DNA of 64,000 nt from an uncultured Pelagibacteraceae bacterium (GTDB taxonomy: Bacteria; Pseudomonadota; Alphaproteobacteria; Pelagibacterales; Pelagibacteraceae), in the NCBI GenBank assembly GCA_902607735.1, contig CACLLG010000002.1, positions 6,635 through 70,634 on the forward strand, written 5' to 3'. Numbering within the stretch: position 1 is the first letter of the stretch; the number at the start of each line of letters is the position of its first letter. The notes below the pieces were generated by a model. It made no database searches, was not told where the DNA came from, and worked only from the letters and a program-made list of their open reading frames with translations. Positions 1 through 64,000 of this stretch are shown here, piece by piece. The position numbers and the translations under genes were made by a program.

Positions 1-1205
1 AATAATGCAATTGGCGCAGCTTCAATCCATAAAAACCAAACTGCAAATCCTCCAAGGACAGCTCCAAAATTATTTCCACTACCACCCACGATTACCATTA
101 CCCAAATCAAGAATGTATATCGCATTGGTCTATAACTTCCTGGTGTAAATAAACCATCATAAGTTACCATCATTGCTCCAGCGATCCCAACTATTGCTGA
201 ACCAAGAACAAAAATTAAGAGATGCTGCTTAACAACATTTTTTCCCATCGCATTAGCAGCTTCTTCATTATCTCTAATTGCTCTCATCATTCTTCCCCAC
301 GGTGAATAAAGTGCTTTTTGAGTTACAATCAATAAAATTATAACTACAACGGAAAAAAGACCTGCAAAACATAATTTGACAAATACTGTGGATCCCTCGA
401 TTACCAACTGCTTCAGCATTTGCTCTTTCTCTAATGCGTCAGTAATTAAATTCAAAGTACCTTGGTTAAATTTTGCAACTAAATTAATGAACCATTCTTT
501 AGTTTGTAGATCAATCTCATAAGGAACTGGTCTCTTTAAACCAATCACATTTTTAACACCACGAGATAACCAATCTTCGTGTTTTATAACCGCAATTACA
601 ATTTCTGATATGAGTAGTGTTGCTATTGCTAAATAATCCGCTCTTAGTCCTAAAGCAATTTTTCCTATAATGTATGCTAAAGCCCCAGCAAAAAAGGCTC
701 CGACTATCCAAGAAAACATTATTGGAAAACCCATGCCACCTAAAAAACCGGTAGTTGCTGGACTAACAGCTTCAATTGATTCAATTGCTGGTCCAGATAT
801 TAATCTTAAGAGAATTAAACCCACTATTATAACAAGTGCAATTCCATAGTTTCTTTTATTTGATTTGTTGTATTTTTTGGTAATAAAACGAACTCCAAAC
901 ACCATTAAAGCAATTAGAAATGCACACAAAATCATATTCAATCCACCAACCTGCCACGCCTCTTTTACAGGTGGAACTGAAACTAAAACAGCCGCTAAAC
1001 CTCCAAGAGCTGTATAACCCATTATTCCAAAATTTATTAAACCTGCATATCCCCATTGAATATTCGCTCCCATTGTCATAACGGCAGAGATTAAGCACAA
1101 GCATAAAATTGATAATGCTATACTCCAAGACTGCAAAAAACCTACTAAAACTATCAGCCCCAACATTATTAGGTACGCGCTTATTACATTTAAGTTCTGC
1201 TTCAT
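1..1205 (-). CDS. livM: Branched-chain amino acid ABC transporter permease (LivM-type); C-terminal end cut by window edge
   Basis: Absent from the ORF track because there is no stop in the window. Hand translation of the minus strand from ATG 1205-1203 (ATGA overlap with the upstream stop) gives MKQNLNVISAYLIMLGLIVLVGFLQSW... It stays open to position 1, is hydrophobic, and ends ...VMVIVGGSGNNFGAVLGGFAVWFLW, typical of LivH/LivM permeases. Confidence 0.8.
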   Translation of the reverse strand, partial: MKQNLNVISAYLIMLGLIVLVGFLQSWSIALSILCLCLISAVMTMGANIQWGYAGLINFGIMGYTALGGLAAVLVSVPPVKEAWQVGGLNMILCAFLIALMVFGVRFITKKYNKSNKRNYGIALVIIVGLILLRLISGPAIESIEAVSPATTGFLGGMGFPIMFSWIVGAFFAGALAYIIGKIALGLRADYLAIATLLISEIVIAVIKHEDWLSRGVKNVIGLKRPVPYEIDLQTKEWFINLVAKFNQGTLNLITDALEKEQMLKQLVIEGSTVFVKLCFAGLFSVVVIILLIVTQKALYSPWGRMMRAIRDNEEAANAMGKNVVKQHLLIFVLGSAIVGIAGAMMVTYDGLFTPGSYRPMRYTFLIWVMVIVGGSGNNFGAVLGGFAVWFLWIEAAPIAL

Positions 1206-2221
1206 AAAACTTTTCCTTTAAAAATTCCAGAAGGTCTAAATAATAAAACTACAACTAAAATTGAAAATGAAACTGCAAATTTGTAATCTGTTGATAGTAA
1301 TTGTAATAAACTGTCAGGTTCTAAACTTTCTGGAAGAATATAAATAAAAAACTTTCTATATGCATAGGTCACGAGTATTTCTGAAAAAGCAATAACATAA
1401 CCTCCTAAAAAAGCTCCGAAAGGATTTCCTATTCCCCCTACAATTGCTGCTGCAAATATTGGCAGCATATTGTTAAAGTAAGTAAATGGTTTAAAACTTT
1501 TATCTAAACCATAGAGAGTTCCACCAATCGTTGCCAAAACTGCTGCTATTATCCAAGTGATCATAACTACTTTTTTTGGATCTATACCAGATAGCAGCGC
1601 CAAATCTTCGTTATCTGAATAAGCACGCATACTTTTTCCAGTTTTTGTTTTGTTTAAGAACCAAAATAAAATAGACACAACTATAATTGTAACTAATAAG
1701 GTGATAACTTGAGTTGATTTAATAGTTAATCCTTCGTTTAAACCTGTCATTTCTTTAAACTCATTTGCCTTTAAAATAAATTTTTCGCCATCAAAAAATC
1801 TTCTGTCAAAAGGCCCAATAATTATTCTTACAATAGCTTGGGTAACAAACATTGTGCCGATACTTACCATTGCAAGTTGAACTGGTGGGCTTTTCTTCGT
1901 ACGATAATAACTAAAGACTAATTTATCCTTAAAAAGAACATACAATGTTGTAATAATTATTGCGAAAGGAATGGCAAGTAAGGCTGTTGGAAATATGCCA
2001 AGACTAATACCTATTGATTGAAAATACCATGTAAATAAAATCGTAAACATGGTTCCAAATGACATTAGGTCTCCAGCTGTAAAATAAGCAAATCTTAAAA
2101 TTCCATAAATTAAAGAAACAAAAATGGCGCCTAAGGCTAACTGAGAACCATAGGATAAAGCTGGTACGAATATGTAATTTAAAAGTAAAACTATTGCATT
2201 TATAATATCCATATTACCCAC
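1202..2221 (-). CDS. livH: Branched-chain amino acid ABC transporter permease (LivH-type)
   Basis: 339 aa multi-TM ORF. C-terminal IVGGIGNPFGAFLGGYVIAF motif of the LivH family. Overlaps both neighbours, consistent with an operon. Confidence 0.85.
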   Translation of the reverse strand: MGNMDIINAIVLLLNYIFVPALSYGSQLALGAIFVSLIYGILRFAYFTAGDLMSFGTMFTILFTWYFQSIGISLGIFPTALLAIPFAIIITTLYVLFKDKLVFSYYRTKKSPPVQLAMVSIGTMFVTQAIVRIIIGPFDRRFFDGEKFILKANEFKEMTGLNEGLTIKSTQVITLLVTIIVVSILFWFLNKTKTGKSMRAYSDNEDLALLSGIDPKKVVMITWIIAAVLATIGGTLYGLDKSFKPFTYFNNMLPIFAAAIVGGIGNPFGAFLGGYVIAFSEILVTYAYRKFFIYILPESLEPDSLLQLLSTDYKFAVSFSILVVVLLFRPSGIFKGKVL

Positions 2222-2918
2222 CTAAAAATGACCTTCTAACTTCAGGATCATTTAATAATTCTTTTCCAGTACCAGAAAATTTATTTTCTCCAGTTACTAA
2301 GACATATCCTCTGTCTGCGATGCTTAGAGCCTGTTTTGCATTTTGTTCAACCATTATGATTGCTACGTTTGTTTTTTTAACTTTTAATATATGGTCAAAT
2401 AATTCATCCATTACTATTGGCGAAACACCAGCTGTCGGTTCATCAAGCATCAATACAGAAGGTTTGGTCATTAAAGCTCTACCCAAGGCTACTTGTTGTC
2501 TTTGGCCGCCTGATAATTCTCCAACAATTTGAGCTTTTTTTTCTTTTAAAACCGGAAACAATGCAAAAATTTCTTCGATAATTTCTTCGATGCGTTCTTC
2601 TCTTAAAAAAGCACCCATTTCTAAATTTTCTTGTACACTTAATCCAGTAAAAACATTTCTACTTTGGGGTACAAATGATATTCCTTCTTTGACTCTATCT
2701 TGTGGTGTTAATTTTGATATATCTTTTCCATCAATAAAAATTTTTCCTGATTTAAGATTTAATAAACCAAGCATTGCCTTCATTGCAGTGGATTTTCCTG
2801 CTCCATTAGGTCCAAGGATAGCAACGATTTCGCCTCTATTTACAGTAATTGTGCAGGAGGTGATTATGTCTGCTCCTCCATAACCACCGGTCATATTTTC
2901 ACCAGAGAAAAAAGTCAT
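2214..2918 (-). CDS. livF: ABC transporter ATP-binding protein (LivF-type)
   Basis: 234 aa. Walker A GPNGAGKST, signature LSGGQRQ, Walker B LMLDEP. Size typical of LivF. Confidence 0.85.
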   Translation of the reverse strand: MTFFSGENMTGGYGGADIITSCTITVNRGEIVAILGPNGAGKSTAMKAMLGLLNLKSGKIFIDGKDISKLTPQDRVKEGISFVPQSRNVFTGLSVQENLEMGAFLREERIEEIIEEIFALFPVLKEKKAQIVGELSGGQRQQVALGRALMTKPSVLMLDEPTAGVSPIVMDELFDHILKVKKTNVAIIMVEQNAKQALSIADRGYVLVTGENKFSGTGKELLNDPEVRRSFLGG

Positions 2919-3715
2919 TAAATAGCTCCGTTTCTAGTCTTAGAACCTCTTCCAAGATAGCTTTCTATTACTTGTTCATTATTTTTTACCTCGTCTGAAG
3001 TTCCTTTAAACAAAACGGATCCCTCTGACATAACGATTACTGGATTACAGAGTCTACTTATAAAATCCATATCATGTTCAATCATACAAAAAGTATAACC
3101 TTTTTCTTTATTTAGTCTTAAAATTGCGCTTCCAATATCTTTTAGTAAAGTTCTATTTACTCCTGCCCCAACTTCATCAAGCAAAACTAATTTAGCATCA
3201 ACCATCATAGTTCTGCCAAGTTCTAATAATTTTTTTTGTCCTCCTGATAAATTGCCAGCCAGTTCCTTAGACAACTGAGTAAGATTTAAAAATTCAATTA
3301 CTTCAAGAGCTTTTTCTTTAATTTTTTTTTCTTCTTTATTTACAATTTTTGAACTAAATAAAGCATTGGTTAATTTTTCTCCAGACTGTTTGCCTGGAAC
3401 CATCATTAAATTTTCTAAGACAGTAAGATTAGTAAATTCGTGTGCAATCTGAAAAGTTCTGAGTAAACCTTTTGAAAATAATTCATACGAAGGTATTCCA
3501 GTTATATTTTCGCCCTGAAATAATACACTTCCATCCGAAGGCATTAAATTACCCGCAATTAAATTAAACAAAGTTGTTTTTCCTGATCCATTGGGACCAA
3601 TTATTCCAGTGATGGAACCTTTTTTAATTTTAAGTGAACATTTTGATACAGCGGCTAATCCTCCAAAATATTTGGAAAGATTATCCACTTGTAAAATATT
3701 TAAATCTTGCTCCAT
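2918..3715 (-). CDS. livG: ABC transporter ATP-binding protein (LivG-type)
   Basis: 265 aa. Walker A GPNGSGKTT, signature LSGGQKK, Walker B LLDEVGAG. Length typical of LivG. Confidence 0.85.
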   Translation of the reverse strand: MEQDLNILQVDNLSKYFGGLAAVSKCSLKIKKGSITGIIGPNGSGKTTLFNLIAGNLMPSDGSVLFQGENITGIPSYELFSKGLLRTFQIAHEFTNLTVLENLMMVPGKQSGEKLTNALFSSKIVNKEEKKIKEKALEVIEFLNLTQLSKELAGNLSGGQKKLLELGRTMMVDAKLVLLDEVGAGVNRTLLKDIGSAILRLNKEKGYTFCMIEHDMDFISRLCNPVIVMSEGSVLFKGTSDEVKNNEQVIESYLGRGSKTRNGAI

Positions 3716-3719
3716 AAAA

Positions 3720-4490
3720 TTATGCTTTATTTAATCTTTTTAAAATATTGTTAAGAGATTTTTCCAAAGATTTGTAAAAGCCAGATCGTCTAAGTTCTTT
3801 AACTCCTTGCTCGTTAAGTCCTCCTGGAGTTTGAGATTCTGAAACTAAATATTTTAAATGTTTTTTTGAATTGACTACCGAATCTTCTGATAAGGCTACA
3901 AACAATGAAGTAATATATTTTTGAGCTTCATTTCTTTTAATTCCTTTTTTAGACAACCAATCTGATAAAACTTTTAATATTTCATAAAAAGGAGCCATCA
4001 TTCCTGAGGTGGCCCAGAAATTTTTTGATGATTTTTCACTTCGAATTTCGATTGTTGTGCCAATTTTATCAAAAAAGTTTTTTACTTGCTTATCCGGTGG
4101 AAAAATTGGAACCGGCCCCTTCCCTAGCGAAATTGGTGGTAATGGTATAGCCCTAACAATTTTTGCCCTTCTCTTAACTATTTTTTTTAGTTGAGCTAAA
4201 TTAATTGTAGAAATAAAACTAATAATCTTTTGATTAGATCTAAAATTTAATTTTTGTAATATTTTTGAACCTACTTTTGGTGTTACAGCTAAAAAAACCC
4301 AATTACATTTATCAACAATTTCTTGATTAGTTTTTCCAATATTAACTTTTCTAAATCTTTTTTTTAATTTTTGAGCTATATTTCTATTTCTTGGCGAAAC
4401 AAAAATTTTTTGAAAGGAAATCTTTGAAGTGCAAATTCCAGTTACAACTGATAGAGTAATTTTTCCAGTTCCTATAAATCCTAACTTCAT
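3720..4490 (-). CDS. Pyrroline-5-carboxylate reductase family protein (ProC-like NAD(P) oxidoreductase)
   Basis: 256 aa. N-terminal Rossmann motif LGFIGTGKI and C-terminal SQTPGGLNEQG resembling the ProC dimerisation-domain motif. Lies 4 nt upstream of livG. Confidence 0.6.
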   Translation of the reverse strand: MKLGFIGTGKITLSVVTGICTSKISFQKIFVSPRNRNIAQKLKKRFRKVNIGKTNQEIVDKCNWVFLAVTPKVGSKILQKLNFRSNQKIISFISTINLAQLKKIVKRRAKIVRAIPLPPISLGKGPVPIFPPDKQVKNFFDKIGTTIEIRSEKSSKNFWATSGMMAPFYEILKVLSDWLSKKGIKRNEAQKYITSLFVALSEDSVVNSKKHLKYLVSESQTPGGLNEQGVKELRRSGFYKSLEKSLNNILKRLNKA

Positions 4491-4630
4491 GATGAAATGA
4501 AGAATATAGAAGCCCTACCCTTAAATAAAGAGAATTTTAAAGATCTATTTTCGCTAAACTTTTTAATCATCTTAGTTATTTATTTTACTAGTGTCTTGGC
4601 AAATTTATAGAAGCTTTAAAAAATCTTAAA

Positions 4631-5005
4631 CTAAATACCTTTTTCAATATTTGAGTAAATAACAGACTTATCAACTTGACCAAGAGTTCTAGAAACTTCT
4701 GCGCTTCCTTTATAAACAAGAATTGTGCTTCTATGATCAATTTTTAAATATTTGCCAATATCTTTCATTTTTGGATGGTTATAGTATAAAAACAAAACGT
4801 CTTTAAAATCCTTTTCCGCTTGATCAAGCACAACTTTTTGCCTTTTGCATGTTCCACAGTACTTGTTCCATGCCGTTACTACAACGGTTTTTCCATTTTT
4901 TTTAGCTTCTTCAAATGTATCAATCGTAAAATTTAATTTCTGATTTTCAGCAGAAAAAGCGTTTGTGCATATTAATAAGAAAATAATTACGAGAATTTTT
5001 TTCAT
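4631..5005 (-). CDS. Secreted thioredoxin-fold protein (CxxC)
   Basis: 124 aa. Signal-peptide-like N-terminus MKKILVIIFLLICTNAFSA and a W-x-x-x-CGTC redox motif. Confidence 0.65.
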   Translation of the reverse strand: MKKILVIIFLLICTNAFSAENQKLNFTIDTFEEAKKNGKTVVVTAWNKYCGTCKRQKVVLDQAEKDFKDVLFLYYNHPKMKDIGKYLKIDHRSTILVYKGSAEVSRTLGQVDKSVIYSNIEKGI

Positions 5006-5007
5006 TA

Positions 5008-5421
5008 TTACATATATATTTTATCAGCAAGACCGTAACAAAGAATAGCGCTTAAAATTGTAAAAACTAGTGGTGCAATAACCCCTTCGTTTGAATCGTT
5101 TTTTATTCCTGTCTTGTCAATTTTAATTGAGTAAGTATTTACAATGAAGATACAAAGATTTTGTACAAAAATTAAATTAAAAAATGCCCAAGTACCTTCT
5201 ACTCCTCCAGGTCTAATGAACATAATGTAAAGAGCCATTAATAATGCTCCAAGAAACGAAGCACCTATCATTCGCATTATAGGTGTTGCTGTTTCGTCCA
5301 TTTCAAATTTAGCTCTAAAATTTTTGTTATTAATTATCATTTGATAAGCATAAACTCCGAAACCTAAAAAATGAATTATGAAAACTGCTAAATAAATTAT
5401 TCCGTTAAATTGTTCTATCAT
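5008..5421 (-). CDS. Hypothetical integral membrane protein (about 4 TM)
   Basis: 137 aa hydrophobic ORF, tightly packed with its neighbours. No family recognised. Confidence 0.5.
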   Translation of the reverse strand: MIEQFNGIIYLAVFIIHFLGFGVYAYQMIINNKNFRAKFEMDETATPIMRMIGASFLGALLMALYIMFIRPGGVEGTWAFFNLIFVQNLCIFIVNTYSIKIDKTGIKNDSNEGVIAPLVFTILSAILCYGLADKIYM

Positions 5422-5449
5422 TTTTATGATCCTTTCTTATTATTAATCT

Positions 5450-5746
5450 TTATAGATTAACTTTACTCAATTCATACATTTGAACAACTTCGATACATTC
5501 ATCGAAAATAGGTTTTGCTATTGGGTTATTACCTGAAGCAAACTTCTTCATTTCTTCCTCATTATGAACTGAGACTTTAAACATAACATAACTTTTGTCT
5601 GGTGCTATTGCTGGAACTGTTTTTTCAACATGAGCAATAGTTTTTCTTACTGCCATTCCTTCATCTGATTGCATAAATCCCATGAACTTTTCAAATTTTC
5701 CTTCACCAGATTTAAGTTTTGCTATTGCAAGCATTTCTTTTTCCAT
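5450..5746 (-). CDS. Hypothetical small soluble protein
   Basis: Start re-set to the internal ATG at 5746-5744 (MEKEMLAIAKL...), which is preceded by a strong SD-like AAGGGGGAGA. The longer ORF-track start adds a hydrophobic leader with no RBS. Confidence 0.5.
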   Translation of the reverse strand: MEKEMLAIAKLKSGEGKFEKFMGFMQSDEGMAVRKTIAHVEKTVPAIAPDKSYVMFKVSVHNEEEMKKFASGNNPIAKPIFDECIEVVQMYELSKVNL

Positions 5747-5812
5747 ATTATCTCCCCCTTGTTTGATAATTAATGTTGTAAAAATTATAGCTAATCTCAT
5801 ATAATTAGCTAG

Positions 5813-6070
5813 ATGAAAAAAGTAGTCATTTATACTGGTGATCTATGCATACATTGTGACTGGGCAATAGATTTATTAAATAGAAAAAAAATTGAATTTA
5901 CAGAACACAATATTGCGGAAGATTCGGAAAGAAGAGAAGAAATGTTAAAAAAATCGAATGGGGCCAAAACTGTACCTCAAATATTTATTGGAGACCATCA
6001 TATTGGGGGTAACAGAGAACTTCAGGCGCTAGAAAAAGATGGAAAGCTTAATTCTCTTTTAGAAATTTAA
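5813..6070 (+). CDS. Glutaredoxin (atypical CIHC active site)
   Basis: 85 aa. C-I-H-C at the Grx active-site position, TVPQIFIGDHHIGG and a GG-x-x-L motif of class I glutaredoxins. Confidence 0.8.
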   Translation: MKKVVIYTGDLCIHCDWAIDLLNRKKIEFTEHNIAEDSERREEMLKKSNGAKTVPQIFIGDHHIGGNRELQALEKDGKLNSLLEI

Positions 6071-6072
6071 TT

Positions 6073-7041
6073 ATGAAAAATAAAATTTACATTATACATG
6101 AGAATGACGAATGGATAGAACCATTAAGAAAGGAATTGAAAAATATAAATGCTCCTTTTGAAGAATGGCATTTAGGAAGAGGAAATGTCGATCATTTAGA
6201 TAAACCTCCTAAAGGTGTTTTTTATAACAGAATGAGCGCAAGTTCACATACTAGAGGACATAGATATGCCCCAGAATACACTGCTGTCGTTTTAAACTGG
6301 TTAGAAAAAAACAACAGAAGAGTCATTAACAATTCAAGAGCATTAAGTTTAGAAATTAGTAAATCTCTTCAATATAAAGAGTTAGAAAAGTATGGGATTA
6401 AGACACCCAAAACAATTTATTGTAGTAATAAAGAAAGTATTCTTAAATCTGCAAACACATTTCATGAACCTTTTATAACCAAACACAACAGAGCCGGTAA
6501 AGGGTTGGGCGTTAAATTATTTAACAATAAAAAAGAATTAGATTCATACGTAAGTAGCAAAGATTTTGAACCTTCTATTGATGGAATAACACTTCTTCAA
6601 GAATATATAAATGCTAAGCCTAAAGTTATAAATAGAGTAGAATTTGTAAATTCTAAATTTTTATATACGGTCGAAGTTGATGCCTCAGAAGGATTCGAGT
6701 TGTGTCCAGCATGCCCAGAAGATCAAATCGATGAACCAGAAACTCAATTCTTCGGTGAATTTTGTCCAACTATTGGAAATAAATTTAGAATAATAAAAAA
6801 TTACAAAAGAGGTTCGCTTATAGATAAATATGAAAAATTTATTTCTGAAAATGGAATTGAAATAGCAGGTATTGAATATATTGTTGACAAAAATGGTGAA
6901 ATTTATACATACGATGTCAATACAAATACCAATTATAATTCACAAGCCGAAAAAAAATCTGAAATACAAGGAATGAAATCAATAGCAGAATTTTTAAAAG
7001 AAGAACTTTTGCTTTTAAGTAATATTAAGGTTGTTGCTTAA
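6073..7041 (+). CDS. ATP-grasp domain protein (RimK/glutathione-synthetase-like ligase)
   Basis: 322 aa. KHNRAGKGLGV (ATP-grasp Lys/Gly-rich loop), LLQEYI, and a C-terminal E-x-N-like region (IEYIVDKNGEIYTYDVNTNTNYN). Starts 2 nt after grx. Confidence 0.6.
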   Translation: MKNKIYIIHENDEWIEPLRKELKNINAPFEEWHLGRGNVDHLDKPPKGVFYNRMSASSHTRGHRYAPEYTAVVLNWLEKNNRRVINNSRALSLEISKSLQYKELEKYGIKTPKTIYCSNKESILKSANTFHEPFITKHNRAGKGLGVKLFNNKKELDSYVSSKDFEPSIDGITLLQEYINAKPKVINRVEFVNSKFLYTVEVDASEGFELCPACPEDQIDEPETQFFGEFCPTIGNKFRIIKNYKRGSLIDKYEKFISENGIEIAGIEYIVDKNGEIYTYDVNTNTNYNSQAEKKSEIQGMKSIAEFLKEELLLLSNIKVVA

Positions 7042-7042
7042 T

Positions 7043-7399
7043 TTATTTTTTTTTTGGAACAAACACTAAACTTAGGCCATTGTTACAATATCTTTTTCCA
7101 GTTGGTTGAGGGCCATCATCAAATATATGACCATGGTGACCGCCACATTTCTTACAATGATACTCGGTTCTTGGTGAACCAGTTAAATTATCAATTTTCG
7201 TTTCGAATACATTAGGTAATGATTCAAAAAAAGATGGCCATCCACTTCCACTTTCATATTTTTTCTTTGATTCAAAAAGTTTAGTGTCACATGATGCACA
7301 AAAATAATCTCCTTCCCTTTTTTCATCATTTAGAGAACTGGATCCTGGAGCTTCTGTACCCTCTTCGTATAAAATATGTTTTTGTTCTTCGGTTAACAT
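7043..7399 (-). CDS. msrB: Peptide-methionine (R)-S-oxide reductase
   Basis: 118 aa. Two CxxC pairs (CASC, CKKC), GWPSF, HGHIFDDGP and RYCNNG motifs of MsrB. Confidence 0.9.
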   Translation of the reverse strand: MLTEEQKHILYEEGTEAPGSSSLNDEKREGDYFCASCDTKLFESKKKYESGSGWPSFFESLPNVFETKIDNLTGSPRTEYHCKKCGGHHGHIFDDGPQPTGKRYCNNGLSLVFVPKKK

Positions 7400-7400
7400 T

Positions 7401-7871
7401 CTAAATTTCTTCTATAAAATTCTCCGCCGCTGTAAGTTCGCATTTTCCTTCTTCTACCACTAACTTTTTTACAATTCCGTTTTCTAGTAGCATTGTGTAT
7501 CTTTTTGATCGCGGCCCCCATCCTCTCCAATTAAATTCGGCTCCTATACTTTTAGTAAAATCTCCTTTTGCATCAGCTAGTAAAGTTAATTGATCTTTTA
7601 AATTATAACTTTTTCCCCAGGCTTCCATTACAAAAGGATCATTGATTGAAATACAAAATATTTTTTTAATATTTTTACTTTTTAGTTGTTCAGCAAATTT
7701 TAAAAAGCTTGGCAAATGCTTATTTGAACAAGTGGGTGTAAACGCACCAGGTAAACCAAATAGAATTACTCTGTCATTATTTAAAATTTCTTTCGTGGAT
7801 ATTTCTTTATGTTCTTTATCTAAAATAATTACTTTTGAATCAGGAAGTTTCTCGCCTTCTTTAATCCTCAT
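7401..7871 (-). CDS. Peroxiredoxin (Prx5/PrxD-type)
   Basis: 156 aa. LPGAFTPTCS peroxidatic-Cys motif. Confidence 0.85.
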   Translation of the reverse strand: MRIKEGEKLPDSKVIILDKEHKEISTKEILNNDRVILFGLPGAFTPTCSNKHLPSFLKFAEQLKSKNIKKIFCISINDPFVMEAWGKSYNLKDQLTLLADAKGDFTKSIGAEFNWRGWGPRSKRYTMLLENGIVKKLVVEEGKCELTAAENFIEEI

Positions 7872-8770
7872 GTACGCCGCCCTTTAGAAGATAAAATAAT
7901 ACCTACAATTATCAATATGGCCCCAATTAAATGAAAAATCATAAATTCTTCACCAAATATTAATATTGCCATTATTGTACTAAAAATTGGCATTAAATGT
8001 AAAAATATTCCTGATCTATTGGCACCAATTATTGCTATGCCTTTAATCCAGCAAATAAATGAAGCTAAACCAGGAAATAATACAACATATGCCAGCGTAA
8101 GAACGAAAGGCTTCTCTAAGGTTACGTAATACCCTTGGCTCATCTCCACTAAATAAATTGGTAGTAAACAGAGCAGACCTGAACTTATAATTATTTGTAG
8201 GAGGGAAAATTGTGATAATTCTAATTTTTTCTTTTTTAATAAAGCGGAATAAAGTGCCCACGAAAGCATTGCTATTATTATTGATAAATCACCCTTATTA
8301 AATCTTAGCTCTCTAATCTTTTCCTCATTAATTTGTGTAATTATCGCTATCACACCAAGCATAGAAAATAAGACTCCCATTATTTGATAAAAATTTGTTT
8401 TTTCAATTTTTAACAAAGATGAAAAAAAAATGATCATAACTGGAATCGTAGATATCATTAAAACACCACTTATTACTTGAGTAAACTGTAATGAATAATA
8501 AACTATAGAGTTAAATAATGTGATACTGGTAATTCCTAAAATAAAAATATATTTTAAATTGCTTAGCACGTGTGATCTCATTCTATAAATTTCTTTTAGT
8601 GTAAAGGGTGCTAATATTAACCAAGCAAATAACCACCTATAAAAATTTAGAGTGAATGGAGGTATATCAAATGAGCTTGCTGCTTTTCCTACAATAAAAT
8701 TGCCTGACCAAAATAAAGTGGCAAGTATAAGAAAAATATATGCGCTATTATTTTTTGAAATCAGAATGAT
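7868..8770 (-). CDS. EamA/DMT-family transporter; true N-terminus upstream of the ORF-track ATG, non-canonical start
   Basis: The ORF track gives 237 aa from ATG 8581. The same frame stays open for 65 more codons (8582-8776), up to an in-frame TAG at 8777-8779. These read ...ISKNNSAYIFLILATLFWSGNFIVGKAASSFDIPPFTLNFYRWLFAWLILAPFTLKEIYR, a textbook EamA TM1-TM2. Only ATC/ATT/CTG codons are available as a start (8759-8770). Confidence 0.75.
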   Translation of the reverse strand: MILISKNNSAYIFLILATLFWSGNFIVGKAASSFDIPPFTLNFYRWLFAWLILAPFTLKEIYRMRSHVLSNLKYIFILGITSITLFNSIVYYSLQFTQVISGVLMISTIPVMIIFFSSLLKIEKTNFYQIMGVLFSMLGVIAIITQINEEKIRELRFNKGDLSIIIAMLSWALYSALLKKKKLELSQFSLLQIIISSGLLCLLPIYLVEMSQGYYVTLEKPFVLTLAYVVLFPGLASFICWIKGIAIIGANRSGIFLHLMPIFSTIMAILIFGEEFMIFHLIGAILIIVGIILSSKGRRT

Positions 8771-8772
8771 AC

Positions 8773-10029
8773 CTAGCTAAATCTTGCTGAATTATATGGT
8801 GTTAAATCTAAATTTGTATTTTCATTAGCAATCATTCCAGCAATAATTTTCCCTGAAATTGCTCCAAGAGTCCAACCAAGATGATGGTGGCCGAAAGAAT
8901 AGAATAAATTTTTATGATTCTTTGACGGTCCTATTACAGGTAAAAAATCTGGCAAGGTTGGCCTAAAACCTAACCACTCGTCTTCGTGTTTAGTTAGTTC
9001 TGGAAAGAGATATTTTGCATTATTTACCAAATTTAATATTCTTTTTTTACTTGGAGGATTATAAAGACCTCCAAATTCCACGGTACCAACAACTCTTAAA
9101 CCTTGCTCCATAGGTGTTATTCCAAATCCTCTATTTAAAAAAATTACTGGTCTAGAAAGAAGATGATCATGACCCTTAAAATGAACATGGTAACCTCTTT
9201 CTGTATCTAAAGGAATTTTTTCATTTACTTGATTTGTTAATTTTTTTGAGAAAGCTCCACACGCTATTACTGCTTTATCAAAAGAATAAGAATGTGAATC
9301 AGTTTTGATCAGTGGTTTATCATTTTGTAAAAAGTCTATTTTTATTACATTTTGTTTTTTAAAATGACCACCTTTCTTTAAAAATAAATCAAATAATTTA
9401 AGTAAAATTTTTTTAGGATTTCTTGCATGTCTTGCGCCAGGATATAATACTCCTCCATGATAAATTTTTTTTATATTAGGCTCAAGATCATGAATTTCAT
9501 CAGGTGTTAGCAGTTGTTGTTTTACTCCAAGTTTATCTCTTATATTAATCTCTAATTCTCTACTTTTTAAATCTTTATTTGTCCAAAAATAAATAATACC
9601 TTTGCTTTCCACTAATCCTGCAAGATTAATATCTTCAAAAAGTTCATCGTAGGCTGGTAATGCTATATCTAAAATTTGATGCATGTACTTTGCTGTATGC
9701 ATCATATTTTTTGTACTACAGTTCTTTAAAAATTTTAAAAACCACGGAATCATTCTAGGTACATAATTCCATTTCAAAGCTAAAGGCCCTGTTGAAGTTA
9801 ATAACATTGATGGAATATCAATCAATATATCTGGTCTGTTAATTGGTACCGCTGAATAAGGAGAAAAGTGTCCTGCGTTGCCATAGGAAGCAGAATTGTT
9901 TCCTGGATCTTCGCGATCTATGAGCGTGACTTTAAAACCCTTTTTAATCAAACAAAGAGAAATACAGACGCCTTGTATTCCAGCTCCAATAACTCCAACT
10001 GAAGACTTCATCTTTGCATCTTCATTCAT
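8773..10029 (-). CDS. FAD-dependent oxidoreductase, D-amino-acid dehydrogenase (DadA)-like
   Basis: 418 aa. N-terminal VGVIGAGIQG dinucleotide fold and DAO-family length and C-terminal HLGWTLG region. Confidence 0.7.
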   Translation of the reverse strand: MNEDAKMKSSVGVIGAGIQGVCISLCLIKKGFKVTLIDREDPGNNSASYGNAGHFSPYSAVPINRPDILIDIPSMLLTSTGPLALKWNYVPRMIPWFLKFLKNCSTKNMMHTAKYMHQILDIALPAYDELFEDINLAGLVESKGIIYFWTNKDLKSRELEINIRDKLGVKQQLLTPDEIHDLEPNIKKIYHGGVLYPGARHARNPKKILLKLFDLFLKKGGHFKKQNVIKIDFLQNDKPLIKTDSHSYSFDKAVIACGAFSKKLTNQVNEKIPLDTERGYHVHFKGHDHLLSRPVIFLNRGFGITPMEQGLRVVGTVEFGGLYNPPSKKRILNLVNNAKYLFPELTKHEDEWLGFRPTLPDFLPVIGPSKNHKNLFYSFGHHHLGWTLGAISGKIIAGMIANENTNLDLTPYNSARFS

Positions 10030-10077
10030 AATACCCTTCGTTATATCTTATTTGAAACTTAATTATGAAGTGACAAG

Positions 10078-10545
10078 TTATACAGCTTTTTTTTGCTGAA
10101 CCACATGAATTGGTTTAGGTTTTTTTGTTGGCTCTTCTCTTTCGATAATTTCTTCAATTGCAATATCTTCTTCCGTATTTGACTTGCCGTTATTGGATCT
10201 CTTAATGTAACCATCAATATCGGCACCTTCCTCTGTTTTCAGAGTATTTTTAAAGAAAATATCTCCTTTGATTACAGCTGACTTTCCAACTATTACTGTG
10301 TCTGCTGAAATTTTTCCTTCTACATGTCCATTTATTTCTATAACTGAAGCTTCGATTGTACCTCTCACTGATCCGGTTTCTGCTATTGTCATTTCAGAAA
10401 CAAATATATTTCCATTGATCAAGCCCGAAATATCAATACATCCTGAAGTTCTTAAGTCACCCTCAAGCTGCATAGTTTCGCCAACATGTGAACGTCCACT
10501 ATGATTAATTTGTTTTGTTTCGGTGCCACGTAAAGTTTTGAACAT
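10078..10545 (-). CDS. Bactofilin (polymer-forming cytoskeletal protein)
   Basis: 155 aa. Repetitive beta-helix-like core (G-x-I-x-G-x-V/I repeats: LINGNIFVSEMTIAETGSVRGTIEASVIEINGHVEGKISADTVIVGKSAVIKGDIFF) with a disordered acidic/basic tail. Confidence 0.75.
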   Translation of the reverse strand: MFKTLRGTETKQINHSGRSHVGETMQLEGDLRTSGCIDISGLINGNIFVSEMTIAETGSVRGTIEASVIEINGHVEGKISADTVIVGKSAVIKGDIFFKNTLKTEEGADIDGYIKRSNNGKSNTEEDIAIEEIIEREEPTKKPKPIHVVQQKKAV

Positions 10546-10657
10546 TAATTTTATTTAAGCACAAAAAACATAAATTGAAAAACTAAAAAACAAGATAATT
10601 TAGCCTATATTATACAATCCTAGGTTGTTTATTAAGACTTCTCTTTTACATCTTTTT

Positions 10658-11782
10658 TTATGTTACTTCTTCCTGCTGATAAACTTTGCAACTCATTACG
10701 ATCCCCAAACCAATCATTATTGATAGCATTGAAGACCCACCATAGGACATGATCGGAAGAGGTGCACCCACAATAGGTAGTAAACCTAATACCATCGCCA
10801 TATTTACTGTGACATAGACAAAAAACGCTGCTGCAAAACCAAAGCAAAACAATCTAGCAAAATTATTTCTTGATTGGTTTCCAATACTAGTAATCCTGTA
10901 AATAATAAGAGCATAAATTATTAACAGAATAATTGATCCAACAAAACCAAACTCTTCGGAAAATAATGTAAATATAAAATCAGTATGTTTTTCAGGTAAA
11001 TAATCTAAATAACTCTGGCTTCCAAGAAGAAAACCTTTTCCAAAAATGCCCCCAGACCCCACGGCAATTTTTGATTGAAGAATTTGATAGCCAGCTCCCA
11101 GTGGATCTCTTTCTGGATTGAAAAAAGTCAAAATTCTTGACTTTTGATAAGGCTTTAAAAATGATATCCCTACTGGGATTAAGCATATAGTAATAAAAAA
11201 GGTATACAAAAAATATTTTATTTTAAAACCCGTCAACCAAATAACAATGAGACCTGTAATAGCAATCAATACTGCTGTTCCTAGATCCGGTTGAGATACA
11301 ACTAAATATACCGGAACCAGAAAACTGAGAAAAGGTATAAAAATATGTTTTATACTATTTACATTTTGTGATGGGATTTTATTATAATATCTTGCCAAAA
11401 AAACAATTAAAGAAACTTTCATCAGTTCAGAAGGTTGGAGATTAATAAAGAATAAATTTATCCAACGTTTTGATCCTGAAGCAGTAATTCCAAATAAATC
11501 AACACCAAACAATAAAATTAATACTAAAAAATAAAATATATAAGCTGATTTATACCAATACTGAATTCTAAAAAAAGAAATCACAATAAAAAGTAAAAAG
11601 AAAGTACTAAATCTATATAAATGGCTTTGAGTATGATAAGAAAAATTTCCTCTTTCAGAAGAATACATTGCAAAAAGACTTATTATTCCCAATAATAAAA
11701 TTAAAAATAGCAAAACAAAATCAAAAGCGAGTATTTTTTCACCAAAACTTTGATTTCTTTTTTGAAAATAATTTCTTATCAT
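10658..11782 (-). CDS. rodA: Rod shape-determining SEDS glycosyltransferase RodA
   Basis: 374 aa, about 10 TM. QPSELMK, DLGTA, PEKHTDFIF and PLPIMSYGGSS motifs of FtsW/RodA. Directly downstream of mrdA. Confidence 0.9.
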   Translation of the reverse strand: MIRNYFQKRNQSFGEKILAFDFVLLFLILLLGIISLFAMYSSERGNFSYHTQSHLYRFSTFFLLFIVISFFRIQYWYKSAYIFYFLVLILLFGVDLFGITASGSKRWINLFFINLQPSELMKVSLIVFLARYYNKIPSQNVNSIKHIFIPFLSFLVPVYLVVSQPDLGTAVLIAITGLIVIWLTGFKIKYFLYTFFITICLIPVGISFLKPYQKSRILTFFNPERDPLGAGYQILQSKIAVGSGGIFGKGFLLGSQSYLDYLPEKHTDFIFTLFSEEFGFVGSIILLIIYALIIYRITSIGNQSRNNFARLFCFGFAAAFFVYVTVNMAMVLGLLPIVGAPLPIMSYGGSSMLSIMIGLGIVMSCKVYQQEEVT

Positions 11783-11784
11783 CG

Positions 11785-13707
11785 CTAAACCTCTTGAAAT
11801 AAATCTAATTGATATTTTTTTCTTAATTTATGCCTATCTAATACTTTTTTTAATACTTTCTTTGCTATTGGTGCTGCACCCGAACTTCCCGCACCACCAT
11901 GTTCAATTACAACACTAATGGCATATCTTGGATTCTTATAAGGAGCAAAAGCTATAAATAGTGCATGATCTCGCCTTTCATAAGGCAAATCTTTTTGTTT
12001 TAGTTTAAGTTCTCTCTCTTCCGCGGTAATTCTTCTTATTTGAGACGTACCAGTTTTTCCTGCATACATATATTCTTTTGTTAACCTGGACCTATAAGAA
12101 GTTCCCATTGGTTCATTAGTGGCACCATACAATGCATCAAGTACAAATTTAATATTTTCTGGGTTTCTATATAGTTTTTTTAAATTAGAAGAATTTAAAT
12201 TTATGTCATTATTTTTATTTATAAATTCTTCACGCCAAGCATCGATGATTGGTTGTAGTGCATATTTGTCATCAATTATTCTTGGTTTAATTTCATATCC
12301 TCCATTAGCGAGTTGCGCCATCATTAAACATAACTGTAAAGGTGTGCTTTGAAAATAACCTTGACCGATTCCTGAAATTAAAGTTTCACCAAGCACCCAT
12401 CCTTTTCCAATATTTTTTAATTTCCATTTTGTATCTGGAACAACGCCAGCCTTCTCTTCATAAAATGAATTTAAAACTTTTTTTCCTAATCCAAAATCTT
12501 TTGATGTAATTGAAAGTCTGTCTACACCTAATCTTCGTGCAACTTCATAAAAATAAACATCGCATGATTGCTTGATTGCACTCCTCAGGTTCATAAATCC
12601 ATGACCTTTTTCTTTCCAACAATGATATTTTTGACCGTAAAGTTCTATGCTCCCTTTACATTCAATAATTTTTTTGGGGTTAATTACATCGTTTTCTAAA
12701 GCCGACAAGGCCACAATAGGTTTAATGGTAGAACCGGGTGGATACAGTCCTGCCATTGGCTTATTAATTAATGGTTTTTTCTTATCTTTAATTAAAATTT
12801 CCCACTCTTTTTGGCTTATGCCATGTACAAACTTATTTGGATCAAAGGTTGGGCTGGATACCAAAGAAATTATATCGCCTGTATATATATCCATAACGCA
12901 AATTGATCCACTTTTTTCTTTAACTAATTCAAGTGAAAATTTTTGAACTTCTTGGTCTATGGTTGTCCTAAAATTTTGACCTTCAATCCCTTTGACTAAT
13001 GCTAGTTCTTTAATCCTCTTACCATAAGCATTTACTTCAAATCTTTGAATTCCAGGTTTGCCAATAATTTTAGGATTTAATAATTTTTCTAAACCGTTTT
13101 TTCCAGTTTTCAATCCAGGAACATGAATTTCTCTTAATAATTCACTTTCTTCTAAATCTTTTACACTAGCATCCGAAACATATCCTACTATGTGCGATGA
13201 TGAACCGTCTTCAGAATATTTTCTTGCTAAAGCTACTACTGGTTTTACACCCTGCATTTCATGTAAAAAAAGATTAAGTTTAGAAAATTCAGACCATGTT
13301 AAATTATCTGAAACTATAATGGGTTCCCAACGTTTACGTTTCTTTAATCTTTTTATTAACCTTCTTTTTTTTGTCTCCGTAAAATCAATTATTCTTGATA
13401 ATTTGAAAAATAATACTTCCATATTAGGGACATCTTCTGGGATCATATGTAATTGAAAAGTTTGTGTATTATCAGCAATTTTTTTACCAAAATAATCTTC
13501 GATTATCCCTCTTTGAGGAACTAATTTCCATTCTCTCAATCGATTTTTATCTGATAACGATTTATATTTTATATTTTCAGAAATTTGCAAATAAAAAAGA
13601 CGACTTATTATACTGACAAAAACTCCTATCTTTAATGTAGATAAAATAAACATCCGTCTGCTAATTAGCTTTGATTTATTTTGAAATGTTTCAGTAAAAG
13701 GTGTCAT
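11785..13707 (-). CDS. mrdA: Penicillin-binding protein 2 (elongasome transpeptidase)
   Basis: 640 aa. N-terminal TM, STIKP (SxxK), SGIGQG (SxN-like) and KTGTS (KTG) motifs. Confidence 0.9.
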   Translation of the reverse strand: MTPFTETFQNKSKLISRRMFILSTLKIGVFVSIISRLFYLQISENIKYKSLSDKNRLREWKLVPQRGIIEDYFGKKIADNTQTFQLHMIPEDVPNMEVLFFKLSRIIDFTETKKRRLIKRLKKRKRWEPIIVSDNLTWSEFSKLNLFLHEMQGVKPVVALARKYSEDGSSSHIVGYVSDASVKDLEESELLREIHVPGLKTGKNGLEKLLNPKIIGKPGIQRFEVNAYGKRIKELALVKGIEGQNFRTTIDQEVQKFSLELVKEKSGSICVMDIYTGDIISLVSSPTFDPNKFVHGISQKEWEILIKDKKKPLINKPMAGLYPPGSTIKPIVALSALENDVINPKKIIECKGSIELYGQKYHCWKEKGHGFMNLRSAIKQSCDVYFYEVARRLGVDRLSITSKDFGLGKKVLNSFYEEKAGVVPDTKWKLKNIGKGWVLGETLISGIGQGYFQSTPLQLCLMMAQLANGGYEIKPRIIDDKYALQPIIDAWREEFINKNNDINLNSSNLKKLYRNPENIKFVLDALYGATNEPMGTSYRSRLTKEYMYAGKTGTSQIRRITAEERELKLKQKDLPYERRDHALFIAFAPYKNPRYAISVVIEHGGAGSSGAAPIAKKVLKKVLDRHKLRKKYQLDLFQEV

Positions 13708-13711
13708 TAAA

Positions 13712-14206
13712 TTATGATCTCATTAAGTTTGAAATGACTGAGAAGCCTCCCCATAACACTGGATAAAAAATAAATGTAAATACAGAGTTTTTTAACAAAT
13801 ACACATAATCAATTGAATAGCTCGAATAATATAATGAAATAAAATAAATAAAATTAGCAAATAATAATGCTGGAATAAAACTTATCCAATCATTCACTAA
13901 TGTTATTCTCACAGTAACAACTCTTACATAGGATGCTACCCCAGCGACCATTAGTAGTGATAGAGCATTAACACCCAATGGAAACCCTAGAACAACATCG
14001 CTGATAATACCAGACAAAAATATTAAACCTAAACCTAAACTTTGAGGTTGTCTTAAAATCCAGTAGTACACTAGAATATAATGAATGTTTACAGAGAAAA
14101 ATTTAATATTAATTATAGAACTTCCATTTAGTGAAATAATAAAAAGTATTAATATTGGCAACGCAGCAATAAATCTAAACCAAAAATTTTTAGTGGAAAT
14201 GCTCAT
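13712..14206 (-). CDS. mreD: Rod shape-determining protein MreD
   Basis: 164 aa polytopic membrane ORF between mreC and mrdA. Confidence 0.75.
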   Translation of the reverse strand: MSISTKNFWFRFIAALPILILFIISLNGSSIINIKFFSVNIHYILVYYWILRQPQSLGLGLIFLSGIISDVVLGFPLGVNALSLLMVAGVASYVRVVTVRITLVNDWISFIPALLFANFIYFISLYYSSYSIDYVYLLKNSVFTFIFYPVLWGGFSVISNLMRS

Positions 14207-14218
14207 ATAATAATTTAT

Positions 14219-15064
14219 TTAATCTTTTGATTTTTCTCCTAAATTAACGTTTACGAAAGTAATTTGATTTAAATCAGAAAATAAAGAAACTTCTATTTCT
14301 TCCTTTGCAAATTCTGTTTTGCCAATAATAATACCTGGAGCAAAAATTCCTTCTTTTCCTGATGTATAAATTTTATCCCCTTCTTTAATTTTATGATTTT
14401 TAGGTAAATACTGTAATGTTGGCGGATTCGTTCCATGCCCACTCAATATAGCATGGCTTCCCGATGGTTCTGATATAACTGGAATTTTACTATTTAAATC
14501 CGTAATGAGCAAAATTCTAGATGAAAAATAATTTACATCAACTATCCTGCCTATAAAATTTTTTCCATCTAAAACCGCCATACCATTTTTTATATCTTTA
14601 TTGGCGCCGACATTGATAACAAAAGAATTAAGATATGGACTCTGTTTATCAAGCATGACTCTAGCACTTACTAAGTTAGATGATGATGCTACCTGTTCAT
14701 TAATTAATTTTCTTAATTGAGTATTTTCTAATTCTAAAAAATCTGATGTAGAAATTTTATTTTTTAATTCATTGTTTTCTTTTATTAAATTATTATAATC
14801 GCTATAAAGATTGAAGTGTCTTTCTACTACACCGTATGACGTAGAAATAACTTTTGTTGGATAGCTCGCGACTATAGCCGCTCTATAAACTAGATCTTTA
14901 ATTACCGACCTGATTCCATTTAGTGGTTTTGTTTCTATCGTTTCTAAAAAAATAAGTAATACTGAGAGAAGCGCTAGTCCAAATAATGAATATCTTTGTT
15001 GAGTTCCTTTTCTTAAAAAAGCGGATCTTATTGCTATTCCAACATCCTCACGACTTGTATCCAT
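14219..15064 (-). CDS. mreC: Rod shape-determining protein MreC
   Basis: 281 aa. N-terminal TM, coiled-coil segment (NNLIKENNELKNK...LENTQLRKL), and a beta-rich C-terminus with G-x-P-x-G-I-IIGK. Confidence 0.85.
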   Translation of the reverse strand: MDTSREDVGIAIRSAFLRKGTQQRYSLFGLALLSVLLIFLETIETKPLNGIRSVIKDLVYRAAIVASYPTKVISTSYGVVERHFNLYSDYNNLIKENNELKNKISTSDFLELENTQLRKLINEQVASSSNLVSARVMLDKQSPYLNSFVINVGANKDIKNGMAVLDGKNFIGRIVDVNYFSSRILLITDLNSKIPVISEPSGSHAILSGHGTNPPTLQYLPKNHKIKEGDKIYTSGKEGIFAPGIIIGKTEFAKEEIEVSLFSDLNQITFVNVNLGEKSKD

Positions 15065-15095
15065 ATTTCATTTCTCTATCTAAATCTAATATGGA

Positions 15096-16127
<1,032 letters not shown>

Positions 16128-17714
16128 TTATATTCCTTTCATTTTTTGTTGTTGGTGTCCCTTTTGCACTTGATATCCATCGGGTGCAGTTTTTTTTCTT
16201 TTTATAATCATCTTGTTTAATGCATTTAAATATGCATTGGCAGAAGCAACCAAAGTATCAGTGTCAGCTGCTTGGCCAACTGTTGTTTTTCCATTCTCTT
16301 CAATTCTTACACTCACTGTAGCCTGTGCATCTGTACCTTCTGTTACAGCATGCACTTGATAAAGCTGAAGTTTTACATCATGAGGATACAATTTTTTTAC
16401 ACATTTGAAGATAGCATCCACTGGACCATCTCCAATTTCGGTAGCTTGTTTAATATTTCCATAAATTTCTAGTGTCATATCTGCTCTTTGTGGTTCTCCA
16501 GTTCCAGCAAAAACTTTTAAAGATTTCAAATTAATAACGTTATCTTCTTTGATCAAACTATCATCCACTAAAGCCGCAATATCTTCATCGTAAACATGCT
16601 TTTTTTTATCAGCAAGAATTTTAAATTTGCCGAATGCAATTTGAATTACATCATCAGTAATATCTTTATAACCAAGATCTGTTAATTTATCCTTAAAAGC
16701 ATGTCTTCCAGAATGTTTTCCCATAACTAAAGAGGTTTGTTTAACACCAACACTTTCAGGAGTCATAATTTCATATGTGTTTCTATTTTTTAACATTCCG
16801 TCCTGGTGAATTCCAGACTCGTGAGCAAAAGCATTTTTTCCAACAATTGCTTTATTAAATTGAACGGGAAAGCCTGTGGCATTTGAAACAACTTTTGAAG
16901 CTTTGCTTAATAATTTTGTATTTATACCTGTTTCAAATGGCATTAGATCATTTCTTGTTTTCATTGCCATTACAATTTCTTCAAGAGCTGCATTACCTGC
17001 TCTTTCCCCTATTCCATTAATTGTACATTCAATTTGTCTAGCACCCGCTGTAACTCCCGCTAAGGAATTTGCAACTGCTAAACCTAAATCGTTATGACAA
17101 TGAGTTGATAAAATAGCCTTATCTATATTTGGCACTTTGTTAATTAAAGTCTCAATTATTTTTTTAAATTCTGAAGGCACAGAATATCCAACTGTATCTG
17201 GTATATTAATTGTTTTCGCCCCACATTTAATTGCAAGCTCTACGGTCTTGCACATAAAATCCACATTTGTTCTTGTTCCGTCTTCACAAGACCATTCTAT
17301 ATCATCAGTAAACTTTCTTGCATAAGTTACATGTTCTTTTATTGCTTCGATTACTTCTTCGGGTGATTTATTTAATTTATGCTTCATGTGAAGCGGACTT
17401 GTAGAAATAAAAGTATGAATTCTAAATCTTTCAGCTGATTTTAAAGCTTCATGACACGCATCGATATCTTTTTTTACATGTCTAGATAATCCACAGGGAA
17501 TTGATTTTTTTAAAATTTTACTAACTTCAGTAACAGCTTCAAAATCACCTGGAGAAGCAATTGGAAATCCTGCTTCAATAATATCAACACCCAGTTCATC
17601 AAAAACTCTTGAGATTTGAATTTTTTCTTCAAGACTCATTGACGCTCCTGGCGATTGTTCGCCATCGCGCATGGTTGTATCAAATATATAAACTCTATTT
17701 TTATCTTCGGGCAT
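16128..17714 (-). CDS. leuA: 2-isopropylmalate synthase
   Basis: 528 aa. DTTMRDGEQSPG, HCHNDLGLAVANSL and a C-terminal LeuA regulatory domain. The stop abuts the mreB start with zero spacing. Confidence 0.95.
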   Translation of the reverse strand: MPEDKNRVYIFDTTMRDGEQSPGASMSLEEKIQISRVFDELGVDIIEAGFPIASPGDFEAVTEVSKILKKSIPCGLSRHVKKDIDACHEALKSAERFRIHTFISTSPLHMKHKLNKSPEEVIEAIKEHVTYARKFTDDIEWSCEDGTRTNVDFMCKTVELAIKCGAKTINIPDTVGYSVPSEFKKIIETLINKVPNIDKAILSTHCHNDLGLAVANSLAGVTAGARQIECTINGIGERAGNAALEEIVMAMKTRNDLMPFETGINTKLLSKASKVVSNATGFPVQFNKAIVGKNAFAHESGIHQDGMLKNRNTYEIMTPESVGVKQTSLVMGKHSGRHAFKDKLTDLGYKDITDDVIQIAFGKFKILADKKKHVYDEDIAALVDDSLIKEDNVINLKSLKVFAGTGEPQRADMTLEIYGNIKQATEIGDGPVDAIFKCVKKLYPHDVKLQLYQVHAVTEGTDAQATVSVRIEENGKTTVGQAADTDTLVASANAYLNALNKMIIKRKKTAPDGYQVQKGHQQQKMKGI

Positions 17715-17819
17715 TAATCCTCTAAATTAGGTAAATTCTTTCAACTAGATAATGTACAACCTAAGCTAGTCTTATGCAAAAGATTTTTGATTTTCTTAAC
17801 AAAAAATTAACTAAATTTA

Positions 17820-19395
<1,576 letters not shown>

Positions 19396-19397
19396 AA

Positions 19398-21167
19398 TTA
19401 AACAAGCACCTTTCCTTCATCTGATATTTCTTCCTCTTCATCTTGTTTACCTAACAACATTTGATTATGTGGTTTTCCAGAAGGTATCATCGGATAACAA
19501 TTTTCTTGTTTATCAACAACACAATCAAAAATAACTGGTTTATTAACTGCTAACATTTGTGCAATTTTTTCATCTAGTTCATCTGGTTTATTTGCTCTAA
19601 TTCCAACGCAACCGTATGCTTCTGCTAATTTAACAAAATCTGGTAAAGCCGCTGTATAACTTTCTGAATAATTTTTGTCATGTAAAAGTTCTTGCCACTG
19701 TCTAACCATTCCCATGTACTCATTATTGAGAATAAATATTTTAATTGGCAATTTGTATTGCACAGCAGTTGACATTTCTTGCATGGTCATTAGAACAGAA
19801 GCTTCGCCTGCTATATCTATAACCAACTTGTCAGGATTCGCCACTTGAACTCCTATAGCTGCTGGCAATCCATAACCCATAGTGCCTAAACCTCCCGAGG
19901 TCATCCATCTGTTAGGTTTATCAAATTTATAATGTTGAGCTGCCCACATTTGATGTTGCCCTACTTCTGTTGTTATAAAAACATCTTGAGCTTTAGTTAA
20001 TTCATAAAGTCTTTGAACTGCAAATTGTGGTTTGATCACTTCTTGACTATTTTTATATGCTAGAGAATTTTTTTTTCTCCAATTTTCAATTTGACTCCAC
20101 CATGCGGAAATCTTTTCTTTGTTAGAATTTTCAAAATCTGGGTGTTTTTGTTTTATTTCTGAAACCAATTTTTCTAGAACTAGTTTAACGTCCCCAACTA
20201 GTGCAATATCAACTTTAACATTTTTATTAATCGATGATGGATCAATATCAATATGTATTTTTTTTGATTTAGGAGAAAATTCATCGATTTTACCAGTTAT
20301 TCTATCATCAAAACGCGCCCCTATGTTTATCATCAAATCACAATCGTGCATTGCATTGTTTGCTTCGTAAGTACCATGCATACCTAACATTCCTAAAAAT
20401 TGTTGATCATTTCCAGGATATGCTCCTAAACCCTGGAGAGTAGATGTAATTGGAAATCCTGTTACAGAAACTAACTCTCTAAGTAACTGTGTTGCTTTTG
20501 GTCCAGAATTAATTACTCCGCCCCCGGTATACAAAATAGGCTTTGAAGATTTGCTAATTAATTCAATAACATTTTCAATATTTTTTTCTTGTCCATTAAA
20601 TTTAGCTTTTATTTTTCTATTATTATCTTTTAATGCTTTAGGTTTTATATATTTTCCTTTTTGAAATTGAATATCTTTTGGTATGTCAATTAAAACAGGT
20701 CCAGGTCTTCCTGTGGTGGCAACTTCAAAAGCCTTATGCATAATTGAAGACAGTTTATTTACATCTTTAACTAACCAGTTATGTTTAGTGCATGGTCTAG
20801 TTATTCCTGTAGTATCACACTCTTGAAAAGCATCGGTGCCAATAAGATGTGTTGGTACCTGTCCTGTAATACAAACTAAGGGGATGGAATCCATATAAGC
20901 ATCTGTAAGAGCAGTAACTGCATTTGTGGCGCCAGGACCAGAAGTTACAAGTATGACTCCTGGTTTCCCAGATGATCTTGCATAACCTTCCGCGGCATGT
21001 CCAGCTCCTTGTTCATGACGAACTAAAATATGTTTAATTTTTTTATGATTTTTTAATTCATCATAAATTGGCAAGACAGCTCCTCCAGGATAACCAAAAA
21101 TATGCTTCACGCCTTGATCTTCAAGGACCTGAAAAACGATTTCTGCACCAGTCATTAAATTTCCCAT
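19398..21167 (-). CDS. ilvI: Acetolactate synthase large (catalytic) subunit
   Basis: 589 aa. ThDP enzyme motifs (GYPGGA..., GLGTMGYGLPAAIG, NNEYMGMVRQWQ). Confidence 0.95.
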   Translation of the reverse strand: MGNLMTGAEIVFQVLEDQGVKHIFGYPGGAVLPIYDELKNHKKIKHILVRHEQGAGHAAEGYARSSGKPGVILVTSGPGATNAVTALTDAYMDSIPLVCITGQVPTHLIGTDAFQECDTTGITRPCTKHNWLVKDVNKLSSIMHKAFEVATTGRPGPVLIDIPKDIQFQKGKYIKPKALKDNNRKIKAKFNGQEKNIENVIELISKSSKPILYTGGGVINSGPKATQLLRELVSVTGFPITSTLQGLGAYPGNDQQFLGMLGMHGTYEANNAMHDCDLMINIGARFDDRITGKIDEFSPKSKKIHIDIDPSSINKNVKVDIALVGDVKLVLEKLVSEIKQKHPDFENSNKEKISAWWSQIENWRKKNSLAYKNSQEVIKPQFAVQRLYELTKAQDVFITTEVGQHQMWAAQHYKFDKPNRWMTSGGLGTMGYGLPAAIGVQVANPDKLVIDIAGEASVLMTMQEMSTAVQYKLPIKIFILNNEYMGMVRQWQELLHDKNYSESYTAALPDFVKLAEAYGCVGIRANKPDELDEKIAQMLAVNKPVIFDCVVDKQENCYPMIPSGKPHNQMLLGKQDEEEEISDEGKVLV

Positions 21168-21205
21168 AAAGGTTAATCTAGCGGAGTTTTAACTATGGTC
21201 AAGTT

Positions 21206-22129
21206 CTAGGATATTTTATTAATGGTTTTTTTAAATAAATCATTAATATTTGAAGAATAAATCATCTTCCAGTCTTTCATATGGCCTCTGGCCCAAGTAA
21301 ACTGTCTTTTAGCGTATTGCCTCGTTTTCAGTGCGATTAGTTCTTTTGTTTCTATAAGCGATTTTTTGCCTTGTAAATAATCCTTAATTTCGTTTATTCC
21401 TATTATTTTTCTTGATGGTAATTCTTGATTAACTTTTATTTTATAAAATTGTTTCACTTCGGCAATAACACCATCGTCGAACATTTTCTCAACTCTTTTT
21501 TCTATTTGTTTATGTAACAATTCTTTTGGAATATTGATAAATAATTTATTAAAAACATTACGATTAAATTTCGGTTTTGTTTTTTTTTTAAATTCAAATA
21601 AAGATTTTTTAGTAAATTTTTTTACTTCATATGCTCTCATAGATCTTTGCTTATCGGTTGGCAAAACAAACTTTTTAGCCAAAGGATCTAATTTGATTAG
21701 GTGAGTAAAAAATTTTTTTTGACCTATCAATTTATGCAATTTTCTAATCCGTGTTCTAAAATTATTTGGAATATCAGGTATTTTAACTAGCCCATCTGTT
21801 AAAGCCTTAAAATATAAACCTGTGCCTCCAACTATGATTGGGGTTTTCCCATTTTTCCATTGATTTTGGATTTTTTTAATAACCAATTTAAGCCAACTGC
21901 CAGTGGAGAAATTTTTTTTTACTGAATTAAATCCATATAAATGGTGCTTTATAATTTTAATATCTTCAGAATTTGGTTTTGAAGTTAAAATAGAAATCTC
22001 TTTATAAATTTGCATACTATCGGCATTTATAATCTCTCCATCAAAGTATTCTGCTAACTTTAATGCTAGTTTTGATTTACCTGAAGCAGTAGGGCCAGCC
22101 AATAAAATTACTTTTTTTTCTTGCTCCAT
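21206..22129 (-). CDS. miaA: tRNA dimethylallyltransferase
   Basis: 307 aa. P-loop GPTASGKS, DSMQIYKE and GGTGLYFKAL motifs. Confidence 0.9.
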   Translation of the reverse strand: MEQEKKVILLAGPTASGKSKLALKLAEYFDGEIINADSMQIYKEISILTSKPNSEDIKIIKHHLYGFNSVKKNFSTGSWLKLVIKKIQNQWKNGKTPIIVGGTGLYFKALTDGLVKIPDIPNNFRTRIRKLHKLIGQKKFFTHLIKLDPLAKKFVLPTDKQRSMRAYEVKKFTKKSLFEFKKKTKPKFNRNVFNKLFINIPKELLHKQIEKRVEKMFDDGVIAEVKQFYKIKVNQELPSRKIIGINEIKDYLQGKKSLIETKELIALKTRQYAKRQFTWARGHMKDWKMIYSSNINDLFKKTINKIS

Positions 22130-22150
22130 TTGAAATTCAAAATGTAAAAT

Positions 22151-23578
22151 CTACCTCAATTTTACTGTAATATAGGATCTTTGATTATTTGAATTATAAA
22201 TTGCCAAGTAAAGAGTTTTCTCACCCTTTTTAATAATATCATCTAGCAAATTTGAAAATTGTTTTGAGCTATTAATTTTTTTCTTTTGTAGTTCAACAAT
22301 AATATCATTCACGGAAACAAACATTAAAGGACTTCCTTCTAATATTTTTGTTACAACAACTCCACTTGTATTTTTTGGTAATTCACGCTCAACAATATCT
22401 TCTTTACTTAGATCTCTTACTGAAATTTTTAAATTCTCTATCAAAACGTCTTTGCTTACATCTGGTTCATTTTTATTTTCTGCCTTAAATTCTTTTGAAG
22501 ATTCTAATCTTCCTAATAAAACTTTTTTGGAAATTAATTTTTGATTTCTCCATATCTTAACCACAACTTTTTTTCCAACTTTTGTTTGAGCAACCAATTT
22601 TGGAAGTGTTCGCATAGTATCTACACGTTTCCCATCGAATTCTAATATAATATCACCAGCTTTTATTCCTGCTTTATCGGCTGGGCTTTTTTCAGAAACG
22701 CTAGCTACAAGAGCTCCTTCGGGCTTCTCTAATTTTTCTACTTCAGCAATTTCTTTTGTTACTTCTTGTATTCTTACACCTAACCATCCTCTTTTAGTTT
22801 CTCCAAATTCTATAAGTTGATCAATAACCTTAGATGCTGAATTTGATGGAATTGCAAAACCTATTCCAATTGAACCCGATGCTCCTGGTGCAATAATTGC
22901 TGTATTAATTCCAATAACTTTCCCATCCAAATCAAAAAGGGGGCCGCCAGAATTTCCAACATTGATAGAAGCGTCTGTTTGTATAAAATCATCATAACGG
23001 GTTAAACCAATATCTCTATTTCTTGATGAAACTATTCCTGATGTAACCGTGCCTCCAAAGCCATAAGGGTTACCTATCGCTATTACCCAATCTCCTACAC
23101 GTGCCTTATCAGAATCTCCAAAACTAACAGGTTCAAATTTTTCGTCTGATTCTATTTTTAACACCGCTAAATCCATGTAAGGATCTGTGCCTATCACTTT
23201 AGCTTTATATTCTGTAGCACCATTGACACTAACAATTATATCCTCTGCTCCTTGAATAACGTGATTGTTTGTCACCACTATCCCTTTTTTGTCAATAATA
23301 AAACCAGAGCCAAGAGCGGTGGCTTGCCTTTCTGTTGGCCTATTAAATTCTTTAAACATATCTTCAAATGGAGAGCCTGGAGGAAATTGAAAATTTTTAA
23401 ATGGATTAGATGTAGTTTTAATTGTTTGTGTACTTGCTATATTTACAACTGAAGGCATAAGCTTTTCAGCTAGATCAGCAAAAGAAATTGGTGCATTTTT
23501 ACTATTTGCAAAAGATGTTGGGAAACTTAGTAAAATAAGAATTAAGCTAAAATTAATAATCCTTTTGCAAAACATCAT
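22151..23578 (-). CDS. degP: Periplasmic serine endoprotease DegP/HtrA (Do family)
   Basis: 475 aa. Signal peptide, His (TNNHV), Asp (DLAVLK) and Ser (GNSGGPL) catalytic triad, and two PDZ-like regions. Confidence 0.9.
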   Translation of the reverse strand: MMFCKRIINFSLILILLSFPTSFANSKNAPISFADLAEKLMPSVVNIASTQTIKTTSNPFKNFQFPPGSPFEDMFKEFNRPTERQATALGSGFIIDKKGIVVTNNHVIQGAEDIIVSVNGATEYKAKVIGTDPYMDLAVLKIESDEKFEPVSFGDSDKARVGDWVIAIGNPYGFGGTVTSGIVSSRNRDIGLTRYDDFIQTDASINVGNSGGPLFDLDGKVIGINTAIIAPGASGSIGIGFAIPSNSASKVIDQLIEFGETKRGWLGVRIQEVTKEIAEVEKLEKPEGALVASVSEKSPADKAGIKAGDIILEFDGKRVDTMRTLPKLVAQTKVGKKVVVKIWRNQKLISKKVLLGRLESSKEFKAENKNEPDVSKDVLIENLKISVRDLSKEDIVERELPKNTSGVVVTKILEGSPLMFVSVNDIIVELQKKKINSSKQFSNLLDDIIKKGEKTLYLAIYNSNNQRSYITVKLR

Positions 23579-23583
23579 AAATC

Positions 23584-23769
23584 TTATCTCTTAGTGTACC
23601 AAACAATTGCAAAACCAATTATAGCAAATAATAATCCGCTTATTCTTAATTGGTTGACTGGTAGTTTTTCAATGGTTTTCAACATATTTTTCATTTTTGA
23701 TGGGAATAAGGCATAAAGCATGCCCTCAATAAATAGCAAGAGACCTATCGCAATGACGAGCTCTTTCAT
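23584..23769 (-). CDS. Small membrane protein, DUF2065-like
   Basis: 61 aa, two TM. Occupies the conserved position between hflC and degP seen in proteobacteria. Confidence 0.6.
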   Translation of the reverse strand: MKELVIAIGLLLFIEGMLYALFPSKMKNMLKTIEKLPVNQLRISGLLFAIIGFAIVWYTKR

Positions 23770-23777
23770 TGAATTAC

Positions 23778-24650
23778 TTATTCTTTTTTAATTACCCCTG
23801 TGTCACCAAAAAACTTAAAGAAATCACTATCAGGAGATAAAATTAAAGACGTGTCTCCTCCAATTAAGGCATTTTCATAAGCTTGCATTGCTCTGTAGAA
23901 AGCAAAAAACTCAGGATCTTTTCCAAAGGCGTTGGCAAATATTTTATTTCTTTGGCCGTCACCTTCACCCTTCATAATTTCTGATTGTTTTTTTGCGTTT
24001 GCTAAAAGCACTGTGACTTCTTTGTCAGCTGTAGATGTAATAGTAACAGCCATCTCTGCTCCTTTGGCTCTAAATTCTTTTGCTTCTCTTTCTCTTTCCG
24101 TTTGCATTCGTTTGTATATAGCTTCACTATTGGCTTGTGGAAGATCTGCTCTTTTGATTCTTACGTCAATAATTTGTATACCAAAATTCAGTGCTTCAAT
24201 ATTAACGTCATTCTGTATGATATCCATTTGTTTTGATCTATCTTCAGACAATAGTGTTGCTAAGCTTTGTTTACCTAAAACACCTCTTAATCTTGAGTTA
24301 ATGATGGTTGCCAGTCTTGATCTCGCTACTCTCTCATCACCTACTGAAATATAAAATTTTAAAGGATCTACAATTTTAAATCTAGCATACGCATCAACGA
24401 TTAATCTTTTTTGATCTGATGCAATAACTTCTTCTGGAGCAGGATCTAAACTTAATATCCTACGATCTATAAATACGACATTTTGAATAAAAGGAATTTT
24501 CACTTTAAGACCAGGTTCAGAAATGATTCTCTTTGGATCACCAAATTGTAATACTATTGCCTGGTTAATTTCCTTAACTGTGAAAAGCGATAAGTAAATC
24601 GCAAATCCAGCAACAACTAAAATAGGAAGTAAAAATTTATTTATTTTCAT
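23778..24650 (-). CDS. hflC: FtsH protease modulator HflC
   Basis: 290 aa. N-terminal TM plus SPFH/band-7 domain. Overlaps the hflK stop. Confidence 0.9.
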   Translation of the reverse strand: MKINKFLLPILVVAGFAIYLSLFTVKEINQAIVLQFGDPKRIISEPGLKVKIPFIQNVVFIDRRILSLDPAPEEVIASDQKRLIVDAYARFKIVDPLKFYISVGDERVARSRLATIINSRLRGVLGKQSLATLLSEDRSKQMDIIQNDVNIEALNFGIQIIDVRIKRADLPQANSEAIYKRMQTEREREAKEFRAKGAEMAVTITSTADKEVTVLLANAKKQSEIMKGEGDGQRNKIFANAFGKDPEFFAFYRAMQAYENALIGGDTSLILSPDSDFFKFFGDTGVIKKE

Positions 24651-25750
24651 TGTGTATCAGTTCCTTTTTTCTTAGATAATTCTGGTAAAGGCAAGTAAGG
24701 AACTACTCCTCCAGCTTTTCTATCTATAATCACTTTATCTATATCTGCCAGAACTTTTTCCATAGTTTCTAAATACATTCTTTCTTGTGTAACTCGTTTA
24801 GCTTTTGCATACTCATTATATATTGCAATAAATCTGCTAGCTTCACCTTCTGCAGCCGCCACTACCTGCTTTTTATATGCTTCAGCTTCTTGTAAAATTT
24901 TTGCCGCATCTCCTCGCGCTCGTGGTATTACATCGTTAGCATAAGCTTCAGCCTCATTCTTGGAACGAACCATGTCTGCTCTTGCGGCTTGAACATCTCT
25001 AAACGCATCAATTACTTGATCTGGAGGGTCAGCTTTTTGTGTTTGTACTTGTGTAATCTGTATTCCAGATTCATACTCATCTAAAAGTCTCTGGATAATA
25101 TCTTGTACTTCTATTTCAATTCTAGATCTACCTGCTGTTAATATCGGTTGAAGTTGACTTTTTGCTATGACTTCTCTCATTGCCGTTTCCCCTGCCGCTT
25201 TAACGGTTTCAATAGGACTTTGTATTTTAAATAAAAATTTTCCAGCATCCTTGATAACCCAAAAAACAGAAAAGTCGATGTTAACAATATTTTCATCACC
25301 GGTTAGCATTAAACTTTCTTCAGGAACGTCTCCGATTCCTGAAGATCTTCCTGAATCACTTGCTGACCTAAATCCTATATCAATCCTATTTACTTTTGTA
25401 ACTTTTGGTGTAAGAACAGTTTCAACTGGAAAAGGAATATGGTAATTTAAACCAGGCTGAGTAGTAGATACAAATTTTCCGAATCTTAGAACAACTCCCT
25501 GTTCATCAGGTAACACTCTATACAATCCACTAAAGGCCCAAAAAAGAATTAGTAAAATAAGTCCAAAAATAATCGGTTTGCTGCCACCAGTTTTTCCTCC
25601 TGGAATTAATTTACTAATTAATTTTTGGATTTTTTCTACAACTTCATCAATATTTGGTGGTCTCTGTCCGCCACGTCCAGAACCATTGCCTCCTCCTGGA
25701 GGGGTTCCCCAAGGACTGCCGCCGCCTTTAAAATCATTACGGTTAACCAT
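24647..25750 (-). CDS. hflK: FtsH protease modulator HflK
   Basis: 367 aa. Gly/Pro-rich N-terminus (GGGSPWGTPPGGGNGSGRGG), TM and SPFH domain. Confidence 0.9.
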   Translation of the reverse strand: MVNRNDFKGGGSPWGTPPGGGNGSGRGGQRPPNIDEVVEKIQKLISKLIPGGKTGGSKPIIFGLILLILFWAFSGLYRVLPDEQGVVLRFGKFVSTTQPGLNYHIPFPVETVLTPKVTKVNRIDIGFRSASDSGRSSGIGDVPEESLMLTGDENIVNIDFSVFWVIKDAGKFLFKIQSPIETVKAAGETAMREVIAKSQLQPILTAGRSRIEIEVQDIIQRLLDEYESGIQITQVQTQKADPPDQVIDAFRDVQAARADMVRSKNEAEAYANDVIPRARGDAAKILQEAEAYKKQVVAAAEGEASRFIAIYNEYAKAKRVTQERMYLETMEKVLADIDKVIIDRKAGGVVPYLPLPELSKKKGTDTQ

Positions 25751-25773
25751 GACACTCTATATAGTGACTTTAT

Positions 25774-26628
25774 TTGCAAAAACAAGTTAAGATAGGTCAA
25801 ATGGACAAAAAGACAGTGGAATTAAGTAGCACTTTTAAGGGAAATACAGCGCCAAAAAGCTTTAAAAAAAATCCTATAAATGGCACTAAATTTACTATTG
25901 CTGTTTCCAGCGCTAAAGGCGGCGTTGGAAAATCAACTTTTGCGATGAATTTTGCTTTAGCTTTAAAATCTACTGGCTCTAAAGTAGGAATTCTTGACGC
26001 AGATATTTATGGCCCGTCGCTACCAAAAATGATGTCTATAAATGAAAAGCCAAAAAGTGAAGACGGAAAAAGTTTTGCTCCAATAGAACAATATGGAGTT
26101 CAATGTATGTCCATAGGATTTTTAGTCGATGAAGAAACTCCAATGATTTGGAGGGGACCAATGGTAACAAGTGCGATTAAAACTTTTACTCAAAAGGTAT
26201 TATGGAATAATCTAGATTTTATAATTATAGATATGCCTCCTGGAACGGGAGACACACAACTAACTTTCGCACAGGAAATTAAAGTTGATGGTGTAATAAT
26301 TGTTTCAACTCCGCAAGAAATAGCCCTACTTGATGTAAAAAGAGGAATTAGAATGTTTGACAAATTAAAAGTACCTATACTGGGTCTTGTAGATAATATG
26401 AGCTATTTTAAAAGTGATGATGGAAAAAATCATAATATTTTTGGAGAAGGTGGGGTAGAAAAAGTTGCCATTAATTATAAAAAAGATTTCCTTGCTAAAA
26501 TACCAATTAACATTGATTTAAGAATTGCTGCAGATACTGGAAAACCTCTATTTGAGAAAAATCCAGATCATGAAATTTCAAAAATTTTTAAAGAAATTGC
26601 AAATAAAATTAAAGGATCTTTTCTTTAA
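25774..26628 (+). CDS. apbC: Fe-S cluster carrier ATPase Mrp/ApbC (NBP35 family)
   Basis: Deviant Walker [20 protein letters not shown] and STPQ motifs. The start may be the internal ATG at 25801 (MDKK...). Confidence 0.85.
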
Positions 26629-27556
26629 AACCAAAAGATTCCATTAGTTCGTTCCATTCTCTTTTCGTAAGATTGGAATTTTTAAAGTCACAATTTTCTC
26701 CCTTGAGCATTTTTTGAACAACAGCTTTACCTTTCGCTGACAGCTCCATTCCTCCAACTCGATAATCCATAAATGCATCAAACGTAATTGGAACCCATCT
26801 TTTTAAAGAATCAATCATTACATCTGCATAAGCTCTTATTTCATATTGGGCATGGCTATCAGCTCGCAATGATAAAAAATTTAGCAAATTTAATAAATCT
26901 GTTTTCCAATACCATTGAGTATAAGTATTTAAGGTTAAATTCATCCTTGCTAATTCTCGAGCTAACCCTTTATTGTTTTCATTTATTTTACTTCCATCAT
27001 ATTTTTCATTTAACATTAATTCATAATCTGCATAAGTTTGTTCTGCATCTTTTTTTAAAATATTTAAAATATTGTCAGCTTGTTTTCCGTTAATTAGTTC
27101 GCCCCTACCTTGCCTGTTGCTTGTAGATTGTGCTGCAAGATTCTCTTTTGACGGTAAATAAAATTCTTTATCCAAAATTGAATATCTTGCTGAGTATTCA
27201 TTTACATTTGCTGTTCTGTGTCTAATCCATTGTCTTGCTACAAAAATTGGTAGCTTTACATGATATTTTATCTCGCACATTTCAAAAGGTGTACTGTGTC
27301 TATGTCTCATTAAATATTTTATTAAACCACTATCTGTTGAAACTTTTTTGGTGCCTTTTCCATAAGACACTCTAGCTGCCTGAACTATAGAACTATCGTC
27401 TCCCATATAATCTACCACTCTTACAAACCCATGATCCAAAACGGGAATAGCTTCGTAAAGTATTTTTTCTAAATCTGGAGATGTAACTCTTTTTGTAGTG
27501 TTTTTTTGAGCTTGTTGCTCTAGAATTTCTTTCTTTTGTTGCTCTGAAAGCGCCAT
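26609..27556 (-). CDS. thyX: FAD-dependent thymidylate synthase ThyX
   Basis: ThyX signature [16 protein letters not shown] (RHRxxS...SxR). Start re-set to ATG 27556-27554 ([10 protein letters not shown]...), because the 43-codon extension in the ORF track lies over the tmRNA gene. Confidence 0.85.
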
Positions 27557-27570
27557 ATGCAATAAATAAA

Positions 27571-27598
27571 TTGAATCTTTAAAATAAAGTTTTATATT
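27571..27598 (+). promoter_or_regulatory. Candidate sigma70-type promoter for ssrA
   Basis: TTGAAT (27571-27576), 16 nt spacer, TATATT (27593-27598). It would place the TSS near 27605, giving an acceptor-piece precursor of about 80 nt. Confidence 0.35.
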
Positions 27599-27779
27599 AT
27601 TAGTGTTGGATTTCCAACTATGACGATAAACGAATTTCGTAATAAACATTGCGGACGTGGGGGCAGTACCCACCACCTCCACCATTTACAACTTATGGGG
27701 GTGAATCAGAATCGACGAGTGTCTAAAAGCTATTCTTTCGTTCGGGATTGTTCCGTCGATATCGGGCTAATATATAATT

Positions 27780-27809
27780 GCAAATGATAAATTTGCTCTC
27801 GCTGCTTAA
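27780..27809 (+). other. tmRNA tag-peptide reading frame (ANDKFALAA, stop TAA)
   Basis: Resume codon GCA and an AND...LAA pattern, as in alphaproteobacterial proteolysis tags. Confidence 0.7.
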
Positions 27810-27832
27810 ATTTATTTAAGAAAGCGCGGCTT

Positions 27833-27866
27833 GGGGCACCGGGCAACAGAACGCCCCTTTTATTTT
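27833..27866 (+). terminator. ssrA terminal hairpin plus T-run (intrinsic terminator-like)
   Basis: GGGGC (27833-27837) and GCCCC (27853-27857) flank a 15 nt loop, followed by TTTTATTTT. Confidence 0.55.
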
Positions 27867-27932
27867 GAAATTTCTATACTTGCGATATTGTTATAAATTT
27901 GGTTTAGTTTTGATAAAGGTATTAATTAAGTC

Positions 27933-28175
27933 ATGGCAGATAAAAAGAAAAATGTTTATGCAACTGTATCCTTCGTTTTAGGTTGGTGTGGTATAATAGC
28001 ATGGCTTTTACCTATAGTTGGTTTTCCAGTTACAATTGTTGGAATAATCATGGGGTTAAAAGGGCAAGACAGCCAACTACAATCTAAAGCCAAAACAGGT
28101 TTAATCTTAAATATTGTTTTTTTAGTCGTAACAGCGCTTAATAGTGCGCTTGGTATTTTTTTAGCCCTAGGATAG
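27933..28175 (+). CDS. Small membrane protein (DUF4190-like, 2 TM)
   Basis: 80 aa. SFVLGWCGIIAWLLPIVGFPVTIVGIIMGLKG pattern typical of DUF4190-type small proteins. Confidence 0.5.
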   Translation: MADKKKNVYATVSFVLGWCGIIAWLLPIVGFPVTIVGIIMGLKGQDSQLQSKAKTGLILNIVFLVVTALNSALGIFLALG

Positions 28176-28187
28176 ACCTAAATTATT

Positions 28188-28562
28188 TTATTTTAGATTA
28201 ATTGGTTTTCCGTGATTGTTTTTTTTGTTTTCACCCTCGGTTGCCCACCAAACGACTAAGAGAATAATACCAATTATTGTAATAAAAAGTAGTTGCCACC
28301 AACCAGACCTATTTATATCGTGAAGTCTTCTTGCGCCAACTGCAAAAGTTGGAATACAAGTTGCAAGGTGCCAAATTATTGTAAGTGGTCCAAGATCTTC
28401 ACTTGTAAATGGATAACCAAGAAAAATAGAATCAAAAATTGTCGCTACAATACCTCCGCCCCATTGAAAAAGAATAAACCACCAAAATTCAGATCTTAGC
28501 GCTCGTCCACTAAAATCAAAATAATGATTAAAGCATTTGTTAACCGATTGTGTAAAGTTCAT
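28188..28562 (-). CDS. DUF805-family inner membrane protein
   Basis: 124 aa. N-terminal F-x-G-R-A-x-R-S-E-F-W-W-F motif and RLHD-x-x-x-SGWW, characteristic of DUF805 (YhaH/YhaI-like). Confidence 0.65.
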   Translation of the reverse strand: MNFTQSVNKCFNHYFDFSGRALRSEFWWFILFQWGGGIVATIFDSIFLGYPFTSEDLGPLTIIWHLATCIPTFAVGARRLHDINRSGWWQLLFITIIGIILLVVWWATEGENKKNNHGKPINLK

Positions 28563-28758
28563 TTTATAATTTCTTCCTTTAAGTAAGTTTAATCTAAAAC
28601 TACGAACTTCAAAAGCAAGATTAAAACAAAATACTGTTCAATTATTATATCAATTTGATAAGTAGTGTAAATCTATAAGCTGGAGGCGGAAATAGGACGT
28701 GTCCTTTAAAAAAATTTTATGTATTTTGTTACTTGATTTTTTATAATACAATACGTTT

Positions 28759-29019
28759 ATGAAAAATTGGCTTGATATAAAAGAATATTTAATTGCGGTT
28801 TATGGCAGAGTTGTTTTGATATTAACTTGCTTAAGTTTATTAGTTGGATTGTTTATGTCATTTGTAGTTGCAGATTCGAGGTATGGGTTTAATGGTTGGG
28901 TTTTCTTATTCGGTATAGTTGTAACAATCTTTACTGTAGCACTTACATCCGGTCTGCTATTAATACAAATACAAAATAATGAATTGTTGAAAGAAATTCG
29001 GAAAAATACAAAAAAATAA
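28759..29019 (+). CDS. Hypothetical membrane protein (2-3 TM)
   Basis: 86 aa hydrophobic ORF. Preferred over the antisense 93 aa ORF 28800-29081. Confidence 0.4.
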   Translation: MKNWLDIKEYLIAVYGRVVLILTCLSLLVGLFMSFVVADSRYGFNGWVFLFGIVVTIFTVALTSGLLLIQIQNNELLKEIRKNTKK

Positions 29020-29089
29020 AAAAAGAAACTGAAGGTTCTGAAAACCAACTTAGATTGGAACCCGTGAATTATATCTTCCAATATGTTAA

Positions 29090-29572
29090 ATGATAAGTGA
29101 ATATATAAAAAGTGACATTCTTAAAATTCTAGATGTTATTAATGATGCTGCATTAAAATATAAAGGTATTATACCAAATGATTGTTGGCACGAACCATAC
29201 ATGTCAGAACAGGAATTGATTGACGAATTTAGTGATGGAGTTCGTATGCATGGTTATCATCAGAATAATAAATTGATCGGAGTTATAGGAGTTCAAAAAG
29301 TAAAAGATGTTATTCTTATAAGGCACGCATATACTTTGTCTTCTTATCAAAATAGAGGAGCTGGAAGTGCATTGATAGAATATTTATTAAAAAAAAATAA
29401 AAATTCTCGTTTATTGGTTGGTACTTGGAAGAATGCAACTTGGGCTATTCAATTTTATCAAAAATTTGGTTTTATTCCCCATGCAAAAGAAGAAACAACT
29501 TTATTACTAAAAAAATATTGGAAAATACCAGCAAAACAAATTGAAAATTCGGTAGTGCTTGAAAGGTGTTGA
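29090..29572 (+). CDS. GNAT-family N-acetyltransferase
   Basis: 160 aa. Acetyl-CoA motif A YQNRGAGSALIEYLL and downstream W-A-I-x-FY-x-K-x-GF. Confidence 0.7.
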   Translation: MISEYIKSDILKILDVINDAALKYKGIIPNDCWHEPYMSEQELIDEFSDGVRMHGYHQNNKLIGVIGVQKVKDVILIRHAYTLSSYQNRGAGSALIEYLLKKNKNSRLLVGTWKNATWAIQFYQKFGFIPHAKEETTLLLKKYWKIPAKQIENSVVLERC

Positions 29573-29602
29573 AACTGATTAAGATATAATGTTACAAAGT
29601 TC

Positions 29603-29627
29603 GGGGTACCTGGTAACAGAACACCTC
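29603..29627 (+). repeat. Degenerate copy of the ssrA terminal hairpin
   Basis: GGGGTACCTGGTAACAGAACACCTC against GGGGCACCGGGCAACAGAACGCCCC at 27833-27857. 20 of 25 positions are identical and there are no gaps. All three stem substitutions keep pairing (C:G to T:A, G:C to G:T). Confidence 0.55.
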
Positions 29628-29652
29628 TAGTAAACTTAGGATATAAAATTAA

Positions 29653-30696
29653 ATGAGTAATAATTCATTGGTTGTAATCAATAATGAAAAGGTTTTTGAA
29701 GATAATAACGAATTTTATTCTAGAAATTATAATTTTAAAATTCTTCCAGAAGGTTTAAATAATTATCACAAAGTAAAGTACATAGTTAGAAAATCAACCA
29801 AAAAAGAAAATCACAAGTTGAATTTACAAGATGTTAAGATAGCATCGAACATTATTCAATTTATTTATTTTGTAATTTCAACTTTTAAAAATAAAAACTC
29901 AAAATATTTTATAATTACAATTAGTCCGTATACATTTATTTCATTTTTATTTCTATTTCTGTTCAGAAAAAAGGTTTTTGTATACTTAATTAGTAGCGGA
30001 CATGAAGAATGGAAATTCATATTAGGCTCATGGTCTGTTTGGATATACCACATTATGTATTCAATAGTTACTTCAAATTCGACTGTTATTGTGCTTCACG
30101 ATAGATTGTGCAAGAAAAAAAATTGTCATGTAATAACTTCGTCAACTTTGGATGAAAAGTGGTTAAAGGATTATAAAGGCGTTAGACTTGATAAAATTAG
30201 ATTTTTATATGTTGCGAGAGTAAATCCTGAAAAAGGAATTTATGAATTTTTAGAAATGTTCAGAAAAATAAAACTTGACGCAGAAATTTCAATTGTTGGT
30301 AATATTAAAAATTCAAAAGTTTTAAAAAAATTTAAAGCTGCAATCGGAACAAATAAAAATATTAAATTCCTAGGATATGTGTCTGATAGACAATCTTTGA
30401 TTGATGCTTATGACAATCACAATATTTTGATCTTGCCATCATTCACGGAAGGTCAACCGTATGTTGTGGATGAGTCTCTTGCACGCAGACGACCCGTTAT
30501 TATATTTGAAGATATAGCTCATATAATCAAAGAAAGAAAAGGAATCTTTGTTTCAAAAAGAACAGTAGATTCATTTTGCGAAACAACAAAACATGTGATG
30601 CAAAATTATAATGAGATTCAAAAAAGCATTGAAAAGAATAAATTTCCACTTGAGAAAGATATGTTTAAACAAATCACTAATATTATTAGTCAATAA
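29653..30696 (+). CDS. Glycosyltransferase, GT-B fold (GT4-like)
   Basis: 347 aa. C-terminal E-x7-E region (PSFTEGQPYVVDESLARRRPVI) typical of GT4 retaining transferases. Confidence 0.6.
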   Translation: MSNNSLVVINNEKVFEDNNEFYSRNYNFKILPEGLNNYHKVKYIVRKSTKKENHKLNLQDVKIASNIIQFIYFVISTFKNKNSKYFIITISPYTFISFLFLFLFRKKVFVYLISSGHEEWKFILGSWSVWIYHIMYSIVTSNSTVIVLHDRLCKKKNCHVITSSTLDEKWLKDYKGVRLDKIRFLYVARVNPEKGIYEFLEMFRKIKLDAEISIVGNIKNSKVLKKFKAAIGTNKNIKFLGYVSDRQSLIDAYDNHNILILPSFTEGQPYVVDESLARRRPVIIFEDIAHIIKERKGIFVSKRTVDSFCETTKHVMQNYNEIQKSIEKNKFPLEKDMFKQITNIISQ

Positions 30697-31695
30697 TTAG
30701 TTTTTTGATAAAATTTTGAACCACTCCTTGGTAGCAAGTTCTATTGTTTTTGGGGTTCTAACAGGTGCATTTTTCCAATAATTGATATTCTTTAACAATC
30801 TTTTTACACCTTCCTCTATAGTTATTTTGGGCTCCCAATCTATATTACTTTTAATTTTTGAAATATCTGCGCAGGATCTATCTGGCTCACCAGGTCTTTC
30901 TGGTACAAAAACTTTTTCCCCGCCAAATAAATCAGCAATTTTATTTACAGATGTTTCTTTTCCTGAACCAACATTAAATATTTTATTTGATAAACTGCTT
31001 TTAGCAATTTTTATTAAAGCGTTAATCAAGTCATCAACATGAATGAAATCTCTAGTTTGGTTCCCGTGCCCAACTATTGTTAAGGGTTTTTTAGCCGCTT
31101 TTTGCGCTAAAAAAATACCAAAAATTGCACCGTATTGTCCGGAGATTTTTGACCGCGGTCCATACACATTAAAAAATCTTAAGGATACATTTGGCATATT
31201 AAAAATTGAGGCATAGTGCATTACTAATTTTTCTCCCAAAAACTTTGTTAATGCATATGGGTGTTTTGTATCAATTTCTGCGTTCTCTGAAGTTGGATAA
31301 TTTTTTGGTATACCATAACAACTTGATGAGGCTGCATAAATCAATTTTTTAATTTTTGCTTTTTTTGCCGCTTCAATAATTTTAAGAGTACCAAGCACAT
31401 TTGACATGAAGTACTTCTTTGGATTTTTTATACTTGGAACAATATTTGCTAGTCCCGCTAAATGAAAAACATAATCTACTCCTTTAAAATATTTATCTAA
31501 TTTTCTATTTTCAGAAATATCTAATTTAATAATTTTAACGTTCTTTTTTTTATGGTGAGATAAATTTGATCTTTTTCCTGTAATAAAATTATCTAATACA
31601 GTAACCTTGTGACCCATCCTAACTAACTGGTCAACCAAATTACTGCCTATAAAACCTGCGCCTCCGCTAACTATTGATGTTTCCCTTTTCTTCAT
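30697..31695 (-). CDS. NAD-dependent NDP-sugar epimerase/dehydratase (UDP-glucuronate decarboxylase-like)
   Basis: 332 aa. GGAGFIGSNLVDQL Rossmann motif, LDNFITGKRSNL as in UXS-type enzymes, and YALTK (YxxxK). Confidence 0.75.
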   Translation of the reverse strand: MKKRETSIVSGGAGFIGSNLVDQLVRMGHKVTVLDNFITGKRSNLSHHKKKNVKIIKLDISENRKLDKYFKGVDYVFHLAGLANIVPSIKNPKKYFMSNVLGTLKIIEAAKKAKIKKLIYAASSSCYGIPKNYPTSENAEIDTKHPYALTKFLGEKLVMHYASIFNMPNVSLRFFNVYGPRSKISGQYGAIFGIFLAQKAAKKPLTIVGHGNQTRDFIHVDDLINALIKIAKSSLSNKIFNVGSGKETSVNKIADLFGGEKVFVPERPGEPDRSCADISKIKSNIDWEPKITIEEGVKRLLKNINYWKNAPVRTPKTIELATKEWFKILSKN

Positions 31696-31705
31696 AATAT
31701 AGCCG

Positions 31706-33022
31706 CTAAATCCATCCGCTATCTCCAGAGATATGATAATTATTTTTTAAATTATAATTTTTCCATGCCCCATCATGATCAATAATGTACTTACAGTTTT
31801 TAAGATATTTTTTTAATTTTATTGCAGGGATTTTAAATTTTTTATGATCAACTGAGACTATAACGCAATCAAATTTTGTTAGATCGTTTGGAAATTTAAA
31901 AGTTTTAACCCCTAAAATATTTTTAATTTCTTTTGAAGTAAAATATGGATCAAATAATTTTACATTTAACCTGTTTTTTCTTAATGCATTTACTAAGGGA
32001 ATAACCTTTGATAAAACACTTACTTTTAAATCTCCTTTATATGACAAACCCAAAACACCAATTTTCTTATAACCTTTTTTTGCAATAGATCTTGCAACCA
32101 GCAAGTTCATCCTATCGTCGGTTTTGATTGTTTCCCTTAATAAAGTAAGTTTATTATTATCTCTGACTTGCGACAAGATATATCTGCTTGATAAAGGTAT
32201 ACAATATCCTCCTGCGCCAATGCCCGGGTGAAAAGTTTCAAGATTCCACTTAGTTCCAACTAATTTTAAAACTTCTCTCATATTGTCTTTTGGAAAAGCG
32301 AGTGACAACTGATTTGCGAGAGTGATATCCATATGTCTATAAGCATTTTCAACACTCTTAACCATCTCTGAAACTTTGTATGAACTAGCCATATGAAGTT
32401 TTTTACAAACAATTGATAAAACATCTTTAGCGACCTTTGCAGATTTTATATCGGTTGAACCGTAGACTCTATCTAAATTTTTAAGATTTTTGACACCCTC
32501 AATAAACCAGTCTCTTCTGGGGGCAACAGAGAATAAAATATCTTGACCTAATTTTAATTTTTTTTTTTTAAAAAATGGGATAATTTTTTTATCTGATACT
32601 TTAGGCGCAAGTGTAGACTCCACAACTATAATTGGTGGAATTTTAATATTTTTACCTCGAATTTTTGAAATTTTGCTGAGCACATCAAACAAAGCTTTGA
32701 AGTAAGGTTTGCCATTTTTTTCAGTTGGAACTGCGATAAAATGCGCCAAGAAATTTTCTGAAATTAACTCACTATATTTTGAAGTTGCTTTTAAATAATT
32801 GTTTTTAACTAATTTTGTTATATCAAATCCAAACCAATTTTTAAGGTCTGCTTGTGGAAGAATTCCTGAATTTATTTTTCTTACTTTTTTTCTATCAATA
32901 TCATAGCCCACACATTTTATTTTTTCTTTTGAAAAATAAACCATTGTAGATAAACCAATATATCCTGTTCCCCAAATAGCAATTTTAAATTTCTTTGATT
33001 TAAGTAATTTTTTATAATTCAT
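31706..33022 (-). CDS. Nucleotide-sugar dehydrogenase (UDP-glucose/GDP-mannose dehydrogenase family, WecC/Cap5O-like)
   Basis: 438 aa. N-terminal IAIWGTGYIGLS and catalytic-Cys region GAGGYCIP. Confidence 0.8.
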   Translation of the reverse strand: MNYKKLLKSKKFKIAIWGTGYIGLSTMVYFSKEKIKCVGYDIDRKKVRKINSGILPQADLKNWFGFDITKLVKNNYLKATSKYSELISENFLAHFIAVPTEKNGKPYFKALFDVLSKISKIRGKNIKIPPIIVVESTLAPKVSDKKIIPFFKKKKLKLGQDILFSVAPRRDWFIEGVKNLKNLDRVYGSTDIKSAKVAKDVLSIVCKKLHMASSYKVSEMVKSVENAYRHMDITLANQLSLAFPKDNMREVLKLVGTKWNLETFHPGIGAGGYCIPLSSRYILSQVRDNNKLTLLRETIKTDDRMNLLVARSIAKKGYKKIGVLGLSYKGDLKVSVLSKVIPLVNALRKNRLNVKLFDPYFTSKEIKNILGVKTFKFPNDLTKFDCVIVSVDHKKFKIPAIKLKKYLKNCKYIIDHDGAWKNYNLKNNYHISGDSGWI

Positions 33023-33035
33023 TTATATGTGTAAT

Positions 33036-33183
33036 TTTAATTAATCTGCCCAACCACATTCTTATTTTTTAAGCCATCCACTTTTTTGATATTATTGATT
33101 TCACCTTTGTCTAAGTAAAAAATTTTATCACATTCATCTGGCAAAGAAATTTTATGACTCATTATTACAATCGTAGTTTTTTG
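33036..33183 (-). pseudogene. Relic of the C-terminus of an ABC-transporter ATPase
   Basis: Hand translation gives (stop)QKTTIVIMSHKISLPDECDKIFYLDKGEINNIKKVDGLKNKNVVGQIN(stop). TTIVIMSH matches the H-loop, and ...CDKIFYLDKGEI matches the conserved post-H-loop strand of ABC NBDs. An in-frame TGA lies immediately upstream, and there are no Walker A/B or signature motifs. Confidence 0.45.
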
Positions 33184-33338
33184 TCAACGAATTGTATTAA
33201 CGATTATAATTTAAGCGTGATACCAACACTTATTTAACTAAATTTAATTCCGTACGCACCGAGTTCTTATTTTAAGACTTTTCAATTCAAATTATTCGCG
33301 AATACTGTTACAGTATAATTCACCAGGATGGTAAAATT

Positions 33339-33461
33339 ATGAGTGAAGAACATAAAATGACAAAGCAGGACAAGTTGGCACTAACAATTACTTTAGCTGC
33401 AATATTTTTTGGAGTATTTTTTTTAGGGTTTGTTGGTTTAATATTTAATTTATTTGGTTAA
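33339..33461 (+). CDS. Possible 40-aa single-TM micropeptide
   Basis: ATG preceded by AGGATGG. Reads MSEEHKMTKQDKLALTITLAAIFFGVFFLGFVGLIFNLFG. It sits in an otherwise non-coding 464 nt gap, with no homology support. Confidence 0.25.
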   Translation: MSEEHKMTKQDKLALTITLAAIFFGVFFLGFVGLIFNLFG

Positions 33462-33486
33462 AATTTATTTAAAAAAACAATTTAAA

Positions 33487-34473
33487 TTAATATTTTTTTC
33501 CAAAAAAATAGCTTAAAGATCCATATAATAAGCCTGTTAACATCAAAAAAGTATCAATATAACAAACTGCCATCGCTCCGAATGCCTTGCTAAAACCTTT
33601 TGCACGACCAACAAATCTCATAAATCCTGTGTGCAGTAATAGAAATGCAATATTTAAAATTAAAAAAATGGATAAAATTATTTCATTTGGAAAAATAATA
33701 TTCACAATAGCTGTCAAAATAATTAAGCCCAAAATTACTATTCCAGCTAACACCTTCGAATAGTTCGTTTGCTTAATTTTTTTGATATAAGTTTTATTTC
33801 TAAGATATTCTTTCATTACATCTATATAGGTATAGAATTTTTTTTTTACAAAGTGTCCTATGCTATAATTGACTCTGTGTTCGACATTTAATTCTCTTGA
33901 TATTAAAATCTTATAACCTTTATCCATTAGAAGATAACCAAATTCTTCGTCCTCTGCTGATGCACGTTTAATATTTACGTTAAAACCTTTAAGATTTAGA
34001 AATATTTTCTTTCTTATTGCAAAACAACATGTTGATAAAGTAGATGCGTATTTTTTATTTTTAGGCCAAATATAATAACAATTGTAGCTCATCTGATATT
34101 GAGTAGCTATACTCTCATATGTTGGTTGGTGAGAATAGATTCCTTGAATAGCGTCTATCTCATTTTGAAAAAACATATCGTTAAGATAGTTTATGGCTTC
34201 ATTTTTAATTATAACGTCAGAGTCAATAAAAAATAATATATCCCCTGCTGCTGCTTGAGCCCCACTGTTTCTTGCAAAAGCAGGGCCCTTATTTTTTGGC
34301 AATTCTATAATTTTACATTGATACTTCTTTGCTATCATAACAGAATTGTCGGGGCTATTATCTGAAACAATAATAACTTCAAAATTTTTGAAGCTCGAAT
34401 TAAAAATGGCACTTAGACATTCATTTAATGTGAGTGATGAATTATAGACTGGAATAATAATCGAAATTTTCAC
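33487..34473 (-). CDS. GT2-family glycosyltransferase with C-terminal TM segments
   Basis: 328 aa. ISIIIPVYNS...IIVSDNSPDNS and FIDSDV (DxD), with 2-3 C-terminal TM helices. 4 nt overlap with the upstream radical SAM gene. Confidence 0.8.
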   Translation of the reverse strand: MKISIIIPVYNSSLTLNECLSAIFNSSFKNFEVIIVSDNSPDNSVMIAKKYQCKIIELPKNKGPAFARNSGAQAAAGDILFFIDSDVIIKNEAINYLNDMFFQNEIDAIQGIYSHQPTYESIATQYQMSYNCYYIWPKNKKYASTLSTCCFAIRKKIFLNLKGFNVNIKRASAEDEEFGYLLMDKGYKILISRELNVEHRVNYSIGHFVKKKFYTYIDVMKEYLRNKTYIKKIKQTNYSKVLAGIVILGLIILTAIVNIIFPNEIILSIFLILNIAFLLLHTGFMRFVGRAKGFSKAFGAMAVCYIDTFLMLTGLLYGSLSYFFGKKY

Positions 34474-35627
34474 TTTATAGTCGATGCTACCTTGATTAGT
34501 TTCGGATAATACTTAGGATTAAACAGAATATTAACATTGTTAAAACATTCGTGAGTACAAAAACATTTAGTTTTCCTAATAAAATTAACTTCCTCTTTAG
34601 CTTTTTGAGATAACCATAGTTTTCTAAAATCCAGATTAAAATCTCGGATGTTGCCAATCAAGTGTGACTTGTCTAATATTTCGCACGGATAAACCTGACC
34701 TTCAGGATACATTACTCCACTAATATTTGCCGAATAGCATGGAGATTGATACTTTTTTGTTTCATAAATTTTATATACCATCTCATTTAAAAGAACTCTT
34801 GCTGCAGTAGCCAATTTATTTCCTTTGAATTTTTTATGTCCTGACATTTTTTTTGAATAAAATAGGCTATTTCTATATGCTACTGCCTCTTGATACAATT
34901 TCATATTTAGATTTACATTTACTTTTTCTTTAGGATCACCTCTCACCAAATTAATAGCGATATTGTCAGGTTTAGTTAATTCGTAAATTCCCTTTAATAT
35001 ATCTTTCATTTTATTTTGATTTTCTGAAGTAAATGTTATGACAATACCAACATTTATTCTTTCAAATTCTTTTTGAAGCTTTTTAATATGTTGAATTGAA
35101 TTTAATACTTTTTTAAATGAACCGTTTGCTCCTCTTATTCTATCGTGGTCTTCCTCCAAACCATCTAGTGAAAGTAGTTGATTTAAAATTAATTCTGGAC
35201 ACCAATTCATCATATTTCTTATTTGTCTATCCATCTTTTCTAAATACCAACCATTAGATGGTATGGTTAAAGTTGGTATTTTAGTATTTTCGTAAAATAT
35301 TCTTACAATTTGATCTAGGTTATGTTTGAGATATGGTTCACCACCAGTAAGTACCAAGTTTAAAAGTGGATCCATAGTTTTTGTAAAAGAATCAATTTCA
35401 TCTAAAGTCAACTCGTTAAATCTTTTATTTAAACTATCGTGATAAAAACAATGGGAACAGCTTAAATTACATCTACTAGTTGGAAAAAATATAAAGTAAG
35501 AAGGTAACTGGTTTTTTTTAACAACAGACTTGTACAAATGATGATGATATTGAATTGGCTTACTTTTTGAGACATTTGCAAATTTTCCATTATTTATCTC
35601 TTGTTTATTAACATTTTCTTTATCCAT
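34470..35627 (-). CDS. Radical SAM protein with SPASM/twitch-like C-terminal Cys cluster
   Basis: 385 aa. CNLSCSHC (CxxxCxxC), LTGGEPYL. C-terminal CYSANISGVMYPEGQVYPCE and CFCTHEC. Confidence 0.8.
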   Translation of the reverse strand: MDKENVNKQEINNGKFANVSKSKPIQYHHHLYKSVVKKNQLPSYFIFFPTSRCNLSCSHCFYHDSLNKRFNELTLDEIDSFTKTMDPLLNLVLTGGEPYLKHNLDQIVRIFYENTKIPTLTIPSNGWYLEKMDRQIRNMMNWCPELILNQLLSLDGLEEDHDRIRGANGSFKKVLNSIQHIKKLQKEFERINVGIVITFTSENQNKMKDILKGIYELTKPDNIAINLVRGDPKEKVNVNLNMKLYQEAVAYRNSLFYSKKMSGHKKFKGNKLATAARVLLNEMVYKIYETKKYQSPCYSANISGVMYPEGQVYPCEILDKSHLIGNIRDFNLDFRKLWLSQKAKEEVNFIRKTKCFCTHECFNNVNILFNPKYYPKLIKVASTIK

Positions 35628-35684
35628 ATCTTTTCAAAATAAATTAAAAATAAAATTTTTACAATAGAAATAAACAAAAAAAAC

Positions 35685-37526
35685 CTAATCAGCCTTAAAT
35701 TTATTTTTATAGTCTAGCAATAAGTTTTGATTTTGCTTCTCTTTGTATAAAGTAAAATTTTCACAAACCAAAATATCTAGATTGGTGCCCATAAAACACT
35801 TAAAAGCATCTTCAACTGAACATACTATAGGTTCACCTCTAACATTAAAAGATGTGTTTACTAGTACTGGGCAATTTGTGATTTCCTTAAATTTTTTCAA
35901 TAATTTATAATATCTGGGATTTGTTTCTTCATGAACGGTTTGTATTCTGGCAGAATAATCAATATGGGTAATAGCAGGAATAGATGATCTTTTTACATTC
36001 AACTTTTCTATACCAAAAAGTTTTTGGTCATTTGCACTCATTGGAATTCGAATATTTTTCTTAACATCCGCAACTAGTAACATATATGGACTGTCACAAT
36101 CTAACTCAAACCAATTATTTAAATCTTCTCTTAGCACTGAAGGCGCAAATGGTCTAAAACTTTCTCTAAACTTAACTTTTAGATTCAACTCTTTCTGCAT
36201 TTTATCTGACCTTGGATCAGCTATAATTGATCTTGCTCCAAGAGCGCGCGGCCCAAATTCCATTCGACCTTGAAACCATCCTATAGTTTTTTCATTTTTT
36301 AGCTCATTAGCAATTAAATTAATTAAATTTTCTTCACTTTGTTTTTCATATTTTCCGCCCAGGGATTTTAAAATATTTTCAATATGATTATTGTCAAATG
36401 AGGGTCCAAGATAAGCACCTTTCATATCGTCTTGACCTTGAGATAAATTTCTTTTATTTCCGAGTTCTTGATGCCAAAATGCTAAAGCTGCTCCTAAAGA
36501 TCCTCCGGCATCTCCTGCTGCAGGTTGAAACCAAATATTTTTAAAAATATTATTTTTTAATATTTTACCATTTGCTACACAATTTAAAGCTACCCCTCCT
36601 GCCATACATAGATTTTGGCTTTTTGTTTCTTTTGATATTGAGGTTGCTAATTTTAAAACAATTTCTTCAGTTACCGCTTGTATAGATGCAGCAATATCCA
36701 TATGAAATTGGGTTAATAAATCTTTTTCAGGATTTCTAACTTTTTGCCCAAATAAGTTTGAAAACTTTTCGTTTGTCATGGTTAATCCAGTTGCATAATT
36801 AAAATATTCCATATTGAGTCTAAAAGACCCATCTTCTTTTAAATCTATAAGTTCTTTTAAAATAATGTCTTTAAATTTAGGTTCACCATAAGGCGCTAAA
36901 CCCATCACTTTATATTCTCCGCTATTTACTTTAAAGCCAGTATAATAAGTAAAGGCAGAATAAAGCAAACCTATAGAATGAGGAAAATGAATTTCTTTTA
37001 GCATTTTGATTTCATGGTTATTTCCCTCCGCCACTGTAGTGGTCGCCCATTCTCCAACTCCATCTAAAGTTAGTATAACCGCATCCTTAAAAGGCGATGG
37101 ATAGAAAGCGCTTGCAGCATGACTGTAATGATGCTCTGAAAAACGAATTTTATTTATATCATTAAAATTTTCATCATGTTGTTTTAATTTTTCGAATAAA
37201 AATTGTTTTTGAAAAAGCTTTTCTCTTAACCAAATGGGCATAGACATACAAAAAGAGGTAAATCCTTTAGGTGCAAAAGCCAAATAAGTTTCTAACAATC
37301 TTTCAAATTTTAAAAAAGGTTTTTCAAAAAAAACAATGTAATCAATTTGACTCAATTTTAAATTTGAGTGATTTAAAACAAATTTTATTGCATTAAAAGG
37401 ATAACTAGAGTCATGTTTTTTTCTTGAAAATCTTTCTTCTTGAGCTGCCGAAATTATTTTTCCATCAATAATTAATGCTGCTGCGCTATCATGGTAAAAC
37501 GCCGATATACCTAAAATTGAAGTCAC
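35685..37526 (-). CDS. Carbamoyltransferase (NodU/CmcH/SxtI family)
   Basis: 613 aa. ILGISAFYHDSAAALIIDGKIISAAQEERFSRKKHD N-terminus, GGVALNCVANG and NTSFNVRGEPIVCS. GTG start abuts the upstream stop. Confidence 0.85.
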   Translation of the reverse strand: MTSILGISAFYHDSAAALIIDGKIISAAQEERFSRKKHDSSYPFNAIKFVLNHSNLKLSQIDYIVFFEKPFLKFERLLETYLAFAPKGFTSFCMSMPIWLREKLFQKQFLFEKLKQHDENFNDINKIRFSEHHYSHAASAFYPSPFKDAVILTLDGVGEWATTTVAEGNNHEIKMLKEIHFPHSIGLLYSAFTYYTGFKVNSGEYKVMGLAPYGEPKFKDIILKELIDLKEDGSFRLNMEYFNYATGLTMTNEKFSNLFGQKVRNPEKDLLTQFHMDIAASIQAVTEEIVLKLATSISKETKSQNLCMAGGVALNCVANGKILKNNIFKNIWFQPAAGDAGGSLGAALAFWHQELGNKRNLSQGQDDMKGAYLGPSFDNNHIENILKSLGGKYEKQSEENLINLIANELKNEKTIGWFQGRMEFGPRALGARSIIADPRSDKMQKELNLKVKFRESFRPFAPSVLREDLNNWFELDCDSPYMLLVADVKKNIRIPMSANDQKLFGIEKLNVKRSSIPAITHIDYSARIQTVHEETNPRYYKLLKKFKEITNCPVLVNTSFNVRGEPIVCSVEDAFKCFMGTNLDILVCENFTLYKEKQNQNLLLDYKNKFKAD

Positions 37527-37679
37527 TTAAAAAATAGTATAAATAAATGGAGCTACCGCTGATCCTTGACTTAGAACTATTAATGCTCCAAATAAGCCTA
37601 GAACTATTAAAATCGGAAACAACCAATATTTTTTTCTTTCTTTCAAAAAATCCCAAAATTCTTTTATAAAACTTAACAT
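37527..37679 (-). CDS. DUF5989-like (SxtK-like) small membrane protein
   Basis: Start re-set to ATG 37679-37677 (MLSFIKEFWDFLKERKKYWLFPILIVLGLFGALIVLSQGSAVAPFIYTIF, 50 aa). This forms a TAATG stop/start overlap with the upstream gene. Confidence 0.6.
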   Translation of the reverse strand: MLSFIKEFWDFLKERKKYWLFPILIVLGLFGALIVLSQGSAVAPFIYTIF

Positions 37680-38056
37680 TAAAATTGTCTTTTCATTGAA
37701 CCAATATTTTTTTCTCTTTTTATCCAATACGAACGGTTACTTGAAAGTTTTGTATTTAACAAATCTTTACCTAAAATGCGCATAAGTAATCCGATTGGTG
37801 TAATAACAAAAAAATATATAATGCCCATGACGATTGGCGCTATCACTTTTCCTAAAAGTTCTCCAAATTTGATCCAAGCTAAATTTAGGGGTGTTAGTAG
37901 CTTTGAATTAATTAAGCCTAAAATTAGAAAAATTATAGAAATTGCTAGCGACCATACTCTTACTGCTCCTCCATCAATAAGAGGAAAAAATGCTATTAAC
38001 AAAAAAACCAAAAAGAAAACTATACCAAAGCTTTTATTTGAATTATTTTTTTTCAT
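37679..38056 (-). CDS. SxtJ-like membrane protein
   Basis: 125 aa, 3 TM. SNKSFGIVFF N-terminus and the conserved position upstream of the DUF5989 and carbamoyltransferase genes. Confidence 0.5.
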   Translation of the reverse strand: MKKNNSNKSFGIVFFLVFLLIAFFPLIDGGAVRVWSLAISIIFLILGLINSKLLTPLNLAWIKFGELLGKVIAPIVMGIIYFFVITPIGLLMRILGKDLLNTKLSSNRSYWIKREKNIGSMKRQF

Positions 38057-38062
38057 TTAGAT

Positions 38063-39037
38063 TTACCTTAAGTTTTTTAGATCATTCTCTACCATGCTTA
38101 CCACTAAATCATCAAATGATATTTTTGGCTCCCAACCTAAATTTTTTTTAGCCTTAGTAGAGTTTGCTAAAAGAGCATCTACTTCGGCTGGTCTAATCAA
38201 AACTTTATCTATAACTATATGATCCTTATAATTTAAACCAACATGAGCAAATGCTTTTTTAGCAAAATCTTCTACTGAGTGTTCTTTACCAGTTCCAATT
38301 ACATAATCTCCCGGTTTATCTTGCTGTAACATCAACCACATAGCGTTTACATAATCTTGAGCATGTCCCCAATCTCTTTTTGCTTTAATATTTCCTAGTT
38401 TTAATTTTTCGTGTGAGCCATTTTTTATTTTGGCTACAGCATGTGAGATTTTTCGAGTTACAAATTCAAATCCTCTTCTTGGCGATTCATGATTAAATAG
38501 TATTCCATTTGAAGCATGAAGATTGTATGCGTCTCTATAATTTTTCGTCAAATAATAACCAGTAACTTTAGATATTCCATAAGAAGACCTAGGATAAAAT
38601 AATGTATTTTCATTTTGTGGGGTTTCTTTTACTTTTCCAAACATTTCTGAAGAACCTGCAAAATAAAATCTTACTTTGCTAGATATAAACTCTTTGGTAG
38701 CAGAAAGAAGATAATGAGTTCCATTTATATTAATATTAAGTGTTGAAAATTCATCTTCAAAAGAATATCCAACATAACTTTGAGCCGCCAGATGGTATAC
38801 TTCGGTTGGTTTTATTTTTAAAATAATATTAAATAAACTTGCATAACTTTCTAAAGATCCCGCATGCAATGTAACATCTTTTAAAATTTTTCTAATTCTC
38901 CAAAGTCTGTGTGTTGCATCTTCTAATGCTACTCTCCTTACTATTCCATGAACCTTGTAGCCCTTGCTCAACAACAGTTCAGCAAGATAAGAACCGTCTT
39001 GACCAGTAATACCTGTTATAAGTGCAACTTTTGACAT
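38063..39037 (-). CDS. gmd: GDP-mannose 4,6-dehydratase
   Basis: 324 aa. ALITGITGQDGSYLAELLLSKGYKVHGIVRR, YGISK (YxxxK) and NHESPRRG motifs. Confidence 0.85.
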   Translation of the reverse strand: MSKVALITGITGQDGSYLAELLLSKGYKVHGIVRRVALEDATHRLWRIRKILKDVTLHAGSLESYASLFNIILKIKPTEVYHLAAQSYVGYSFEDEFSTLNININGTHYLLSATKEFISSKVRFYFAGSSEMFGKVKETPQNENTLFYPRSSYGISKVTGYYLTKNYRDAYNLHASNGILFNHESPRRGFEFVTRKISHAVAKIKNGSHEKLKLGNIKAKRDWGHAQDYVNAMWLMLQQDKPGDYVIGTGKEHSVEDFAKKAFAHVGLNYKDHIVIDKVLIRPAEVDALLANSTKAKKNLGWEPKISFDDLVVSMVENDLKNLR

Positions 39038-39118
39038 ACAGAAAACATTCTAGAAACAAATCATATTGTAATTAAAGTATCCAATCTTTGTAACATAAAA
39101 ATCCAGTTTGTTTAAATG

Positions 39119-39817
39119 TTAAATTCTGAAATTAGATTTTTTGCTATCTTTTAAAAATTTTTTTACAGTATCTAGAGTTAAGTCTTGATAAGTTTTTCCA
39201 AATTTAGATATTTTTTCTATTATAGATGGAGGCATAGTTATTATTGAACAATTACTTTTTTTTGCCTGCAAGTAATTATAAGCTTCTCTTGTACTAGCCC
39301 AAAGTATTTTTATATTTTTGTATTTTTTTGTTAAACGAACACTTTCTTTGATTATTGGAAGTGGATCTTTACCTGCATCACTCATCCTTCCTGAAAAAAT
39401 TGATATTATTGTCTTAGAATTTTTATTCAAATATTTAAGTATTTTGACAACTTGGGTTACTGTATAAACAGCTGTAATATTAAGTTTAATATTATTTGCA
39501 CTAAGCTGATTAATTATTTTTCCTGAAAAAAAACCTTTTGAATTAATCACTGGTATTTTAACATAAACATTTTTCCCCCATGAACTAATAATTTTTGCTT
39601 GTTTTAACATTCCACTGTTATTATCTGCAAAAACTTCTAAAGAAATAGGTTTTTTCCTACATGCTTTAAGCAGCTTTAATGAGTATCTTTTATAATCTTT
39701 TGCTCCAGCTTGTCTCATCAAACTTGGATTGGTTGTGAATCCTTTTACAAGAGAATTTTTATCTAATTTTTTTATAACTTTGAGATCTGCAGTATCACAA
39801 TAAATTTCTAATTTCAT
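39119..39817 (-). CDS. Transaldolase family protein (short TalC/Fsa type)
   Basis: 232 aa. GFTTNPSL, the VKIP Schiff-base Lys region, and FSGR. Confidence 0.8.
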   Translation of the reverse strand: MKLEIYCDTADLKVIKKLDKNSLVKGFTTNPSLMRQAGAKDYKRYSLKLLKACRKKPISLEVFADNNSGMLKQAKIISSWGKNVYVKIPVINSKGFFSGKIINQLSANNIKLNITAVYTVTQVVKILKYLNKNSKTIISIFSGRMSDAGKDPLPIIKESVRLTKKYKNIKILWASTREAYNYLQAKKSNCSIITMPPSIIEKISKFGKTYQDLTLDTVKKFLKDSKKSNFRI

Positions 39818-39834
39818 TTTTATATAAAATATTA

Positions 39835-41229
39835 TTAATTTAAATTTTTCACTATTTCTTCGGTCATTTTTTTTGCATCAGAAAAAAGCATCAAAGTATT
39901 ATTTCTATAAAAAAGTTCATTATCAATTCCAGCATAGCCAGGGGACAGGCTTCTTTTTACAAAAAGAACAGATTTTGATTTCTCTACATCTAATATAGGC
40001 ATACCATAAATTGGGCTTTGAGAATCTGTTTTGGCTGCTGGATTAGTAACATCATTTGCGCCTATTACAAAAGCTACATCAGTGCTTGCAAAATCATTAT
40101 TTATATTCTCTTGTTCAAAAACTTCATCATAAGGAACATTGGCTTCTGCTAATAAAACATTCATATGTCCAGGCATTCTTCCTGCTACGGGATGCACTGC
40201 ATATGAAACTCTTACTCCAATCTTTTTTAGATTATCAGCCATTTCTCGAACAGCATGTTGGGCTTGGGCCACTGCCATTCCATAACCAGGAACAATTATT
40301 ACTGATGATGCATTTTTCATTAAAAAAGCGGCATCTTCTGCATTTCCACTTTTGACTGGTTTTCTATTTTTATCTTTTTTTGAATTTTGATCTGTTGCGC
40401 CAAATCCCCCCAGGATTACACTAATAAAAGATCTATTCATACCTTTACACATTATGTAAGACAAAATTGCACCTGATGATCCCACAAGCGCACCTGTAAT
40501 TATCAACGCAATATTTTCTAAAGTAAAACCAATTCCAGCAGCAGCCCATCCTGAATAAGAATTAAGCATAGAGATAACGACTGGCATATCCGCTCCACCT
40601 ATTGGTATGATCAATAAAAGACCTACTAAAAAAGATATTGCAATCATGCTCCAAAAGAAAATGTCTGATTGATTTTTACAAAGGTAAAAAATCAGAACCA
40701 TAATTGATAAACCTAGTAATAAATTTATAAAATGTTGACCTTTAAAGGTAATTGGCGAACCTGACATTATTCCTCTAAGCTTTAAAAAAGCTATTATTGA
40801 ACCTGAAAAAGTAATTGCTCCTACCGCAGCACCAATTGACATTTCGATTAAACTCGAAAGTTTAATATTTCCTGGTAAACCAAGATCAAAAACTTGTGGA
40901 TTCAAAAATGCTGATATCGCTACAAAAACTGCCGCGAGACCTACAAGACTATGAAAGCCAGCTACTAGCTCTGGCATTGCTGTCATTGGGATTCTATAAG
41001 CTATGAGAGCTCCTATTGATCCACCTGCTAACAAAATAATTAAAACATAAATAAAACCAGTAGAAAAGTTTTCAATAGATAGAAAAGTTACAGTTATAGC
41101 AATTAACATTCCCAAAATACCGAATAAATTACCTTTTCTAGATGTTTCGGGAGATGACAGCCCTCTTAAAGCTAAAATAAATAATACGCCGGAAATTAGG
41201 TAAAATATTGCTAATAAATTTGCTGACAT
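39835..41229 (-). CDS. pntB: NAD(P) transhydrogenase subunit beta
   Basis: 464 aa. Multi-TM N-terminal half plus C-terminal NADP(H) domain (PGYGMAVAQAQH, GANDVTNPAA). Confidence 0.9.
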   Translation of the reverse strand: MSANLLAIFYLISGVLFILALRGLSSPETSRKGNLFGILGMLIAITVTFLSIENFSTGFIYVLIILLAGGSIGALIAYRIPMTAMPELVAGFHSLVGLAAVFVAISAFLNPQVFDLGLPGNIKLSSLIEMSIGAAVGAITFSGSIIAFLKLRGIMSGSPITFKGQHFINLLLGLSIMVLIFYLCKNQSDIFFWSMIAISFLVGLLLIIPIGGADMPVVISMLNSYSGWAAAGIGFTLENIALIITGALVGSSGAILSYIMCKGMNRSFISVILGGFGATDQNSKKDKNRKPVKSGNAEDAAFLMKNASSVIIVPGYGMAVAQAQHAVREMADNLKKIGVRVSYAVHPVAGRMPGHMNVLLAEANVPYDEVFEQENINNDFASTDVAFVIGANDVTNPAAKTDSQSPIYGMPILDVEKSKSVLFVKRSLSPGYAGIDNELFYRNNTLMLFSDAKKMTEEIVKNLN

Positions 41230-41231
41230 AT

Positions 41232-41540
41232 CTATTTATTTTTCTTTTTCTTTTTGTACATTTGAAGCATTCTTTGAGTGACTAAAAAACCTCCAAAAAT
41301 ATTTATTGCTGCTAAAAATATTGCCATAAAACCAAATATATTTGATGTATCAAAAATGCTTTTCATATCACCTGATAATCCAGCAATTATAGCTCCAACA
41401 ATAATCACGGATGAAATTGCATTGGTTACAGACATTAAAGGGGTATGCAATGAAGGAGTAACACTCCAAACAACATAGTACCCTACAAATATTGATAATA
41501 TGAAAATACTCAGTCTAAATATAAAAGGATCAATTTCCAT
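41232..41540 (-). CDS. pntAB: NAD(P) transhydrogenase subunit alpha, membrane part 2
   Basis: 102 aa, 3 TM. Lies between pntAA and pntB, the split alpha subunit usual in alphaproteobacteria. Confidence 0.85.
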   Translation of the reverse strand: MEIDPFIFRLSIFILSIFVGYYVVWSVTPSLHTPLMSVTNAISSVIIVGAIIAGLSGDMKSIFDTSNIFGFMAIFLAAINIFGGFLVTQRMLQMYKKKKKNK

Positions 41541-41542
41541 AA

Positions 41543-42643
41543 TTATAATTCTTTATTAATTAAAGTTTTATTAATAATTTCATCTTCTTGATTAATATAA
41601 ATATCTTTTTTTTCCGTGTCGTATAAATTATTTAAAAAATTAGATAAATTTTTTGCATATAAACTTGAAGCTGTTAATGCCAATTTATTCAATATATTTT
41701 TTGCACCCATAACTTTTACCCCGTTTACAACATTAACTTTATCGGCTTGAGAAAAAGCAGAATTGCCTCCCTGATTTACTGCTAAATCATAAATAATTGA
41801 ACCTGGCCTCATACTTTTAACCATTTCCTCTGAAATGATTCTTGGCGCTTTCTTTCCGGGCACCAACGCAGTACATATAACAATATCATTTTTTTTTATA
41901 TAACTTTTTAACAATTCTGCCTGTTTTTTTTTAAAATCTTCTCCCGCTTCTTTTGCATATCCTCCGCTTGTTTCCAAATTTTCAGCCCCTTCTACACTTA
42001 AAAATTTTCCCCCTAAACTTTCCACTTGTTCTTTTGCAATAGTTCTAACATCTGTCGCGGACACTACCGCTCCTAATCTTTTTGCTGTCGCTATTGCCTG
42101 AAGTCCAGCCACGCCAGCACCAATAACAAATACTTTAGCTGGAGTAATAGTGCCGGCTGCAGTCATCATCATAGGTATGGCTTTATCAAATTCTTCGATG
42201 GACTCGATAACTGCTCGATATCCAGCTAAATTAGCTTGTGAAGACAAAACATCCATTGACTGTGCCCTTGTAATTCGTGGGAGCAGATTAAGTGAAAAAA
42301 TATTAATATTTTTTTTGATTAATTTATTTAGCATTTCTCTATCCGAATAAGTGTCAAATTGACCAATTAAAATAGAACTATCTTTTATTGAGTTAATTTC
42401 ATCATTAGAGGGACAATTCACCTTTAATATTATTTGTGATTTTTCTAAAACTTCTTTAACAGAAGCGTATAGGGTAGCTCCCTTATTTTTAAATTCTTCA
42501 TCGCTTATACCCAGGTGTTCTCCGTAATTCTTTTCAAGAAGAACAGAAAAATTTAATTCTGCAAATTTTTTTACTGTTTCTGGAGTAATAGAAATTCTTT
42601 TTTCGCTAGCAAGATCTTCTTTAACAGATCCGATGATTTTCAT
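41543..42643 (-). CDS. pntAA: NAD(P) transhydrogenase subunit alpha, part 1 (dI, AlaDH/PNT domain)
   Basis: 366 aa. VFVIGAGVAGLQAIATAKRLGA Rossmann motif. Confidence 0.9.
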   Translation of the reverse strand: MKIIGSVKEDLASEKRISITPETVKKFAELNFSVLLEKNYGEHLGISDEEFKNKGATLYASVKEVLEKSQIILKVNCPSNDEINSIKDSSILIGQFDTYSDREMLNKLIKKNINIFSLNLLPRITRAQSMDVLSSQANLAGYRAVIESIEEFDKAIPMMMTAAGTITPAKVFVIGAGVAGLQAIATAKRLGAVVSATDVRTIAKEQVESLGGKFLSVEGAENLETSGGYAKEAGEDFKKKQAELLKSYIKKNDIVICTALVPGKKAPRIISEEMVKSMRPGSIIYDLAVNQGGNSAFSQADKVNVVNGVKVMGAKNILNKLALTASSLYAKNLSNFLNNLYDTEKKDIYINQEDEIINKTLINKEL

Positions 42644-42795
42644 TACCTCTGTCTAACTTTATATTTTGGATTTTTTTTATTTATAATATAAATGCGCCCT
42701 CTCCTTCGAACGAGCTTCGAATTCAAATCTCTATTTTTGTGTGATTTTAACGAGCTTACAACTTTCATAGCATATATAATAAATTAAAAGTTTTA

Positions 42796-42912
42796 TGCCG
42801 GCAACGTCCTACTCTTCCATACCTTAAGGTAAAGTACCATCGGCGCTGAAGGGCTTGACTTCCGAGTTCGGAATGGGATCGGGTATGGCCCCTTCGCAAT
42901 AATCACCGGCAC
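42796..42912 (-). rRNA. rrf: 5S ribosomal RNA
   Basis: The minus strand reads GTGCCGGTGATTATTGCGAAGGGGCCATACCCGATCCCATTCCGAACTCGGAAGTCAAGCCCTTCAGCGCCGATGGTACTTTACCTTAAGGTATGGAAGAGTAGGACGTTGCCGGCA. This includes the universal CCGAACTC...GAAGT...GCGCCGATGGTA core and complementary termini. Confidence 0.9.
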
Positions 42913-42981
42913 ATAGGGTATATATTTATTAAAGTTTTTTGTAAATAGTTAAATTATGAACGAGTGTCACCATTAAATTTC

Positions 42982-43056
42982 TGGTGGGTGTGATAAGAAT
43001 CGAACTTATGACCTCTACGATGTCAACGTAGCGTTCTACCACTGAACTACACACCC
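42982..43056 (-). tRNA. tRNA-Val (anticodon GAC)
   Basis: The minus strand reads GGGTGTGTAGTTCAGTGGTAGAACGCTACGTTGACATCGTAGAGGTCATAAGTTCGATTCTTATCACACCCACCA. It has a 7 bp acceptor stem, anticodon stem CTACG/CGTAG with loop TTGACAT, a GTTCGATTC T-loop and an encoded CCA. Confidence 0.9.
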
Positions 43057-43065
43057 CGTAAATGG

Positions 43066-44127
43066 CTAATGGTTTTTCTCATAAGCTATTTTATAAGAAA
43101 AAATATAAACAATAAAAAATAATAAAGAATAGTATTTGCAAAACAAACCATTTTTCATCATTAAAATAGCTGGAATAATTAATATTAAATAAATTAAATT
43201 TGTGATTATAGAAACATAATAGTTGCTTTTTAATTTGTCGTTACTTTTTTTAAGCAATATTTTATATAAAAGCATATGCAAATGCTTTCTATCAGGATGT
43301 ATTGGGGATGATTTTTCTTTTATTAATTTTCTAAAAAAAGAAAAAAATACCTCAAAAAACAAATAAAACAATAATATACAAAAATAAAAAGGGGATATTT
43401 CAGGATTTTCAATACTCGTTATTATTGTCGATATAGCTATAAAGGCGCCTAGGAAATAAGAACCGCCATCTCCAAGAAATATTTTTGCTCTTGGGAAATT
43501 AAATATTAAAAATATTGATAAAATTAATATTTTGAGAAAAAGTAAATTTGCAAGATGGCTATTTTCGCTTAAATAATTTATTAAAAATAAATTTATTAAG
43601 ATAATCAAGGAATGAAAACCTAAAAGACCATTGTAACCATCAATTAAATTAGCTCCATTAATTATAAATAAAAAACATAAACAAATAAAAATTAATGAAA
43701 AAATTTTTGAGCTTTCTAACCAGTTATTTAAAACTTCTATTCCAGTTTTTTCGATATAAAAATTATTATAACTTATCGATACAAATAAAAATAAAATCAT
43801 TAAAATAAGTCTAATTGATGGTTTAATATTTATTTTAACGTCATCAACAATACCAAGAATAAAAAAAGGTATGCAAATGAATAAATATTCATAAAAAATT
43901 ATATTTTTAAAAAAATAAAAATTACAAAAAGTAATTAGTAGAGAAAAAAATAATACTGTTCCACCGGCAGTTGATATACCAGATTCGTGAAATGCTTGCG
44001 GTTTTTTAAAATCATTATCAATCAAAAAATTTTTATTATATTTGTTAAGAACAGGTATAAAATACTTATAAAAAAGTAAGCTGAAACCAATTAAGATAAA
44101 AATTAATATAATATTATTTAAATCCAT
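43066..44127 (-). CDS. Polyprenyl-phosphate HexNAc-1-phosphate transferase (WecA/MraY GT4 family), glycan initiation
   Basis: 353 aa, about 10 TM. IVDDVKINIKPSIRL and NGANLIDGYNGL motifs. The stop lies 10 nt from tRNA-Val. Confidence 0.75.
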   Translation of the reverse strand: MDLNNIILIFILIGFSLLFYKYFIPVLNKYNKNFLIDNDFKKPQAFHESGISTAGGTVLFFSLLITFCNFYFFKNIIFYEYLFICIPFFILGIVDDVKINIKPSIRLILMILFLFVSISYNNFYIEKTGIEVLNNWLESSKIFSLIFICLCFLFIINGANLIDGYNGLLGFHSLIILINLFLINYLSENSHLANLLFLKILILSIFLIFNFPRAKIFLGDGGSYFLGAFIAISTIITSIENPEISPFYFCILLFYLFFEVFFSFFRKLIKEKSSPIHPDRKHLHMLLYKILLKKSNDKLKSNYYVSIITNLIYLILIIPAILMMKNGLFCKYYSLLFFIVYIFSYKIAYEKNH

Positions 44128-44920
44128 ATTTTTTTATTGAATTAACAGAAATACAAAATATTGACAATAAATTTTTTAAAAGGTCCATCTTATTATAATT
44201 TTTATTTATATGCCAAATCCAATAAAGATTTCTTATTTTATTACTTTGCAATGAGCCTTTTCTTATTCTGTATTTCATTAAATTTTCTGATAGGCAATAA
44301 GCAAAATTCACTTTTTTTAGAATTTGACACTTAAAAAAATAATCTTCACAAATTTTTGTATTGCTAAATTTTATATTTCCAATCGATGATTTTTTAACAA
44401 CCATAGTGCTTGTAGCAATTGAAGTATCTCTTATAAATTTTTCAAAAGTAAAAATTTTTTCTGGTTTAATCTCTTTTAAATTATATATTTTTTCTTTAGA
44501 TCTAAATGGAAGATAATTTGTATAAGTAAAATAATATTTATTTTTTATCATAAAATCAATCTGCTTAGAAAGTTTGTCTCTATCCCAAATATCATCAGAA
44601 TCAATAAAGGCAATATAATCTGATTTAGAATTTCTTATAGCAAAATTTCTACAAAATGCTGCTGACTTTCTTTTTTTTAACCTTATTATATTTATATTTG
44701 GGTAATCGATATAATTTTTCAAAATATTTTGAGTTTCAATATTTGAATTTCCATCAACTATTGTCAGTCTCCAATTTTCAAAAGTTTGATTAATTATGGA
44801 ATTAATTGTTTCTTCCAAATATTCCTCAGAATTATAGTTTGGTAAAACTATTTCAACTGTTACATCGGATAAATTATTTAACATTATTAAATATTTTTCT
44901 AAGAAATTTCTTTTTTCCAA
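44114..44920 (-). CDS. GT2-family glycosyltransferase
   Basis: 268 aa. VEIVLPNYNSEEYLEETINSIINQTF...IVDGNS and FIDSDDIW (DxD). Confidence 0.8.
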   Translation of the reverse strand: MEKRNFLEKYLIMLNNLSDVTVEIVLPNYNSEEYLEETINSIINQTFENWRLTIVDGNSNIETQNILKNYIDYPNINIIRLKKRKSAAFCRNFAIRNSKSDYIAFIDSDDIWDRDKLSKQIDFMIKNKYYFTYTNYLPFRSKEKIYNLKEIKPEKIFTFEKFIRDTSIATSTMVVKKSSIGNIKFSNTKICEDYFFKCQILKKVNFAYCLSENLMKYRIRKGSLQSNKIRNLYWIWHINKNYNKMDLLKNLLSIFCISVNSIKKYGFK

Positions 44921-45540
44921 TTATGATAAAATTCTTTAAGATCAAAATTTTTATAATGAAAAATATTTTCAAAATTCATTTTATAAAAATCATCTATTAT
45001 AAAAGATTCTAATGAGTTCATTAATTGTCCGTACTCAAATTTATTTCTTATAAATTTTCCTCTATCCAGTTTAATCATTATATGATTTAACAAACTATTA
45101 TTATTTTTAATTGGATCTACTGATAGAAAATAGCAGTTAGAAAAATTTTTTTTGATTAAAGAATTAATTGTTTTTACTGTTTTATCATCAAGATGATGTA
45201 GTGCACCATTTAAAAAAATAAAATTTGGTTTAAATTCTAAGAAATGATTTATGTTATCTTCATCATTTAAATCTAAATTCAAAAAGTTAAATTTTTTCCA
45301 GCGATGTTTACATTTTTCTAAATATTTAGGATTATTATCTACGCCTAGATAGTCATCAACAAATTCATTTATATACTCCAAAATATAACTATCACCGCAA
45401 CAAATATCCAACATTCTTATATTTTTAAAATTATTTTGTTTAAAAATAAATTTAAAAAAATCATATTCGTCATATTTTGCTCTTACCGTTTTTTGATAAA
45501 ATCTATAAAGACTTGGATTTTTTAATAAAAAGTTTATCAT
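44899..45540 (-). CDS. Class I SAM-dependent methyltransferase
   Basis: 213 aa. Motif I-like MLDICCGDS, acidic motif II GVDNN, and LNGALHHL. Confidence 0.6.
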   Translation of the reverse strand: MINFLLKNPSLYRFYQKTVRAKYDEYDFFKFIFKQNNFKNIRMLDICCGDSYILEYINEFVDDYLGVDNNPKYLEKCKHRWKKFNFLNLDLNDEDNINHFLEFKPNFIFLNGALHHLDDKTVKTINSLIKKNFSNCYFLSVDPIKNNNSLLNHIMIKLDRGKFIRNKFEYGQLMNSLESFIIDDFYKMNFENIFHYKNFDLKEFYHNWKKEIS

Positions 45541-45567
45541 GTAAAATTATTTTGACTAATTTATATT

Positions 45568-46296
45568 ATGATTAAATCTTTATCAATAATATTTCCAGTT
45601 TTTAACGAGGAATTAAGATTAAAATCAAGTTTTAAACATATCAAAAGTTTTTTAAAAAAGAAAAAAAAATTTAATATTGAAATTATTTTTGTTGATGATG
45701 GAAGCGGAGATAATTCATATTACTTAATTGATAAATTTGTTAAGAACTTTAAAAAAAATAAGAGAATCAAACTTAAAGTTATCAAATCAAAAATAAATTT
45801 AGGTAAAGGTTCAGCATTAAAATTGGGTGCAAAAGTGGCCAGAAATGATTGGATTTTAACAACCGATATTGATATGTCAGTTTCTCTTTTTCAAGTTTGC
45901 AGTTGGTTAGAAAAAAAATTAATTAACAAAAAATATTTTATATATTTCGGTTCAAGAACACATAAAAAATCAATTGTTCAAACAAAATTTTACAGGGAAA
46001 TATTAGGAAGATTAATGAAATTATTATCTTTTATAATTTTAAATATAAAAATAAAAGATACACAATGTGGATATAAACTATATAAAAAATCTATTGCAAA
46101 ATATATATTCTCTAAATTAAAAAATTTAGGTTTTAATCACGATTTAGAAATTATTCTAATTCTTAAGGCAAAAAAAATAGGAATCAAAGAATTGCCGGTA
46201 AAATGGACTCATAAAAATAATAGTCGATTAAATATATTTTGGGACCCTATAAAAATGTTGTTGGGTATTTTCTTATTAAAATTTAGAAAATTTTAA
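45568..46296 (+). CDS. GT2 polyprenyl-phosphate glycosyltransferase (GtrB/ArnC/DPG-synthase-like)
   Basis: 242 aa. LSIIFPVFNEE...IIFVDDGSGDNS, TTDIDMS, and DTQCGYKLY typical of dolichyl/undecaprenyl-phosphate sugar synthases. Confidence 0.7.
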   Translation: MIKSLSIIFPVFNEELRLKSSFKHIKSFLKKKKKFNIEIIFVDDGSGDNSYYLIDKFVKNFKKNKRIKLKVIKSKINLGKGSALKLGAKVARNDWILTTDIDMSVSLFQVCSWLEKKLINKKYFIYFGSRTHKKSIVQTKFYREILGRLMKLLSFIILNIKIKDTQCGYKLYKKSIAKYIFSKLKNLGFNHDLEIILILKAKKIGIKELPVKWTHKNNSRLNIFWDPIKMLLGIFLLKFRKF

Positions 46297-46298
46297 TA

Positions 46299-47615
46299 TT
46301 AATTTATTAAATTATAATAATAAATATTAGAAAATATTAGAAAAATTGATAAATAACAGTAAAGAAAAATCGTTCTTTTATAATTTATATAAAATTTAGA
46401 ATTTAAAAAAGTAAATGCCATTAAAATAATAAGAGGATCAAAATATTCCTGCATAAGAGGAAAAATAACAATGGATAGTAAAAAAAAATAAGACATAACT
46501 AATTTACTTTTTAAGCTATTGCTTAAATAAACTAAAATTATTATCCACGAAAAGAAGAATGAAAAATAAATATATATTTTTTGAAAAATAATTTCTTCAA
46601 AAAATAATATTGCCGTTTTATGGACAAATCCCTTGCCCATTAAACGCATACCCTCATAATCATGAAAGAATAATAAATAAAATAAATAAATAAAAAATAT
46701 GGATATTAAATAATAATTTCTTTTTTGAGAAAAGAAATTTTTTACTAATCTTACTAAGTTTTCACTTTTATATAGCAATAAGGGTAATAAATAAAAAGCA
46801 ATAATTGTTGATGCATAACCTATGTGATAAAAAAATAGCTGATTACCCAACCCTCTACCCAAAGCATCTCTAGGTGGAATTAGTCCGCCCCAAAGTATAA
46901 TTAAATAAATGTATGGTAATGAAAAAATGAAATAAAGAAAAAAAGCAAAAAATTTTAATTTATGTGACTTAACAGAAAAAATAATTTGAATAAAACAAAT
47001 TAATGGAATAATAGCTAATTTTTGATCAAAATATAAACATATAGAGCTTACAAAAACGACCAGAAATAACAGATAATAATCCTTTGATTGATTATTATTA
47101 TTGTGCAAAAATTTATCCAAAAATAAAAAAGAAAGTAACAAAGTAATTAGACCAAAATTTTCTTCATTTCCCCAATAAGCGCTTGTTCTAAAAAAAGGAC
47201 TTAAAAAAATTGTAGTTGAAATTAAAATTAACAATAAGTTTTCTTCTTTTTTAAATTTTTGTTTTAAACATAAATAAAACAAAAATGGTACTAGCAGCGA
47301 TAAACAGAACACACTTGTTCTAAAAATAATTTCATTTCCTACAAATGGGTTAAATAATTTATGAAATATGTATATTAATGGTGTTCGAGCACTTGTATAA
47401 ATTTCCGGATCATAAGTAGTGGTTAAATTGATGCCTTTGCTTATGCTATTATTTAAAAAAGTGTGTAAATTAGCCCAGGTATGAGTAAAATCTGTTGGTC
47501 CACCTCCGGCGGAATTTTCGTCATAAATATAACCTATAAAGAAAGACGAAATAGATAATAAAATAAGAGCAATTGAAAAGTACTTATAATTATTTACTTT
47601 TATGGGCGCAAACAT
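46299..47615 (-). CDS. Polytopic membrane protein, GT-C-like (ArnT/PMT/GtrC-type) candidate glycosyltransferase
   Basis: 438 aa, more than 10 TM. Acidic first-loop motif YDENSAGGGPTDF. Divergent partner of the GtrB-like gene. The function is inferred. Confidence 0.45.
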   Translation of the reverse strand: MFAPIKVNNYKYFSIALILLSISSFFIGYIYDENSAGGGPTDFTHTWANLHTFLNNSISKGINLTTTYDPEIYTSARTPLIYIFHKLFNPFVGNEIIFRTSVFCLSLLVPFLFYLCLKQKFKKEENLLLILISTTIFLSPFFRTSAYWGNEENFGLITLLLSFLFLDKFLHNNNNQSKDYYLLFLVVFVSSICLYFDQKLAIIPLICFIQIIFSVKSHKLKFFAFFLYFIFSLPYIYLIILWGGLIPPRDALGRGLGNQLFFYHIGYASTIIAFYLLPLLLYKSENLVRLVKNFFSQKRNYYLISIFFIYLFYLLFFHDYEGMRLMGKGFVHKTAILFFEEIIFQKIYIYFSFFFSWIIILVYLSNSLKSKLVMSYFFLLSIVIFPLMQEYFDPLIILMAFTFLNSKFYINYKRTIFLYCYLSIFLIFSNIYYYNLIN

Positions 47616-47685
47616 ACGATAATCCTGAAATATTTAGTATAAAATTACAAGCAAATTATGAAATAGAGATTTGAAAAATTAAATA

Positions 47686-49242
47686 TTACAAAAATCCTTT
47701 TATTAAAGCTTTTCCGCCCTTAAAATATCTTTTAATATCCTCAAAGCTTCTGATTTTTAAAATCCTCTTGATAACATAACTTGGTCTTAAATAAAATTTT
47801 CTAAACGCATAGCGTTCCATATTTTTTAACTCTTCTGCATTTTTGTATCCAAATGGTAGCCATGTGACTTTCCACATATTATATTCTTCTAGATCGTGAG
47901 TAAGAAATTTTCCCCATTTCCCTTTATGTATTTCATCGGCTAATTTAGTTCCTGGATAAGGACAGCATACTGTGAATTGAGCATAATCAGGATCAAGATC
48001 TATTGCTGTTTGAATTGTTTTTTTAGCTAATGCAGGAGTTTCTCCAGGCAAACCAACTAAAAAACCCGCTCTTGTTTCGATCCCAGCTTCTCTAGTCCAT
48101 CGAGATATTCTTTTCATTTTTTCAAAATCTCTATTTTTTTTATTTGTGAGTATATTTTTTGCTAATTCTTCAACGCCAGTTTCATAACCAAAAAATATAT
48201 TCCAACAACCTGATTTTCGCATTTTTTTAAGTAAATCTTTATCATCTACCGTATTAACAGCAGCACAACAAGTCCAGCTCACATTTAAATTTGCTTCAAT
48301 TAATAGATCCAGAAATTCGTTCATCCACTTTTTGTGATAAGCCATTGTATCATCCCAAAATGATATTTCTTTCATTCCATAATTGTCAACACAATCTCTT
48401 ATTTCATCAATTACTTTTTGTGGACTTCTTCTTCTAGCTCCTGTGCCTGCTTGATCGCAAAATGTACAAAAATAAGGACACCCTCTAATAACAATCATAT
48501 TAGTTGCTGGCAATTGTTTGTAATTATTGGGTAGTGGCAAATATCTTTCCGTTGGAAAAAGATCTCTGGCAGGAAATGGCAATTCATCTAAATTTTCAAT
48601 AAGCTCGCTGGGTTTATTCCGAACTACAACATTATTTTTTTTAAAAATAATTCCCTTAATATTTTCCAAAGTTTGAAAATCTTGTAAAAATAAATCTCTA
48701 TTAAAATTTTTTTCAGAATATTTTTTGACAATATTGTGAATTATGTATTCTCCATCTAATCCGTACGCAATAATATCAAAATACTTACCATACTCATTAG
48801 CTGTTTCAATTCCAGCAACATTAGTATGTGATCCTCCAACTACAGTTAATTTTTCTGGTAATTTATCCCTAATTTTTTTTGCAATATCTATTGCTCTACT
48901 AAGAGAATATGTTGTTGTAGAAAAACCAATTATTGCTGGATCTTTTGTCTTTATTATTTCATAAACCTTGTCGGCATCTATTCTTAATGTCGGACAATCT
49001 AAAACGCCAACGCCACAACCTTGTTCTCTTAAATATCCAGCCAGGCAAGCTATGCCTAAAGGAATCATATCACCACCGATTTCTCCTAAATCTTTCCTAC
49101 CATATCTTTCAGATAACGTGGATGGTGGATTAATTAACAAAATATCAATCTTGCCATTTTGCGGAGCAAAACCTCTTTCGATTAACTCTTCAGTAGTAGG
49201 ATCTACTTTTAAATTTTTTTTTGAAAAAGGATTTATATTCAT
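47686..49242 (-). CDS. B12-binding-domain radical SAM protein (class B)
   Basis: 518 aa. N-terminal cobalamin-binding-type Rossmann region (IIGFSTTTYS...LTVVGGSHTN), then CPYFCTFC (CxxxCxxC). Confidence 0.8.
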   Translation of the reverse strand: MNINPFSKKNLKVDPTTEELIERGFAPQNGKIDILLINPPSTLSERYGRKDLGEIGGDMIPLGIACLAGYLREQGCGVGVLDCPTLRIDADKVYEIIKTKDPAIIGFSTTTYSLSRAIDIAKKIRDKLPEKLTVVGGSHTNVAGIETANEYGKYFDIIAYGLDGEYIIHNIVKKYSEKNFNRDLFLQDFQTLENIKGIIFKKNNVVVRNKPSELIENLDELPFPARDLFPTERYLPLPNNYKQLPATNMIVIRGCPYFCTFCDQAGTGARRRSPQKVIDEIRDCVDNYGMKEISFWDDTMAYHKKWMNEFLDLLIEANLNVSWTCCAAVNTVDDKDLLKKMRKSGCWNIFFGYETGVEELAKNILTNKKNRDFEKMKRISRWTREAGIETRAGFLVGLPGETPALAKKTIQTAIDLDPDYAQFTVCCPYPGTKLADEIHKGKWGKFLTHDLEEYNMWKVTWLPFGYKNAEELKNMERYAFRKFYLRPSYVIKRILKIRSFEDIKRYFKGGKALIKGFL

Positions 49243-49295
49243 TTCGAAACAAGTTTTGTTAATTATGCAAAAAAGTCAATAGGTATTTATTAGCA

Positions 49296-50504
49296 TTATG
49301 TATTGTTAATAATGTAATTTGAAACAATTTTATAACCATCGTAATTAAAATGCATCCAATCTAACGGTCCATGCAAAATTTTATTTGCGTTTTCCTCCCT
49401 GATATGTTGGGCAATATCAAGAAAATCTAGATTATTTTTTTTGGAAAAATTTTCTATTTCTTCTCTAATATATTCGCTTTTTAAATCATTTTCCTTATTT
49501 GAGAGAATTTTAATTGTTTCTGAATTTTTTATCGTATATTCGATTGGTTCATCCCAAATATAACAGCTTATTGGAGATGGTATATAAACTATTAATATTT
49601 CATCAGTTCCTATCCAAGATTTAATATATTTTATTGATTCAAAAAATATTTTTAAACTTATCGAGATTTCTTCATTAGTTAAGTTAGCAGCCGCACTATG
49701 TAGAGGTTGTATATTGTTATAATTATCTTTGTTTTTTATTGAGTTGATGTATATTTCCTTATTTTTTTTTTCAGTATTTAAAAGGACAGTAAAACCTAAA
49801 AACTTTTTAATTCGATCGATTATTAATGATTTTTTATTTTCATTCTGATCATTGGTTAATAATTTGTTAAATAAAATATGTATATGACCATATAAATCAC
49901 CCACGATTGAAATTAGAGGAAGAAGACTAGTTAACTTGTCATTCGTAGTAAGACTGGTATTTTCTTTAATGCGTCGCGAAACAAAACTGTTAATATCTTC
50001 ATTTGTATTTGATAGTGAAGAATATTCAAAAAAATTATCTTCGAGATCGTTGCCCTCGTAGAAAAAAAAGATAATTGATTCTGGTTTATTTAAATTTTTA
50101 AAAAAAATTGGTAAATTACTTATTTTCTTTAATTTAACTAAATTTGAAACAGCAGAAATAGAGCCAAAACCTGCTCTTCCAAATATTAAATAATTTTTAT
50201 CGTCATTTTTGTGTAAATGATGACCAATAGAATAATCGTAAGTGCCATTTAAATACCCATCACCATTTCCTTGGGAGTAAGAATCTCCTACAATAGCTAT
50301 ATAATTTTCTAAATTATTCTTTTTATAGGTATCTGGATAAAATGTTACTAGAAAATTAGGTAAAGAATTGGCGAGAGATCTTGGATAAAATTTTTGTGAA
50401 GGAAAATTTAAAATTAGAAAATTAACAATTAGTAAGCTCAATATTAGAAAAATTATTAAAATAAAGAAATTTATAAAATAATTTTTTAGCTTTATTAAAT
50501 CCAT
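49296..50504 (-). CDS. Membrane-anchored SGNH/GDSL-like hydrolase or acyl-transfer protein
   Basis: 402 aa. N-terminal TM, block I IAIVGDSYSQGNGDG (GDS), C-terminal DWMH (DxxH). Confidence 0.5.
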   Translation of the reverse strand: MDLIKLKNYFINFFILIIFLILSLLIVNFLILNFPSQKFYPRSLANSLPNFLVTFYPDTYKKNNLENYIAIVGDSYSQGNGDGYLNGTYDYSIGHHLHKNDDKNYLIFGRAGFGSISAVSNLVKLKKISNLPIFFKNLNKPESIIFFFYEGNDLEDNFFEYSSLSNTNEDINSFVSRRIKENTSLTTNDKLTSLLPLISIVGDLYGHIHILFNKLLTNDQNENKKSLIIDRIKKFLGFTVLLNTEKKNKEIYINSIKNKDNYNNIQPLHSAAANLTNEEISISLKIFFESIKYIKSWIGTDEILIVYIPSPISCYIWDEPIEYTIKNSETIKILSNKENDLKSEYIREEIENFSKKNNLDFLDIAQHIREENANKILHGPLDWMHFNYDGYKIVSNYIINNT

Positions 50505-51839
50505 TTATTTATTTAACAATTTTCTTTGACTCAATATAAGAGATGCAATTAATATAATGTATGTAGCATTATTGGTTGTAAAAATGCTACCGGTTTGTTT
50601 AAAAGGAAACACTTCTAATATTAAACTTGTTATAGACGCTATCAAAATTAATTTTTTTTGGCTATCATCATTTAAAAATTTAAAATTTCTAAACAAAAAA
50701 GCTATGAATGCTACTCCCATTATTACTATAACAATAAATCCTATTATTCCAGTTTCTGTTAAAATTTCTATGTAGTAATTATGAGGATGAGAAGCACACA
50801 GTCGATTTTTTTTATTCATATTAACTTTTATACAATCATCTCTGAATGATTTAATTCCATTTCCAAATATCTTATTAAATTTCCAGGTATCAACTCCGGT
50901 AAATATTAATTTTTTAAATGAATTCGATGTTGGAAGCCATTTTTTTTCTTCTTTTGGTTTCATATTCGATCTACTTTCAGTTGATAGCTCATCTAAATCG
51001 ACCATAATATTTTTTACGTTTAAATAAAAAGATAAATAACTTTTTTTAATATGATTATCGAATGACGCTGCAATCCAAATAATTATAGATAAAATCAAAA
51101 AACTTGCTGGTATTATTTTTTTTAATTTTTTGCTTAGAACAAAAATTATGATTAAACCTAATAAAAATAAAATTAAAGGCATTCTATTTCCAGAGAATAA
51201 AATACCAACGCCTAATAAACATATTAGTGAAGTGATTAATATAAACTTTAAAAGTTTTTTATCTTTTAGTTTAAAAGCTAAAAAAAGTACTGAAAAAAAT
51301 GAAAAGTTTTGTATAAACCCGCCTGCTATCCATTCGTCACCAAAAAAACTAGAATTATGATGAAAATAACCCTCGAGTCCTATGATATTAAAACCAAAAA
51401 AGTATTGATAAATTATATCGAAGGATATTAAAATTGGAGAAAAAACTGCCGTTAGAAAAAAATATTTAAAATTTAAAACACCAGACTCGCTCAAGAGACA
51501 TACTATTATTAACATTAAAAAGAATCTAAAAAATAATATAGATTTTACTAACTTTAATAAATTATCATACTCATATCCATCGCTATAAAGTGATTTGATA
51601 AAACTGAGTGCTGTTGAAAAAAAAATTATTAAAAAAAATATAAAAATAATTTTTATAGAAAAATTAAATTTAATTTCTAAAATTCTCGATTTTAAATAAA
51701 AAATACCTAAAAAACAAAATAATAGAATATTAATATTAGTTATTAAGTTTCCTAAAATAAAGCTAATCGGAAAAAAACCAAAAACAAAATTTGTAAAAAA
51801 AATGCAATTAGTATTAAAAATTTTTTTATTTAAAATCAT
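50505..51839 (-). CDS. O-antigen ligase/polymerase family membrane protein (Wzy_C-type)
   Basis: 444 aa, about 10-12 TM. The periplasmic loop contains GNGIKSF...SHPHNYYIEILTETGIIGF, matching the O-antigen ligase domain signature (H-N-x-x-L-x-x-x-x-E-x-G-x-x-G). Confidence 0.7.
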   Translation of the reverse strand: MILNKKIFNTNCIFFTNFVFGFFPISFILGNLITNINILLFCFLGIFYLKSRILEIKFNFSIKIIFIFFLIIFFSTALSFIKSLYSDGYEYDNLLKLVKSILFFRFFLMLIIVCLLSESGVLNFKYFFLTAVFSPILISFDIIYQYFFGFNIIGLEGYFHHNSSFFGDEWIAGGFIQNFSFFSVLFLAFKLKDKKLLKFILITSLICLLGVGILFSGNRMPLILFLLGLIIIFVLSKKLKKIIPASFLILSIIIWIAASFDNHIKKSYLSFYLNVKNIMVDLDELSTESRSNMKPKEEKKWLPTSNSFKKLIFTGVDTWKFNKIFGNGIKSFRDDCIKVNMNKKNRLCASHPHNYYIEILTETGIIGFIVIVIMGVAFIAFLFRNFKFLNDDSQKKLILIASITSLILEVFPFKQTGSIFTTNNATYIILIASLILSQRKLLNK

Positions 51840-51840
51840 T

Positions 51841-52749
51841 TTAATCTTGGTAAAACCATAAAAATTTCTTTAATATAATTCCTGGCATAATAAGTATAAA
51901 TAAATTTTTCATGTTAAATATATTGCTTTTTCGATTTAGTAAAATATTAAAGCACTCTTTATATTTGCCATCAATTTTGTAATTTACAAGTTTATAGTAA
52001 TCAAGTTTATTTTGTATATTTCTAAAATTAAATTGACTTAAATCATCTTTGTTTTCATTCAACCATATCTCATGTTCTTTAATTTCTTTTTCTTTTAAAA
52101 TAGCTGACAAATTACCAGCGTGTAATCTATAAAAAGCTAAAGGTTTTTGAACACTTTCAAAAATACATAATTTTGAAAGCCTTAAAAATAAATCAAAATC
52201 ACCTATGATTGAAAATCGTTCGTCAAATTTCTTTTTTAATTTTAAATAAAATTTTTTTCTTAAAACTACCGTTAAAATTCCTATATTATAATTTTTTATT
52301 AAATCGTCATAAATAAAACCTCGAGGCAAATTTTTTTTTGTATATATTTTCTTTTTATTCATATTATTTTTAATAATCCAAAGATTGCTATAAACTAAAC
52401 CTACTTCTGAATTACTAAAAAAGCCCATTTGCATCTCAAGTTTGTCTTTGCTCCACATATCATCAACGTCCAGGAAGGCGATAAAATCGCCATTTGATTT
52501 TTCTATTGCCAGATTTCGCGCTTCATACAATGCTGTATGTTTGTCTGCGTCAAAATACTTAAACCTTTTGTCATCATAACTTTTAAATATTTTTGCGCTT
52601 TTATCTTTTGATTTGTTATCCCAGAAAATTATTTCCCAATTTTGATAAGTCTGATTTTTTATACTTTCAATAGAATCTTTTAAAAAGTTTTCACCATTAA
52701 AACAATTCATTATTATGCTTACTAATGGTTTTTTGTTATTTATTTCCAC
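51841..52749 (-). CDS. GT2-family glycosyltransferase
   Basis: 302 aa. VSIIMNCFNGENFLKDSIESIKNQTY...FWDNKS and FLDVDDMW. Confidence 0.8.
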   Translation of the reverse strand: MEINNKKPLVSIIMNCFNGENFLKDSIESIKNQTYQNWEIIFWDNKSKDKSAKIFKSYDDKRFKYFDADKHTALYEARNLAIEKSNGDFIAFLDVDDMWSKDKLEMQMGFFSNSEVGLVYSNLWIIKNNMNKKKIYTKKNLPRGFIYDDLIKNYNIGILTVVLRKKFYLKLKKKFDERFSIIGDFDLFLRLSKLCIFESVQKPLAFYRLHAGNLSAILKEKEIKEHEIWLNENKDDLSQFNFRNIQNKLDYYKLVNYKIDGKYKECFNILLNRKSNIFNMKNLFILIMPGIILKKFLWFYQD

Positions 52750-53474
52750 TTAAATTTACTTTTTTTATAAATTTTTTCTAATACTTCTTTGTCACGTTTG
52801 GTATCCATACATTTCCAAAAACCTTTATGCTTAAATGCATAGAGCTGTTCACTTAAAGAAGCTTTTTCTAACGGTTCTTTTTCTAAAATTGTTGTATCTC
52901 CTTTAATTAAGTCAAAAAAATCATATTTGGCAATAAAAAAACCACCATTTATCCATCCTTCTGTAACCTGTGGTTTTTCTTTAAATGAAATTACTTTATT
53001 TTTTTTTAAAAGAATCTCACCAAATCTGGCTGGTGGTCTTACTGCTGTAACAGATACTAACCTATTATGTTTTTTATGAAATCTTTCTAAACTTTTTAGA
53101 TTTACATTAGAAATTCCATCTCCATAGGTAAACATAAAGTTTTCTTCTCTGTTAATAAATTTTTTTACTCTCCTTAAGCGTCCACCCGTAAATGTCTTTG
53201 CACCCGTATAAATTAATGTAATTGTGCAAATTTTGTTATTTATTTTGTGATGAAATTTTTTATTAAGATTTTTAAAATTTTTGAAATATTTCGTTACTAC
53301 ATGACTTTTATAACCTAGCGCAATATAAAAATCATTGTAATTATACTTTAGATACTGTTCCATTATATGTACAAGCAGTGGCTTATTACCAATTTTTACC
53401 ATCGGCTTAGGTACAGTATTTGTATGTTCGGCAAGTCTTGTTCCAAGGCCTCCAGCTAACAAAATAACTTTCAT
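52740..53474 (-). CDS. rfbF: Glucose-1-phosphate cytidylyltransferase
   Basis: 244 aa. MKVILLAGGLGTRLAEHTNTVPKPMVKIGNKPLL, and WKCMDTKRD near the C-terminus. Confidence 0.8.
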   Translation of the reverse strand: MKVILLAGGLGTRLAEHTNTVPKPMVKIGNKPLLVHIMEQYLKYNYNDFYIALGYKSHVVTKYFKNFKNLNKKFHHKINNKICTITLIYTGAKTFTGGRLRRVKKFINREENFMFTYGDGISNVNLKSLERFHKKHNRLVSVTAVRPPARFGEILLKKNKVISFKEKPQVTEGWINGGFFIAKYDFFDLIKGDTTILEKEPLEKASLSEQLYAFKHKGFWKCMDTKRDKEVLEKIYKKSKFKWK

Positions 53475-53478
53475 AAGT

Positions 53479-54582
53479 TTAAAATATTTTTGCGCATTTT
53501 GAACCTTTTTTAATCATTAAATATTGATATTTTTTTATTTGCTCATTTGTATTGTAAGCGGCATTTTTTGGATTCTGGTAAAATTTACTATACCAGTTTG
53601 ATACCATGTCCATTACTTCATCTAATTTGAGAATGCTCTGCCATTTCAAAATTTTTTTAGCCTTTTCACAATTCAATCTTAATAACCCCGATTCATAAAA
53701 TTTTTTTTTAGAATCTGAACTTATTTTCCAATGGACATTATTCCAATATTTGTTCATTGATTTCATTACATCTAAAACAGTAAACTCTTTAGATAAATTT
53801 GGTCCAAAATTAAATGGTTGACCATGCAATTTTTTATTTAGTTTTAAATTTACTGCTAAACATAAATAACCTCCCGCTGCTTCAAGTACATGCTGCCACG
53901 GTCTTGTCGATTTTGGATTTCTAATAATTACTTTTTTTCCTTTAGACCATGATCTTACACAATCAGGTATAAGACGATCTTGTGCCCAATCTCCTCCCCC
54001 AATAACATTTCCTGCTCTAGCTACACCAATTATCACCTTGGTTTTTTTTAATGGAAAAAACGATTCAATATAAGATTTAATTAAAAGTTCTGCTGATGCT
54101 TTTGAGGCGCTATAGGGATCATGACCTCCTAAAGAATCGTCTTCTTTATATCCTTTTTTTTGCTCAATATTTTTATAACACTTATCGCTTGTTATAATTA
54201 CAGCTACACATTTTTTTTTCATTTCTCTGAGTGATTCTAAAACATTTAGAGTTCCAATTAAATTTGTATGCCAAGTTTTATTTGGATTTTTATAAGATTT
54301 TTTTACAAGAGACTGTGCCGCTAAGTGAAAAACAAAGTCAGGTTGATATTTTTTAAAACATTTTTTTAGAGAATTTAAATTTCTAATATCCCCTCTTACA
54401 TCAGTGATATTTTTATTTATTTTAGCAGAAATGTAATGTGAAGGCTTGGTTGGCACACTTATTGAAAATCCAATAACTTTGGCTCCTAAATTTTTTAGCC
54501 AGCATGTCAACCACGATCCTTTAAATCCAGTATGACCTGTAACAATAATTTTCTTGTTTTTAAATATTTTTTTTAAATTCAT
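53479..54582 (-). CDS. rfbG: CDP-glucose 4,6-dehydratase
   Basis: 367 aa. VTGHTGFKGSWL, YSASKASAE (YxxxK), TRPWQHVLE. Confidence 0.8.
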   Translation of the reverse strand: MNLKKIFKNKKIIVTGHTGFKGSWLTCWLKNLGAKVIGFSISVPTKPSHYISAKINKNITDVRGDIRNLNSLKKCFKKYQPDFVFHLAAQSLVKKSYKNPNKTWHTNLIGTLNVLESLREMKKKCVAVIITSDKCYKNIEQKKGYKEDDSLGGHDPYSASKASAELLIKSYIESFFPLKKTKVIIGVARAGNVIGGGDWAQDRLIPDCVRSWSKGKKVIIRNPKSTRPWQHVLEAAGGYLCLAVNLKLNKKLHGQPFNFGPNLSKEFTVLDVMKSMNKYWNNVHWKISSDSKKKFYESGLLRLNCEKAKKILKWQSILKLDEVMDMVSNWYSKFYQNPKNAAYNTNEQIKKYQYLMIKKGSKCAKIF

Positions 54583-54632
54583 CTATTTTTTTCTGATGTA
54601 ATTTTTTAAAAAAACTTGTTATAGCAAAAAAT

Positions 54633-55145
54633 TTATACTTGATACTTTTTTATGTATTTGTGTGCCAAAAATGCAGTGTAAGAAAAAACTAGAGTAGATA
54701 AGAAAGTATTTTTAAAAAAAGGTATGGCAAGGAAATAACAATGAACTAGACCATCAAAACTTTTTTCATACATCGAGCTAATAGCCCAAACTCCAAAGTT
54801 TGAAATAATAAAGAATATAACCGACCCAATAAAACCAAATATAAATAAATTTTTGAAATTAATTTTCCAGTTTGTTTTAAAAAAAACAAAAGTTATTACA
54901 AGCAAAGACATATATACGAAAATCATATGACCATAAAATCCAATAAAAAAATCGGCTATTAACATTGAAATTATCATAGTTGCAAAAGATAAATAAATGT
55001 TTCTAAAAAAATAGCTACTCATTATTGCGACAGCTATAACTGGAGTAAAATTTGGTGGATGAGGGATTAGTCTAGCTAATGCTAAAATCAGTATAAAACT
55101 AATTGGAACAATTTCTTTATCTAAATTTTTTAATAAATTTTGCAT
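54633..55145 (-). CDS. Small polytopic membrane protein (DUF6580-like), possible inner-membrane vitamin transport component
   Basis: 170 aa, 5-6 TM. LARLIPHPPNFTPVIAVAI N-terminal motif as I recall for DUF6580. Lies 4 nt downstream of the BtuB-like gene, so is probably co-transcribed. Confidence 0.45.
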   Translation of the reverse strand: MQNLLKNLDKEIVPISFILILALARLIPHPPNFTPVIAVAIMSSYFFRNIYLSFATMIISMLIADFFIGFYGHMIFVYMSLLVITFVFFKTNWKINFKNLFIFGFIGSVIFFIISNFGVWAISSMYEKSFDGLVHCYFLAIPFFKNTFLSTLVFSYTAFLAHKYIKKYQV

Positions 55146-55149
55146 TAAC

Positions 55150-57063
55150 TCAATATACCCTTCTTATTCCAAAATTAAAAGACCTATCCATTTGTGAATA
55201 ATCTCTAACGGTCTCATATTTTTCATCTAAAATATTATTTATATCAAAAAATAGATTGTAAGTGTTCCATAAATTATATTTTATTGATAAATCATTTACT
55301 AAATAATCATCTAAACCTTCATCTTGATATGTTCTGTTACCATTCCCATAATCTCTTGCTTCATCAGACCATTTAGTATTCAACGTTAAATCTAAATTTT
55401 TATAACCTGGAATTTTTATATTTGTTGCTAAATTAATAATATTTCTGGGGACTCTAACCATTTGTGCCATGGTATAAGCGTGATTTTTATCGGGATCATC
55501 TTGTTCTGCACCATCGTACGTAGATGTATAAGTATAATTTAAATCAAAATTTAATTTATCACTTTTTTTCCATTTTGAAACTAATTCCAAGCCTTGAGAT
55601 TCAACAACTCCAGGAAAATTATATGACTCCCAAGTTCCTGTTCCTTTCCAACCTTCAATTGTATCATTATATTTTATGTTAAAATAAGAAGCATCTATAC
55701 TTAATCCTAAATTTGAAAAAGATTTTTCAATTCCTAAATCGAAACTTTCACTAGTTTCCGCTTTCATTGAAGAATTGAATGAGTTAAGCCAATTAAGTTC
55801 ATAAAGAGAAGGAAAACGAAATCCTGTTCCATAAGAACTTTTTAATTTTGTAGATTTATCATCAAAAAGATAAGCTAATGTTGCTCTGTGTGAATCTTCG
55901 TTGCCAGCATGTTTGTGTTCATCAAATCTTGAACCGAATGTCGCATAAATATTATTAGTAACTCTGCTTTGATAATCAAAATAGGTTGATGTTACATATG
56001 CATGGTCATCTATACGACCAGCCATGTCTTTGTTGTATCCCATTTTATCCTCTTCTCTTTCAAACCCAAATACAACACTGTTATCAAGATTAAAATTATA
56101 ATTACCTGAGTATATAAACCCATATCTAGTTCCATAATAATTATCTTGAGCTATGTTACCGCTATTTGGAGTTTCCGCAGCGATTCTTTCGATATATGTA
56201 TTTGCTAATGTTAATTTATTAATGAATTGACTATTTGGTTCATAAATTAAAGATATATTTGATGAAGACTGTAGAGCATCTAACTCTTCACTATGATCTG
56301 CCGAAGCGGTATCCAATTCTTTATCATACTGAGAGTAAGTTTCAGCAACTCTTAGATTACTTTCAAATTTTATTTTTTCAGAAAATTTATGTGCATAATT
56401 TGCAACTATAGTATTGTTTCTGTATCTATCTTTTTCATCATTATGTGTCATTGCTGACATACCGTTAGTATGGAATCTTTCTAAACCGATACGAAAATTA
56501 TCATTTTCATCTGCTCCAGAGAATGAAAGTGATAAATTATTGGTTCCGTGAGATGCATGATTATATTGTATATTTTTTTGAAAACCGGGTTCACCTTTTT
56601 TAGTCGTAATATTTATAGTTCCTCCTATAGCTCCACTTCCATAGACGGAACTTTGATTGCCTTTTAAAATTTCTACCCTGGCTATTTGGCTTGTTAAAAT
56701 ATGATTAAAATTAAAGTCGTTCGATGGACTTGCTGGATCAGACATTTTAACACCATCAATATAAACAGTTGAATATCTTTTTGGTAAACCTCTCAATTGA
56801 ACAGCTGAAGTTTGTCCTTGGCCACCATTTTGAAAGAAATTAATGCTTGTTGAGTTCGTTGCTAAAGCATCTCCTAAAAAAAGCTCATTTGAATTTTTAA
56901 AAAATGTTTCATCAAACACTGCCACAGAGGTTCCAACAGTTGAAACAGATTGTGCTTTTTTGCTTGGAGCTATAACAATTATAGGTATATCTGCAGCAAA
57001 AACACTATTTATTGGGAAAGATAGAATTATAATTAGTTGTATTATTCTTTTTAGCATAAGCAT
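55150..57063 (-). CDS. btuB: TonB-dependent outer-membrane receptor, BtuB-like (vitamin B12 transporter candidate)
   Basis: 637 aa. Signal peptide, TonB-box-like IPIIVIAPS, plug motifs (VQLRGL, VYIDGV, RVEILKGNQSSVYGSGAIGGTINI), and a beta-barrel ending FNFGIRRVY. Size is close to BtuB and a cobalamin riboswitch lies directly upstream. Confidence 0.8.
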   Translation of the reverse strand: MLMLKRIIQLIIILSFPINSVFAADIPIIVIAPSKKAQSVSTVGTSVAVFDETFFKNSNELFLGDALATNSTSINFFQNGGQGQTSAVQLRGLPKRYSTVYIDGVKMSDPASPSNDFNFNHILTSQIARVEILKGNQSSVYGSGAIGGTINITTKKGEPGFQKNIQYNHASHGTNNLSLSFSGADENDNFRIGLERFHTNGMSAMTHNDEKDRYRNNTIVANYAHKFSEKIKFESNLRVAETYSQYDKELDTASADHSEELDALQSSSNISLIYEPNSQFINKLTLANTYIERIAAETPNSGNIAQDNYYGTRYGFIYSGNYNFNLDNSVVFGFEREEDKMGYNKDMAGRIDDHAYVTSTYFDYQSRVTNNIYATFGSRFDEHKHAGNEDSHRATLAYLFDDKSTKLKSSYGTGFRFPSLYELNWLNSFNSSMKAETSESFDLGIEKSFSNLGLSIDASYFNIKYNDTIEGWKGTGTWESYNFPGVVESQGLELVSKWKKSDKLNFDLNYTYTSTYDGAEQDDPDKNHAYTMAQMVRVPRNIINLATNIKIPGYKNLDLTLNTKWSDEARDYGNGNRTYQDEGLDDYLVNDLSIKYNLWNTYNLFFDINNILDEKYETVRDYSQMDRSFNFGIRRVY

Positions 57064-57079
57064 TCAATTTTTTGCCACT

Positions 57080-57225
57080 GCTAATTTTGCATCGTAGAAC
57101 TAGACTTTTCCTGGCCTTCGTTCAACAGCGGACTATACTGGGTGGAGCTCGGACTATCTTATACTTCTAAACCGTTGCAGGAACAGTCAATGAATTTCAC
57201 ATTGTTTCCCACCATGCATTTCAGT
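57080..57225 (-). promoter_or_regulatory. Cobalamin riboswitch (compact, class-II/AdoCbl-variant-like architecture)
   Basis: The minus strand reads GGTGGGAAACAATGTGAAATTCATTGACTGTTCCTGCAACGGT...AGTCCGAGCTCCACC. It contains GGGAA, hairpin CAATG-TGAAATT-CATTG (GGUGaaAAuCC-type), CCTGCAACGGT (CCCGCaACUGU-type), and a B12-box-like AGTCCGAGCTCCACC whose CCACC pairs with the 5' GGTGG. Boundaries are approximate. Confidence 0.7.
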
Positions 57226-57234
57226 ACAATTTTG

Positions 57235-57263
57235 TAATTACGTTAAAACATCTTGCTTGTCAA
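57235..57263 (-). promoter_or_regulatory. Candidate sigma70-type promoter for the riboswitch-btuB transcript
   Basis: On the minus strand: TTGACA (57263-57258), 17 nt spacer, TAATTA (57240-57235). Confidence 0.4.
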
Positions 57264-57291
57264 TATTCAAATTTGTATCTTATAATAATTT

Positions 57292-59091
57292 TTAGCCTGG
57301 TTTAAATTTAGACAAATTTAAATCATTTATTAAATTCATACCGTTTGTTAAATATTTCCTTAATCTTTCAAATTCCGATGTATATTCTTGAACTTTTGTA
57401 TCATTATTAATAAATTCTCTTAAAACATTTTCAATAGAATTTAATGAATAAGAATTTGTAAATTTAAAATCTTTTTCAAAAATATCCAAATAATTATCCA
57501 TGAGATTAAGTTCACTTCTTAAATTTAACACAATATTACCATTTAACGCAGCATTGTATGCTGCGCCAGTAGACAAAAAAATTGCAATAGAGCATTCATC
57601 TAAAAGTTTATCAACATCATCGTTAGATACAAAAGTATTTTTTGAAAGTTTTTTTAATTCCACTTGGGTTAATATTTTTGTAATGTTTAAATTTGGATGT
57701 GGCTTTATAATAAAATTATAATTGGTATTTTCTAGCCTGCTGCTTAGTTTTATTACACTATTTATTAATTCAAAAGATGCATCTCTTACATGGGACAAAG
57801 GTATTAAAATATAATTTTTTTTCTTGGTTAATTTTTTTTTCTTAACCAGTAAATTGTTATATCGTAAAGCTGGCCCTTCAATAATTCTTTCATTTGGAAT
57901 GCCTTGTTTCTTAAGCATTTTTGTTGAAACGGAACCTAATGATATAACGTAGTCAGGTTTAAACTTACTCGTCCATTCAGAATTAAGACTATGCCAAGCT
58001 GTAAATTCTCTGCTGGACAAAGTATGATGGTATCCAATAATTTTTGTTTTTATTTTTAGTTCTCTTGCAGCTGATATCAAAGCCACTTCAAAGTTCATAT
58101 TTTCATAATGGTCTATGCAGGTTAAAGAATCGCAGTTTTTTGTCCATTTTTTTAGAGCTGGTTGATATATCCAAAATCTTAGGTTGTAATTAAGCTGCTC
58201 TAAATAAAGTCTTTTTTCTCTTAAGATTAAATAACTTATATCTATGCCAGGATATTTAGATTTAGTTTCAAAACATGATTTTACCCTTAATAGATTTTTT
58301 ATGGCAGAAATATAATCTCCAAAATTTATCCAGTCTTCTGGGACAAACGAATTGTCTTTTCTTATTTTTTTTAAGGCTTTTATTTTTCCAGACCAAAAAA
58401 TAAAGGACCAGGTAAGAAAATATAAATCAATTTTTTCTTTTGAAAAATACTCTTTTAAATATGGAAAATATCTTGATTTTAAATTTTTGTTTCCTCTTAA
58501 TGAATCAATCTCTGAGTATTGATGAATCAAACATATATTTCCTTTTGGTAATATTTTTTTTCTCAAAGTAATTTTTGCGGAAATAGCATTAAAAATTAAA
58601 TCGAGAACGCCTATTCCTAAATTTTTTAAAAACTTAAAATAATGTATAAATAAATTTTGTAAAATTTTAAATTTAATTAAATTACTTTTCTTAATCAATA
58701 GATAATCAAAATTTTTTATTATAGCCTGAATTAAAAAAATATCATCACTTACAATTAACAATTCTTCTTCTTTAAAATTGTCTAAAATTTTTTTTAATGA
58801 CTTTATTTGACATATATATAAAAAAAAGTTTGAATTAGCATTATTTCTTCCAGCTAATTCAGTCATCCACCAATGAACACTATCATTAAAATGTGTTCTT
58901 TGTTTTTCTGTCCATTCTAAATAATTTGATAACTCTTGATCAAAACTTTCATGTAAAAATTCATTTATTTTTATTTTTTGTCCAATAATTTTTTTTTCAA
59001 CTAATGATAATTTTTTAAATGAAGAACCTAAAAATATCCATTTTTTAGTCCATATTAATTTTTCATCATAATGTGCTATTTTAATTTTCAT
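57292..59091 (-). CDS. Hypothetical protein, possible GT-B/TagF-like surface-carbohydrate biosynthesis enzyme
   Basis: 599 aa soluble ORF. The C-terminal half has a Rossmann-like pattern (IIGYHHT..., YILIPLS..., IIKPHPN, FLSTGAAYNAALNG) reminiscent of CDP-glycerol transferase or capsule GT-B enzymes. No firm family call. Confidence 0.35.
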   Translation of the reverse strand: MKIKIAHYDEKLIWTKKWIFLGSSFKKLSLVEKKIIGQKIKINEFLHESFDQELSNYLEWTEKQRTHFNDSVHWWMTELAGRNNANSNFFLYICQIKSLKKILDNFKEEELLIVSDDIFLIQAIIKNFDYLLIKKSNLIKFKILQNLFIHYFKFLKNLGIGVLDLIFNAISAKITLRKKILPKGNICLIHQYSEIDSLRGNKNLKSRYFPYLKEYFSKEKIDLYFLTWSFIFWSGKIKALKKIRKDNSFVPEDWINFGDYISAIKNLLRVKSCFETKSKYPGIDISYLILREKRLYLEQLNYNLRFWIYQPALKKWTKNCDSLTCIDHYENMNFEVALISAARELKIKTKIIGYHHTLSSREFTAWHSLNSEWTSKFKPDYVISLGSVSTKMLKKQGIPNERIIEGPALRYNNLLVKKKKLTKKKNYILIPLSHVRDASFELINSVIKLSSRLENTNYNFIIKPHPNLNITKILTQVELKKLSKNTFVSNDDVDKLLDECSIAIFLSTGAAYNAALNGNIVLNLRSELNLMDNYLDIFEKDFKFTNSYSLNSIENVLREFINNDTKVQEYTSEFERLRKYLTNGMNLINDLNLSKFKPG

Positions 59092-59197
59092 TAGAAATTA
59101 TAAAACTTTATTAGCTAATAGTGCCATTCAAAATGGCAAAATTCGTTCTTAAAAAAAGTTTAATTATTGTAAAATTTTATTACTTTAAATATTTAGA

Positions 59198-60784
59198 CTA
59201 ATCATGCAAATCAAGCATTGTAGCTTCACTTAAACGATACTTTTGATCAAATTCTTCTCCCAACTTTTTGTGCATAGCATTTCCTTTGGGATTTGATTGT
59301 TCTGCTAATTTAATATCATTCCATCTACTTTCAGGAAATTTCACATAATAACTGAATGTTCTTGCTAAACCTGAAATTTCTTCCTTTGATATTGTGGGCA
59401 TATTCAGCATACTGAATGCTGTATTAGATATTGATGCTATTACATCTTTTTGAATATAGCCCTTTCTAATAGCCAAGTCTCTCAAAGGGGTTCCATGATA
59501 GGGTGCCCAAATAAATGCACCTGTGGCATCAATATTTTTTGGTAATTTTCTCATAAACTTAATCGTATCAAAAATTAAATTTCTGTTTTCGTCTGGCATA
59601 CCAATTATTGCATTTGCACAACTAACATACTTTTTGTCAGCAAGCATTTCGAAAGCCTTAATTTGAACTTCGTCAGACACATTTCTTTTTAAATATTTTT
59701 TTCTATATTCTGTATTCCCATGCTCAACACCTATGCTAGTTCTAAGCATATTCATATCTTCTAAGCCAGCAGCTCTATGTTCATTTATAGTTTCAGCCCT
59801 AGTATTCATCCAAAAAGGAATTTTATAGTCCATATACATTTCTTTAAATTCATCAAAATCTCTATCCGACATTGCTAAAAATGTATCAACAACCATATAG
59901 ATCAAGTCTGGATTATATTTTTTGACCAAAAAGTCTAATTCTTGCTTCATTCTTTTTATTGATTTTTTTCTATGAAAAATTTTTTTTGTTTCATCTTTAT
60001 ATACAACATTGTTAGAGGGAGAATTACAGAAAGTGCATGTATAGGGACATCCCCTTTGTGTTTCAAATCCAACTGCTCTATAAATTTTTCCTTGCATTGG
60101 TCTATAAATACTACCAGGTTCAAACAAATCCCAATTTGGAATTGGAACAGTATCAATATCTACTGCTGGTCTAAGGCTATTTCTATAAACCGTACCTTCA
60201 TTTTTAACGAAAAAATTTAAAATGTTATCTATTCTATCTTCTGTAACTAATTTCTTACAAAATTCTTGAATTGCTGCTTCTCCTTCTCCTCTACAAACAT
60301 AATCTACTAATTCATTTTTAATACATATTTCGGCAGCATATGTAGCGAACACTCCTCCAAATAAAGTCTTATAATTTCTATCCTTTTTTTCAACTGAGTT
60401 CAGAAGTTCTAATGCCAAATAATAAGTGCTTTCTAAGACTGAGCATATTATTAAATCTGGTTTAAATTCTTTGACTTTTTTTACAAAATCTTCTTTTATG
60501 CCAATTTTTGGTTTGGCTCCCTTTTTTTCCCACTCAGAATTATCATGTTTTCGAACTTGCTTATTTTCTATTTTTTCATCAGTTGTATTTTTGCCCAGAT
60601 TAATTGCATTAATATCTTGATAAAAGGTACAATCGAAAAGATCTAACGCATATCCTTCTTCCTTTAAAAGAGAAGTGAATATACCGATGGACTGTGGCAT
60701 TAAAGCGCTCATGTGAAGATTAGGATAAAATAATAAAATCCTAAAATCTTTTGGGCGTCTTGATGAAAAAGGTGATTTCAACAT
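59198..60784 (-). CDS. B12-binding-domain radical SAM protein (class B), paralog 1
   Basis: 528 aa. PDLIICSVLEST...LFGGVFATYAAE...CRGEGE (B12-binding-domain pattern), then GCPYTCTFCNSP. Confidence 0.8.
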   Translation of the reverse strand: MLKSPFSSRRPKDFRILLFYPNLHMSALMPQSIGIFTSLLKEEGYALDLFDCTFYQDINAINLGKNTTDEKIENKQVRKHDNSEWEKKGAKPKIGIKEDFVKKVKEFKPDLIICSVLESTYYLALELLNSVEKKDRNYKTLFGGVFATYAAEICIKNELVDYVCRGEGEAAIQEFCKKLVTEDRIDNILNFFVKNEGTVYRNSLRPAVDIDTVPIPNWDLFEPGSIYRPMQGKIYRAVGFETQRGCPYTCTFCNSPSNNVVYKDETKKIFHRKKSIKRMKQELDFLVKKYNPDLIYMVVDTFLAMSDRDFDEFKEMYMDYKIPFWMNTRAETINEHRAAGLEDMNMLRTSIGVEHGNTEYRKKYLKRNVSDEVQIKAFEMLADKKYVSCANAIIGMPDENRNLIFDTIKFMRKLPKNIDATGAFIWAPYHGTPLRDLAIRKGYIQKDVIASISNTAFSMLNMPTISKEEISGLARTFSYYVKFPESRWNDIKLAEQSNPKGNAMHKKLGEEFDQKYRLSEATMLDLHD

Positions 60785-62407
60785 TTATCTCATCTCATCT
60801 CTATGCGCAGGATTGTTTTCAACCAGGGTATTGTTTGGATCCTCTATATTCTGAAAATCTTCTACGCCTCCATGAGGATCGGCGTCGGGTTTTGGCATGT
60901 ATTTTTCTAGAAATTCTACCTTCAAATTTTTATAAATTTTATTTCCTTCATCTGTATTTTTTTCAGCTTTTTTAATTTCAGGCCATCTACTTTTTGGGAA
61001 TTTTACATATAGAGCAAAACATTTTTTTATTTCTTCTATCTCGTGGGGTGGATACTGTGGCATGTTTAGTTGAGCTTCGCTAGTTACACACTTAGTTATT
61101 TTTTGTGAATCTATAAGACCCTGCTCTTCGCACATTTTTCTTAAAGGTGTTCCGTGAAAGGGAACAAAAGCATATATATTAGAATTATCGGAATCTATCT
61201 GTCTATTTATCTCAATCGTATCAAATGCAAGTTTTTTTGTTTCTGTTGGAAAGCCTGTAATATTATTTACACTAAATGCAATTCCATATTTTTTTGGTAT
61301 TTTAAGTTTTGCGATTATATCTTTGTTTTTCCATCTTCTATCTAGTATTTTCTTTCTAAACTCTTCGTTACCATGCTCCACTCCAAAAGAAACTCTATGA
61401 AGACCTACAGATTTTAACTTTTTCATATTATAGTCTGTAATTGTTTCTGGTCTAGTTTGTATCCAAAAAGGAAGTTTTATATCACTATACATTTCACAAA
61501 ATTGATCAAATTCATTACCATTCATGGCTAAAAAAGTATCAGCCCAAAAATAATTATATTCTACTTTATGAACTTCCTTAAAATGTTTTAGTTCTTTATA
61601 AACAAGATCCATTCTTTTTTTTCTATAAAAATTTTTTCCTAAACCTTTATATAATCTCATCTGATCTGGGGAGTTACAAAAAGTACACGTAAATGGACAT
61701 CCTCGAATTGTTTCAACTGGAAACATTTTATAAACTCTTCCAGCCATTGGTCTATAAAGGCGATTTTCTTCAAATAAGGCTGTGTCAATAATAGGATTTT
61801 CATTAATATCAACAGGATCAGAAATACTATTCTTTTCAATAATTTCATTATTATTTTTTATCCAAACATTTGTTATTTTTGAAAAATCATTTTTACTCTC
61901 GATTTTTTTGCATAGATCAATTAAAGCATTTTCGCCCTCCCCCACGCATACCATATCGATCAAGTCATGCTTGATGCATATTTCTGGAGCAAAAGTAGGG
62001 AAAACGCCTCCTGCAATAACAGGAATCTTGTTTGCAATTTTATATTCTTTTATTTCCTCTAAAATTCTAATGCCTAGTTCCCACATATCTTCCGTGGCTG
62101 ATAGAGCTATCAGATCTGGTTTATATTCTTTAACTTGTGTTTTTACATCCTTTCGCCAATCGGTGTTCTTGACCTCAAGTTTTTTCTTTTTCATCTGTTT
62201 TGTAAACGGAACTACATTTAATCTTTCTTCCTTAGATCCATCAGAATCAATTGCATGATCTGTTTTATAATAAGTAGTATCAAAAACACGAACTTCGTGA
62301 TTATGTTGTTTTAAAATAGCAGAAAACAGAGCTATAGCTGGTGGCAGCATATTCATGCCGAACGAATTTGGATATATAAATAAAACTTTTATTCCCATAA
62401 AATACAA
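60785..62407 (-). CDS. B12-binding-domain radical SAM protein (class B), paralog 2
   Basis: 540 aa. PDLIALSATEDM...IAGGVFPTFAPE...CVGEGE, then GCPFTCTFCNSP. Colinear with paralog 1 along its whole length. The stop abuts the paralog 1 start. Confidence 0.8.
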   Translation of the reverse strand: MYFMGIKVLFIYPNSFGMNMLPPAIALFSAILKQHNHEVRVFDTTYYKTDHAIDSDGSKEERLNVVPFTKQMKKKKLEVKNTDWRKDVKTQVKEYKPDLIALSATEDMWELGIRILEEIKEYKIANKIPVIAGGVFPTFAPEICIKHDLIDMVCVGEGENALIDLCKKIESKNDFSKITNVWIKNNNEIIEKNSISDPVDINENPIIDTALFEENRLYRPMAGRVYKMFPVETIRGCPFTCTFCNSPDQMRLYKGLGKNFYRKKRMDLVYKELKHFKEVHKVEYNYFWADTFLAMNGNEFDQFCEMYSDIKLPFWIQTRPETITDYNMKKLKSVGLHRVSFGVEHGNEEFRKKILDRRWKNKDIIAKLKIPKKYGIAFSVNNITGFPTETKKLAFDTIEINRQIDSDNSNIYAFVPFHGTPLRKMCEEQGLIDSQKITKCVTSEAQLNMPQYPPHEIEEIKKCFALYVKFPKSRWPEIKKAEKNTDEGNKIYKNLKVEFLEKYMPKPDADPHGGVEDFQNIEDPNNTLVENNPAHRDEMR

Positions 62408-62461
62408 GAATACTACTTATAATTAAATATTAAACCTCTAAATAAAAGCATTAATAAATAG

Positions 62462-63181
62462 TTATTCTCCCCCAGAAATCGAAATGGTTTGACCAGTAAT
62501 ATAAGAATTTTTGTCGGTAGCAAGATTCATTATATAAGATGATATCTCTTTTGGTTCAGCCATTCTATTCATAGGTATAAGTTTAATTCTTTTTTTTAAA
62601 TCTTTGCCTTTTGTTCTTTTGTGAGCTTTCGTATTAGTTATACCTATACGCAAATTATTAATTAGTACATTTTTTTTTGCCCAGTTTTTATATGAACTTG
62701 GAATAAATTCTAAACTATGTTTAGCTAGTGCGTAATTATATGTGTAGGTTCCTCCTCCAAATTTAATACCTACACTTGTGCAATTTAAAATTCTGCCAAA
62801 TTTTTGATTTAACATTTTTTTGACGGCTATTTTTTCTATTAGAATAGGAATGAGAGCATTTGCACTTAAAGATTTCAAAATACTTTTCAAGTTTGTTTCA
62901 TCAAAACTTTTATTATCTAAATAACATATAAGATTAATAATTGAATCATACTTTTTATTAAATTTTTTTAAAATCAATTTTTCAGAGGACAAATTATAAT
63001 TGGCAAAATTAAATTTAACTAATTTCAAATTTTTTGTTTTTTTTTGCAGTATTTTTAATTTTTTAGAATTCTTATTATAGTGAGCTGTAACATTCCATTT
63101 TAAATTTAAAAAACTTTTAATTACTTCTGATCCAATATCAGAACTACCACCTAAAACTAACAAATGTTTTTTTTTAATCAT
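62462..63181 (-). CDS. Short-chain dehydrogenase/reductase (SDR)
   Basis: 239 aa. LVLGGSSDIGSE cofactor motif, YALAK (YxxxK), C-terminal YITGQTISISGG. Confidence 0.75.
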   Translation of the reverse strand: MIKKKHLLVLGGSSDIGSEVIKSFLNLKWNVTAHYNKNSKKLKILQKKTKNLKLVKFNFANYNLSSEKLILKKFNKKYDSIINLICYLDNKSFDETNLKSILKSLSANALIPILIEKIAVKKMLNQKFGRILNCTSVGIKFGGGTYTYNYALAKHSLEFIPSSYKNWAKKNVLINNLRIGITNTKAHKRTKGKDLKKRIKLIPMNRMAEPKEISSYIMNLATDKNSYITGQTISISGGE

Positions 63182-63184
63182 TTT

Positions 63185-64000
63185 TTATTTTACCTCCTGC
63201 CAAGCTCGAGCATGATCACCACCCATGTATGTTCCCGTAACATCGCACTTATCACATGGTGCAAAATTTCTATTTGCTTTAAAAAGATTTTTTCTTGCAA
63301 AACTAAATTTTTTACTCATCCAAATATCAATGAAACTTTCATTTTTCAAATTTCCTACAACTAATTTTTTACCCCAATCGTGTGAACAAACTAATACTTC
63401 TCCTGTGTAGTCCATAAAAAAAGTATAGTGCGGGTAGTAACAAGGTTTTTTCATTGGTTCTTTTAATGACGGAATAACATATTCTGCTTTCTCCATCATT
63501 CCTGCTCTGTTACTTAAGGTAATTCCAAAACTGTCACTTTCCGGTAAATATCTGTGTCTAACTTTAAATTGTTCATCAGTTAAATCACAATCTCGTAAAA
63601 GTTTTTCCATTTCATCAGCTTCTTTTTTTCCATCATAAATACTAACTAACAAAGTAGATAGTCCTGAACTAAATAATTGTTTTGCTCTTTGTGTGTCGAG
63701 CACATCTCCATTTGTTACCATTTCTATTTTTGCCTTCGGTAAATTATTTCTAACTATATTTATAAGATTATAAATATTTTTATCTAACATAGGTTCAACA
63801 AATCCCGAGAACAAAAAAATTCCACTGTAGTCATAGTTAGATAATTCTTTAGAAAGTTTTACAATAAGATCTTCTGATATAAATTCTTTTATATCTGGAA
63901 AATCTGGTGCACTTCTTGGACAAAAACTGCATACTCTATTACAGGTTCCTGATTCGCTTATTTCTATAACTGAAGGTAATGGTATACTTTTTTTAAAAAA
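63185..64000 (-). CDS. Radical SAM protein with SPASM/twitch domain; N-terminus runs off the window
   Basis: The ORF track starts at a TTG (63814), but the frame stays open to position 64000. Upstream it reads ...KKSIPLPSVIEISESGTCNRVCSFCPRSAPDFP..., containing CNRVCSFC (CxxxCxxC). C-terminal Cys cluster: CYYPHYTFFMDYTGEVLVCSHDW...APCDKCDVTG. Confidence 0.8.
   Translation of the reverse strand, partial: FFKKSIPLPSVIEISESGTCNRVCSFCPRSAPDFPDIKEFISEDLIVKLSKELSNYDYSGIFLFSGFVEPMLDKNIYNLINIVRNNLPKAKIEMVTNGDVLDTQRAKQLFSSGLSTLLVSIYDGKKEADEMEKLLRDCDLTDEQFKVRHRYLPESDSFGITLSNRAGMMEKAEYVIPSLKEPMKKPCYYPHYTFFMDYTGEVLVCSHDWGKKLVVGNLKNESFIDIWMSKKFSFARKNLFKANRNFAPCDKCDVTGTYMGGDHARAWQEVK

Follow-up and report, generated by a model that had tools for sequence, protein, structure and literature searches.

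The locus considered here raises the question of whether five adjacent genes in a surface-glycan island constitute one functional module, and of what the encoded proteins do. The genes belong to an uncultured Pelagibacteraceae bacterium with a streamlined SAR11 assembly of approximately 0.8 Mb, which is 66% complete, and they were examined within a stretch of 64,000 nucleotides (the window). An earlier note on this DNA had read them as an SxtI/J/K-like carbamoyltransferase triad that is translationally coupled to a radical SAM enzyme and a membrane-anchored glycosyltransferase of the GT2 type. In our assessment, it is likely that the string instead represents two self-contained cassettes, which stand side by side in the surface-glycan island of this one SAR11 lineage and act by the mechanism proposed below.

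All five open reading frames are present on the minus strand, and their common direction and junctions were borne out to the base. The first gene encodes the SxtJ-like protein (38056..37679; 125 aa; PF19588), and its stop codon has a single A in common with the start codon of the DUF5989 gene (37679..37527; 50 aa; PF19451), giving TAATG. The TAA stop codon of the latter directly abuts the GTG start codon of the carbamoyltransferase gene (37526..35685; 613 aa; Carbam_trans_N and Carbam_trans_C). An A/T-rich intergenic gap of 57 nt (35628..35684, no strand) separates these three genes, the triad, from the radical SAM gene (35627..34470; 385 aa; Radical_SAM), whose reading frame overlaps by 4 nt with that of GT2 (34473..33487; 328 aa; Glycos_transf_2, PF00535). 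The gap is the sole junction in the string that is neither overlapping nor abutting, and it refutes the proposed translational coupling between the triad and the radical SAM gene; such coupling links only the members of the triad with one another, and the radical SAM gene with GT2. It is the seam between two cassettes. No promoter-like or terminator-like consensus sites were found in the 57 nt, and the two cassettes are probably co-transcribed here.

The gmd gene (38063..39037, minus strand), encoding GDP-mannose 4,6-dehydratase (Pfam GDP_Man_Dehyd, E 1.2e-120), precedes the SxtJ gene at a distance of 6 nt, and this junction recurs in L197, a 98%-identical environmental strain. Elsewhere, GDP_Man_Dehyd is encountered in just 5 of 145 triad neighbours; gmd is context and lies outside the conserved cassette. 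By Pfam annotation, the island also contains a UDP-sugar dehydrogenase, an epimerase, glycosyltransferases and Wzy, and the flanking gmd and NDP-sugar enzymes from which a glycan island had been proposed are indeed present. The approximately 25 neighbouring genes belong only to glycan, sugar-nucleotide and housekeeping families, and no other sxt pathway genes occur among them.

The carbamoyltransferase matches Carbam_trans_N over positions 2-346 of 346 (E 1e-106) and Carbam_trans_C over positions 1-170 of 170 (E 2.7e-74), and consists of an N-terminal Kae1-like and a C-terminal YrdC-like domain. This full-length two-domain architecture is common to TobZ, NovN, GdmN and NodU (E 1e-74 to 1e-90); full-length alignments to PDB sequences were obtained for NovN (1e-90), GdmN (7e-83) and TobZ (6.5e-74). 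The protein is thus predicted to be an O-carbamoyltransferase of the TobZ/NovN/GdmN/NodU type. The NodU equivalog model (NCBIfam NF041651) was rejected, with a score of 150.5 bits against a cut-off of 1000. The motifs EHHYSH and LDGVGE are found at the expected places, and by analogy with TobZ they may correspond to the metal-binding His-x3-His and Asp of the Kae1-like domain. The TobZ family makes carbamoyl-AMP from carbamoyl phosphate and ATP, and the chemistry is presumably the same here. However, the characterised TobZ, NovN, GdmN and NodU are soluble, act alone on small molecules and carbamoylate their final substrate directly, whereas the triad clade is always found with two small membrane proteins. 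A further difference is the approximately 60% identity of this clade across distant Pseudomonadota; the window protein has a median identity of 61% to its triad counterparts there. DUF5989 is conserved to the same unusual degree, and the conservation of these two proteins fits a fixed peptide acceptor.

With 46.8 bits, the SxtJ-like protein clears the PF19588 cut-off of 24.4; the alignment spans profile positions 5-98 of 99 (E 5.4e-12) and upholds its assignment to the family. It has three hydrophobic segments in 125 aa, and its conserved residues are F10, G11, W61, P87, Y110 and F125, with no invariant His among them. In a diverse set of 40 loci from other Pseudomonadota, 34 have SxtJ next to the other two genes of the triad. 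A natural carbamoyltransferase::SxtJ fusion of 738 aa (in L117) supports a role as a tether, and SxtJ probably holds the carbamoyltransferase at the membrane.

The 50-aa microprotein is likewise a member of the proposed family, DUF5989 or SxtK (PF19451: 93 bits, cut-off 27, E 1.1e-26; aligned over profile positions 2-49 of 49). A basic N-terminal stretch (RKKYW) is followed by a single TM helix, and the last 14 aa form a tail that terminates in FIYTIF. This hexapeptide, which forms the extreme C-terminus, fits the FxYxxF motif defined for DltX and PatA (PMC12148441). Since the basic RKKYW stretch precedes the TM helix, the C-terminus is probably periplasmic. Among 62 loci, the Tyr at position -4 is without exception (62 of 62), the Phe residues at -6 and -1 are present in 60 and 59, respectively, and 121 of the 150 best DUF5989 cluster representatives end in FxYxxF. 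Such ends are rare: they occur in 4 of the 2,550 ORFs of this genome, and two of the four are DUF5989 proteins. The second DUF5989 gene of the genome adjoins genes for an AT3 acyltransferase and an SGNH protein, and in L030, L090 and L114 DUF5989 is found with AT3 and SGNH, or with SGNH alone, in the absence of a carbamoyltransferase. The C-terminal FxYxxF tyrosine motif is the most informative feature of the string, and it was missed by the earlier note.

Two acylation systems offer a parallel, namely Dlt (DltB, an MBOAT; DltX; and DltD, an SGNH protein) and peptidoglycan O-acetylation by PatA/PatB. DltX has the same size and layout as DUF5989 and ends FIYNEF (PMC5541007), and acyl-tyrosine shuttling to SGNH proteins has been shown for DltX and PatA (PMC12148441). 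The likeness comprises a microprotein of approximately 50 aa whose basic N-terminus is followed by a single TM helix and, on the outside, a brief FxYxxF tail; a frequent membrane-anchored SGNH partner at DUF5989 loci; and a cytoplasmic adenylate-forming activating enzyme. There are also differences. DUF5989 has no detectable DltX homology; the triad has no MBOAT, its only other membrane protein being the 125-aa SxtJ; and the group moved would be carbamoyl from carbamoyl-AMP, not acyl from a thioester. The comparison of DUF5989 with DltX by hhalign gave a probability of 3.4%. In Pfam, DltX has a family of its own, PF12459, separate from that of DUF5989, and no PF12459 match was obtained even at E<=10, in a search where the control, DltX of B. 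thuringiensis, scores 75.7 bits.

By analogy with these systems, it is plausible that the triad shuttles carbamoyl groups via a tyrosine to a surface glycan. Firstly, the cytoplasmic TobZ-type enzyme would form carbamoyl-AMP from carbamoyl phosphate and ATP, as is established for the family. Secondly, SxtJ would hold this enzyme at the inner membrane. Thirdly, the FxYxxF tyrosine of the DltX-like DUF5989 might take up the carbamoyl group and pass it to an SGNH transferase anchored in the membrane, or to the acceptor without an intermediary, yielding an O-carbamoylated sugar in a surface polysaccharide. SGNH genes with all four catalytic blocks are located directly beside or inside 19 of 66 DUF5989 loci, compared with only 4 in the remaining 985 kb of flanks. 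The encoded proteins are membrane-anchored, and in L023, L025 and L067 the genes are inserted within the triad. An adjacent SGNH gene is absent from approximately 60-70% of loci; the window has no match to the SGNH profile, and the sole match in the assembly is on another contig (C19:3861-4805). Since the triad contains neither an MBOAT nor an AT3 protein, and SxtJ is small and lacks an invariant His, the crossing of the membrane by the carbamoyl group is left unexplained. Nor do we know of a carbamoylated SAR11 glycan.

Alternatively, SxtJ and DUF5989 might be mere anchors or adaptors. The carbamoyltransferase would then modify its target directly on the cytoplasmic side, without a tyrosine intermediate, the target being a hydroxyl of an undecaprenyl-PP-linked repeat unit or some other substrate bound to the membrane. 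The SGNH proteins encoded nearby would be esterases or acetyltransferases that belong to glycan loci and have no part in the process. This is possible, although we regard it as somewhat doubtful. Direct carbamoylation of the final substrate is the established mode of TobZ, NovN, GdmN and NodU; tethering is shown by the carbamoyltransferase::SxtJ fusion; in most loci, as in the window, no SGNH gene adjoins the triad; and a membrane conduit is not evident. However, anchoring leaves unexplained the invariant FxYxxF at an extreme and probably periplasmic C-terminus, the SGNH genes within the triad, and the association of DUF5989 with AT3 and SGNH where there is no carbamoyltransferase. In addition, it would be odd for an enzyme that had to recognise variable glycans to keep 61% identity between distant taxa, as the carbamoyltransferase does.

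The shuttle concerns the triad only, and the two cassettes together are not a conserved functional module. DUF5989 is present in 21 of 61 SAR11 relatives and in 50 of 393 complete Pseudomonadota genomes (13%), in varied, often glycan-related contexts. The triad is contiguous in 17 SAR11 loci, followed by varying genes that often lie in the opposite orientation, and the carbamoyltransferase adjoins DUF5989 in 39 of the 40 loci sampled from other Pseudomonadota. In those 40 diverse loci, no radical SAM homologue was found within 10 kb of the triad; conversely, no triad gene was found within 7 kb of the radical SAM gene in 79 loci. The closest radical SAM orthologues (72-90% identity) are preceded by ygfZ-like, gpsA, Wzy or other genes, and not by a carbamoyltransferase. 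The five-gene string recurs only in L197, which keeps the order tal-gmd-SxtJ-DUF5989-carbamoyltransferase-radical SAM-GT2 but lacks the remainder of the island, and, in paralogous form, in one congener (G003, locus L013), where the triad is followed by radical SAM and GT2 paralogues at only 30% and 25% identity. The idea of five genes as one conserved module is thus essentially contradicted by their failure to recur together.

The earlier proposal may also be put in terms of function, with the five genes, perhaps with gmd, forming one pathway: GT2 would load a GDP-6-deoxyhexose-derived sugar on a lipid carrier, the radical SAM enzyme would modify it, and the membrane-tethered carbamoyltransferase would carbamoylate it. 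The genes are co-directional, the gap is just 57 nt with no terminator-like site, and L197 retains the exact order from tal to GT2. Furthermore, the cassettes are adjacent in 2 of approximately 7 relatives carrying both, and the paralogous string in L013 looks like a second, independent juxtaposition. Nevertheless, a single pathway is unlikely in view of the counts of 0/40 and 0/79 given above. The radical SAM orthologues in L111 and L112 (86-90% identity) have different upstream genes, carbamoyltransferase relatives at 86-87% identity stand alone, and G021, G001 and G033 carry both cassettes on separate contigs or with other neighbours.

Against strict independence of the two cassettes, they are co-directional here with no predicted terminator, the L197 island is reduced to gmd, the triad and radical SAM/GT2, and the L013 congener has a triad and then a paralogous radical SAM/GT2.

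In the two-cassette reading, the radical SAM and GT2 genes form a unit of two that is older and has been inherited separately. They always adjoin each other, in at least six other SAR11 contexts, none of which has a carbamoyltransferase. The 79 radical SAM loci represent many phyla; 46 of them have GT2 as the immediate neighbour, 18 have it nearby and 1 has it fused to the radical SAM gene. The pair is spread over bacterial phyla and DPANN archaea, and GT2-TM-radical SAM fusions occur in two lineages (L054, 686 aa; L191, 643 aa). GT2 is an obligate partner of the radical SAM enzyme. Recurrent neighbours of the pair are PMT_2 GT-C proteins, other radical SAM enzymes and membrane methyltransferases; PMT_2 GT-C genes adjoin the pair in L106-L110 and make up 6 of 130 neighbours overall.

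The descriptions of both proteins as a radical SAM enzyme with a SPASM-like Cys cluster and a GT2 with C-terminal TM helices hold. The former matches Radical_SAM (E 1e-13), and in an alignment of two subfamilies the cluster C53-x3-C57-x2-C60 is invariant, as are the auxiliary Cys in C297-x12-G-x4-C315 and C355-x-C357-x3-C361. The auxiliary Cys number five here versus seven in a canonical SPASM domain, and the SPASM HMM gives 20.1 bits, just under the cut-off of 21.5, for the window protein and 25.9-34.4 bits for paralogues. The C-terminal domain is a reduced SPASM/twitch-like one. The AF2 model (pLDDT 78.8, pTM 0.83) retrieves CteB, anSME, SkfB, DesII and BlsE with Foldseek at a non-specific TM of approximately 0.55. 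GT2 matches PF00535 (E 1e-30, 107 bits) and has the invariant residues DSD84-86 (DxD), E174-D175 and H199. Its GT-A domain, which finds GT-A enzymes with Foldseek at E ~1e-11, is followed by approximately four C-terminal TM helices (AF2 helices at 237-323; model pLDDT 70).

This layout, a GT-A domain with DxD and then approximately four TM helices, is that of polyprenyl-phosphate glycosyltransferases such as DPMS, GtrB, ArnC and PcManGT. The match to DPMS (5mlz) has an E value of 3e-10, with only the N-terminal 100 aa aligned, and PcManGT (6yv7) is among the top fold matches, yet these are weak and no better than those to soluble TarS/TarP. Polyprenyl-phosphate glycosyltransferases work with GT-C enzymes, whereas the pair has no obligate GT-C partner and is found with GT-C in some contexts only; none of the DPMS, GtrB, ArnC or PcManGT systems offers a precedent for an obligate radical SAM partner. 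In the second cassette, a GT-A glycosyltransferase embedded in the membrane would act together with a radical enzyme, probably to transfer a sugar altered by radical chemistry to an acceptor that is lipid-linked or lies in the membrane.

It is very improbable that the pair serves peptide (RiPP) or mycofactocin-like maturation in the manner of MftC/MftF. MftF is the best NCBIfam match of GT2, the radical SAM protein weakly matches SPASM peptide maturases, and CteB, SkfB and anSME are among the top Foldseek matches. However, the scores are far under the cut-offs (e.g., 76.9 bits versus 280 for MftF), and MftC is absent from the top matches. No precursor-peptide ORF or RRE domain was found beside the pair in any context, the recurrent neighbours are glycan and lipid genes, and the fusions tether the radical SAM domain to a TM domain.

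The resemblance of the triad to sxtI-sxtJ-sxtK is real, and the roles of SxtJ and SxtK are still described as unknown (PMC2679770, PMC12300590). It consists of three common Pfam families (Carbam_trans_N/C, PF19588 and PF19451) in one tight block, and with its immediately adjacent, co-directional genes the window triad is an sxtIJK-type cassette. The gene order is J-K-I here versus I-J-K in sxt clusters, and both orders are found in Pseudomonadota. In saxitoxin clusters, sxtK is followed by sxtL, which encodes a GDSL lipase (PMC2679770). This parallels the SGNH genes at approximately 30% of the DUF5989 loci sampled, whereas the window triad has neither an adjacent SGNH gene nor any other sxt-type gene.

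That the triad tailors a small secondary metabolite, as do SxtI, TobZ and NovN, rather than an envelope polymer is scarcely credible: its Pfam families carry saxitoxin gene names and its closest solved structures are antibiotic-tailoring enzymes, but the window has no scaffold-forming biosynthetic genes and the neighbours are sugar and glycan genes, the streamlined SAR11 assembly amounts to only ~0.8 Mb, and the cassette is found in 13% of Pseudomonadota genomes in varied, often glycan-related contexts. Given that the triad, unlike sxt, lies in a SAR11 surface-glycan island, it very probably acts on a sugar polymer rather than an alkaloid. With the glycan-island setting confirmed, O-carbamoylation of the envelope, as the earlier note suggested, stays the best reading of the triad, which may best be seen as a widespread, portable unit for this modification.

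The five genes lie on the minus strand of the window (C2:6635-70634, C2 being contig CACLLG010000002.1), a stretch of low G+C content (~30%) from a 0.8 Mb assembly that is 66% complete and whose relatives are uncultured Pelagibacteraceae (SAR11). They encode an SxtJ-like protein of 125 aa (38056..37679), a DUF5989 protein of 50 aa (37679..37527; DUF5989 is the SxtK family), a carbamoyltransferase of 613 aa with a GTG start (37526..35685), a radical SAM enzyme of 385 aa (35627..34470) and a GT2 glycosyltransferase of 328 aa (34473..33487). On re-reading, the coordinates and junctions are those of the earlier note, and Pfam agrees with all five family assignments, including SxtJ and DUF5989; SPASM alone falls below threshold, at 20.1 bits against a cut-off of 21.5. 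The glycan setting is likewise borne out by Pfam, with gmd 6 nt upstream of the string, and a UDP-sugar dehydrogenase, an epimerase/dehydratase and a GT1-family glycosyltransferase downstream. Because reading frames, junctions, families and flanks all match, the observation stands; the assignment of the first three genes as an sxt-like triad was right, and this triad belongs to a kind that has already been named.

Translational coupling had been proposed for the whole string. The SxtJ and DUF5989 genes share a TAATG overlap, the DUF5989 and carbamoyltransferase genes abut as TAA-GTG, and the radical SAM and GT2 genes overlap by 4 nt; coupling thus holds within the triad and within the radical SAM/GT2 pair. 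It does not hold between the two, which are separated by a 57-nt A/T-rich gap (35628-35684), the sole real intergenic gap of the string. A promoter and terminator scan of 33000-39200, which is uninformative, placed no site in this gap and found fewer sites overall than in shuffled sequence.

The claim that the five genes form one module recurring elsewhere, which the earlier note staked on that recurrence, could not be sustained. No radical SAM homologue lies within 10 kb of the triad in any of 40 loci from other Pseudomonadota (0/40), and none of the best 79 radical SAM loci has a carbamoyltransferase, SxtJ or DUF5989 gene within 7 kb (0/79). The string recurs in two places only. The first is a metagenome contig (L197) whose carbamoyltransferase is 98% identical to that of the window, and which therefore represents the same population; its order is tal-gmd-SxtJ-DUF5989-carbamoyltransferase-radical SAM-GT2, followed at once by a DUF805 gene that lies 5 kb further on in the window. 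Comparing window 28188-33486 with L197:7333-8255 reveals that L197 lacks the UDP-sugar dehydrogenase/epimerase/GT1/GNAT segment (window ~29.0-33.0 kb). This is a strain-level indel ending exactly at the GT2 stop, where its edge adjoins a 464-nt gap (33023-33486).

The second place is a congener (G003, locus L013), in which the triad is followed by a paralogous radical SAM gene (30% identity) and GT2 gene (25% identity). About seven relatives hold both groups of genes, and G021, G001 and G033 keep them apart; carbamoyltransferase relatives of 86-87% identity stand alone, beside TenA and M23 peptidase genes. What looked like a five-gene "module" is two cassettes that have come to lie side by side in a particular lineage. 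A local functional link between them is improbable, though two independent juxtapositions in one genus exceed the expectation for random placement.

The triad itself is a fixed, widespread cassette. DUF5989 is found in 21 of 61 SAR11 relatives and in 13% (50/393) of the near-complete Pseudomonadota genomes sampled, and a full-library search gives 3,416 clusters at 50% identity. The SxtJ, DUF5989 and carbamoyltransferase genes are contiguous in 17 SAR11 loci, where the gene that follows varies and is often on the opposite strand. In other Pseudomonadota (n=40 loci), DUF5989 is adjoined by a carbamoyltransferase in 39 and by SxtJ in 34, the order being either J-K-I (the sxtJ, sxtK and sxtI equivalents), as in the window, or I-J-K, as in sxt clusters. 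Clustering the triad's neighbours by sequence revealed no fourth gene with sequence conservation. The carbamoyltransferase is unusually conserved: median identity between the window and other Pseudomonadota triads is 61% for this enzyme and 38% for SxtJ.

Variants of the cassette were also encountered. One locus (L077:9926-10367, minus strand) has two tandem DUF5989 genes, with products ending FIYTLY and LIYTMF, before a single carbamoyltransferase gene. At another (L115:211-5718, minus strand, genome G122), co-directional genes for a methyltransferase, an SDR and a radical SAM/SPASM protein of distant relationship come after the triad, with no GT2; the triad thus has a second type of neighbourhood that includes a radical enzyme.

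The carbamoyltransferase belongs, over its full length, to the TobZ/NovN/GdmN type, and NCBIfam scoring does not make it a NodU equivalog. TobZ uses carbamoyl phosphate and ATP to form carbamoyl-AMP, from which the carbamoyl group is transferred to a hydroxyl. The chemistry of the window's enzyme is probably that of the TobZ family, as supported by full-length domain matches and by the putative EHHYSH and LDGVGE motifs. In genome G190, a 738-aa protein (L117:10202-12418, minus strand) fuses a carbamoyltransferase (residues 2-592) to SxtJ (619-726), and is followed by DUF5989 and SGNH genes. This fusion argues that SxtJ is probably the membrane tether of the enzyme, with its N-terminus in the cytoplasm.

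DUF5989 has a conserved C-terminus, with the consensus ...QGSAVAPF-I-Y-T-[LI]-F. Among the loci examined, Tyr occupies position -4 in 62/62 proteins, Phe position -6 in 60/62 and Phe position -1 in 59/62. The hexapeptide FxYxxF ends 121 of the best 150 cluster representatives, and in 19 more of these 150 it precedes an apparent read-through tail. In one representative (P0390) and ~18 others, the gene call crosses the DUF5989 stop into the carbamoyltransferase start (e.g., ...PFIYTLF-Q-TMTAILGISAF), a pattern that points to reassigned stop codons, or to gene calls that read through them, in some of the source genomes. In the window's own genome, only four of 2,550 ORFs end in FxYxxF, and two of these four are DUF5989 proteins. 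An FxYxxF at the extracellular C-terminus is known as the "acyl-shuttle" motif in DltX and in bacterial MBOATs (PatA, for example), where the shuttle Tyr passes D-alanyl or acetyl groups on to an SGNH transferase (PMC12148441). DltX of Bacillus thuringiensis, with 48 aa, has a basic N-terminus of 11 aa, a single TM helix and a tail of 15 aa that ends in FIYNEF (PMC5541007), a layout that DUF5989 shares together with the C-terminal motif. Profile comparison of DUF5989 with DltX detected no homology, and there are no Pfam cross-matches between the two at E<=10; as far as their sequences go, the likeness is limited to layout and motif.

GDSL/SGNH proteins are the commonest neighbour family of the triad in a Pfam tally; the link came from this tally only, and did not appear when neighbours were clustered by sequence. 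With Pfam-verified seeds, an SGNH gene was counted directly beside or inside 19/66 DUF5989 loci, and only four in the remaining 985 kb of flanks. The triad-linked SGNH proteins retain the Ser, Gly, Asn and His blocks, and most have an N-terminal TM anchor. In saxitoxin clusters, sxtL, which adjoins sxtK, encodes a GDSL lipase (PMC2679770). Three loci carry the SGNH gene within the triad, between SxtJ and DUF5989 (L023:8648-9943, L025:44-1069 and L067:6205-7425). In the window, no SGNH gene adjoins the triad. A GDSL-like gene at 49296-50504 of the window, considered as a possible partner, is unrelated: at E<=1, the profile of triad-linked SGNH proteins gives no match to its product.

The sole SGNH protein of the triad-linked type in this 66%-complete assembly is encoded on another contig, C19, outside the window. 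There, at 2291-4805 (L030), a second, divergent DUF5989 gene (55 aa, 41.9 bits, ending FIYKIF) lies directly upstream of an AT3 acyltransferase gene (334 aa) and is divergent from a 314-aa SGNH-like gene. The locus is another glycan island, also with GT17, B12-radical SAM and sulfotransferase genes, and has no carbamoyltransferase. DUF5989 also occurs without a carbamoyltransferase beside an SGNH-TPR protein (L090) and beside an SGNH protein (L114).

Taken with the FxYxxF tail and the SGNH neighbours, these carbamoyltransferase-free copies beside AT3 and SGNH genes suggest that DUF5989 may be a general tyrosine shuttle, which the triad would feed with carbamoyl groups. With SxtJ as its docking site, a cytoplasmic carbamoyl-AMP-forming enzyme would charge a free DltX-like microprotein on its invariant C-terminal Tyr, and the resulting O-carbamoyl-tyrosine would hand its carbamoyl group to periplasmic or surface glycans; AT3 acyltransferases, as on C19, would be further users of the shuttle. 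Carbamoyltransferase, SxtJ and DUF5989, with SGNH where present, may constitute a third class of trans-envelope group transfer, beside MBOAT-SGNH and AT3-SGNH, a proposal made tentatively and at somewhat less than an even chance. In a simpler model, SxtJ and DUF5989 serve to tether the carbamoyltransferase, whose direct substrate would be a lipid-linked sugar on the cytoplasmic side. This is rather unlikely, and it keeps some weight because DUF5989 has no detectable homology to DltX, because the window's triad lacks a neighbouring SGNH gene, and because the membrane-crossing step has no candidate catalyst, since the cassette includes neither MBOAT nor AT3 and SxtJ has no invariant His. In the literature searched, nothing relevant turned up on DUF5989 or its shuttle reading, or on a carbamoyltransferase linked to O-antigen or SGNH.

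The radical SAM/GT2 pair forms a separate and older cassette. Marine metagenomes contain many close homologues (70-99% identity) of the radical SAM enzyme, and in SAR11-related loci and contigs with readable flanks a homologous GT2 gene with TM helices always lies directly 3' of the radical SAM gene. The gene upstream of the pair varies: a ygfZ-like GCV_T gene beside nadA (L031 and L041), gpsA (L037), Wzy (L040), a methyltransferase-like gene in a different glycan island (L046), and yet other genes in L111 and L112, whose radical SAM enzymes are 86-90% identical. A second radical SAM subfamily (~30% identical) has the same GT2 pairing and similarly varied upstream contexts. In five marine metagenome contigs (L106-L110), it follows a 523-aa PMT_2-like GT-C, inserted between mdh and sucC of a TCA-cycle gene run; in L098 an integrase adjoins it. 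At the end of contig C23 of the window's genome lies a GT-C gene 41% identical to that of L106-L110, and no radical SAM homologue was detected elsewhere in the assembly.

Among species-representative genomes, a scan yielded at least 417 radical SAM relatives, in Pelagibacteraceae, Binatia, Deltaproteobacteria, Planctomycetia, Omnitrophota, Chloroflexota, Acidobacteriota and DPANN archaea. Of the best 79 loci, 46 have a GT2 homologue immediately beside the radical SAM gene, one has the two fused, and 18 have a GT2 homologue in the vicinity. GT2-TM-radical SAM/SPASM fusions occur in genome G035 (L054:9754-11814, minus strand, 686 aa) and in an Elusimicrobia MAG (L191:15-1946, plus strand, 643 aa). 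These natural fusions show that radical SAM and GT2 act jointly at the membrane. A Candidatus Woesearchaeota MAG from groundwater (L121, a 437-kb scaffold) has a radical SAM enzyme 69% identical to that of SAR11, whereas other non-SAR11 relatives are only 30-42% identical; either a recent horizontal transfer or mis-binning of the contig could account for this.

In the radical SAM enzyme, a CX3CX2C cluster is joined by five further invariant Cys, which form a reduced SPASM or twitch-like domain. Fold searches give generic SPASM/twitch matches at TM ~0.55 (CteB, anSME, SkfB, DesII, BlsE and MoaA); the model (pLDDT 78.8) is equally like peptide-modifying (CteB, SkfB, anSME) and sugar-modifying (DesII, BlsE, BtrN) enzymes, so that no substrate can be deduced from these matches. 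DSD and ED motifs are present in the GT2, which has about four TM helices at its C-terminus; its model (pLDDT 70) gives generic GT-A matches that do not tell a polyprenyl-phosphate synthase apart from a polymer glycosyltransferase. DPMS/PcManGT matches, together with the recurrent PMT_2 GT-C neighbours, hint that the GT2 may make a polyprenyl-phosphate sugar. HpnH/I/J hopanoid, arsenosugar and mycofactocin identities for the pair can be dismissed, as their NCBIfam scores are far below cut-offs.

The five-gene string should not be propagated as a unit, and annotation and co-occurrence work should treat triad and pair separately. The most valuable outcomes are the DUF5989/SxtK tyrosine-shuttle hypothesis and the recognition of the widespread radical SAM/GT2 pair. 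This pair is found in DPANN archaea as well as in many bacterial phyla; two lineages have it as a fusion, and in SAR11 it has been inserted into several distinct sites of the core genome. The triad is very common, and ever since the description of the sxt cluster its label has been "function unknown". Its function is made experimentally approachable by the FxYxxF C-terminus, the link to SGNH genes, the fusion of carbamoyltransferase to SxtJ, and the second DUF5989 copy beside AT3; if true, the third class of machinery would also account for SxtJ, SxtK and SxtL in saxitoxin clusters. The surface-glycan islands of SAR11 are thought to shape interactions with phages and grazers, and carbamoyl decoration would add an axis of strain-level surface variation in this group.

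Follow-up and report, generated by a model that had tools for sequence, protein, structure and literature searches.

SAR11 is the most abundant bacterium of the ocean, and by a long-standing description of its lineage, vitamin B12 is neither synthesized nor required. The locus studied here raises the question of why an uncultured member should carry a B12-sensing RNA together with uptake genes, which is unexpected in this lineage, and which enzymes the imported vitamin would serve. The window, meaning the whole 64,000 nt stretch of DNA that was analyzed, belongs to Pelagibacteraceae (SAR11). Reference genomes of SAR11 are described without a B12 requirement (PMC3476827), and the count of TonB-dependent transporters is zero in both HTCC1062 and HTCC1002 (PMC3400609). 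The vitamin B12 uptake operon noticed in the original prediction is confirmed in this uncultured SAR11 relative; it is a conserved accessory operon whose parts are of known kinds. We consider it likely that the two genes form a cobalamin-repressed corrinoid-uptake operon inside the hypervariable surface-glycan island located between the 23S and 5S rRNA genes (HVR2, as defined in PMC3448164). The spacings reported earlier, 228 nt upstream of the receptor gene, 4 nt between the two genes and 50 nt to the next gene, are all correct. The operon and the start of its leader are composed of the following features:

57235-57263, minus strand: candidate sigma-70-type promoter, read off the sequence
57135-57227, minus strand: cobalamin riboswitch aptamer, class II (RF01689, AdoCbl-II), from Rfam cmscan
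55150-57063, minus strand: TonB-dependent outer-membrane receptor, 637 aa, with Pfam Plug and barrel domains
54633-55145, minus strand: DUF6580 polytopic membrane protein, 170 aa (PF20221, 133.7 bits), 4 nt 3' of the receptor gene

The RF01689 covariance model matched the leader over model positions 1-81 of 81 with 82.5 bits, where the gathering score is 36.5 and the whole-window E-value 3.3e-19, in agreement with the earlier reading of a class-II/AdoCbl-variant riboswitch. The motifs listed earlier for the minus strand also fall into place in the RF01689 alignment: GGGAA and the CAATG-TGAAATT-CATTG hairpin are aligned elements, the hairpin being P4, while CCTGCAACGGT corresponds to P5/P6 and AGTCCGAGCTCCACC, which pairs to GGTGG, to P3 and the B12 box. 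The aptamer comprises outer helices P2 and P3, P4 with a T-loop-like GUGAAAUUC, P5 with the loop UCCU (L5), and P6 carrying a 21 nt variable loop. Helices P3-P6 are backed by compensatory changes across 22 leaders, with pairs 26/42, 46/53, 57/85 and 17/94 changing on both sides. When the structure was tested on this alignment, 98.2% of cells were paired versus 27-47% for slid controls, compensatory changes were found at seven pairs versus 0-2 in controls, and none of 500 shuffles reached the observed score. The riboswitch precedes the receptor gene in all 22 species-representative Pelagibacteraceae loci. Covariance-model scores were 74.6-101.4 bits in six of the 22, and riboswitches of three further metagenomic lineages scored 68-75.6 bits.

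Transcription would start about 35 nt upstream of the riboswitch, from a promoter with comparative support. The predicted TTGACA-17-TAATTA promoter held up in part. Its -35 element (TTGACA, 57258-57263) is separated by a 17 nt spacer from a weak -10 TAATTA (57235-57240), which agrees with TATAAT at 2 of 6 positions and fails a consensus promoter scan; promoter-like sites were not in excess in that scan (37 observed, 43 expected). The promoter gains comparative support because 11 of 20 homologous leaders keep the -35 sequence TTGAC[AT] at a constant distance from P3 (-45 to -51), and the rate expected by chance is about 3% per leader.

The leader stays conserved for about 60 nt beyond the end of the Rfam aptamer, in a domain with P13/L13 and a long-range helix, which overlaps with a candidate sequestor hairpin:

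57073-57134, minus strand: conserved regulatory domain past the Rfam aptamer, near-invariant in 22 leaders and recovered by RNAalifold
57051-57084, minus strand: candidate sequestor hairpin, UUAGCA/UGCUAA plus GGCA/UGCU

The regulatory domain contains a P13-like hairpin (57097-57123), a small variable hairpin, and a long-range helix whose 5' strand is at 57124-57133 and whose 3' strand is at 57074-57082. P13 pair 117/137 covaries across the 22 leaders (UA in 9, CG in 7, UG in 6). The loop L13, CAGGAAAA at 57106-57113, is complementary to L5 through AGGA and UCCU. The three core pairs (CCU/AGG) are invariant in all 22 leaders and the fourth is unpaired in 7; since the core pairs never vary, they fit the model and yield no covariation evidence. 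The candidate sequestor hairpin hides the two in-frame start codons (57061-57063, 57055-57057), and it cannot form together with the long-range helix. It likewise shows no covariation because its segments are invariant, and it lies within the minimum-free-energy fold of 7/7 leaders in the sub-clade of the window. The two platform folds are energetically balanced, differing by about 0.3-3 kcal/mol.

The closest known counterpart is the env8HyCbl riboswitch from a marine metagenome, a member of the same Rfam family that has a four-way-junction aptamer without a large P6 extension and an L13 of a downstream hairpin complementary to L5 (PMC5028336). Regulation by env8 relies on a kissing loop between L5 and L13, and its preferred ligands are hydroxo- and methylcobalamin (PMC5028336). 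While the ribosome binding site of env8 is inside L13, L13 of the SAR11 leader is about 45 nt 5' of the start codon, within a conserved three-way domain whose closing helix is the long-range one, a competitor of the start-codon hairpin. The conservation of this domain, with its competing helix, is a new observation.

These structures suggest a translational switch. At sufficient cobalamin, ligand binding would let L13 dock on L5 as in env8. In the docked state the linker AGUCCGCUGUU would, in the sub-clade of the window, stay single-stranded, leaving UUAGCAGUGGCA free to pair with (A/G)UGCUUAUGCUAA, which would bury the start codons and stop translation. Without ligand, the long-range helix would form instead and leave the start codons accessible. 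These elements are conserved and balanced in energy, and the direction of switching is our inference from them. Another possibility, which we regard as real yet rather doubtful, is that the riboswitch acts on transcription, through mRNA stability or through termination, whether Rho-dependent or intrinsic, or that it is an ON switch. L13 is not the ribosome binding site here, and the platform differs in leaders of deeper clades, which have an additional hairpin and GGAG as Shine-Dalgarno sequence. Docking that stabilizes the long-range helix would expose the start codons, and regulation by env8 also alters mRNA abundance (PMC5028336). Set against this, the coding strand of the leader contains no terminator-like hairpin with a U-run, and the sequestor is part of the minimum-free-energy fold throughout the sub-clade. 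Where a cobalamin riboswitch controls uptake genes, moreover, the ligand represses them.

The predicted 637 aa TonB-dependent receptor matched both the Plug model (PF07715, 70.9 bits) and the barrel model (TonB_dep_Rec_b-barrel, PF00593, 111.3 bits). It has a signal peptide and a TonB-box-like DIPIIVIA, and the N-terminal motif is kept in 23/23 relatives. Its composition is native, with a GC content of 30.2% versus 29.6% for the window. The earlier description of this protein as BtuB-like is valid only in a loose sense. The best NCBIfam model is TonB-B12 (TIGR01779), matched over the full length but at 175 bits, far under the cut-off of 599.7, and the BtuB model NF007926 gave 106.9 bits versus a cut-off of 836. 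Among solved structures CirA (75.7 bits) outscores BtuB (59.4 bits), with matches mostly in the plug; the structure model of the receptor has a pLDDT of 39. Neither the window ORFs tested nor the genes adjoining the module in inspected loci include TonB or ExbBD. The arrangement resembles E. coli btuB, where a cobalamin-binding leader RNA also precedes a TonB-dependent outer-membrane receptor with plug, barrel and N-terminal TonB box, and where repression at sufficient B12 is the expected logic. The SAR11 operon differs in having a compact class II riboswitch (RF01689) rather than a long class I, a distantly related receptor under BtuB family cut-offs, and an inner-membrane partner encoded by the operon itself instead of BtuCDF. 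The receptor would bring the corrinoid into the periplasm; its fold family comes from the domain matches, while the riboswitch points to the substrate.

The 170 aa protein belongs to DUF6580, the family against which the original prediction suggested testing it. Its gene follows the receptor gene at about 19 of 23 loci and in three metagenomic lineages. Its AF2 model (pLDDT 79.9, pTM 0.76) adopts an ECF S-component fold, and the best PDB match by Foldseek is BtuM with cyanocobalamin (8c7p; TM 0.64/0.61, probability 0.99), a likeness at the fold level only given a weak E-value of 0.33 and 12% identity. The next matches are the S-components ThiT, FolT and others, and Foldseek E-values are weak throughout (0.33-3.5). 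No match of DUF6580 to BtuM or any PDB chain was found at E <= 10 by phmmer or profile search. The modeled S-component fold with BtuM as best match is a second new observation. BtuM of Thiobacillus denitrificans is similarly a small (about 20 kDa) polytopic membrane protein with S-component fold, it is a solitary S-component, and its gene co-localizes with btuB, adjoining the gene of an outer-membrane B12 receptor in a Gram-negative bacterium (PMC6072759; PDB 8c7p). DUF6580 differs in being a separate Pfam family without detectable sequence or profile similarity to BtuM, and the cobalt-ligating Cys80 of BtuM (loop 3) has no established counterpart in it. Close relatives retain Cys136 of DUF6580, but L003 has Ala at this position and the residue is not invariant in the family; R25, H29 and D65 are the polar residues that never vary across the family. 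In four distant DUF6580 lineages the gene is accompanied by neither riboswitch nor receptor gene, so a tie to B12 does not hold for the entire family. Based on its modeled fold, gene order and co-regulation, we propose that the SAR11 protein, with 6-7 helices, is a candidate inner-membrane cobalamin transporter, which would carry the corrinoid over the inner membrane.

It is very improbable, in our view, that the substrate of the receptor is not complete cobalamin but, for instance, cobinamide or another corrinoid fragment, pseudocobalamin from cyanobacteria, or a non-corrinoid, with DUF6580 as a membrane processing or accessory protein and not a transporter. Such a role would fit the failure of the receptor at the BtuB equivalog cut-offs and its resemblance to CirA as much as to BtuB, the limitation of the BtuM likeness to the fold, the lack of B12 context of distant DUF6580 members, and the decyanase activity shown by BtuM itself (PMC6072759). 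It is at odds with the presence of a cobalamin riboswitch before the receptor in every locus examined, with the S-component fold being a substrate-binding transporter fold, and with neighboring radical SAM enzymes that require an intact corrinoid cofactor. Moreover, cobalamin riboswitches control corrinoid transport or synthesis genes.

The proposed uptake of cobalamin leads to the question of its use. The same island encodes three class-B radical SAM enzymes, and its 5S side is marked by two RNA genes:

42796-42910, minus strand: 5S rRNA (RF00001, 89 bits), island (HVR2) edge on the 5S side
42982-43056, minus strand: tRNA-Val (RF00005, 75 bits; ARAGORN tRNA-Val(gac)), HVR2 edge on the 5S side
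47686-49242, minus strand: class-B radical SAM gene (PF02310 58.1 bits, PF04055 70.5 bits), motif CPYFCTFC
59198-60784, minus strand: class-B radical SAM gene, one of a tandem pair (PF02310 48.1 bits, plus PF04055)
60785-62407, minus strand: class-B radical SAM gene, the other of the tandem pair (PF02310 48.7 bits, plus PF04055)

The 5S and tRNA-Val genes flank the island in the window, and the 23S gene lies beyond the window. In L018, L021 and L037 the same module adjoins the 3' end of the 23S gene, and in L012 it is near tRNA and 5S genes. This corresponds to the known SAR11 HVR2, which is bounded by a 16S-tRNA-tRNA-23S cassette and the 5S rRNA and is rich in glycosyltransferases, methyltransferases and sugar-nucleotide enzymes (PMC3448164, PMC2217521). 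Two comparative papers on SAR11 make no mention of B12, TonB or radical SAM content of HVR2 (PMC3448164, PMC2217521).

All three radical SAM genes are as originally predicted: each ORF exceeds the PF02310 cut-off of 32.1 bits for the B12-binding domain, matches PF04055 at 62-70 bits, and has one CxxxCxxC motif, which in the tandem pair (59198-62407) reads CPYTCTFC and CPFTCTFC. They share the N-terminal B12-binding domain and the radical SAM core bearing CxxxCxxC with the PhpK, HpnJ/HpnR and BchE families of natural-product and lipid class-B enzymes (NCBIfam). They differ in that none reaches any curated family cut-off and in their placement in a surface-polysaccharide cluster; the partial best NCBIfam matches of 47686-49242 are HpnJ and BchE, all far under cut-offs. 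Their co-occurrence with the operon and their context suggest that imported cobalamin may serve these enzymes, which would probably modify surface sugars, most likely by methylation.

Comparison across genomes bears on this proposal. All 22 species-representative genomes holding a receptor relative are uncultured Pelagibacteraceae single cells, and the only sources of close relatives were uncultured Pelagibacteraceae genomes and marine metagenomes. The module varies in position between genomes and is thus not core content. Together with the zero counts in HTCC1062 and HTCC1002, this agrees with the suggestion of an unusual accessory trait in a SAR11-type genome. A B12-radical-SAM gene is inside the fetched flanks in 11 of the 22 other genomes. 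It separates the two operon genes in L013 and L024 and immediately follows them in L010, L022, L023 and L033, and orthologues of the tandem pair (66-72% identity) adjoin the module in L008, L012, L022 and L024.

The earlier idea that the island brings its own B12 supply for its own enzymes is supported by co-occurrence, but the association has exceptions. Four genomes (L001, L005, L007 and L009) have the module at a fixed non-island site beside pyruvate dehydrogenase E1 (in the order DUF4346, riboswitch, receptor, DUF6580, thioesterase, PDH E1), and no radical SAM gene is nearer than 10 kb. Nor was one present within the fetched flanks of L003, L015 and L017-L019. These loci would fit general B12 uptake for functions elsewhere in the genome, with nearness to the island radical SAM genes being incidental. 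HVR2 is known to gather strain-specific functions (PMC3448164), and as a collector of accessory and surface-exposed genes it could independently house an outer-membrane receptor usable by phage. We find this explanation unlikely, as radical SAM genes are interleaved with or abut the operon in at least six lineages, and such adjacency is hard to ascribe to chance because the reference genomes of the clade have no described B12 requirement (PMC3476827).

Extending the preferred reading of an uptake operon that serves island enzymes, we tentatively suggest that many wild SAR11 lineages could be regulated B12 consumers, in which the receptor and the SAR11 branch of DUF6580 take up the vitamin and radical SAM enzymes diversify HVR2 surface glycans. 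If this is true, the SAR11 branch of DUF6580 would be a previously unrecognized family of inner-membrane cobalamin transporters, and there would be a coupling between B12 availability and the cell-surface type of SAR11, perhaps extending to susceptibility to phages. The class-II riboswitch, an expected methyl-/hydroxocobalamin sensor, would then match the cofactor form of the radical SAM enzymes.

Two sugar-nucleotide genes lie just past the operon:

53479-54582, minus strand: CDP-glucose 4,6-dehydratase rfbG (TIGR02622, 458.7 bits, above cut-off)
52740-53474, minus strand: glucose-1-phosphate cytidylyltransferase rfbF (TIGR02623, 270.3 bits, just under the cut-off of 300.25)

The 50 nt spacer between the DUF6580 gene and rfbG contains no terminator-like site, which would permit the read-through into rfbG/rfbF suggested earlier, but no positive evidence favors it. 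Both genes are co-directional with the operon, 3' of the DUF6580 gene, and the same order is repeated in L012.

A Rfam covariance-model scan of the whole window placed a full-length match to RF01689 (AdoCbl-II; the class-II cobalamin riboswitch known as "AdoCbl-variant") on the minus strand, at 57135-57227 (82.5 bits, E 3.3e-19; gathering score 36.5 bits). This bears out the class-II cobalamin riboswitch originally predicted, and the motifs named in that prediction are the aligned P3, P4, P5/P6 and B12-box elements of the family. The riboswitch and the genes behind it, encoding a 637 aa receptor (55150-57063) and a 170 aa protein (54633-55145) on the same strand, are confirmed. A cobalamin riboswitch lies 5' of the receptor gene at 22 of 22 loci, and the gathering score was exceeded at every homologous locus given a covariance-model scan. 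We consider it likely that this is a B12-riboswitch-controlled operon with a predicted function in corrinoid uptake, and the core of the original interpretation is supported. The promoter proposed for the operon is half supported. Its -35 element TTGACA recurs among the leaders: 11 of 20 homologous leaders carry TTGAC[AT] at a constant spacing from the aptamer, versus about 3% by chance, but its -10 element TAATTA is poor and fails a consensus scan. That scan of the window did not list the proposed promoter and showed no enrichment of promoter-like sites; the promoter was judged by the conservation test across leaders in its place.

The 637 aa ORF contains Pfam Plug and TonB-dependent-receptor barrel domains, as expected for the predicted TonB-dependent receptor. 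Its affiliation with the BtuB subfamily is less clear-cut: TonB-B12 is the best family model, matching over the full length (175 bits, next family 107), but the score is far under the curated cut-off, and CirA outscores BtuB in comparisons with solved structures. The substrate predicted for the receptor thus derives chiefly from the riboswitch. All 23 receptor relatives retain a TonB-box-like motif, and the AlphaFold model of the receptor, built from a shallow alignment, is of low confidence (pLDDT 39.2, pTM 0.28). No TonB, ExbB or ExbD was found among ten window ORFs of suitable size or among the small ORFs 5' of the receptor in eight loci.

The 170 aa ORF starts four nucleotides past the receptor gene and matches DUF6580 (PF20221) with 133.7 bits, the family suggested for it beforehand. 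We found no mention of DUF6580 in the literature and no match to it in the PDB by sequence or profile search. Its confident AlphaFold model (pLDDT 79.9) has an ECF S-component fold, and the closest structure is BtuM with cyanocobalamin (TM 0.64, probability 0.99); ThiT and FolT rank next. BtuM transports B12 as a solitary S-component, and many proteobacteria encode it beside btuB (PMC6072759). In SAR11, the operon resembles this btuB-btuM pair, but its second position is occupied by a different protein family. Taken with this precedent, the modelled fold suggests that the operon would work like the btuB-btuM pair, and we give slightly better than even chances to DUF6580 being an inner-membrane transporter.

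DUF6580 is a large family of 4,032 representative clusters. A B12 link across the whole family can be ruled out, since a riboswitch or receptor was nearby in none of four distant lineages. Intermediate relatives (43-48% identity, three lineages) all have both riboswitch and receptor, and two of these three lineages carry a B12-radical-SAM gene beside the module. The B12 link thus belongs to the Pelagibacterales branch of DUF6580. At one locus of a distant, non-SAR11 lineage (L032:2596-3520), the DUF6580 gene overlaps an upstream DUF4430 gene (PF14478, corresponding to the transcobalamin/intrinsic-factor beta-domain). This overlap could point independently to a cobalamin link; no riboswitch was found at this locus.

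The three class-B radical SAM genes predicted in the window (47686-49242, 59198-60784 and 60785-62407) were recovered, each encoding a B12-binding domain (48-58 bits, cut-off 32.1 bits), a radical SAM core and one CxxxCxxC motif. A B12-binding radical SAM gene occurs inside the fetched flanks of the module in 11 of 22 loci. It lies directly 3' of the operon in four of the homologous loci from other genomes or metagenomes (L010, L022, L023 and L033), and between the receptor and DUF6580 genes in two others, on the opposite strand in L024 and at 12055-13725 in L013. The 556 aa protein of L013 has permuted domains, with the radical SAM core N-terminal and the B12-binding domain C-terminal. We lean marginally towards the imported cofactor serving the neighboring radical SAM enzymes.

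The DUF6580 gene follows the receptor gene in about 19 of 23 loci, and the contigs of L010 and L020 end there. L014 and L015 have riboswitch and receptor but lack a DUF6580 gene in the roughly 10 kb that follow, and therefore the receptor can occur without its operon partner. In a second setting (L001, L005, L007 and L009), the module occupies a fixed site beside a thioesterase and pyruvate dehydrogenase E1, with no radical SAM gene within 10 kb. Coupling of the module to class-B radical SAM genes is thus frequent without being universal. In all five loci outside sugar-modification clusters, it is flanked by a gene for a DUF4346 (PF14251) protein of 125-131 aa:

L001:972-1355, DUF4346 gene, 5' of the riboswitch
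L002:12469-12846, DUF4346 gene, 3' of the DUF6580 gene
L005:8807-9193, DUF4346 gene, 5' of the riboswitch
L007:1788-2171, DUF4346 gene, 5' of the riboswitch
L009:3127-3522, DUF4346 gene, 5' of the riboswitch

This protein has no evident signal peptide, is weakly similar to MtrA-type and dihydropteroate-synthase-like proteins in their C-terminal part (TIGR00284, 54 bits), and was not found in the window. The two settings and variable neighbors across loci identify the module as an accessory unit. Recent horizontal import is ruled out by native GC content (30.2% for the receptor gene vs 29.6% for the window) and by deep divergence within Pelagibacteraceae, where receptors down to 46% identity still have the riboswitch leader. 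The module is ancient within the clade and compositionally native.

Several lines point to Pelagibacteraceae (SAR11) as the source of the window. Its GC content is 29.6%, its 5S rRNA gene stands apart from the remaining genes of the rRNA operon, and its tmRNA is of the alphaproteobacterial type. Close relatives of the receptor form more than 120 clusters (76-100% identity) in marine metagenomes and Pelagibacteraceae-labelled genomes, and, with one genome scanned per species, receptor relatives turned up in 22 genomes, all uncultured Pelagibacteraceae single-cell assemblies. From 43066 to its end, the window encodes glycosyltransferases, methyltransferases, a Wzy-type O-antigen polymerase/ligase domain protein and sugar-nucleotide enzymes, and the edge of this glycan island is formed by tRNA-Val and 5S rRNA. 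The module abuts the 23S rRNA 3' end of a 16S-tRNA-tRNA-23S cassette in L018, L021 and L037, and is close to tRNA and 5S in L012. This rRNA-bounded position defines hypervariable region 2 (HVR2) of SAR11 (PMC3448164). Further features of the window are:

27567-27860, plus strand, two-piece (permuted) alphaproteobacterial tmRNA (RF01849, 234.7 bits)
57292-59091, minus strand, 599 aa gene directly 5' of the riboswitch, with no Pfam domain
63185-63814, minus strand, SPASM-domain radical SAM fragment of 209 aa with a TTG start, without the N-terminal CxxxCxxC-bearing part

The SPASM gene could extend beyond this fragment, carry a frameshift or have decayed. The 599 aa gene product partially matches TIGR04326, "surface carbohydrate biosynthesis protein" (74 bits, cut-off 250), and L008 has a 35%-identical counterpart 5' of its radical SAM gene.

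SAR11 is the most abundant bacterial clade of the ocean, where B12 is a scarce, traded micronutrient. The field generally assumes that the clade has no need of B12 and does not synthesize it (PMC3476827, PMC8552899), TonB-dependent transporters were reported absent from cultured strains (PMC3400609), and B12 regulation of SAR11 btuB was stated to be unknown (PMC9296465). B12, TonB and radical SAM go without mention in two SAR11 comparative-genomics papers (PMC3448164, PMC2217521). Class-II cobalamin riboswitches, TonB-dependent receptors, S-component-like proteins, class-B radical SAM enzymes and HVR2 are all known kinds; the novelty is in their combination and in the host lineage. New features are DUF6580 replacing BtuM/BtuCDF, the elaborated regulatory domain and the tie to surface-glycan enzymes. 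At least 22 species-level lineages of uncultured SAR11 share this conserved riboswitch-controlled putative uptake operon, which is linked with B12-dependent enzymes. Should the operon be functional, some of the SAR11 population would be a B12 sink, DUF6580 would gain a testable function, and the surface-glycan island would have a vitamin dependence.

The 62 nt past the Rfam aptamer (57073-57134) are near-invariant across 22 leaders. Both RNAalifold and a direct count of pairs support three elements: the helices of the aptamer, a hairpin 3' of it and a long-range helix around that hairpin (57124-57133 with 57074-57082). The hairpin has the form GAAY-GAA-GGC[CAGGAAAA]GUC-UA-RUUC, in which one pair covaries strongly (UA 9, CG 7, UG 6). 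Over the 22 leaders, pairing was found in 98.2% of cells overall versus 27-47% with partners slid, and compensatory changes in 7 pairs versus 0-2 in slid controls. MFE folding of the single leader sequence gave no useful signal (z -0.89), and the aptamer was not recovered in that fold.

The loop of the downstream hairpin is complementary to aptamer loop L5 (UCCU/AGGA). In env8HyCbl, a characterized RF01689 member, an L5-L13 kissing loop transduces ligand binding (PMC5028336). The complementarity matches this interaction and makes an L5-L13 kissing loop a candidate in the SAR11 leader, an assignment by analogy because its three core pairs are invariant. Unlike in env8, L13 is not the ribosome-binding site here. 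In the sub-clade of the window, the start codon lies 10 nt past the long-range helix, the 3' strand of which can alternatively pair with (A/G)UGCUUAUGCUAA, burying both in-frame start codons in a hairpin at 57051-57084; the two folds are about 0.3-3 kcal/mol apart in 7 of 7 leaders. We infer a possible sequestor/anti-sequestor switch controlling the receptor start codons, in which L13 docking would leave the linker single-stranded and favor the start-codon hairpin. This start-codon sequestration mechanism, including its direction, is tentative, and we rate it somewhat below an even chance.

In deeper clades, the same aptamer and P13 domain carries a different platform, which adds a hairpin and has a GGAG Shine-Dalgarno. 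In L014-L019 and L022 the extra hairpin, CUCUAAAC-N4-6-GUUUAG(A/G), is placed 3' of the regulatory domain and 5' of the receptor start codon, and its 5' CUCUAA could pair instead with the UUGGAG/AUGGAG Shine-Dalgarno. Such pairing would be a second expression-platform type on this domain. The leader also contains a small reading frame:

57081-57092, minus strand, three-codon mini-ORF AUG-CAA-AAU-UAG, 16 nt past the L13 AGGA, in 14 of 22 leaders

A coding role was rejected, since 8 of 22 leaders lack the AUG and the spacing is too great; the element is probably a structural hairpin.

Follow-up and report, generated by a model that had tools for sequence, protein, structure and literature searches.

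A cassette of radical SAM enzymes beside a putative cobalamin import module in a surface-glycan island of a SAR11-type genome

The window, that is, the whole stretch of 64,000 nucleotides that was analysed, ends within a run of minus-strand genes for a twitch-type radical SAM protein, an SDR, and two cobalamin-binding class-B radical SAM proteins (B12a and B12b). The features of this cassette and of the island downstream of it are as follows.

63185..64000, minus strand: twitch-type radical SAM protein, BtrN-like; 5' end beyond the window, 270 codons readable, orthologs of 292-295 aa
62462..63181, minus strand: classical, FabG-like SDR, 239 aa (adh_short_C2, 77.7 bits)
60785..62407, minus strand: B12a, cobalamin-binding class-B radical SAM protein, 540 aa, TTG start (PF02310 and PF04055)
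59198..60784, minus strand: B12b, second class-B radical SAM protein, 528 aa (PF02310 and PF04055)
57292..59091, minus strand: T608, GT-B-fold protein, 599 aa, remote relative of TIGR04326
57135..57227, minus strand: cobalamin riboswitch aptamer of the AdoCbl-II class (RF01689), matched by cmscan over the full model (82.5 bits against a gathering score of 36.5; E = 3.3e-19)
55150..57063, minus strand: TonB-dependent outer-membrane receptor, BtuB-like, 637 aa (Plug 70.9 bits, TonB_dep_Rec_b-barrel 111.3 bits)
54633..55145, minus strand: DUF6580 membrane protein, 170 aa (PF20221, 133.7 bits)
53479..54582, minus strand: RfbG, CDP-glucose 4,6-dehydratase (TIGR02622, 458.7 bits, cutoff 278.45)
52740..53474, minus strand: RfbF-like glucose-1-phosphate cytidylyltransferase (TIGR02623, 270.3 bits, just under the cutoff of 300.25; NTP_transferase 80.7 bits)
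47686..49242, minus strand: B12c, third B12-binding radical SAM protein of the island, of a different subfamily (PF02310 58.1 bits, PF04055 70.5 bits)
43066..52749, minus strand except for one GT2 gene on the plus strand (45568-46296): other glycan genes, namely a GT4 initiating transferase, three GT2, a methyltransferase, a Wzy_C ligase/polymerase, and a GDSL-like gene (Pfam)
42796..43056, minus strand: 5S rRNA and tRNA-Val(GAC), conserved island edge (Rfam 89 and 75 bits; ARAGORN)

A preliminary description of this DNA had reported the four-gene run with spacings of 0-54 nt, and the ORF calls indeed left gaps of 3, 54, and 0 nt. The domain content was also as claimed: Pfam detected the B12-binding domain PF02310 (48.7 bits in B12a and 48.1 bits in B12b, cutoff 32.1) and the Radical_SAM domain PF04055 (67.3 and 62.4 bits, respectively) in both B12 proteins, and PF04055 (41.4 bits) together with the SPASM domain PF13186 (43.2 bits) in the twitch enzyme, whereas a Pfam search of the cassette proteins for DUF4070 gave no match. 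B12a and B12b are full-length colinear paralogs (BLASTP, 37% identity over 513 columns, E = 5e-116), and all four motif pairs quoted earlier were found in their translations. The operon extends past position 59198, where the preliminary description had stopped, and T608 (57292-59091) and the B12-import module (54633-57227) had been missed. None of the cassette enzymes reached a curated equivalog threshold in NCBIfam (the best match of the SDR was YmfI with 120 bits, cutoff 238), and every catalytic assignment given below is therefore by family only.

The cell-surface glycan setting proposed earlier was borne out by Pfam and NCBIfam, which placed GT4, GT2, Wzy_C, methyltransferase, and rfbF/rfbG genes within the island, the last two close to the cassette, as had been noted (52740-53474 and 53479-54582). 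The 5S-tRNA-pntA boundary was also observed, with identical layout and pntAB, in the Pelagibacteraceae SAG AG-439-C08, whose pntA is 63% identical to that of the window. The window furthermore contains an alpha-type two-piece tmRNA (Rfam), and homologs carry the name Pelagibacteraceae. The locus is an HVR2-like hypervariable surface-glycan island, bounded by 5S rRNA, in a genome of the Pelagibacterales (SAR11 type).

The sequence past position 64000, which the preliminary description had asked for, was obtained from a relative, contig L089 (95.6% identity to the window over 7117 nt). Its gene order is a LIC12162-family transferase, a PglK-like ABC exporter, an HMGL-like aldolase, and a KdsB-subfamily cytidylyltransferase (NF009905, 291 bits, cutoff 255), followed by the twitch enzyme, the SDR, B12a, B12b, and T608. 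The aldolase and KdsB-type genes are thus read from L089, beyond the end of the window; the locus of AG-439-C08 (L005) carries the same gene set with a single B12a. Because of these two upstream genes, a CDP-glucose product appears no more likely a substrate than a CMP-activated keto-deoxy sugar acid.

The B12a family was found in glycan loci, 80 in number, from many phyla. Gene neighbourhoods were compared in 79 of them, from Pelagibacteraceae, Nitrospinota, Rhodospirillales, Beta- and Gammaproteobacteria, Omnitrophota, Planctomycetota, Elusimicrobiota, Methanoregula, and others; the counts were obtained by calling and clustering ORFs in 10-kb flanks, which in many cases are incomplete. Cytidylyltransferases of the CTP_transf_3 family occurred in 34 of the 79 loci and KdsB-like ones in 11 more, NAD-dependent epimerase/dehydratases in 45, the T608 family in 29, twitch/SPASM radical SAM proteins in 26, SDRs in 18, HisC-like aminotransferases in 17, and NeuB in 15. 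Among 30 cases with a twitch enzyme, the cytidylyltransferase lay directly upstream of it in 16, and an SDR or aminotransferase lay at most two genes downstream in 19. A looser set of genes (cytidylyltransferase, twitch enzyme, SDR or aminotransferase, B12-binding radical SAM protein, GT-B protein) recurs in many phyla; B12b often occurs without B12a.

The preliminary description had linked the cassette to the CDP-glucose genes. Under this explanation the cassette would tailor the CDP-4-keto-6-deoxyglucose formed by RfbF and RfbG, giving a C-methylated CDP-deoxyhexose for O-antigen or another surface glycan. Indeed, rfbG and rfbF lie 4.6 kb downstream of the cassette on the same strand, CDP-glucose genes occur within 10 kb of B12a in 13-19 of the 79 loci (Alpha-, Beta-, and Gammaproteobacteria), often directly after T608, and the cassette SDR could serve as the 4-ketoreductase, as no extended-SDR 4-ketoreductase follows rfbF in the window. 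On the other hand, about 60 of the 79 loci have no rfbF/rfbG within 10 kb, the cytidylyltransferases described above are commoner (34 + 11 loci) and lie directly upstream of the twitch enzyme, and the genes immediately upstream in L089 encode the aldolase and the KdsB-type enzyme. Moreover, rfbG/rfbF are set apart from the cassette by the receptor/DUF6580 unit and its riboswitch leader of 228 nt. The CDP-glucose genes are thus part of the island, but with an independently regulated unit in between they represent only one option, and we regard CDP-4-keto-6-deoxyglucose as a possible but rather unlikely substrate.

The earlier suggestion that the twitch enzyme is BtrN-like was confirmed: its best PDB sequence match was BtrN (4M7T), with 90.3 bits (E = 1.3e-24) over almost the full length, and its L005 ortholog matched BtrN with 94 bits. 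The CNRvCsFC motif and all four C-terminal cysteines align with those of BtrN. T608, in turn, had no Pfam match and no PDB match at the sequence level, and reached 74 bits with TIGR04326 (cutoff 250). Its AF2 model (pLDDT 92.9) matched UDP-GlcNAc 2-epimerases/NeuC, GT1 glycosyltransferases, TagF/TarL, and Cps3D in a Foldseek search of the PDB (E about 1e-7, TM 0.3-0.5), so that the resemblance extends to epimerases and TagF-type phosphotransferases. Conservation across phyla is confined to E330, P379, R410, L429, H465, and P466. The His465-Pro466 pair, which is also kept in a shorter relative of 432 aa, may be a CMP-sugar motif as in sialyl- and Kdo-transferases. The predicted fold makes T608 the probable nucleotide-sugar-dependent transferase of this pathway.

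The riboswitch lies within the 228 nt that precede the gene of the TonB-dependent receptor. It was likewise detected ahead of the receptor in loci L002-L008 and in 12 of the 13 GTDB Pelagibacteraceae loci with a receptor. The top NCBIfam match of the receptor was TonB-B12 (TIGR01779, 175 bits, under the cutoff of 599.7). The DUF6580 gene always adjoined the receptor gene in the loci compared; its product had no PDB match at the sequence level, and the best Foldseek PDB matches of its AF2 model (pLDDT 88.8) were ECF S-components including cobalamin-bound BtuM (8c7p, 8ovv; TM 0.58-0.62, probability 0.96-0.98, with weak E values of 0.3-0.6). The modelled fold suggests that this protein is probably an inner-membrane corrinoid transporter of the ECF S-component/BtuM-like type. 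In SAR11 loci, riboswitch, receptor, and DUF6580 adjoin B12a or B12b. Members of RF01689 favour methyl- or hydroxocobalamin over AdoCbl (PMC5028336), a preference that matches the cofactor form of class-B methylases.

B12a, whose C237-x3-C241-x2-C244 motif is invariant, has more than 2830 homologs at E <= 1e-10, and the B12a/B12b family comprises 722 clusters at 50% identity (E <= 1e-30). The best 50%-cluster representative for B12b showed only 46% identity. In a neighbour-joining tree, B12b branched outside the whole B12a clade, which is cross-phylum and spans bacteria and archaea; many marine contigs carry orthologs of B12b (65-82% identity) but no B12a, and others carry both. The tandem duplication with subsequent divergence that had been proposed is therefore not borne out; B12a and B12b represent two old subfamilies whose genes lie side by side in some cases, not products of a recent duplication. 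Both are class-B radical SAM proteins, as had been described, and in NCBIfam neither matched a characterised equivalog or fell into a characterised non-sugar family, BchE, HpnJ, HpnR, PhpK, and others scoring far below their cutoffs. For B12c, the best NCBIfam match was HpnJ (177 bits, cutoff 577.6).

Class-B enzymes characterised so far are mostly methylases, and some of these, such as GenK, GenD1, and Fom3, have sugars or cytidylylated compounds as substrates. B12a and B12b might instead carry out other cobalamin-dependent radical chemistry on a sugar, such as an OxsB-like rearrangement or ring contraction, or a dehydration or cyclisation of the AprD4 or BchE type. The nearest PDB sequence matches were OxsB (41.8 bits) and TokK (27.3 bits) for B12a and AprD4 (41.9 bits) for B12b, and neither OxsB nor AprD4 is a methylase; the best NCBIfam matches include BchE and HpnJ (about 94 bits), and FkbM and Methyltransf_23 SAM methyltransferases are frequent neighbours, so ordinary methylation would be provided elsewhere. 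However, all of these matches are remote, far below the family thresholds, and cover only the shared B12-binding and radical SAM core, while the predominance of methylases among characterised enzymes and the methyl-/hydroxocobalamin-sensing riboswitch class, which fits a methylcobalamin cycle, speak for methylation; we consider the non-methylase chemistry improbable.

That the cassette matures a RiPP, modifies a hopanoid- or ladderane-like lipid, or methylates a phosphonate head group in the manner of Fom3 or PhpK is extremely improbable: the weak NCBIfam matches in this direction (RiPP C-methyltransferases TIGR03975, 69-76 bits; HpnJ/HpnR; lipid B12-radical SAM TIGR04072, 74 bits; PhpK, 63-86 bits) lie 3- to 10-fold below cutoffs, and, although the substrate of Fom3 is cytidylylated, neither the window nor any of the 124 loci contains the PEP-mutase motif EDKx5NS. 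L089 contains neither a precursor-peptide gene nor a RiPP-type context past the window edge, its ABC exporter is PglK/MsbA-like, and the neighbourhood is one of glycan biosynthesis in every lineage; the locus is not a RiPP or lipid cluster, in line with the doubt already expressed about a RiPP role. Of the earlier interpretation, the surface-glycan assignment thus stands, whereas duplication age, the CDP-glucose link, and operon extent have been revised.

Taken together, we lean towards the view that the cassette supplies the central tailoring steps of a surface-glycan pathway and is accompanied by a cofactor supply of its own. In such a pathway, the HMGL-like (DmpG-type) aldolase would make a 4-hydroxy-2-oxo (3-deoxy-2-ulosonic) acid, which the KdsB-type cytidylyltransferase would activate as a CMP-sugar, as the gene content of L089 suggests. 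By homology to BtrN, the twitch enzyme may then abstract a hydrogen atom and so oxidise a secondary alcohol group on the activated sugar, yielding a ketone, with the auxiliary cluster as the electron sink. The SDR would re-reduce the ketone, resulting in a net epimerisation, while in other loci an aminotransferase would take its place and aminate instead, as the alternation of neighbours indicates. By family membership, B12a and B12b with methylcobalamin would methylate unactivated carbons, either two separate positions or a single position twice, and T608, judging from its predicted fold and conserved His-Pro pair, would pass the finished residue to the growing glycan. The cobalamin for this methylation and for B12c would be imported via the adjoining BtuB-like receptor and BtuM-like DUF6580 protein, whose expression would be switched off by cobalamin through the AdoCbl-II riboswitch. 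The Pelagibacterales lineage has been described as not requiring B12 (PMC8552899); the locus suggests that such a lineage would import B12 to decorate its own surface.

As stated previously, no characterised pathway with this gene set was found; its parts nevertheless resemble known systems. With the CMP-Kdo and nonulosonic-acid pathways it shares the cytidylyltransferase step, represented in L089 by a KdsB-subfamily enzyme above the NCBIfam cutoff, and NeuB and PseF-like genes occur in many related loci. Those pathways end in a GT-B sialyl- or Kdo-transferase, a position that GT-B-fold T608 with its His-Pro pair would occupy here, although T608 has no sequence-level match to known transferase families. 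Their condensing enzyme is KdsA- or NeuB-like, whereas that of L089 is HMGL/DmpG-like, and two kinds of radical SAM enzyme are added here.

GenK and GenD1, the gentamicin class-B radical SAM methylases, Fom3, which acts on CMP-2-hydroxyethylphosphonate, and the structurally solved TokK and OxsB have the same architecture as B12a and B12b, with a B12-binding domain at the N terminus and, after it, a radical SAM core containing CxxxCxxC, and Fom3 likewise has a cytidylyltransferase in its context. The similarity is remote (OxsB 42 bits, TokK 27 bits, PhpK family 63-86 bits against a PhpK cutoff of 600), and B12a and B12b form a large family of their own in glycan loci of many phyla.

The likeness to BtrN, the 2-deoxy-scyllo-inosamine dehydrogenase of butirosin synthesis, is closer, being full-length homology (90-94 bits, E about 1e-25) between proteins of the same size class (250-270 aa for BtrN, about 290 aa here) that share the CxxxCxxC motif and all four auxiliary-cluster cysteines. 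In 2-deoxystreptamine synthesis BtrN is followed by BtrS, just as an aminotransferase follows the twitch enzyme in related loci. BtrN, however, belongs to an aminoglycoside cluster and acts on a free aminocyclitol, whereas the twitch enzyme lies in a surface-glycan locus adjoining a cytidylyltransferase and presumably acts on a nucleotide-activated sugar acid or hexose.

Finally, the import module resembles btuB and the solitary BtuM of Proteobacteria in having a cobalamin riboswitch upstream of a B12-receptor-like TonB-dependent receptor and in the predicted DUF6580 fold, for which ECF S-components including cobalamin-bound BtuM are the best matches. It differs in that the receptor falls short of the BtuB equivalog cutoffs, no sequence similarity between DUF6580 and BtuM could be detected, and the module lies inside a glycan island, next to the enzymes that it presumably serves.

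The region is interpreted as a locus for glycan biosynthesis in which radical SAM (rSAM) enzymes would do the tailoring and a vitamin supply is built in, and it is larger than first described. The four minus-strand genes of the radical-enzyme run were recovered by ORF calling at the positions assigned to them in the preliminary description, with intergenic spacings of 3, 54, and 0 nt, and the rfbF and rfbG genes mentioned there were also found close by.

63185 to past the window end, minus strand: rSAM protein with a SPASM/twitch domain (twitch rSAM), 270 codons readable; Radical_SAM and SPASM (Pfam)
62462–63181, minus strand: SDR; adh_short (Pfam)
60785–62407, minus strand: B12a, 540 aa; B12-binding domain and radical SAM core (Pfam)
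59198–60784, minus strand: B12b, 528 aa; B12-binding domain and radical SAM core (Pfam)
52740–54582: rfbG and rfbF (NCBIfam)

B12a and B12b were confirmed as full-length colinear paralogs, with 37% identity over 513 columns (E = 5e-116), and all the motif pairs quoted for them were found. DUF4070 was not found in the rSAM proteins by the Pfam scan, and a scan of 54.5–64 kb for promoters and terminators yielded nothing beyond the shuffled expectation. An exact-sequence look-up of the SDR retrieved no entry.

An ENA/TARA contig (L089) that was 95.6% identical to positions 56885–64000 over 7117 nt continued for 4.96 kb beyond the window. Its gene order was a partial LIC12162-family transferase, a PglK/MsbA-like ABC exporter, a 534-aa HMGL-like protein, a KdsB-subfamily cytidylyltransferase, the twitch rSAM (292 aa), the SDR, B12a, B12b, and a 599-aa protein (T608). 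The cytidylyltransferase scored 291 bits with NF009905 (cutoff 255), and the HMGL-like protein was nearest to 4-hydroxy-2-oxovalerate aldolase with a score under the cutoff. AG-439-C08, a single-cell genome from Pelagibacteraceae (locus L005), had the same gene set, with a single B12a sited after a 605-aa T608 ortholog. No precursor-peptide gene was found in the 4.96 kb of L089 past the window edge, where the cytidylyltransferase, aldolase-like, exporter, and transferase genes lie, which upholds the earlier doubt about a RiPP role. In L089 (5780–6500) the SDR was called in two pieces (55 and 188 aa) and B12b had 504 rather than 528 aa; these differences could reflect a frameshift, an assembly error, or another start call, and the window copies were intact. 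The TIGR04321 "spiro-SPASM" family was considered as a cytidylyltransferase-rSAM fusion and rejected, as the cytidylyltransferases tested gave no match at the E-value thresholds used.

The nearest solved relative of the twitch rSAM was BtrN (4M7T; phmmer, 90.3 bits, E = 1.3e-24), aligned over almost the full length, and an ortholog of the twitch rSAM scored 94 bits against BtrN. PF13186 was matched with 43.2 bits. The CNRvCsFC motif (CxxxCxxC) and four C-terminal cysteines, which we take to be the auxiliary-cluster ligands in BtrN, were aligned between the two proteins. The homology and the aligned cysteines together indicate a carbohydrate-dehydrogenase-type enzyme with one auxiliary cluster, as had been proposed from the sequence. 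An SDR or aminotransferase gene lay within two genes downstream of the twitch rSAM gene in 19 of 30 cases, and this alternation is what would be expected if the BtrN-like enzyme yields a ketone. In 2-deoxystreptamine synthesis, the BtrN-BtrS pair forms a ketone that is then transaminated; by analogy, a ketone from the twitch rSAM, if formed, could be re-reduced or transaminated. The gene context supports a putative role for this enzyme in converting a secondary alcohol, on a carbohydrate or cyclitol, into a ketone. The SDR itself was a generic FabG-like classical SDR (NCBIfam).

Both B12a and B12b exceeded the gathering threshold of PF02310 (48.7 and 48.1 bits; threshold 32.1) and matched PF04055 (67.3 and 62.4 bits), and the cysteines C237, C241, and C244 (CxxxCxxC) were invariant in the alignment of B12a-type proteins. 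Neither protein reached the curated NCBIfam equivalogs compared (BchE, HpnJ, HpnR, PhpK/Sden_1168, KedN5, ApyD, Mmp10-type, TsrM-type, BzaD, and RiPP methylases), with 45–96 bits against cutoffs of 250–750 and top scores of 94–96 bits for both paralogs; the two proteins thus fall outside the bacteriochlorophyll and hopanoid families. Sequence matches in the PDB were remote (OxsB 42, AprD4 42, and TokK 27 bits). As for a phosphonate reading, a PEP-mutase motif scan of the window and all 124 loci gave no match.

A scan of species-representative genomes yielded 80 B12a-type loci in Proteobacteria (Pelagibacteraceae, Rhodospirillales including Terasakiella sp. A23, Methylocystaceae, Gallionella, Sulfuricella, and Gammaproteobacteria), in other bacteria (Nitrospinota, Omnitrophota, Planctomycetota, Nitrospirota, Elusimicrobiota, Bacteroidota, and Patescibacteria), and in archaea (Methanoregula and Thaumarchaeota). 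The exhaustive representative library contained 722 clusters of the family (50% identity) at E ≤ 1e-30, the top full-length representative for B12b being 46% identical, and the family comprises thousands of ocean-metagenome sequences. In a neighbor-joining tree of 86 members, the B12a of the window was nested in a Pelagibacteraceae clade, and B12b, on a long branch, fell together with its ortholog from locus L001 outside the whole cross-phylum B12a clade. B12a was 45–51% identical to its most distant orthologs in other phyla and archaea, compared with 37% to B12b. When metagenomes were scanned with B12b, 35 loci were recovered; the B12a-B12b tandem occurred in near-identical relatives of the window and a few others (L089–L093 and L121; L001–L004), and about 20 contigs carried a B12b (65–82% identical) without an adjacent B12a. 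The tree position, the identities, and the solitary B12b genes suggest that the two are true paralogs that belong to old, independently mobile subfamilies. The tandem duplication proposed earlier therefore holds as to paralogy and not as to a local origin.

ORFs were called and clustered in all loci, and the cluster representatives were annotated. The gene families around B12a were then counted over 79 loci.

Gene families in the B12a loci (number of 79 loci)
NAD-dependent epimerase/dehydratase: 45
CTP_transf_3 cytidylyltransferase (PseF-like): 34
T608: 29
Twitch/SPASM rSAM (~386 aa): 26
GT2: 26
PGDH-like 2-hydroxyacid dehydrogenase (2HADH): 24
G1P cytidylyltransferase: 19
SDR: 18
HisC-like aminotransferase: 17
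HAD phosphatase: 17
DegT aminotransferase: 16
NeuB: 15
CDP-glucose dehydratase: 13
FkbM methyltransferase: 12
KdsB-like cytidylyltransferase: 11
Shorter T608 relative (432 aa): 7

Gene strings such as 2HADH, cytidylyltransferase, twitch rSAM, SDR, methyltransferase, B12a, epimerase, HAD, and T608 recurred in Betaproteobacteria, Nitrospinota, Rhodospirillales, Omnitrophota, and Methanoregula, and a cytidylyltransferase gene was directly upstream of the twitch rSAM gene in 16 of 30 cases. As to co-occurrence outside this genome, the exact four-gene set was found only among relatives of the window, and a looser cassette of cytidylyltransferase, twitch rSAM, SDR or aminotransferase, B12-rSAM, and GT-B protein was kept across phyla, so the genes do occur together in other genomes. 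In Terasakiella sp. A23 (NZ_JAWLVJ010000019.1) the order was 2HADH, epimerase, FkbM, cytidylyltransferase, aminotransferase, B12a (60% identical), twitch rSAM, T608, GT2, rfbF, and rfbG. This organism carries a strain name and not a MAG or SAG label, and is therefore presumably a cultured isolate; since it carries the cassette, it is a possible experimental host.

T608, encoded just downstream of B12b, contained no Pfam domain and was a remote relative of TIGR04326 (cutoff 250 bits), with which the window protein scored 74.3 bits and its ortholog in L005 80.1. Its profile gave no match to PDB sequences. An AlphaFold model built from 24 homologs (pLDDT 92.9) had 184 PDB matches at E ≤ 1e-3, and all 50 of the matches listed were GT-B enzymes, among them UDP-GlcNAc 2-epimerases/NeuC, GT1 glycosyltransferases, and the TagF/TarL and Cps3D polymerases. 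T608 is accordingly predicted by the model to have a GT-B fold with two Rossmann-like domains. Only six residues were kept in 28 members of the family drawn from many phyla (E330, P379, R410, L429, H465, and P466); the His-Pro pair is located at the beginning of the C-terminal Rossmann domain and may resemble the HP motif that bacterial sialyl/Kdo (CMP-sugar) transferases carry. In some SAR11 cassettes T608 was replaced by a 432–446-aa protein with no Pfam match (L002, 7747–9045, minus strand; members of the same family, fam28, also in L009, L011, L014, and L016–L018), which was remotely related to the C-terminal half of T608 and shared its His-Pro motif (hhalign, E = 1e-4).

A riboswitch lay in the 228-nt gap that follows T608, and next came genes for a BtuB-like TonB-dependent receptor (55150–57063) and for a small membrane protein.

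57135–57227, minus strand: AdoCbl-II riboswitch (RF01689); covariance model 82.5 bits, gathering 36.5, E = 3e-19
54633–55145, minus strand: DUF6580 membrane protein, 170 aa (Pfam)

The aptamer was full length (model positions 1–81 of 81) and lay 71 nt upstream of the receptor start codon. An RF01689 element was found 5' of the receptor gene in 12 of the 13 Pelagibacteraceae genome loci having the receptor, in L002–L008, and in several metagenome contigs; in L116 it was beside B12b alone. No such element was found in the non-SAR11 loci scanned. The AdoCbl-variant riboswitch class was defined from marine metagenomes, and its distribution here suggests that SAR11 glycan islands, which provide a natural genomic context for the class, may be a main natural home of RF01689. 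Members of RF01689 favor hydroxo- and methylcobalamin and select against AdoCbl (PMC5028336), a preference that fits a methylcobalamin-using client. The receptor had Plug and barrel domains (Pfam), and its top matches, TIGR01779 (175 bits; cutoff 599.7) and NF007926 (106.9; cutoff 836), were both under the cutoffs. DUF6580 had more than 4700 marine homologs, and R25-x2-P-H-P-x-N-F was invariant in 16 aligned SAR11 sequences. Neither the single sequence nor the profile matched PDB sequences. For the AlphaFold model (pLDDT 88.8), the closest Foldseek matches were ECF S-components, among them structures of BtuM in complex with cyano- or hydroxocobalamin (8c7p and 8ovv; TM 0.58–0.62, probability 0.96–0.98, with weak E-values of 0.3–0.6).

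These genes lie in an island of surface-glycan genes.

47686–49242, minus strand: third B12-binding rSAM gene (B12c), of another subfamily; top match HpnJ, 177 bits, cutoff 577
42796–43056, minus strand: 5S rRNA and tRNA-Val(GAC), the boundary separating pntAB from the glycan island

The region of 43–54 kb contained GT4, GT2, Wzy_C, methyltransferase, and GDSL-like genes and rfbF/rfbG, and matches the SAR11 hypervariable region HVR2 of the literature. The order of pntAB, 5S/tRNA, and glycan island was also present in L005, whose pntA was 63% identical; the 23S counterpart of the boundary would lie outside the window. Close homologs of the genes came from marine metagenomes and Pelagibacteraceae SAGs and MAGs. 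The GC content of the window, about 30%, fell to 20–24% at 44001–48000 and 50001–52000, over glycosyltransferase, Wzy, and membrane-protein genes, which fits horizontally exchanged island content. B12c was flanked by the GDSL-like gene and a gene for a 438-aa membrane protein, and loci of Gallionella, Sulfuricella, Thalassospiraceae, and Omnitrophota had relatives of it close to the cassette. The island thus encodes three presumptive B12 enzymes plus their import system. Elsewhere in the window, a two-piece (permuted) alphaproteobacterial tmRNA with the tag peptide ANDKFALAA was present at 27567–27900 on the plus strand.

It is very probable that the cassette tailors a surface glycan. We infer the substrates, the order of the steps, and the methylation itself as follows. 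The aldolase and the KdsB-type enzyme would make a CMP-activated keto-deoxy sugar acid, the BtrN-like enzyme would oxidize a carbinol of the activated sugar, the SDR would reduce the oxidized position again, B12a and B12b would C-methylate the sugar, and T608 would transfer it to the glycan; the PglK-like and Wzy_C proteins would serve in export and polymerization, and B12 would be imported on demand under riboswitch control. We lean slightly towards C-methylation as the role of B12a and B12b, and a CMP-ulosonic acid can be named as the substrate only tentatively. A CDP-hexose, namely CDP-4-keto-6-deoxyglucose from RfbF and RfbG, is unlikely, and less likely than the CMP-activated acid. RfbG scored 458.7 with TIGR02622 (cutoff 278) and RfbF 270.3 with TIGR02623, a little below the cutoff of 300.25; in L089 it is the KdsB-subfamily gene that is next to the twitch rSAM gene.

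B12a and B12b are co-located with the riboswitch-controlled B12 import genes, and a functional coupling of the cassette to this import is probable. The co-location also lends indirect support to cobalamin-dependent methyl transfer, or some other B12 chemistry, as the putative activity of the two enzymes. SAR11 has been described as neither needing nor making B12 (PMC8552899), and also as a B12 auxotroph, with the question raised whether its btuB is B12-regulated (PMC9296465). Enzymes coupled to riboswitch-controlled import would explain in concrete terms why a lineage described as having no need of B12 takes it up, and would tie vitamin availability to cell-surface structure, hence to phage and grazer interactions. 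A wider proposition, which we regard as rather doubtful, is that the hypervariable glycan islands of many SAR11 populations hold a riboswitch that senses methyl- or hydroxocobalamin, together with a receptor for corrinoids and an importer resembling BtuM, whose main or only clients are up to three B12-rSAM enzymes building an undescribed C-alkylated surface sugar, so that surface diversity is tied to an exogenous vitamin, and that the B12a/T608/twitch cassette defines a new pathway, shared across phyla, by which radical enzymes tailor CMP-activated sugars. If true, the most abundant bacterium of the ocean would depend on that vitamin for the diversity of the glycans that it presents to phages and grazers.

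The open-access literature gave no report, in itself weak evidence, on B12-rSAMs in O-antigen or nonulosonic-acid clusters, on B12-rSAM, TonB, or riboswitch genes in SAR11 HVR2, or on DUF6580. In agreement with the first impression, the cassette has no characterized counterpart. The recurrent glycan partners of an uncharacterized family point to a radically tailored sugar of a type not yet described, and the chief interest lies in this abundant class-B family, its cross-phylum cassette, and the B12 demand in SAR11. Class-B rSAM enzymes are known chiefly from antibiotics, cofactors, lipids, and RiPPs; the large family described here is placed in surface-glycan loci, with recurrent partners, in SAR11 as well as in Nitrospinota, Omnitrophota, and methanogens.
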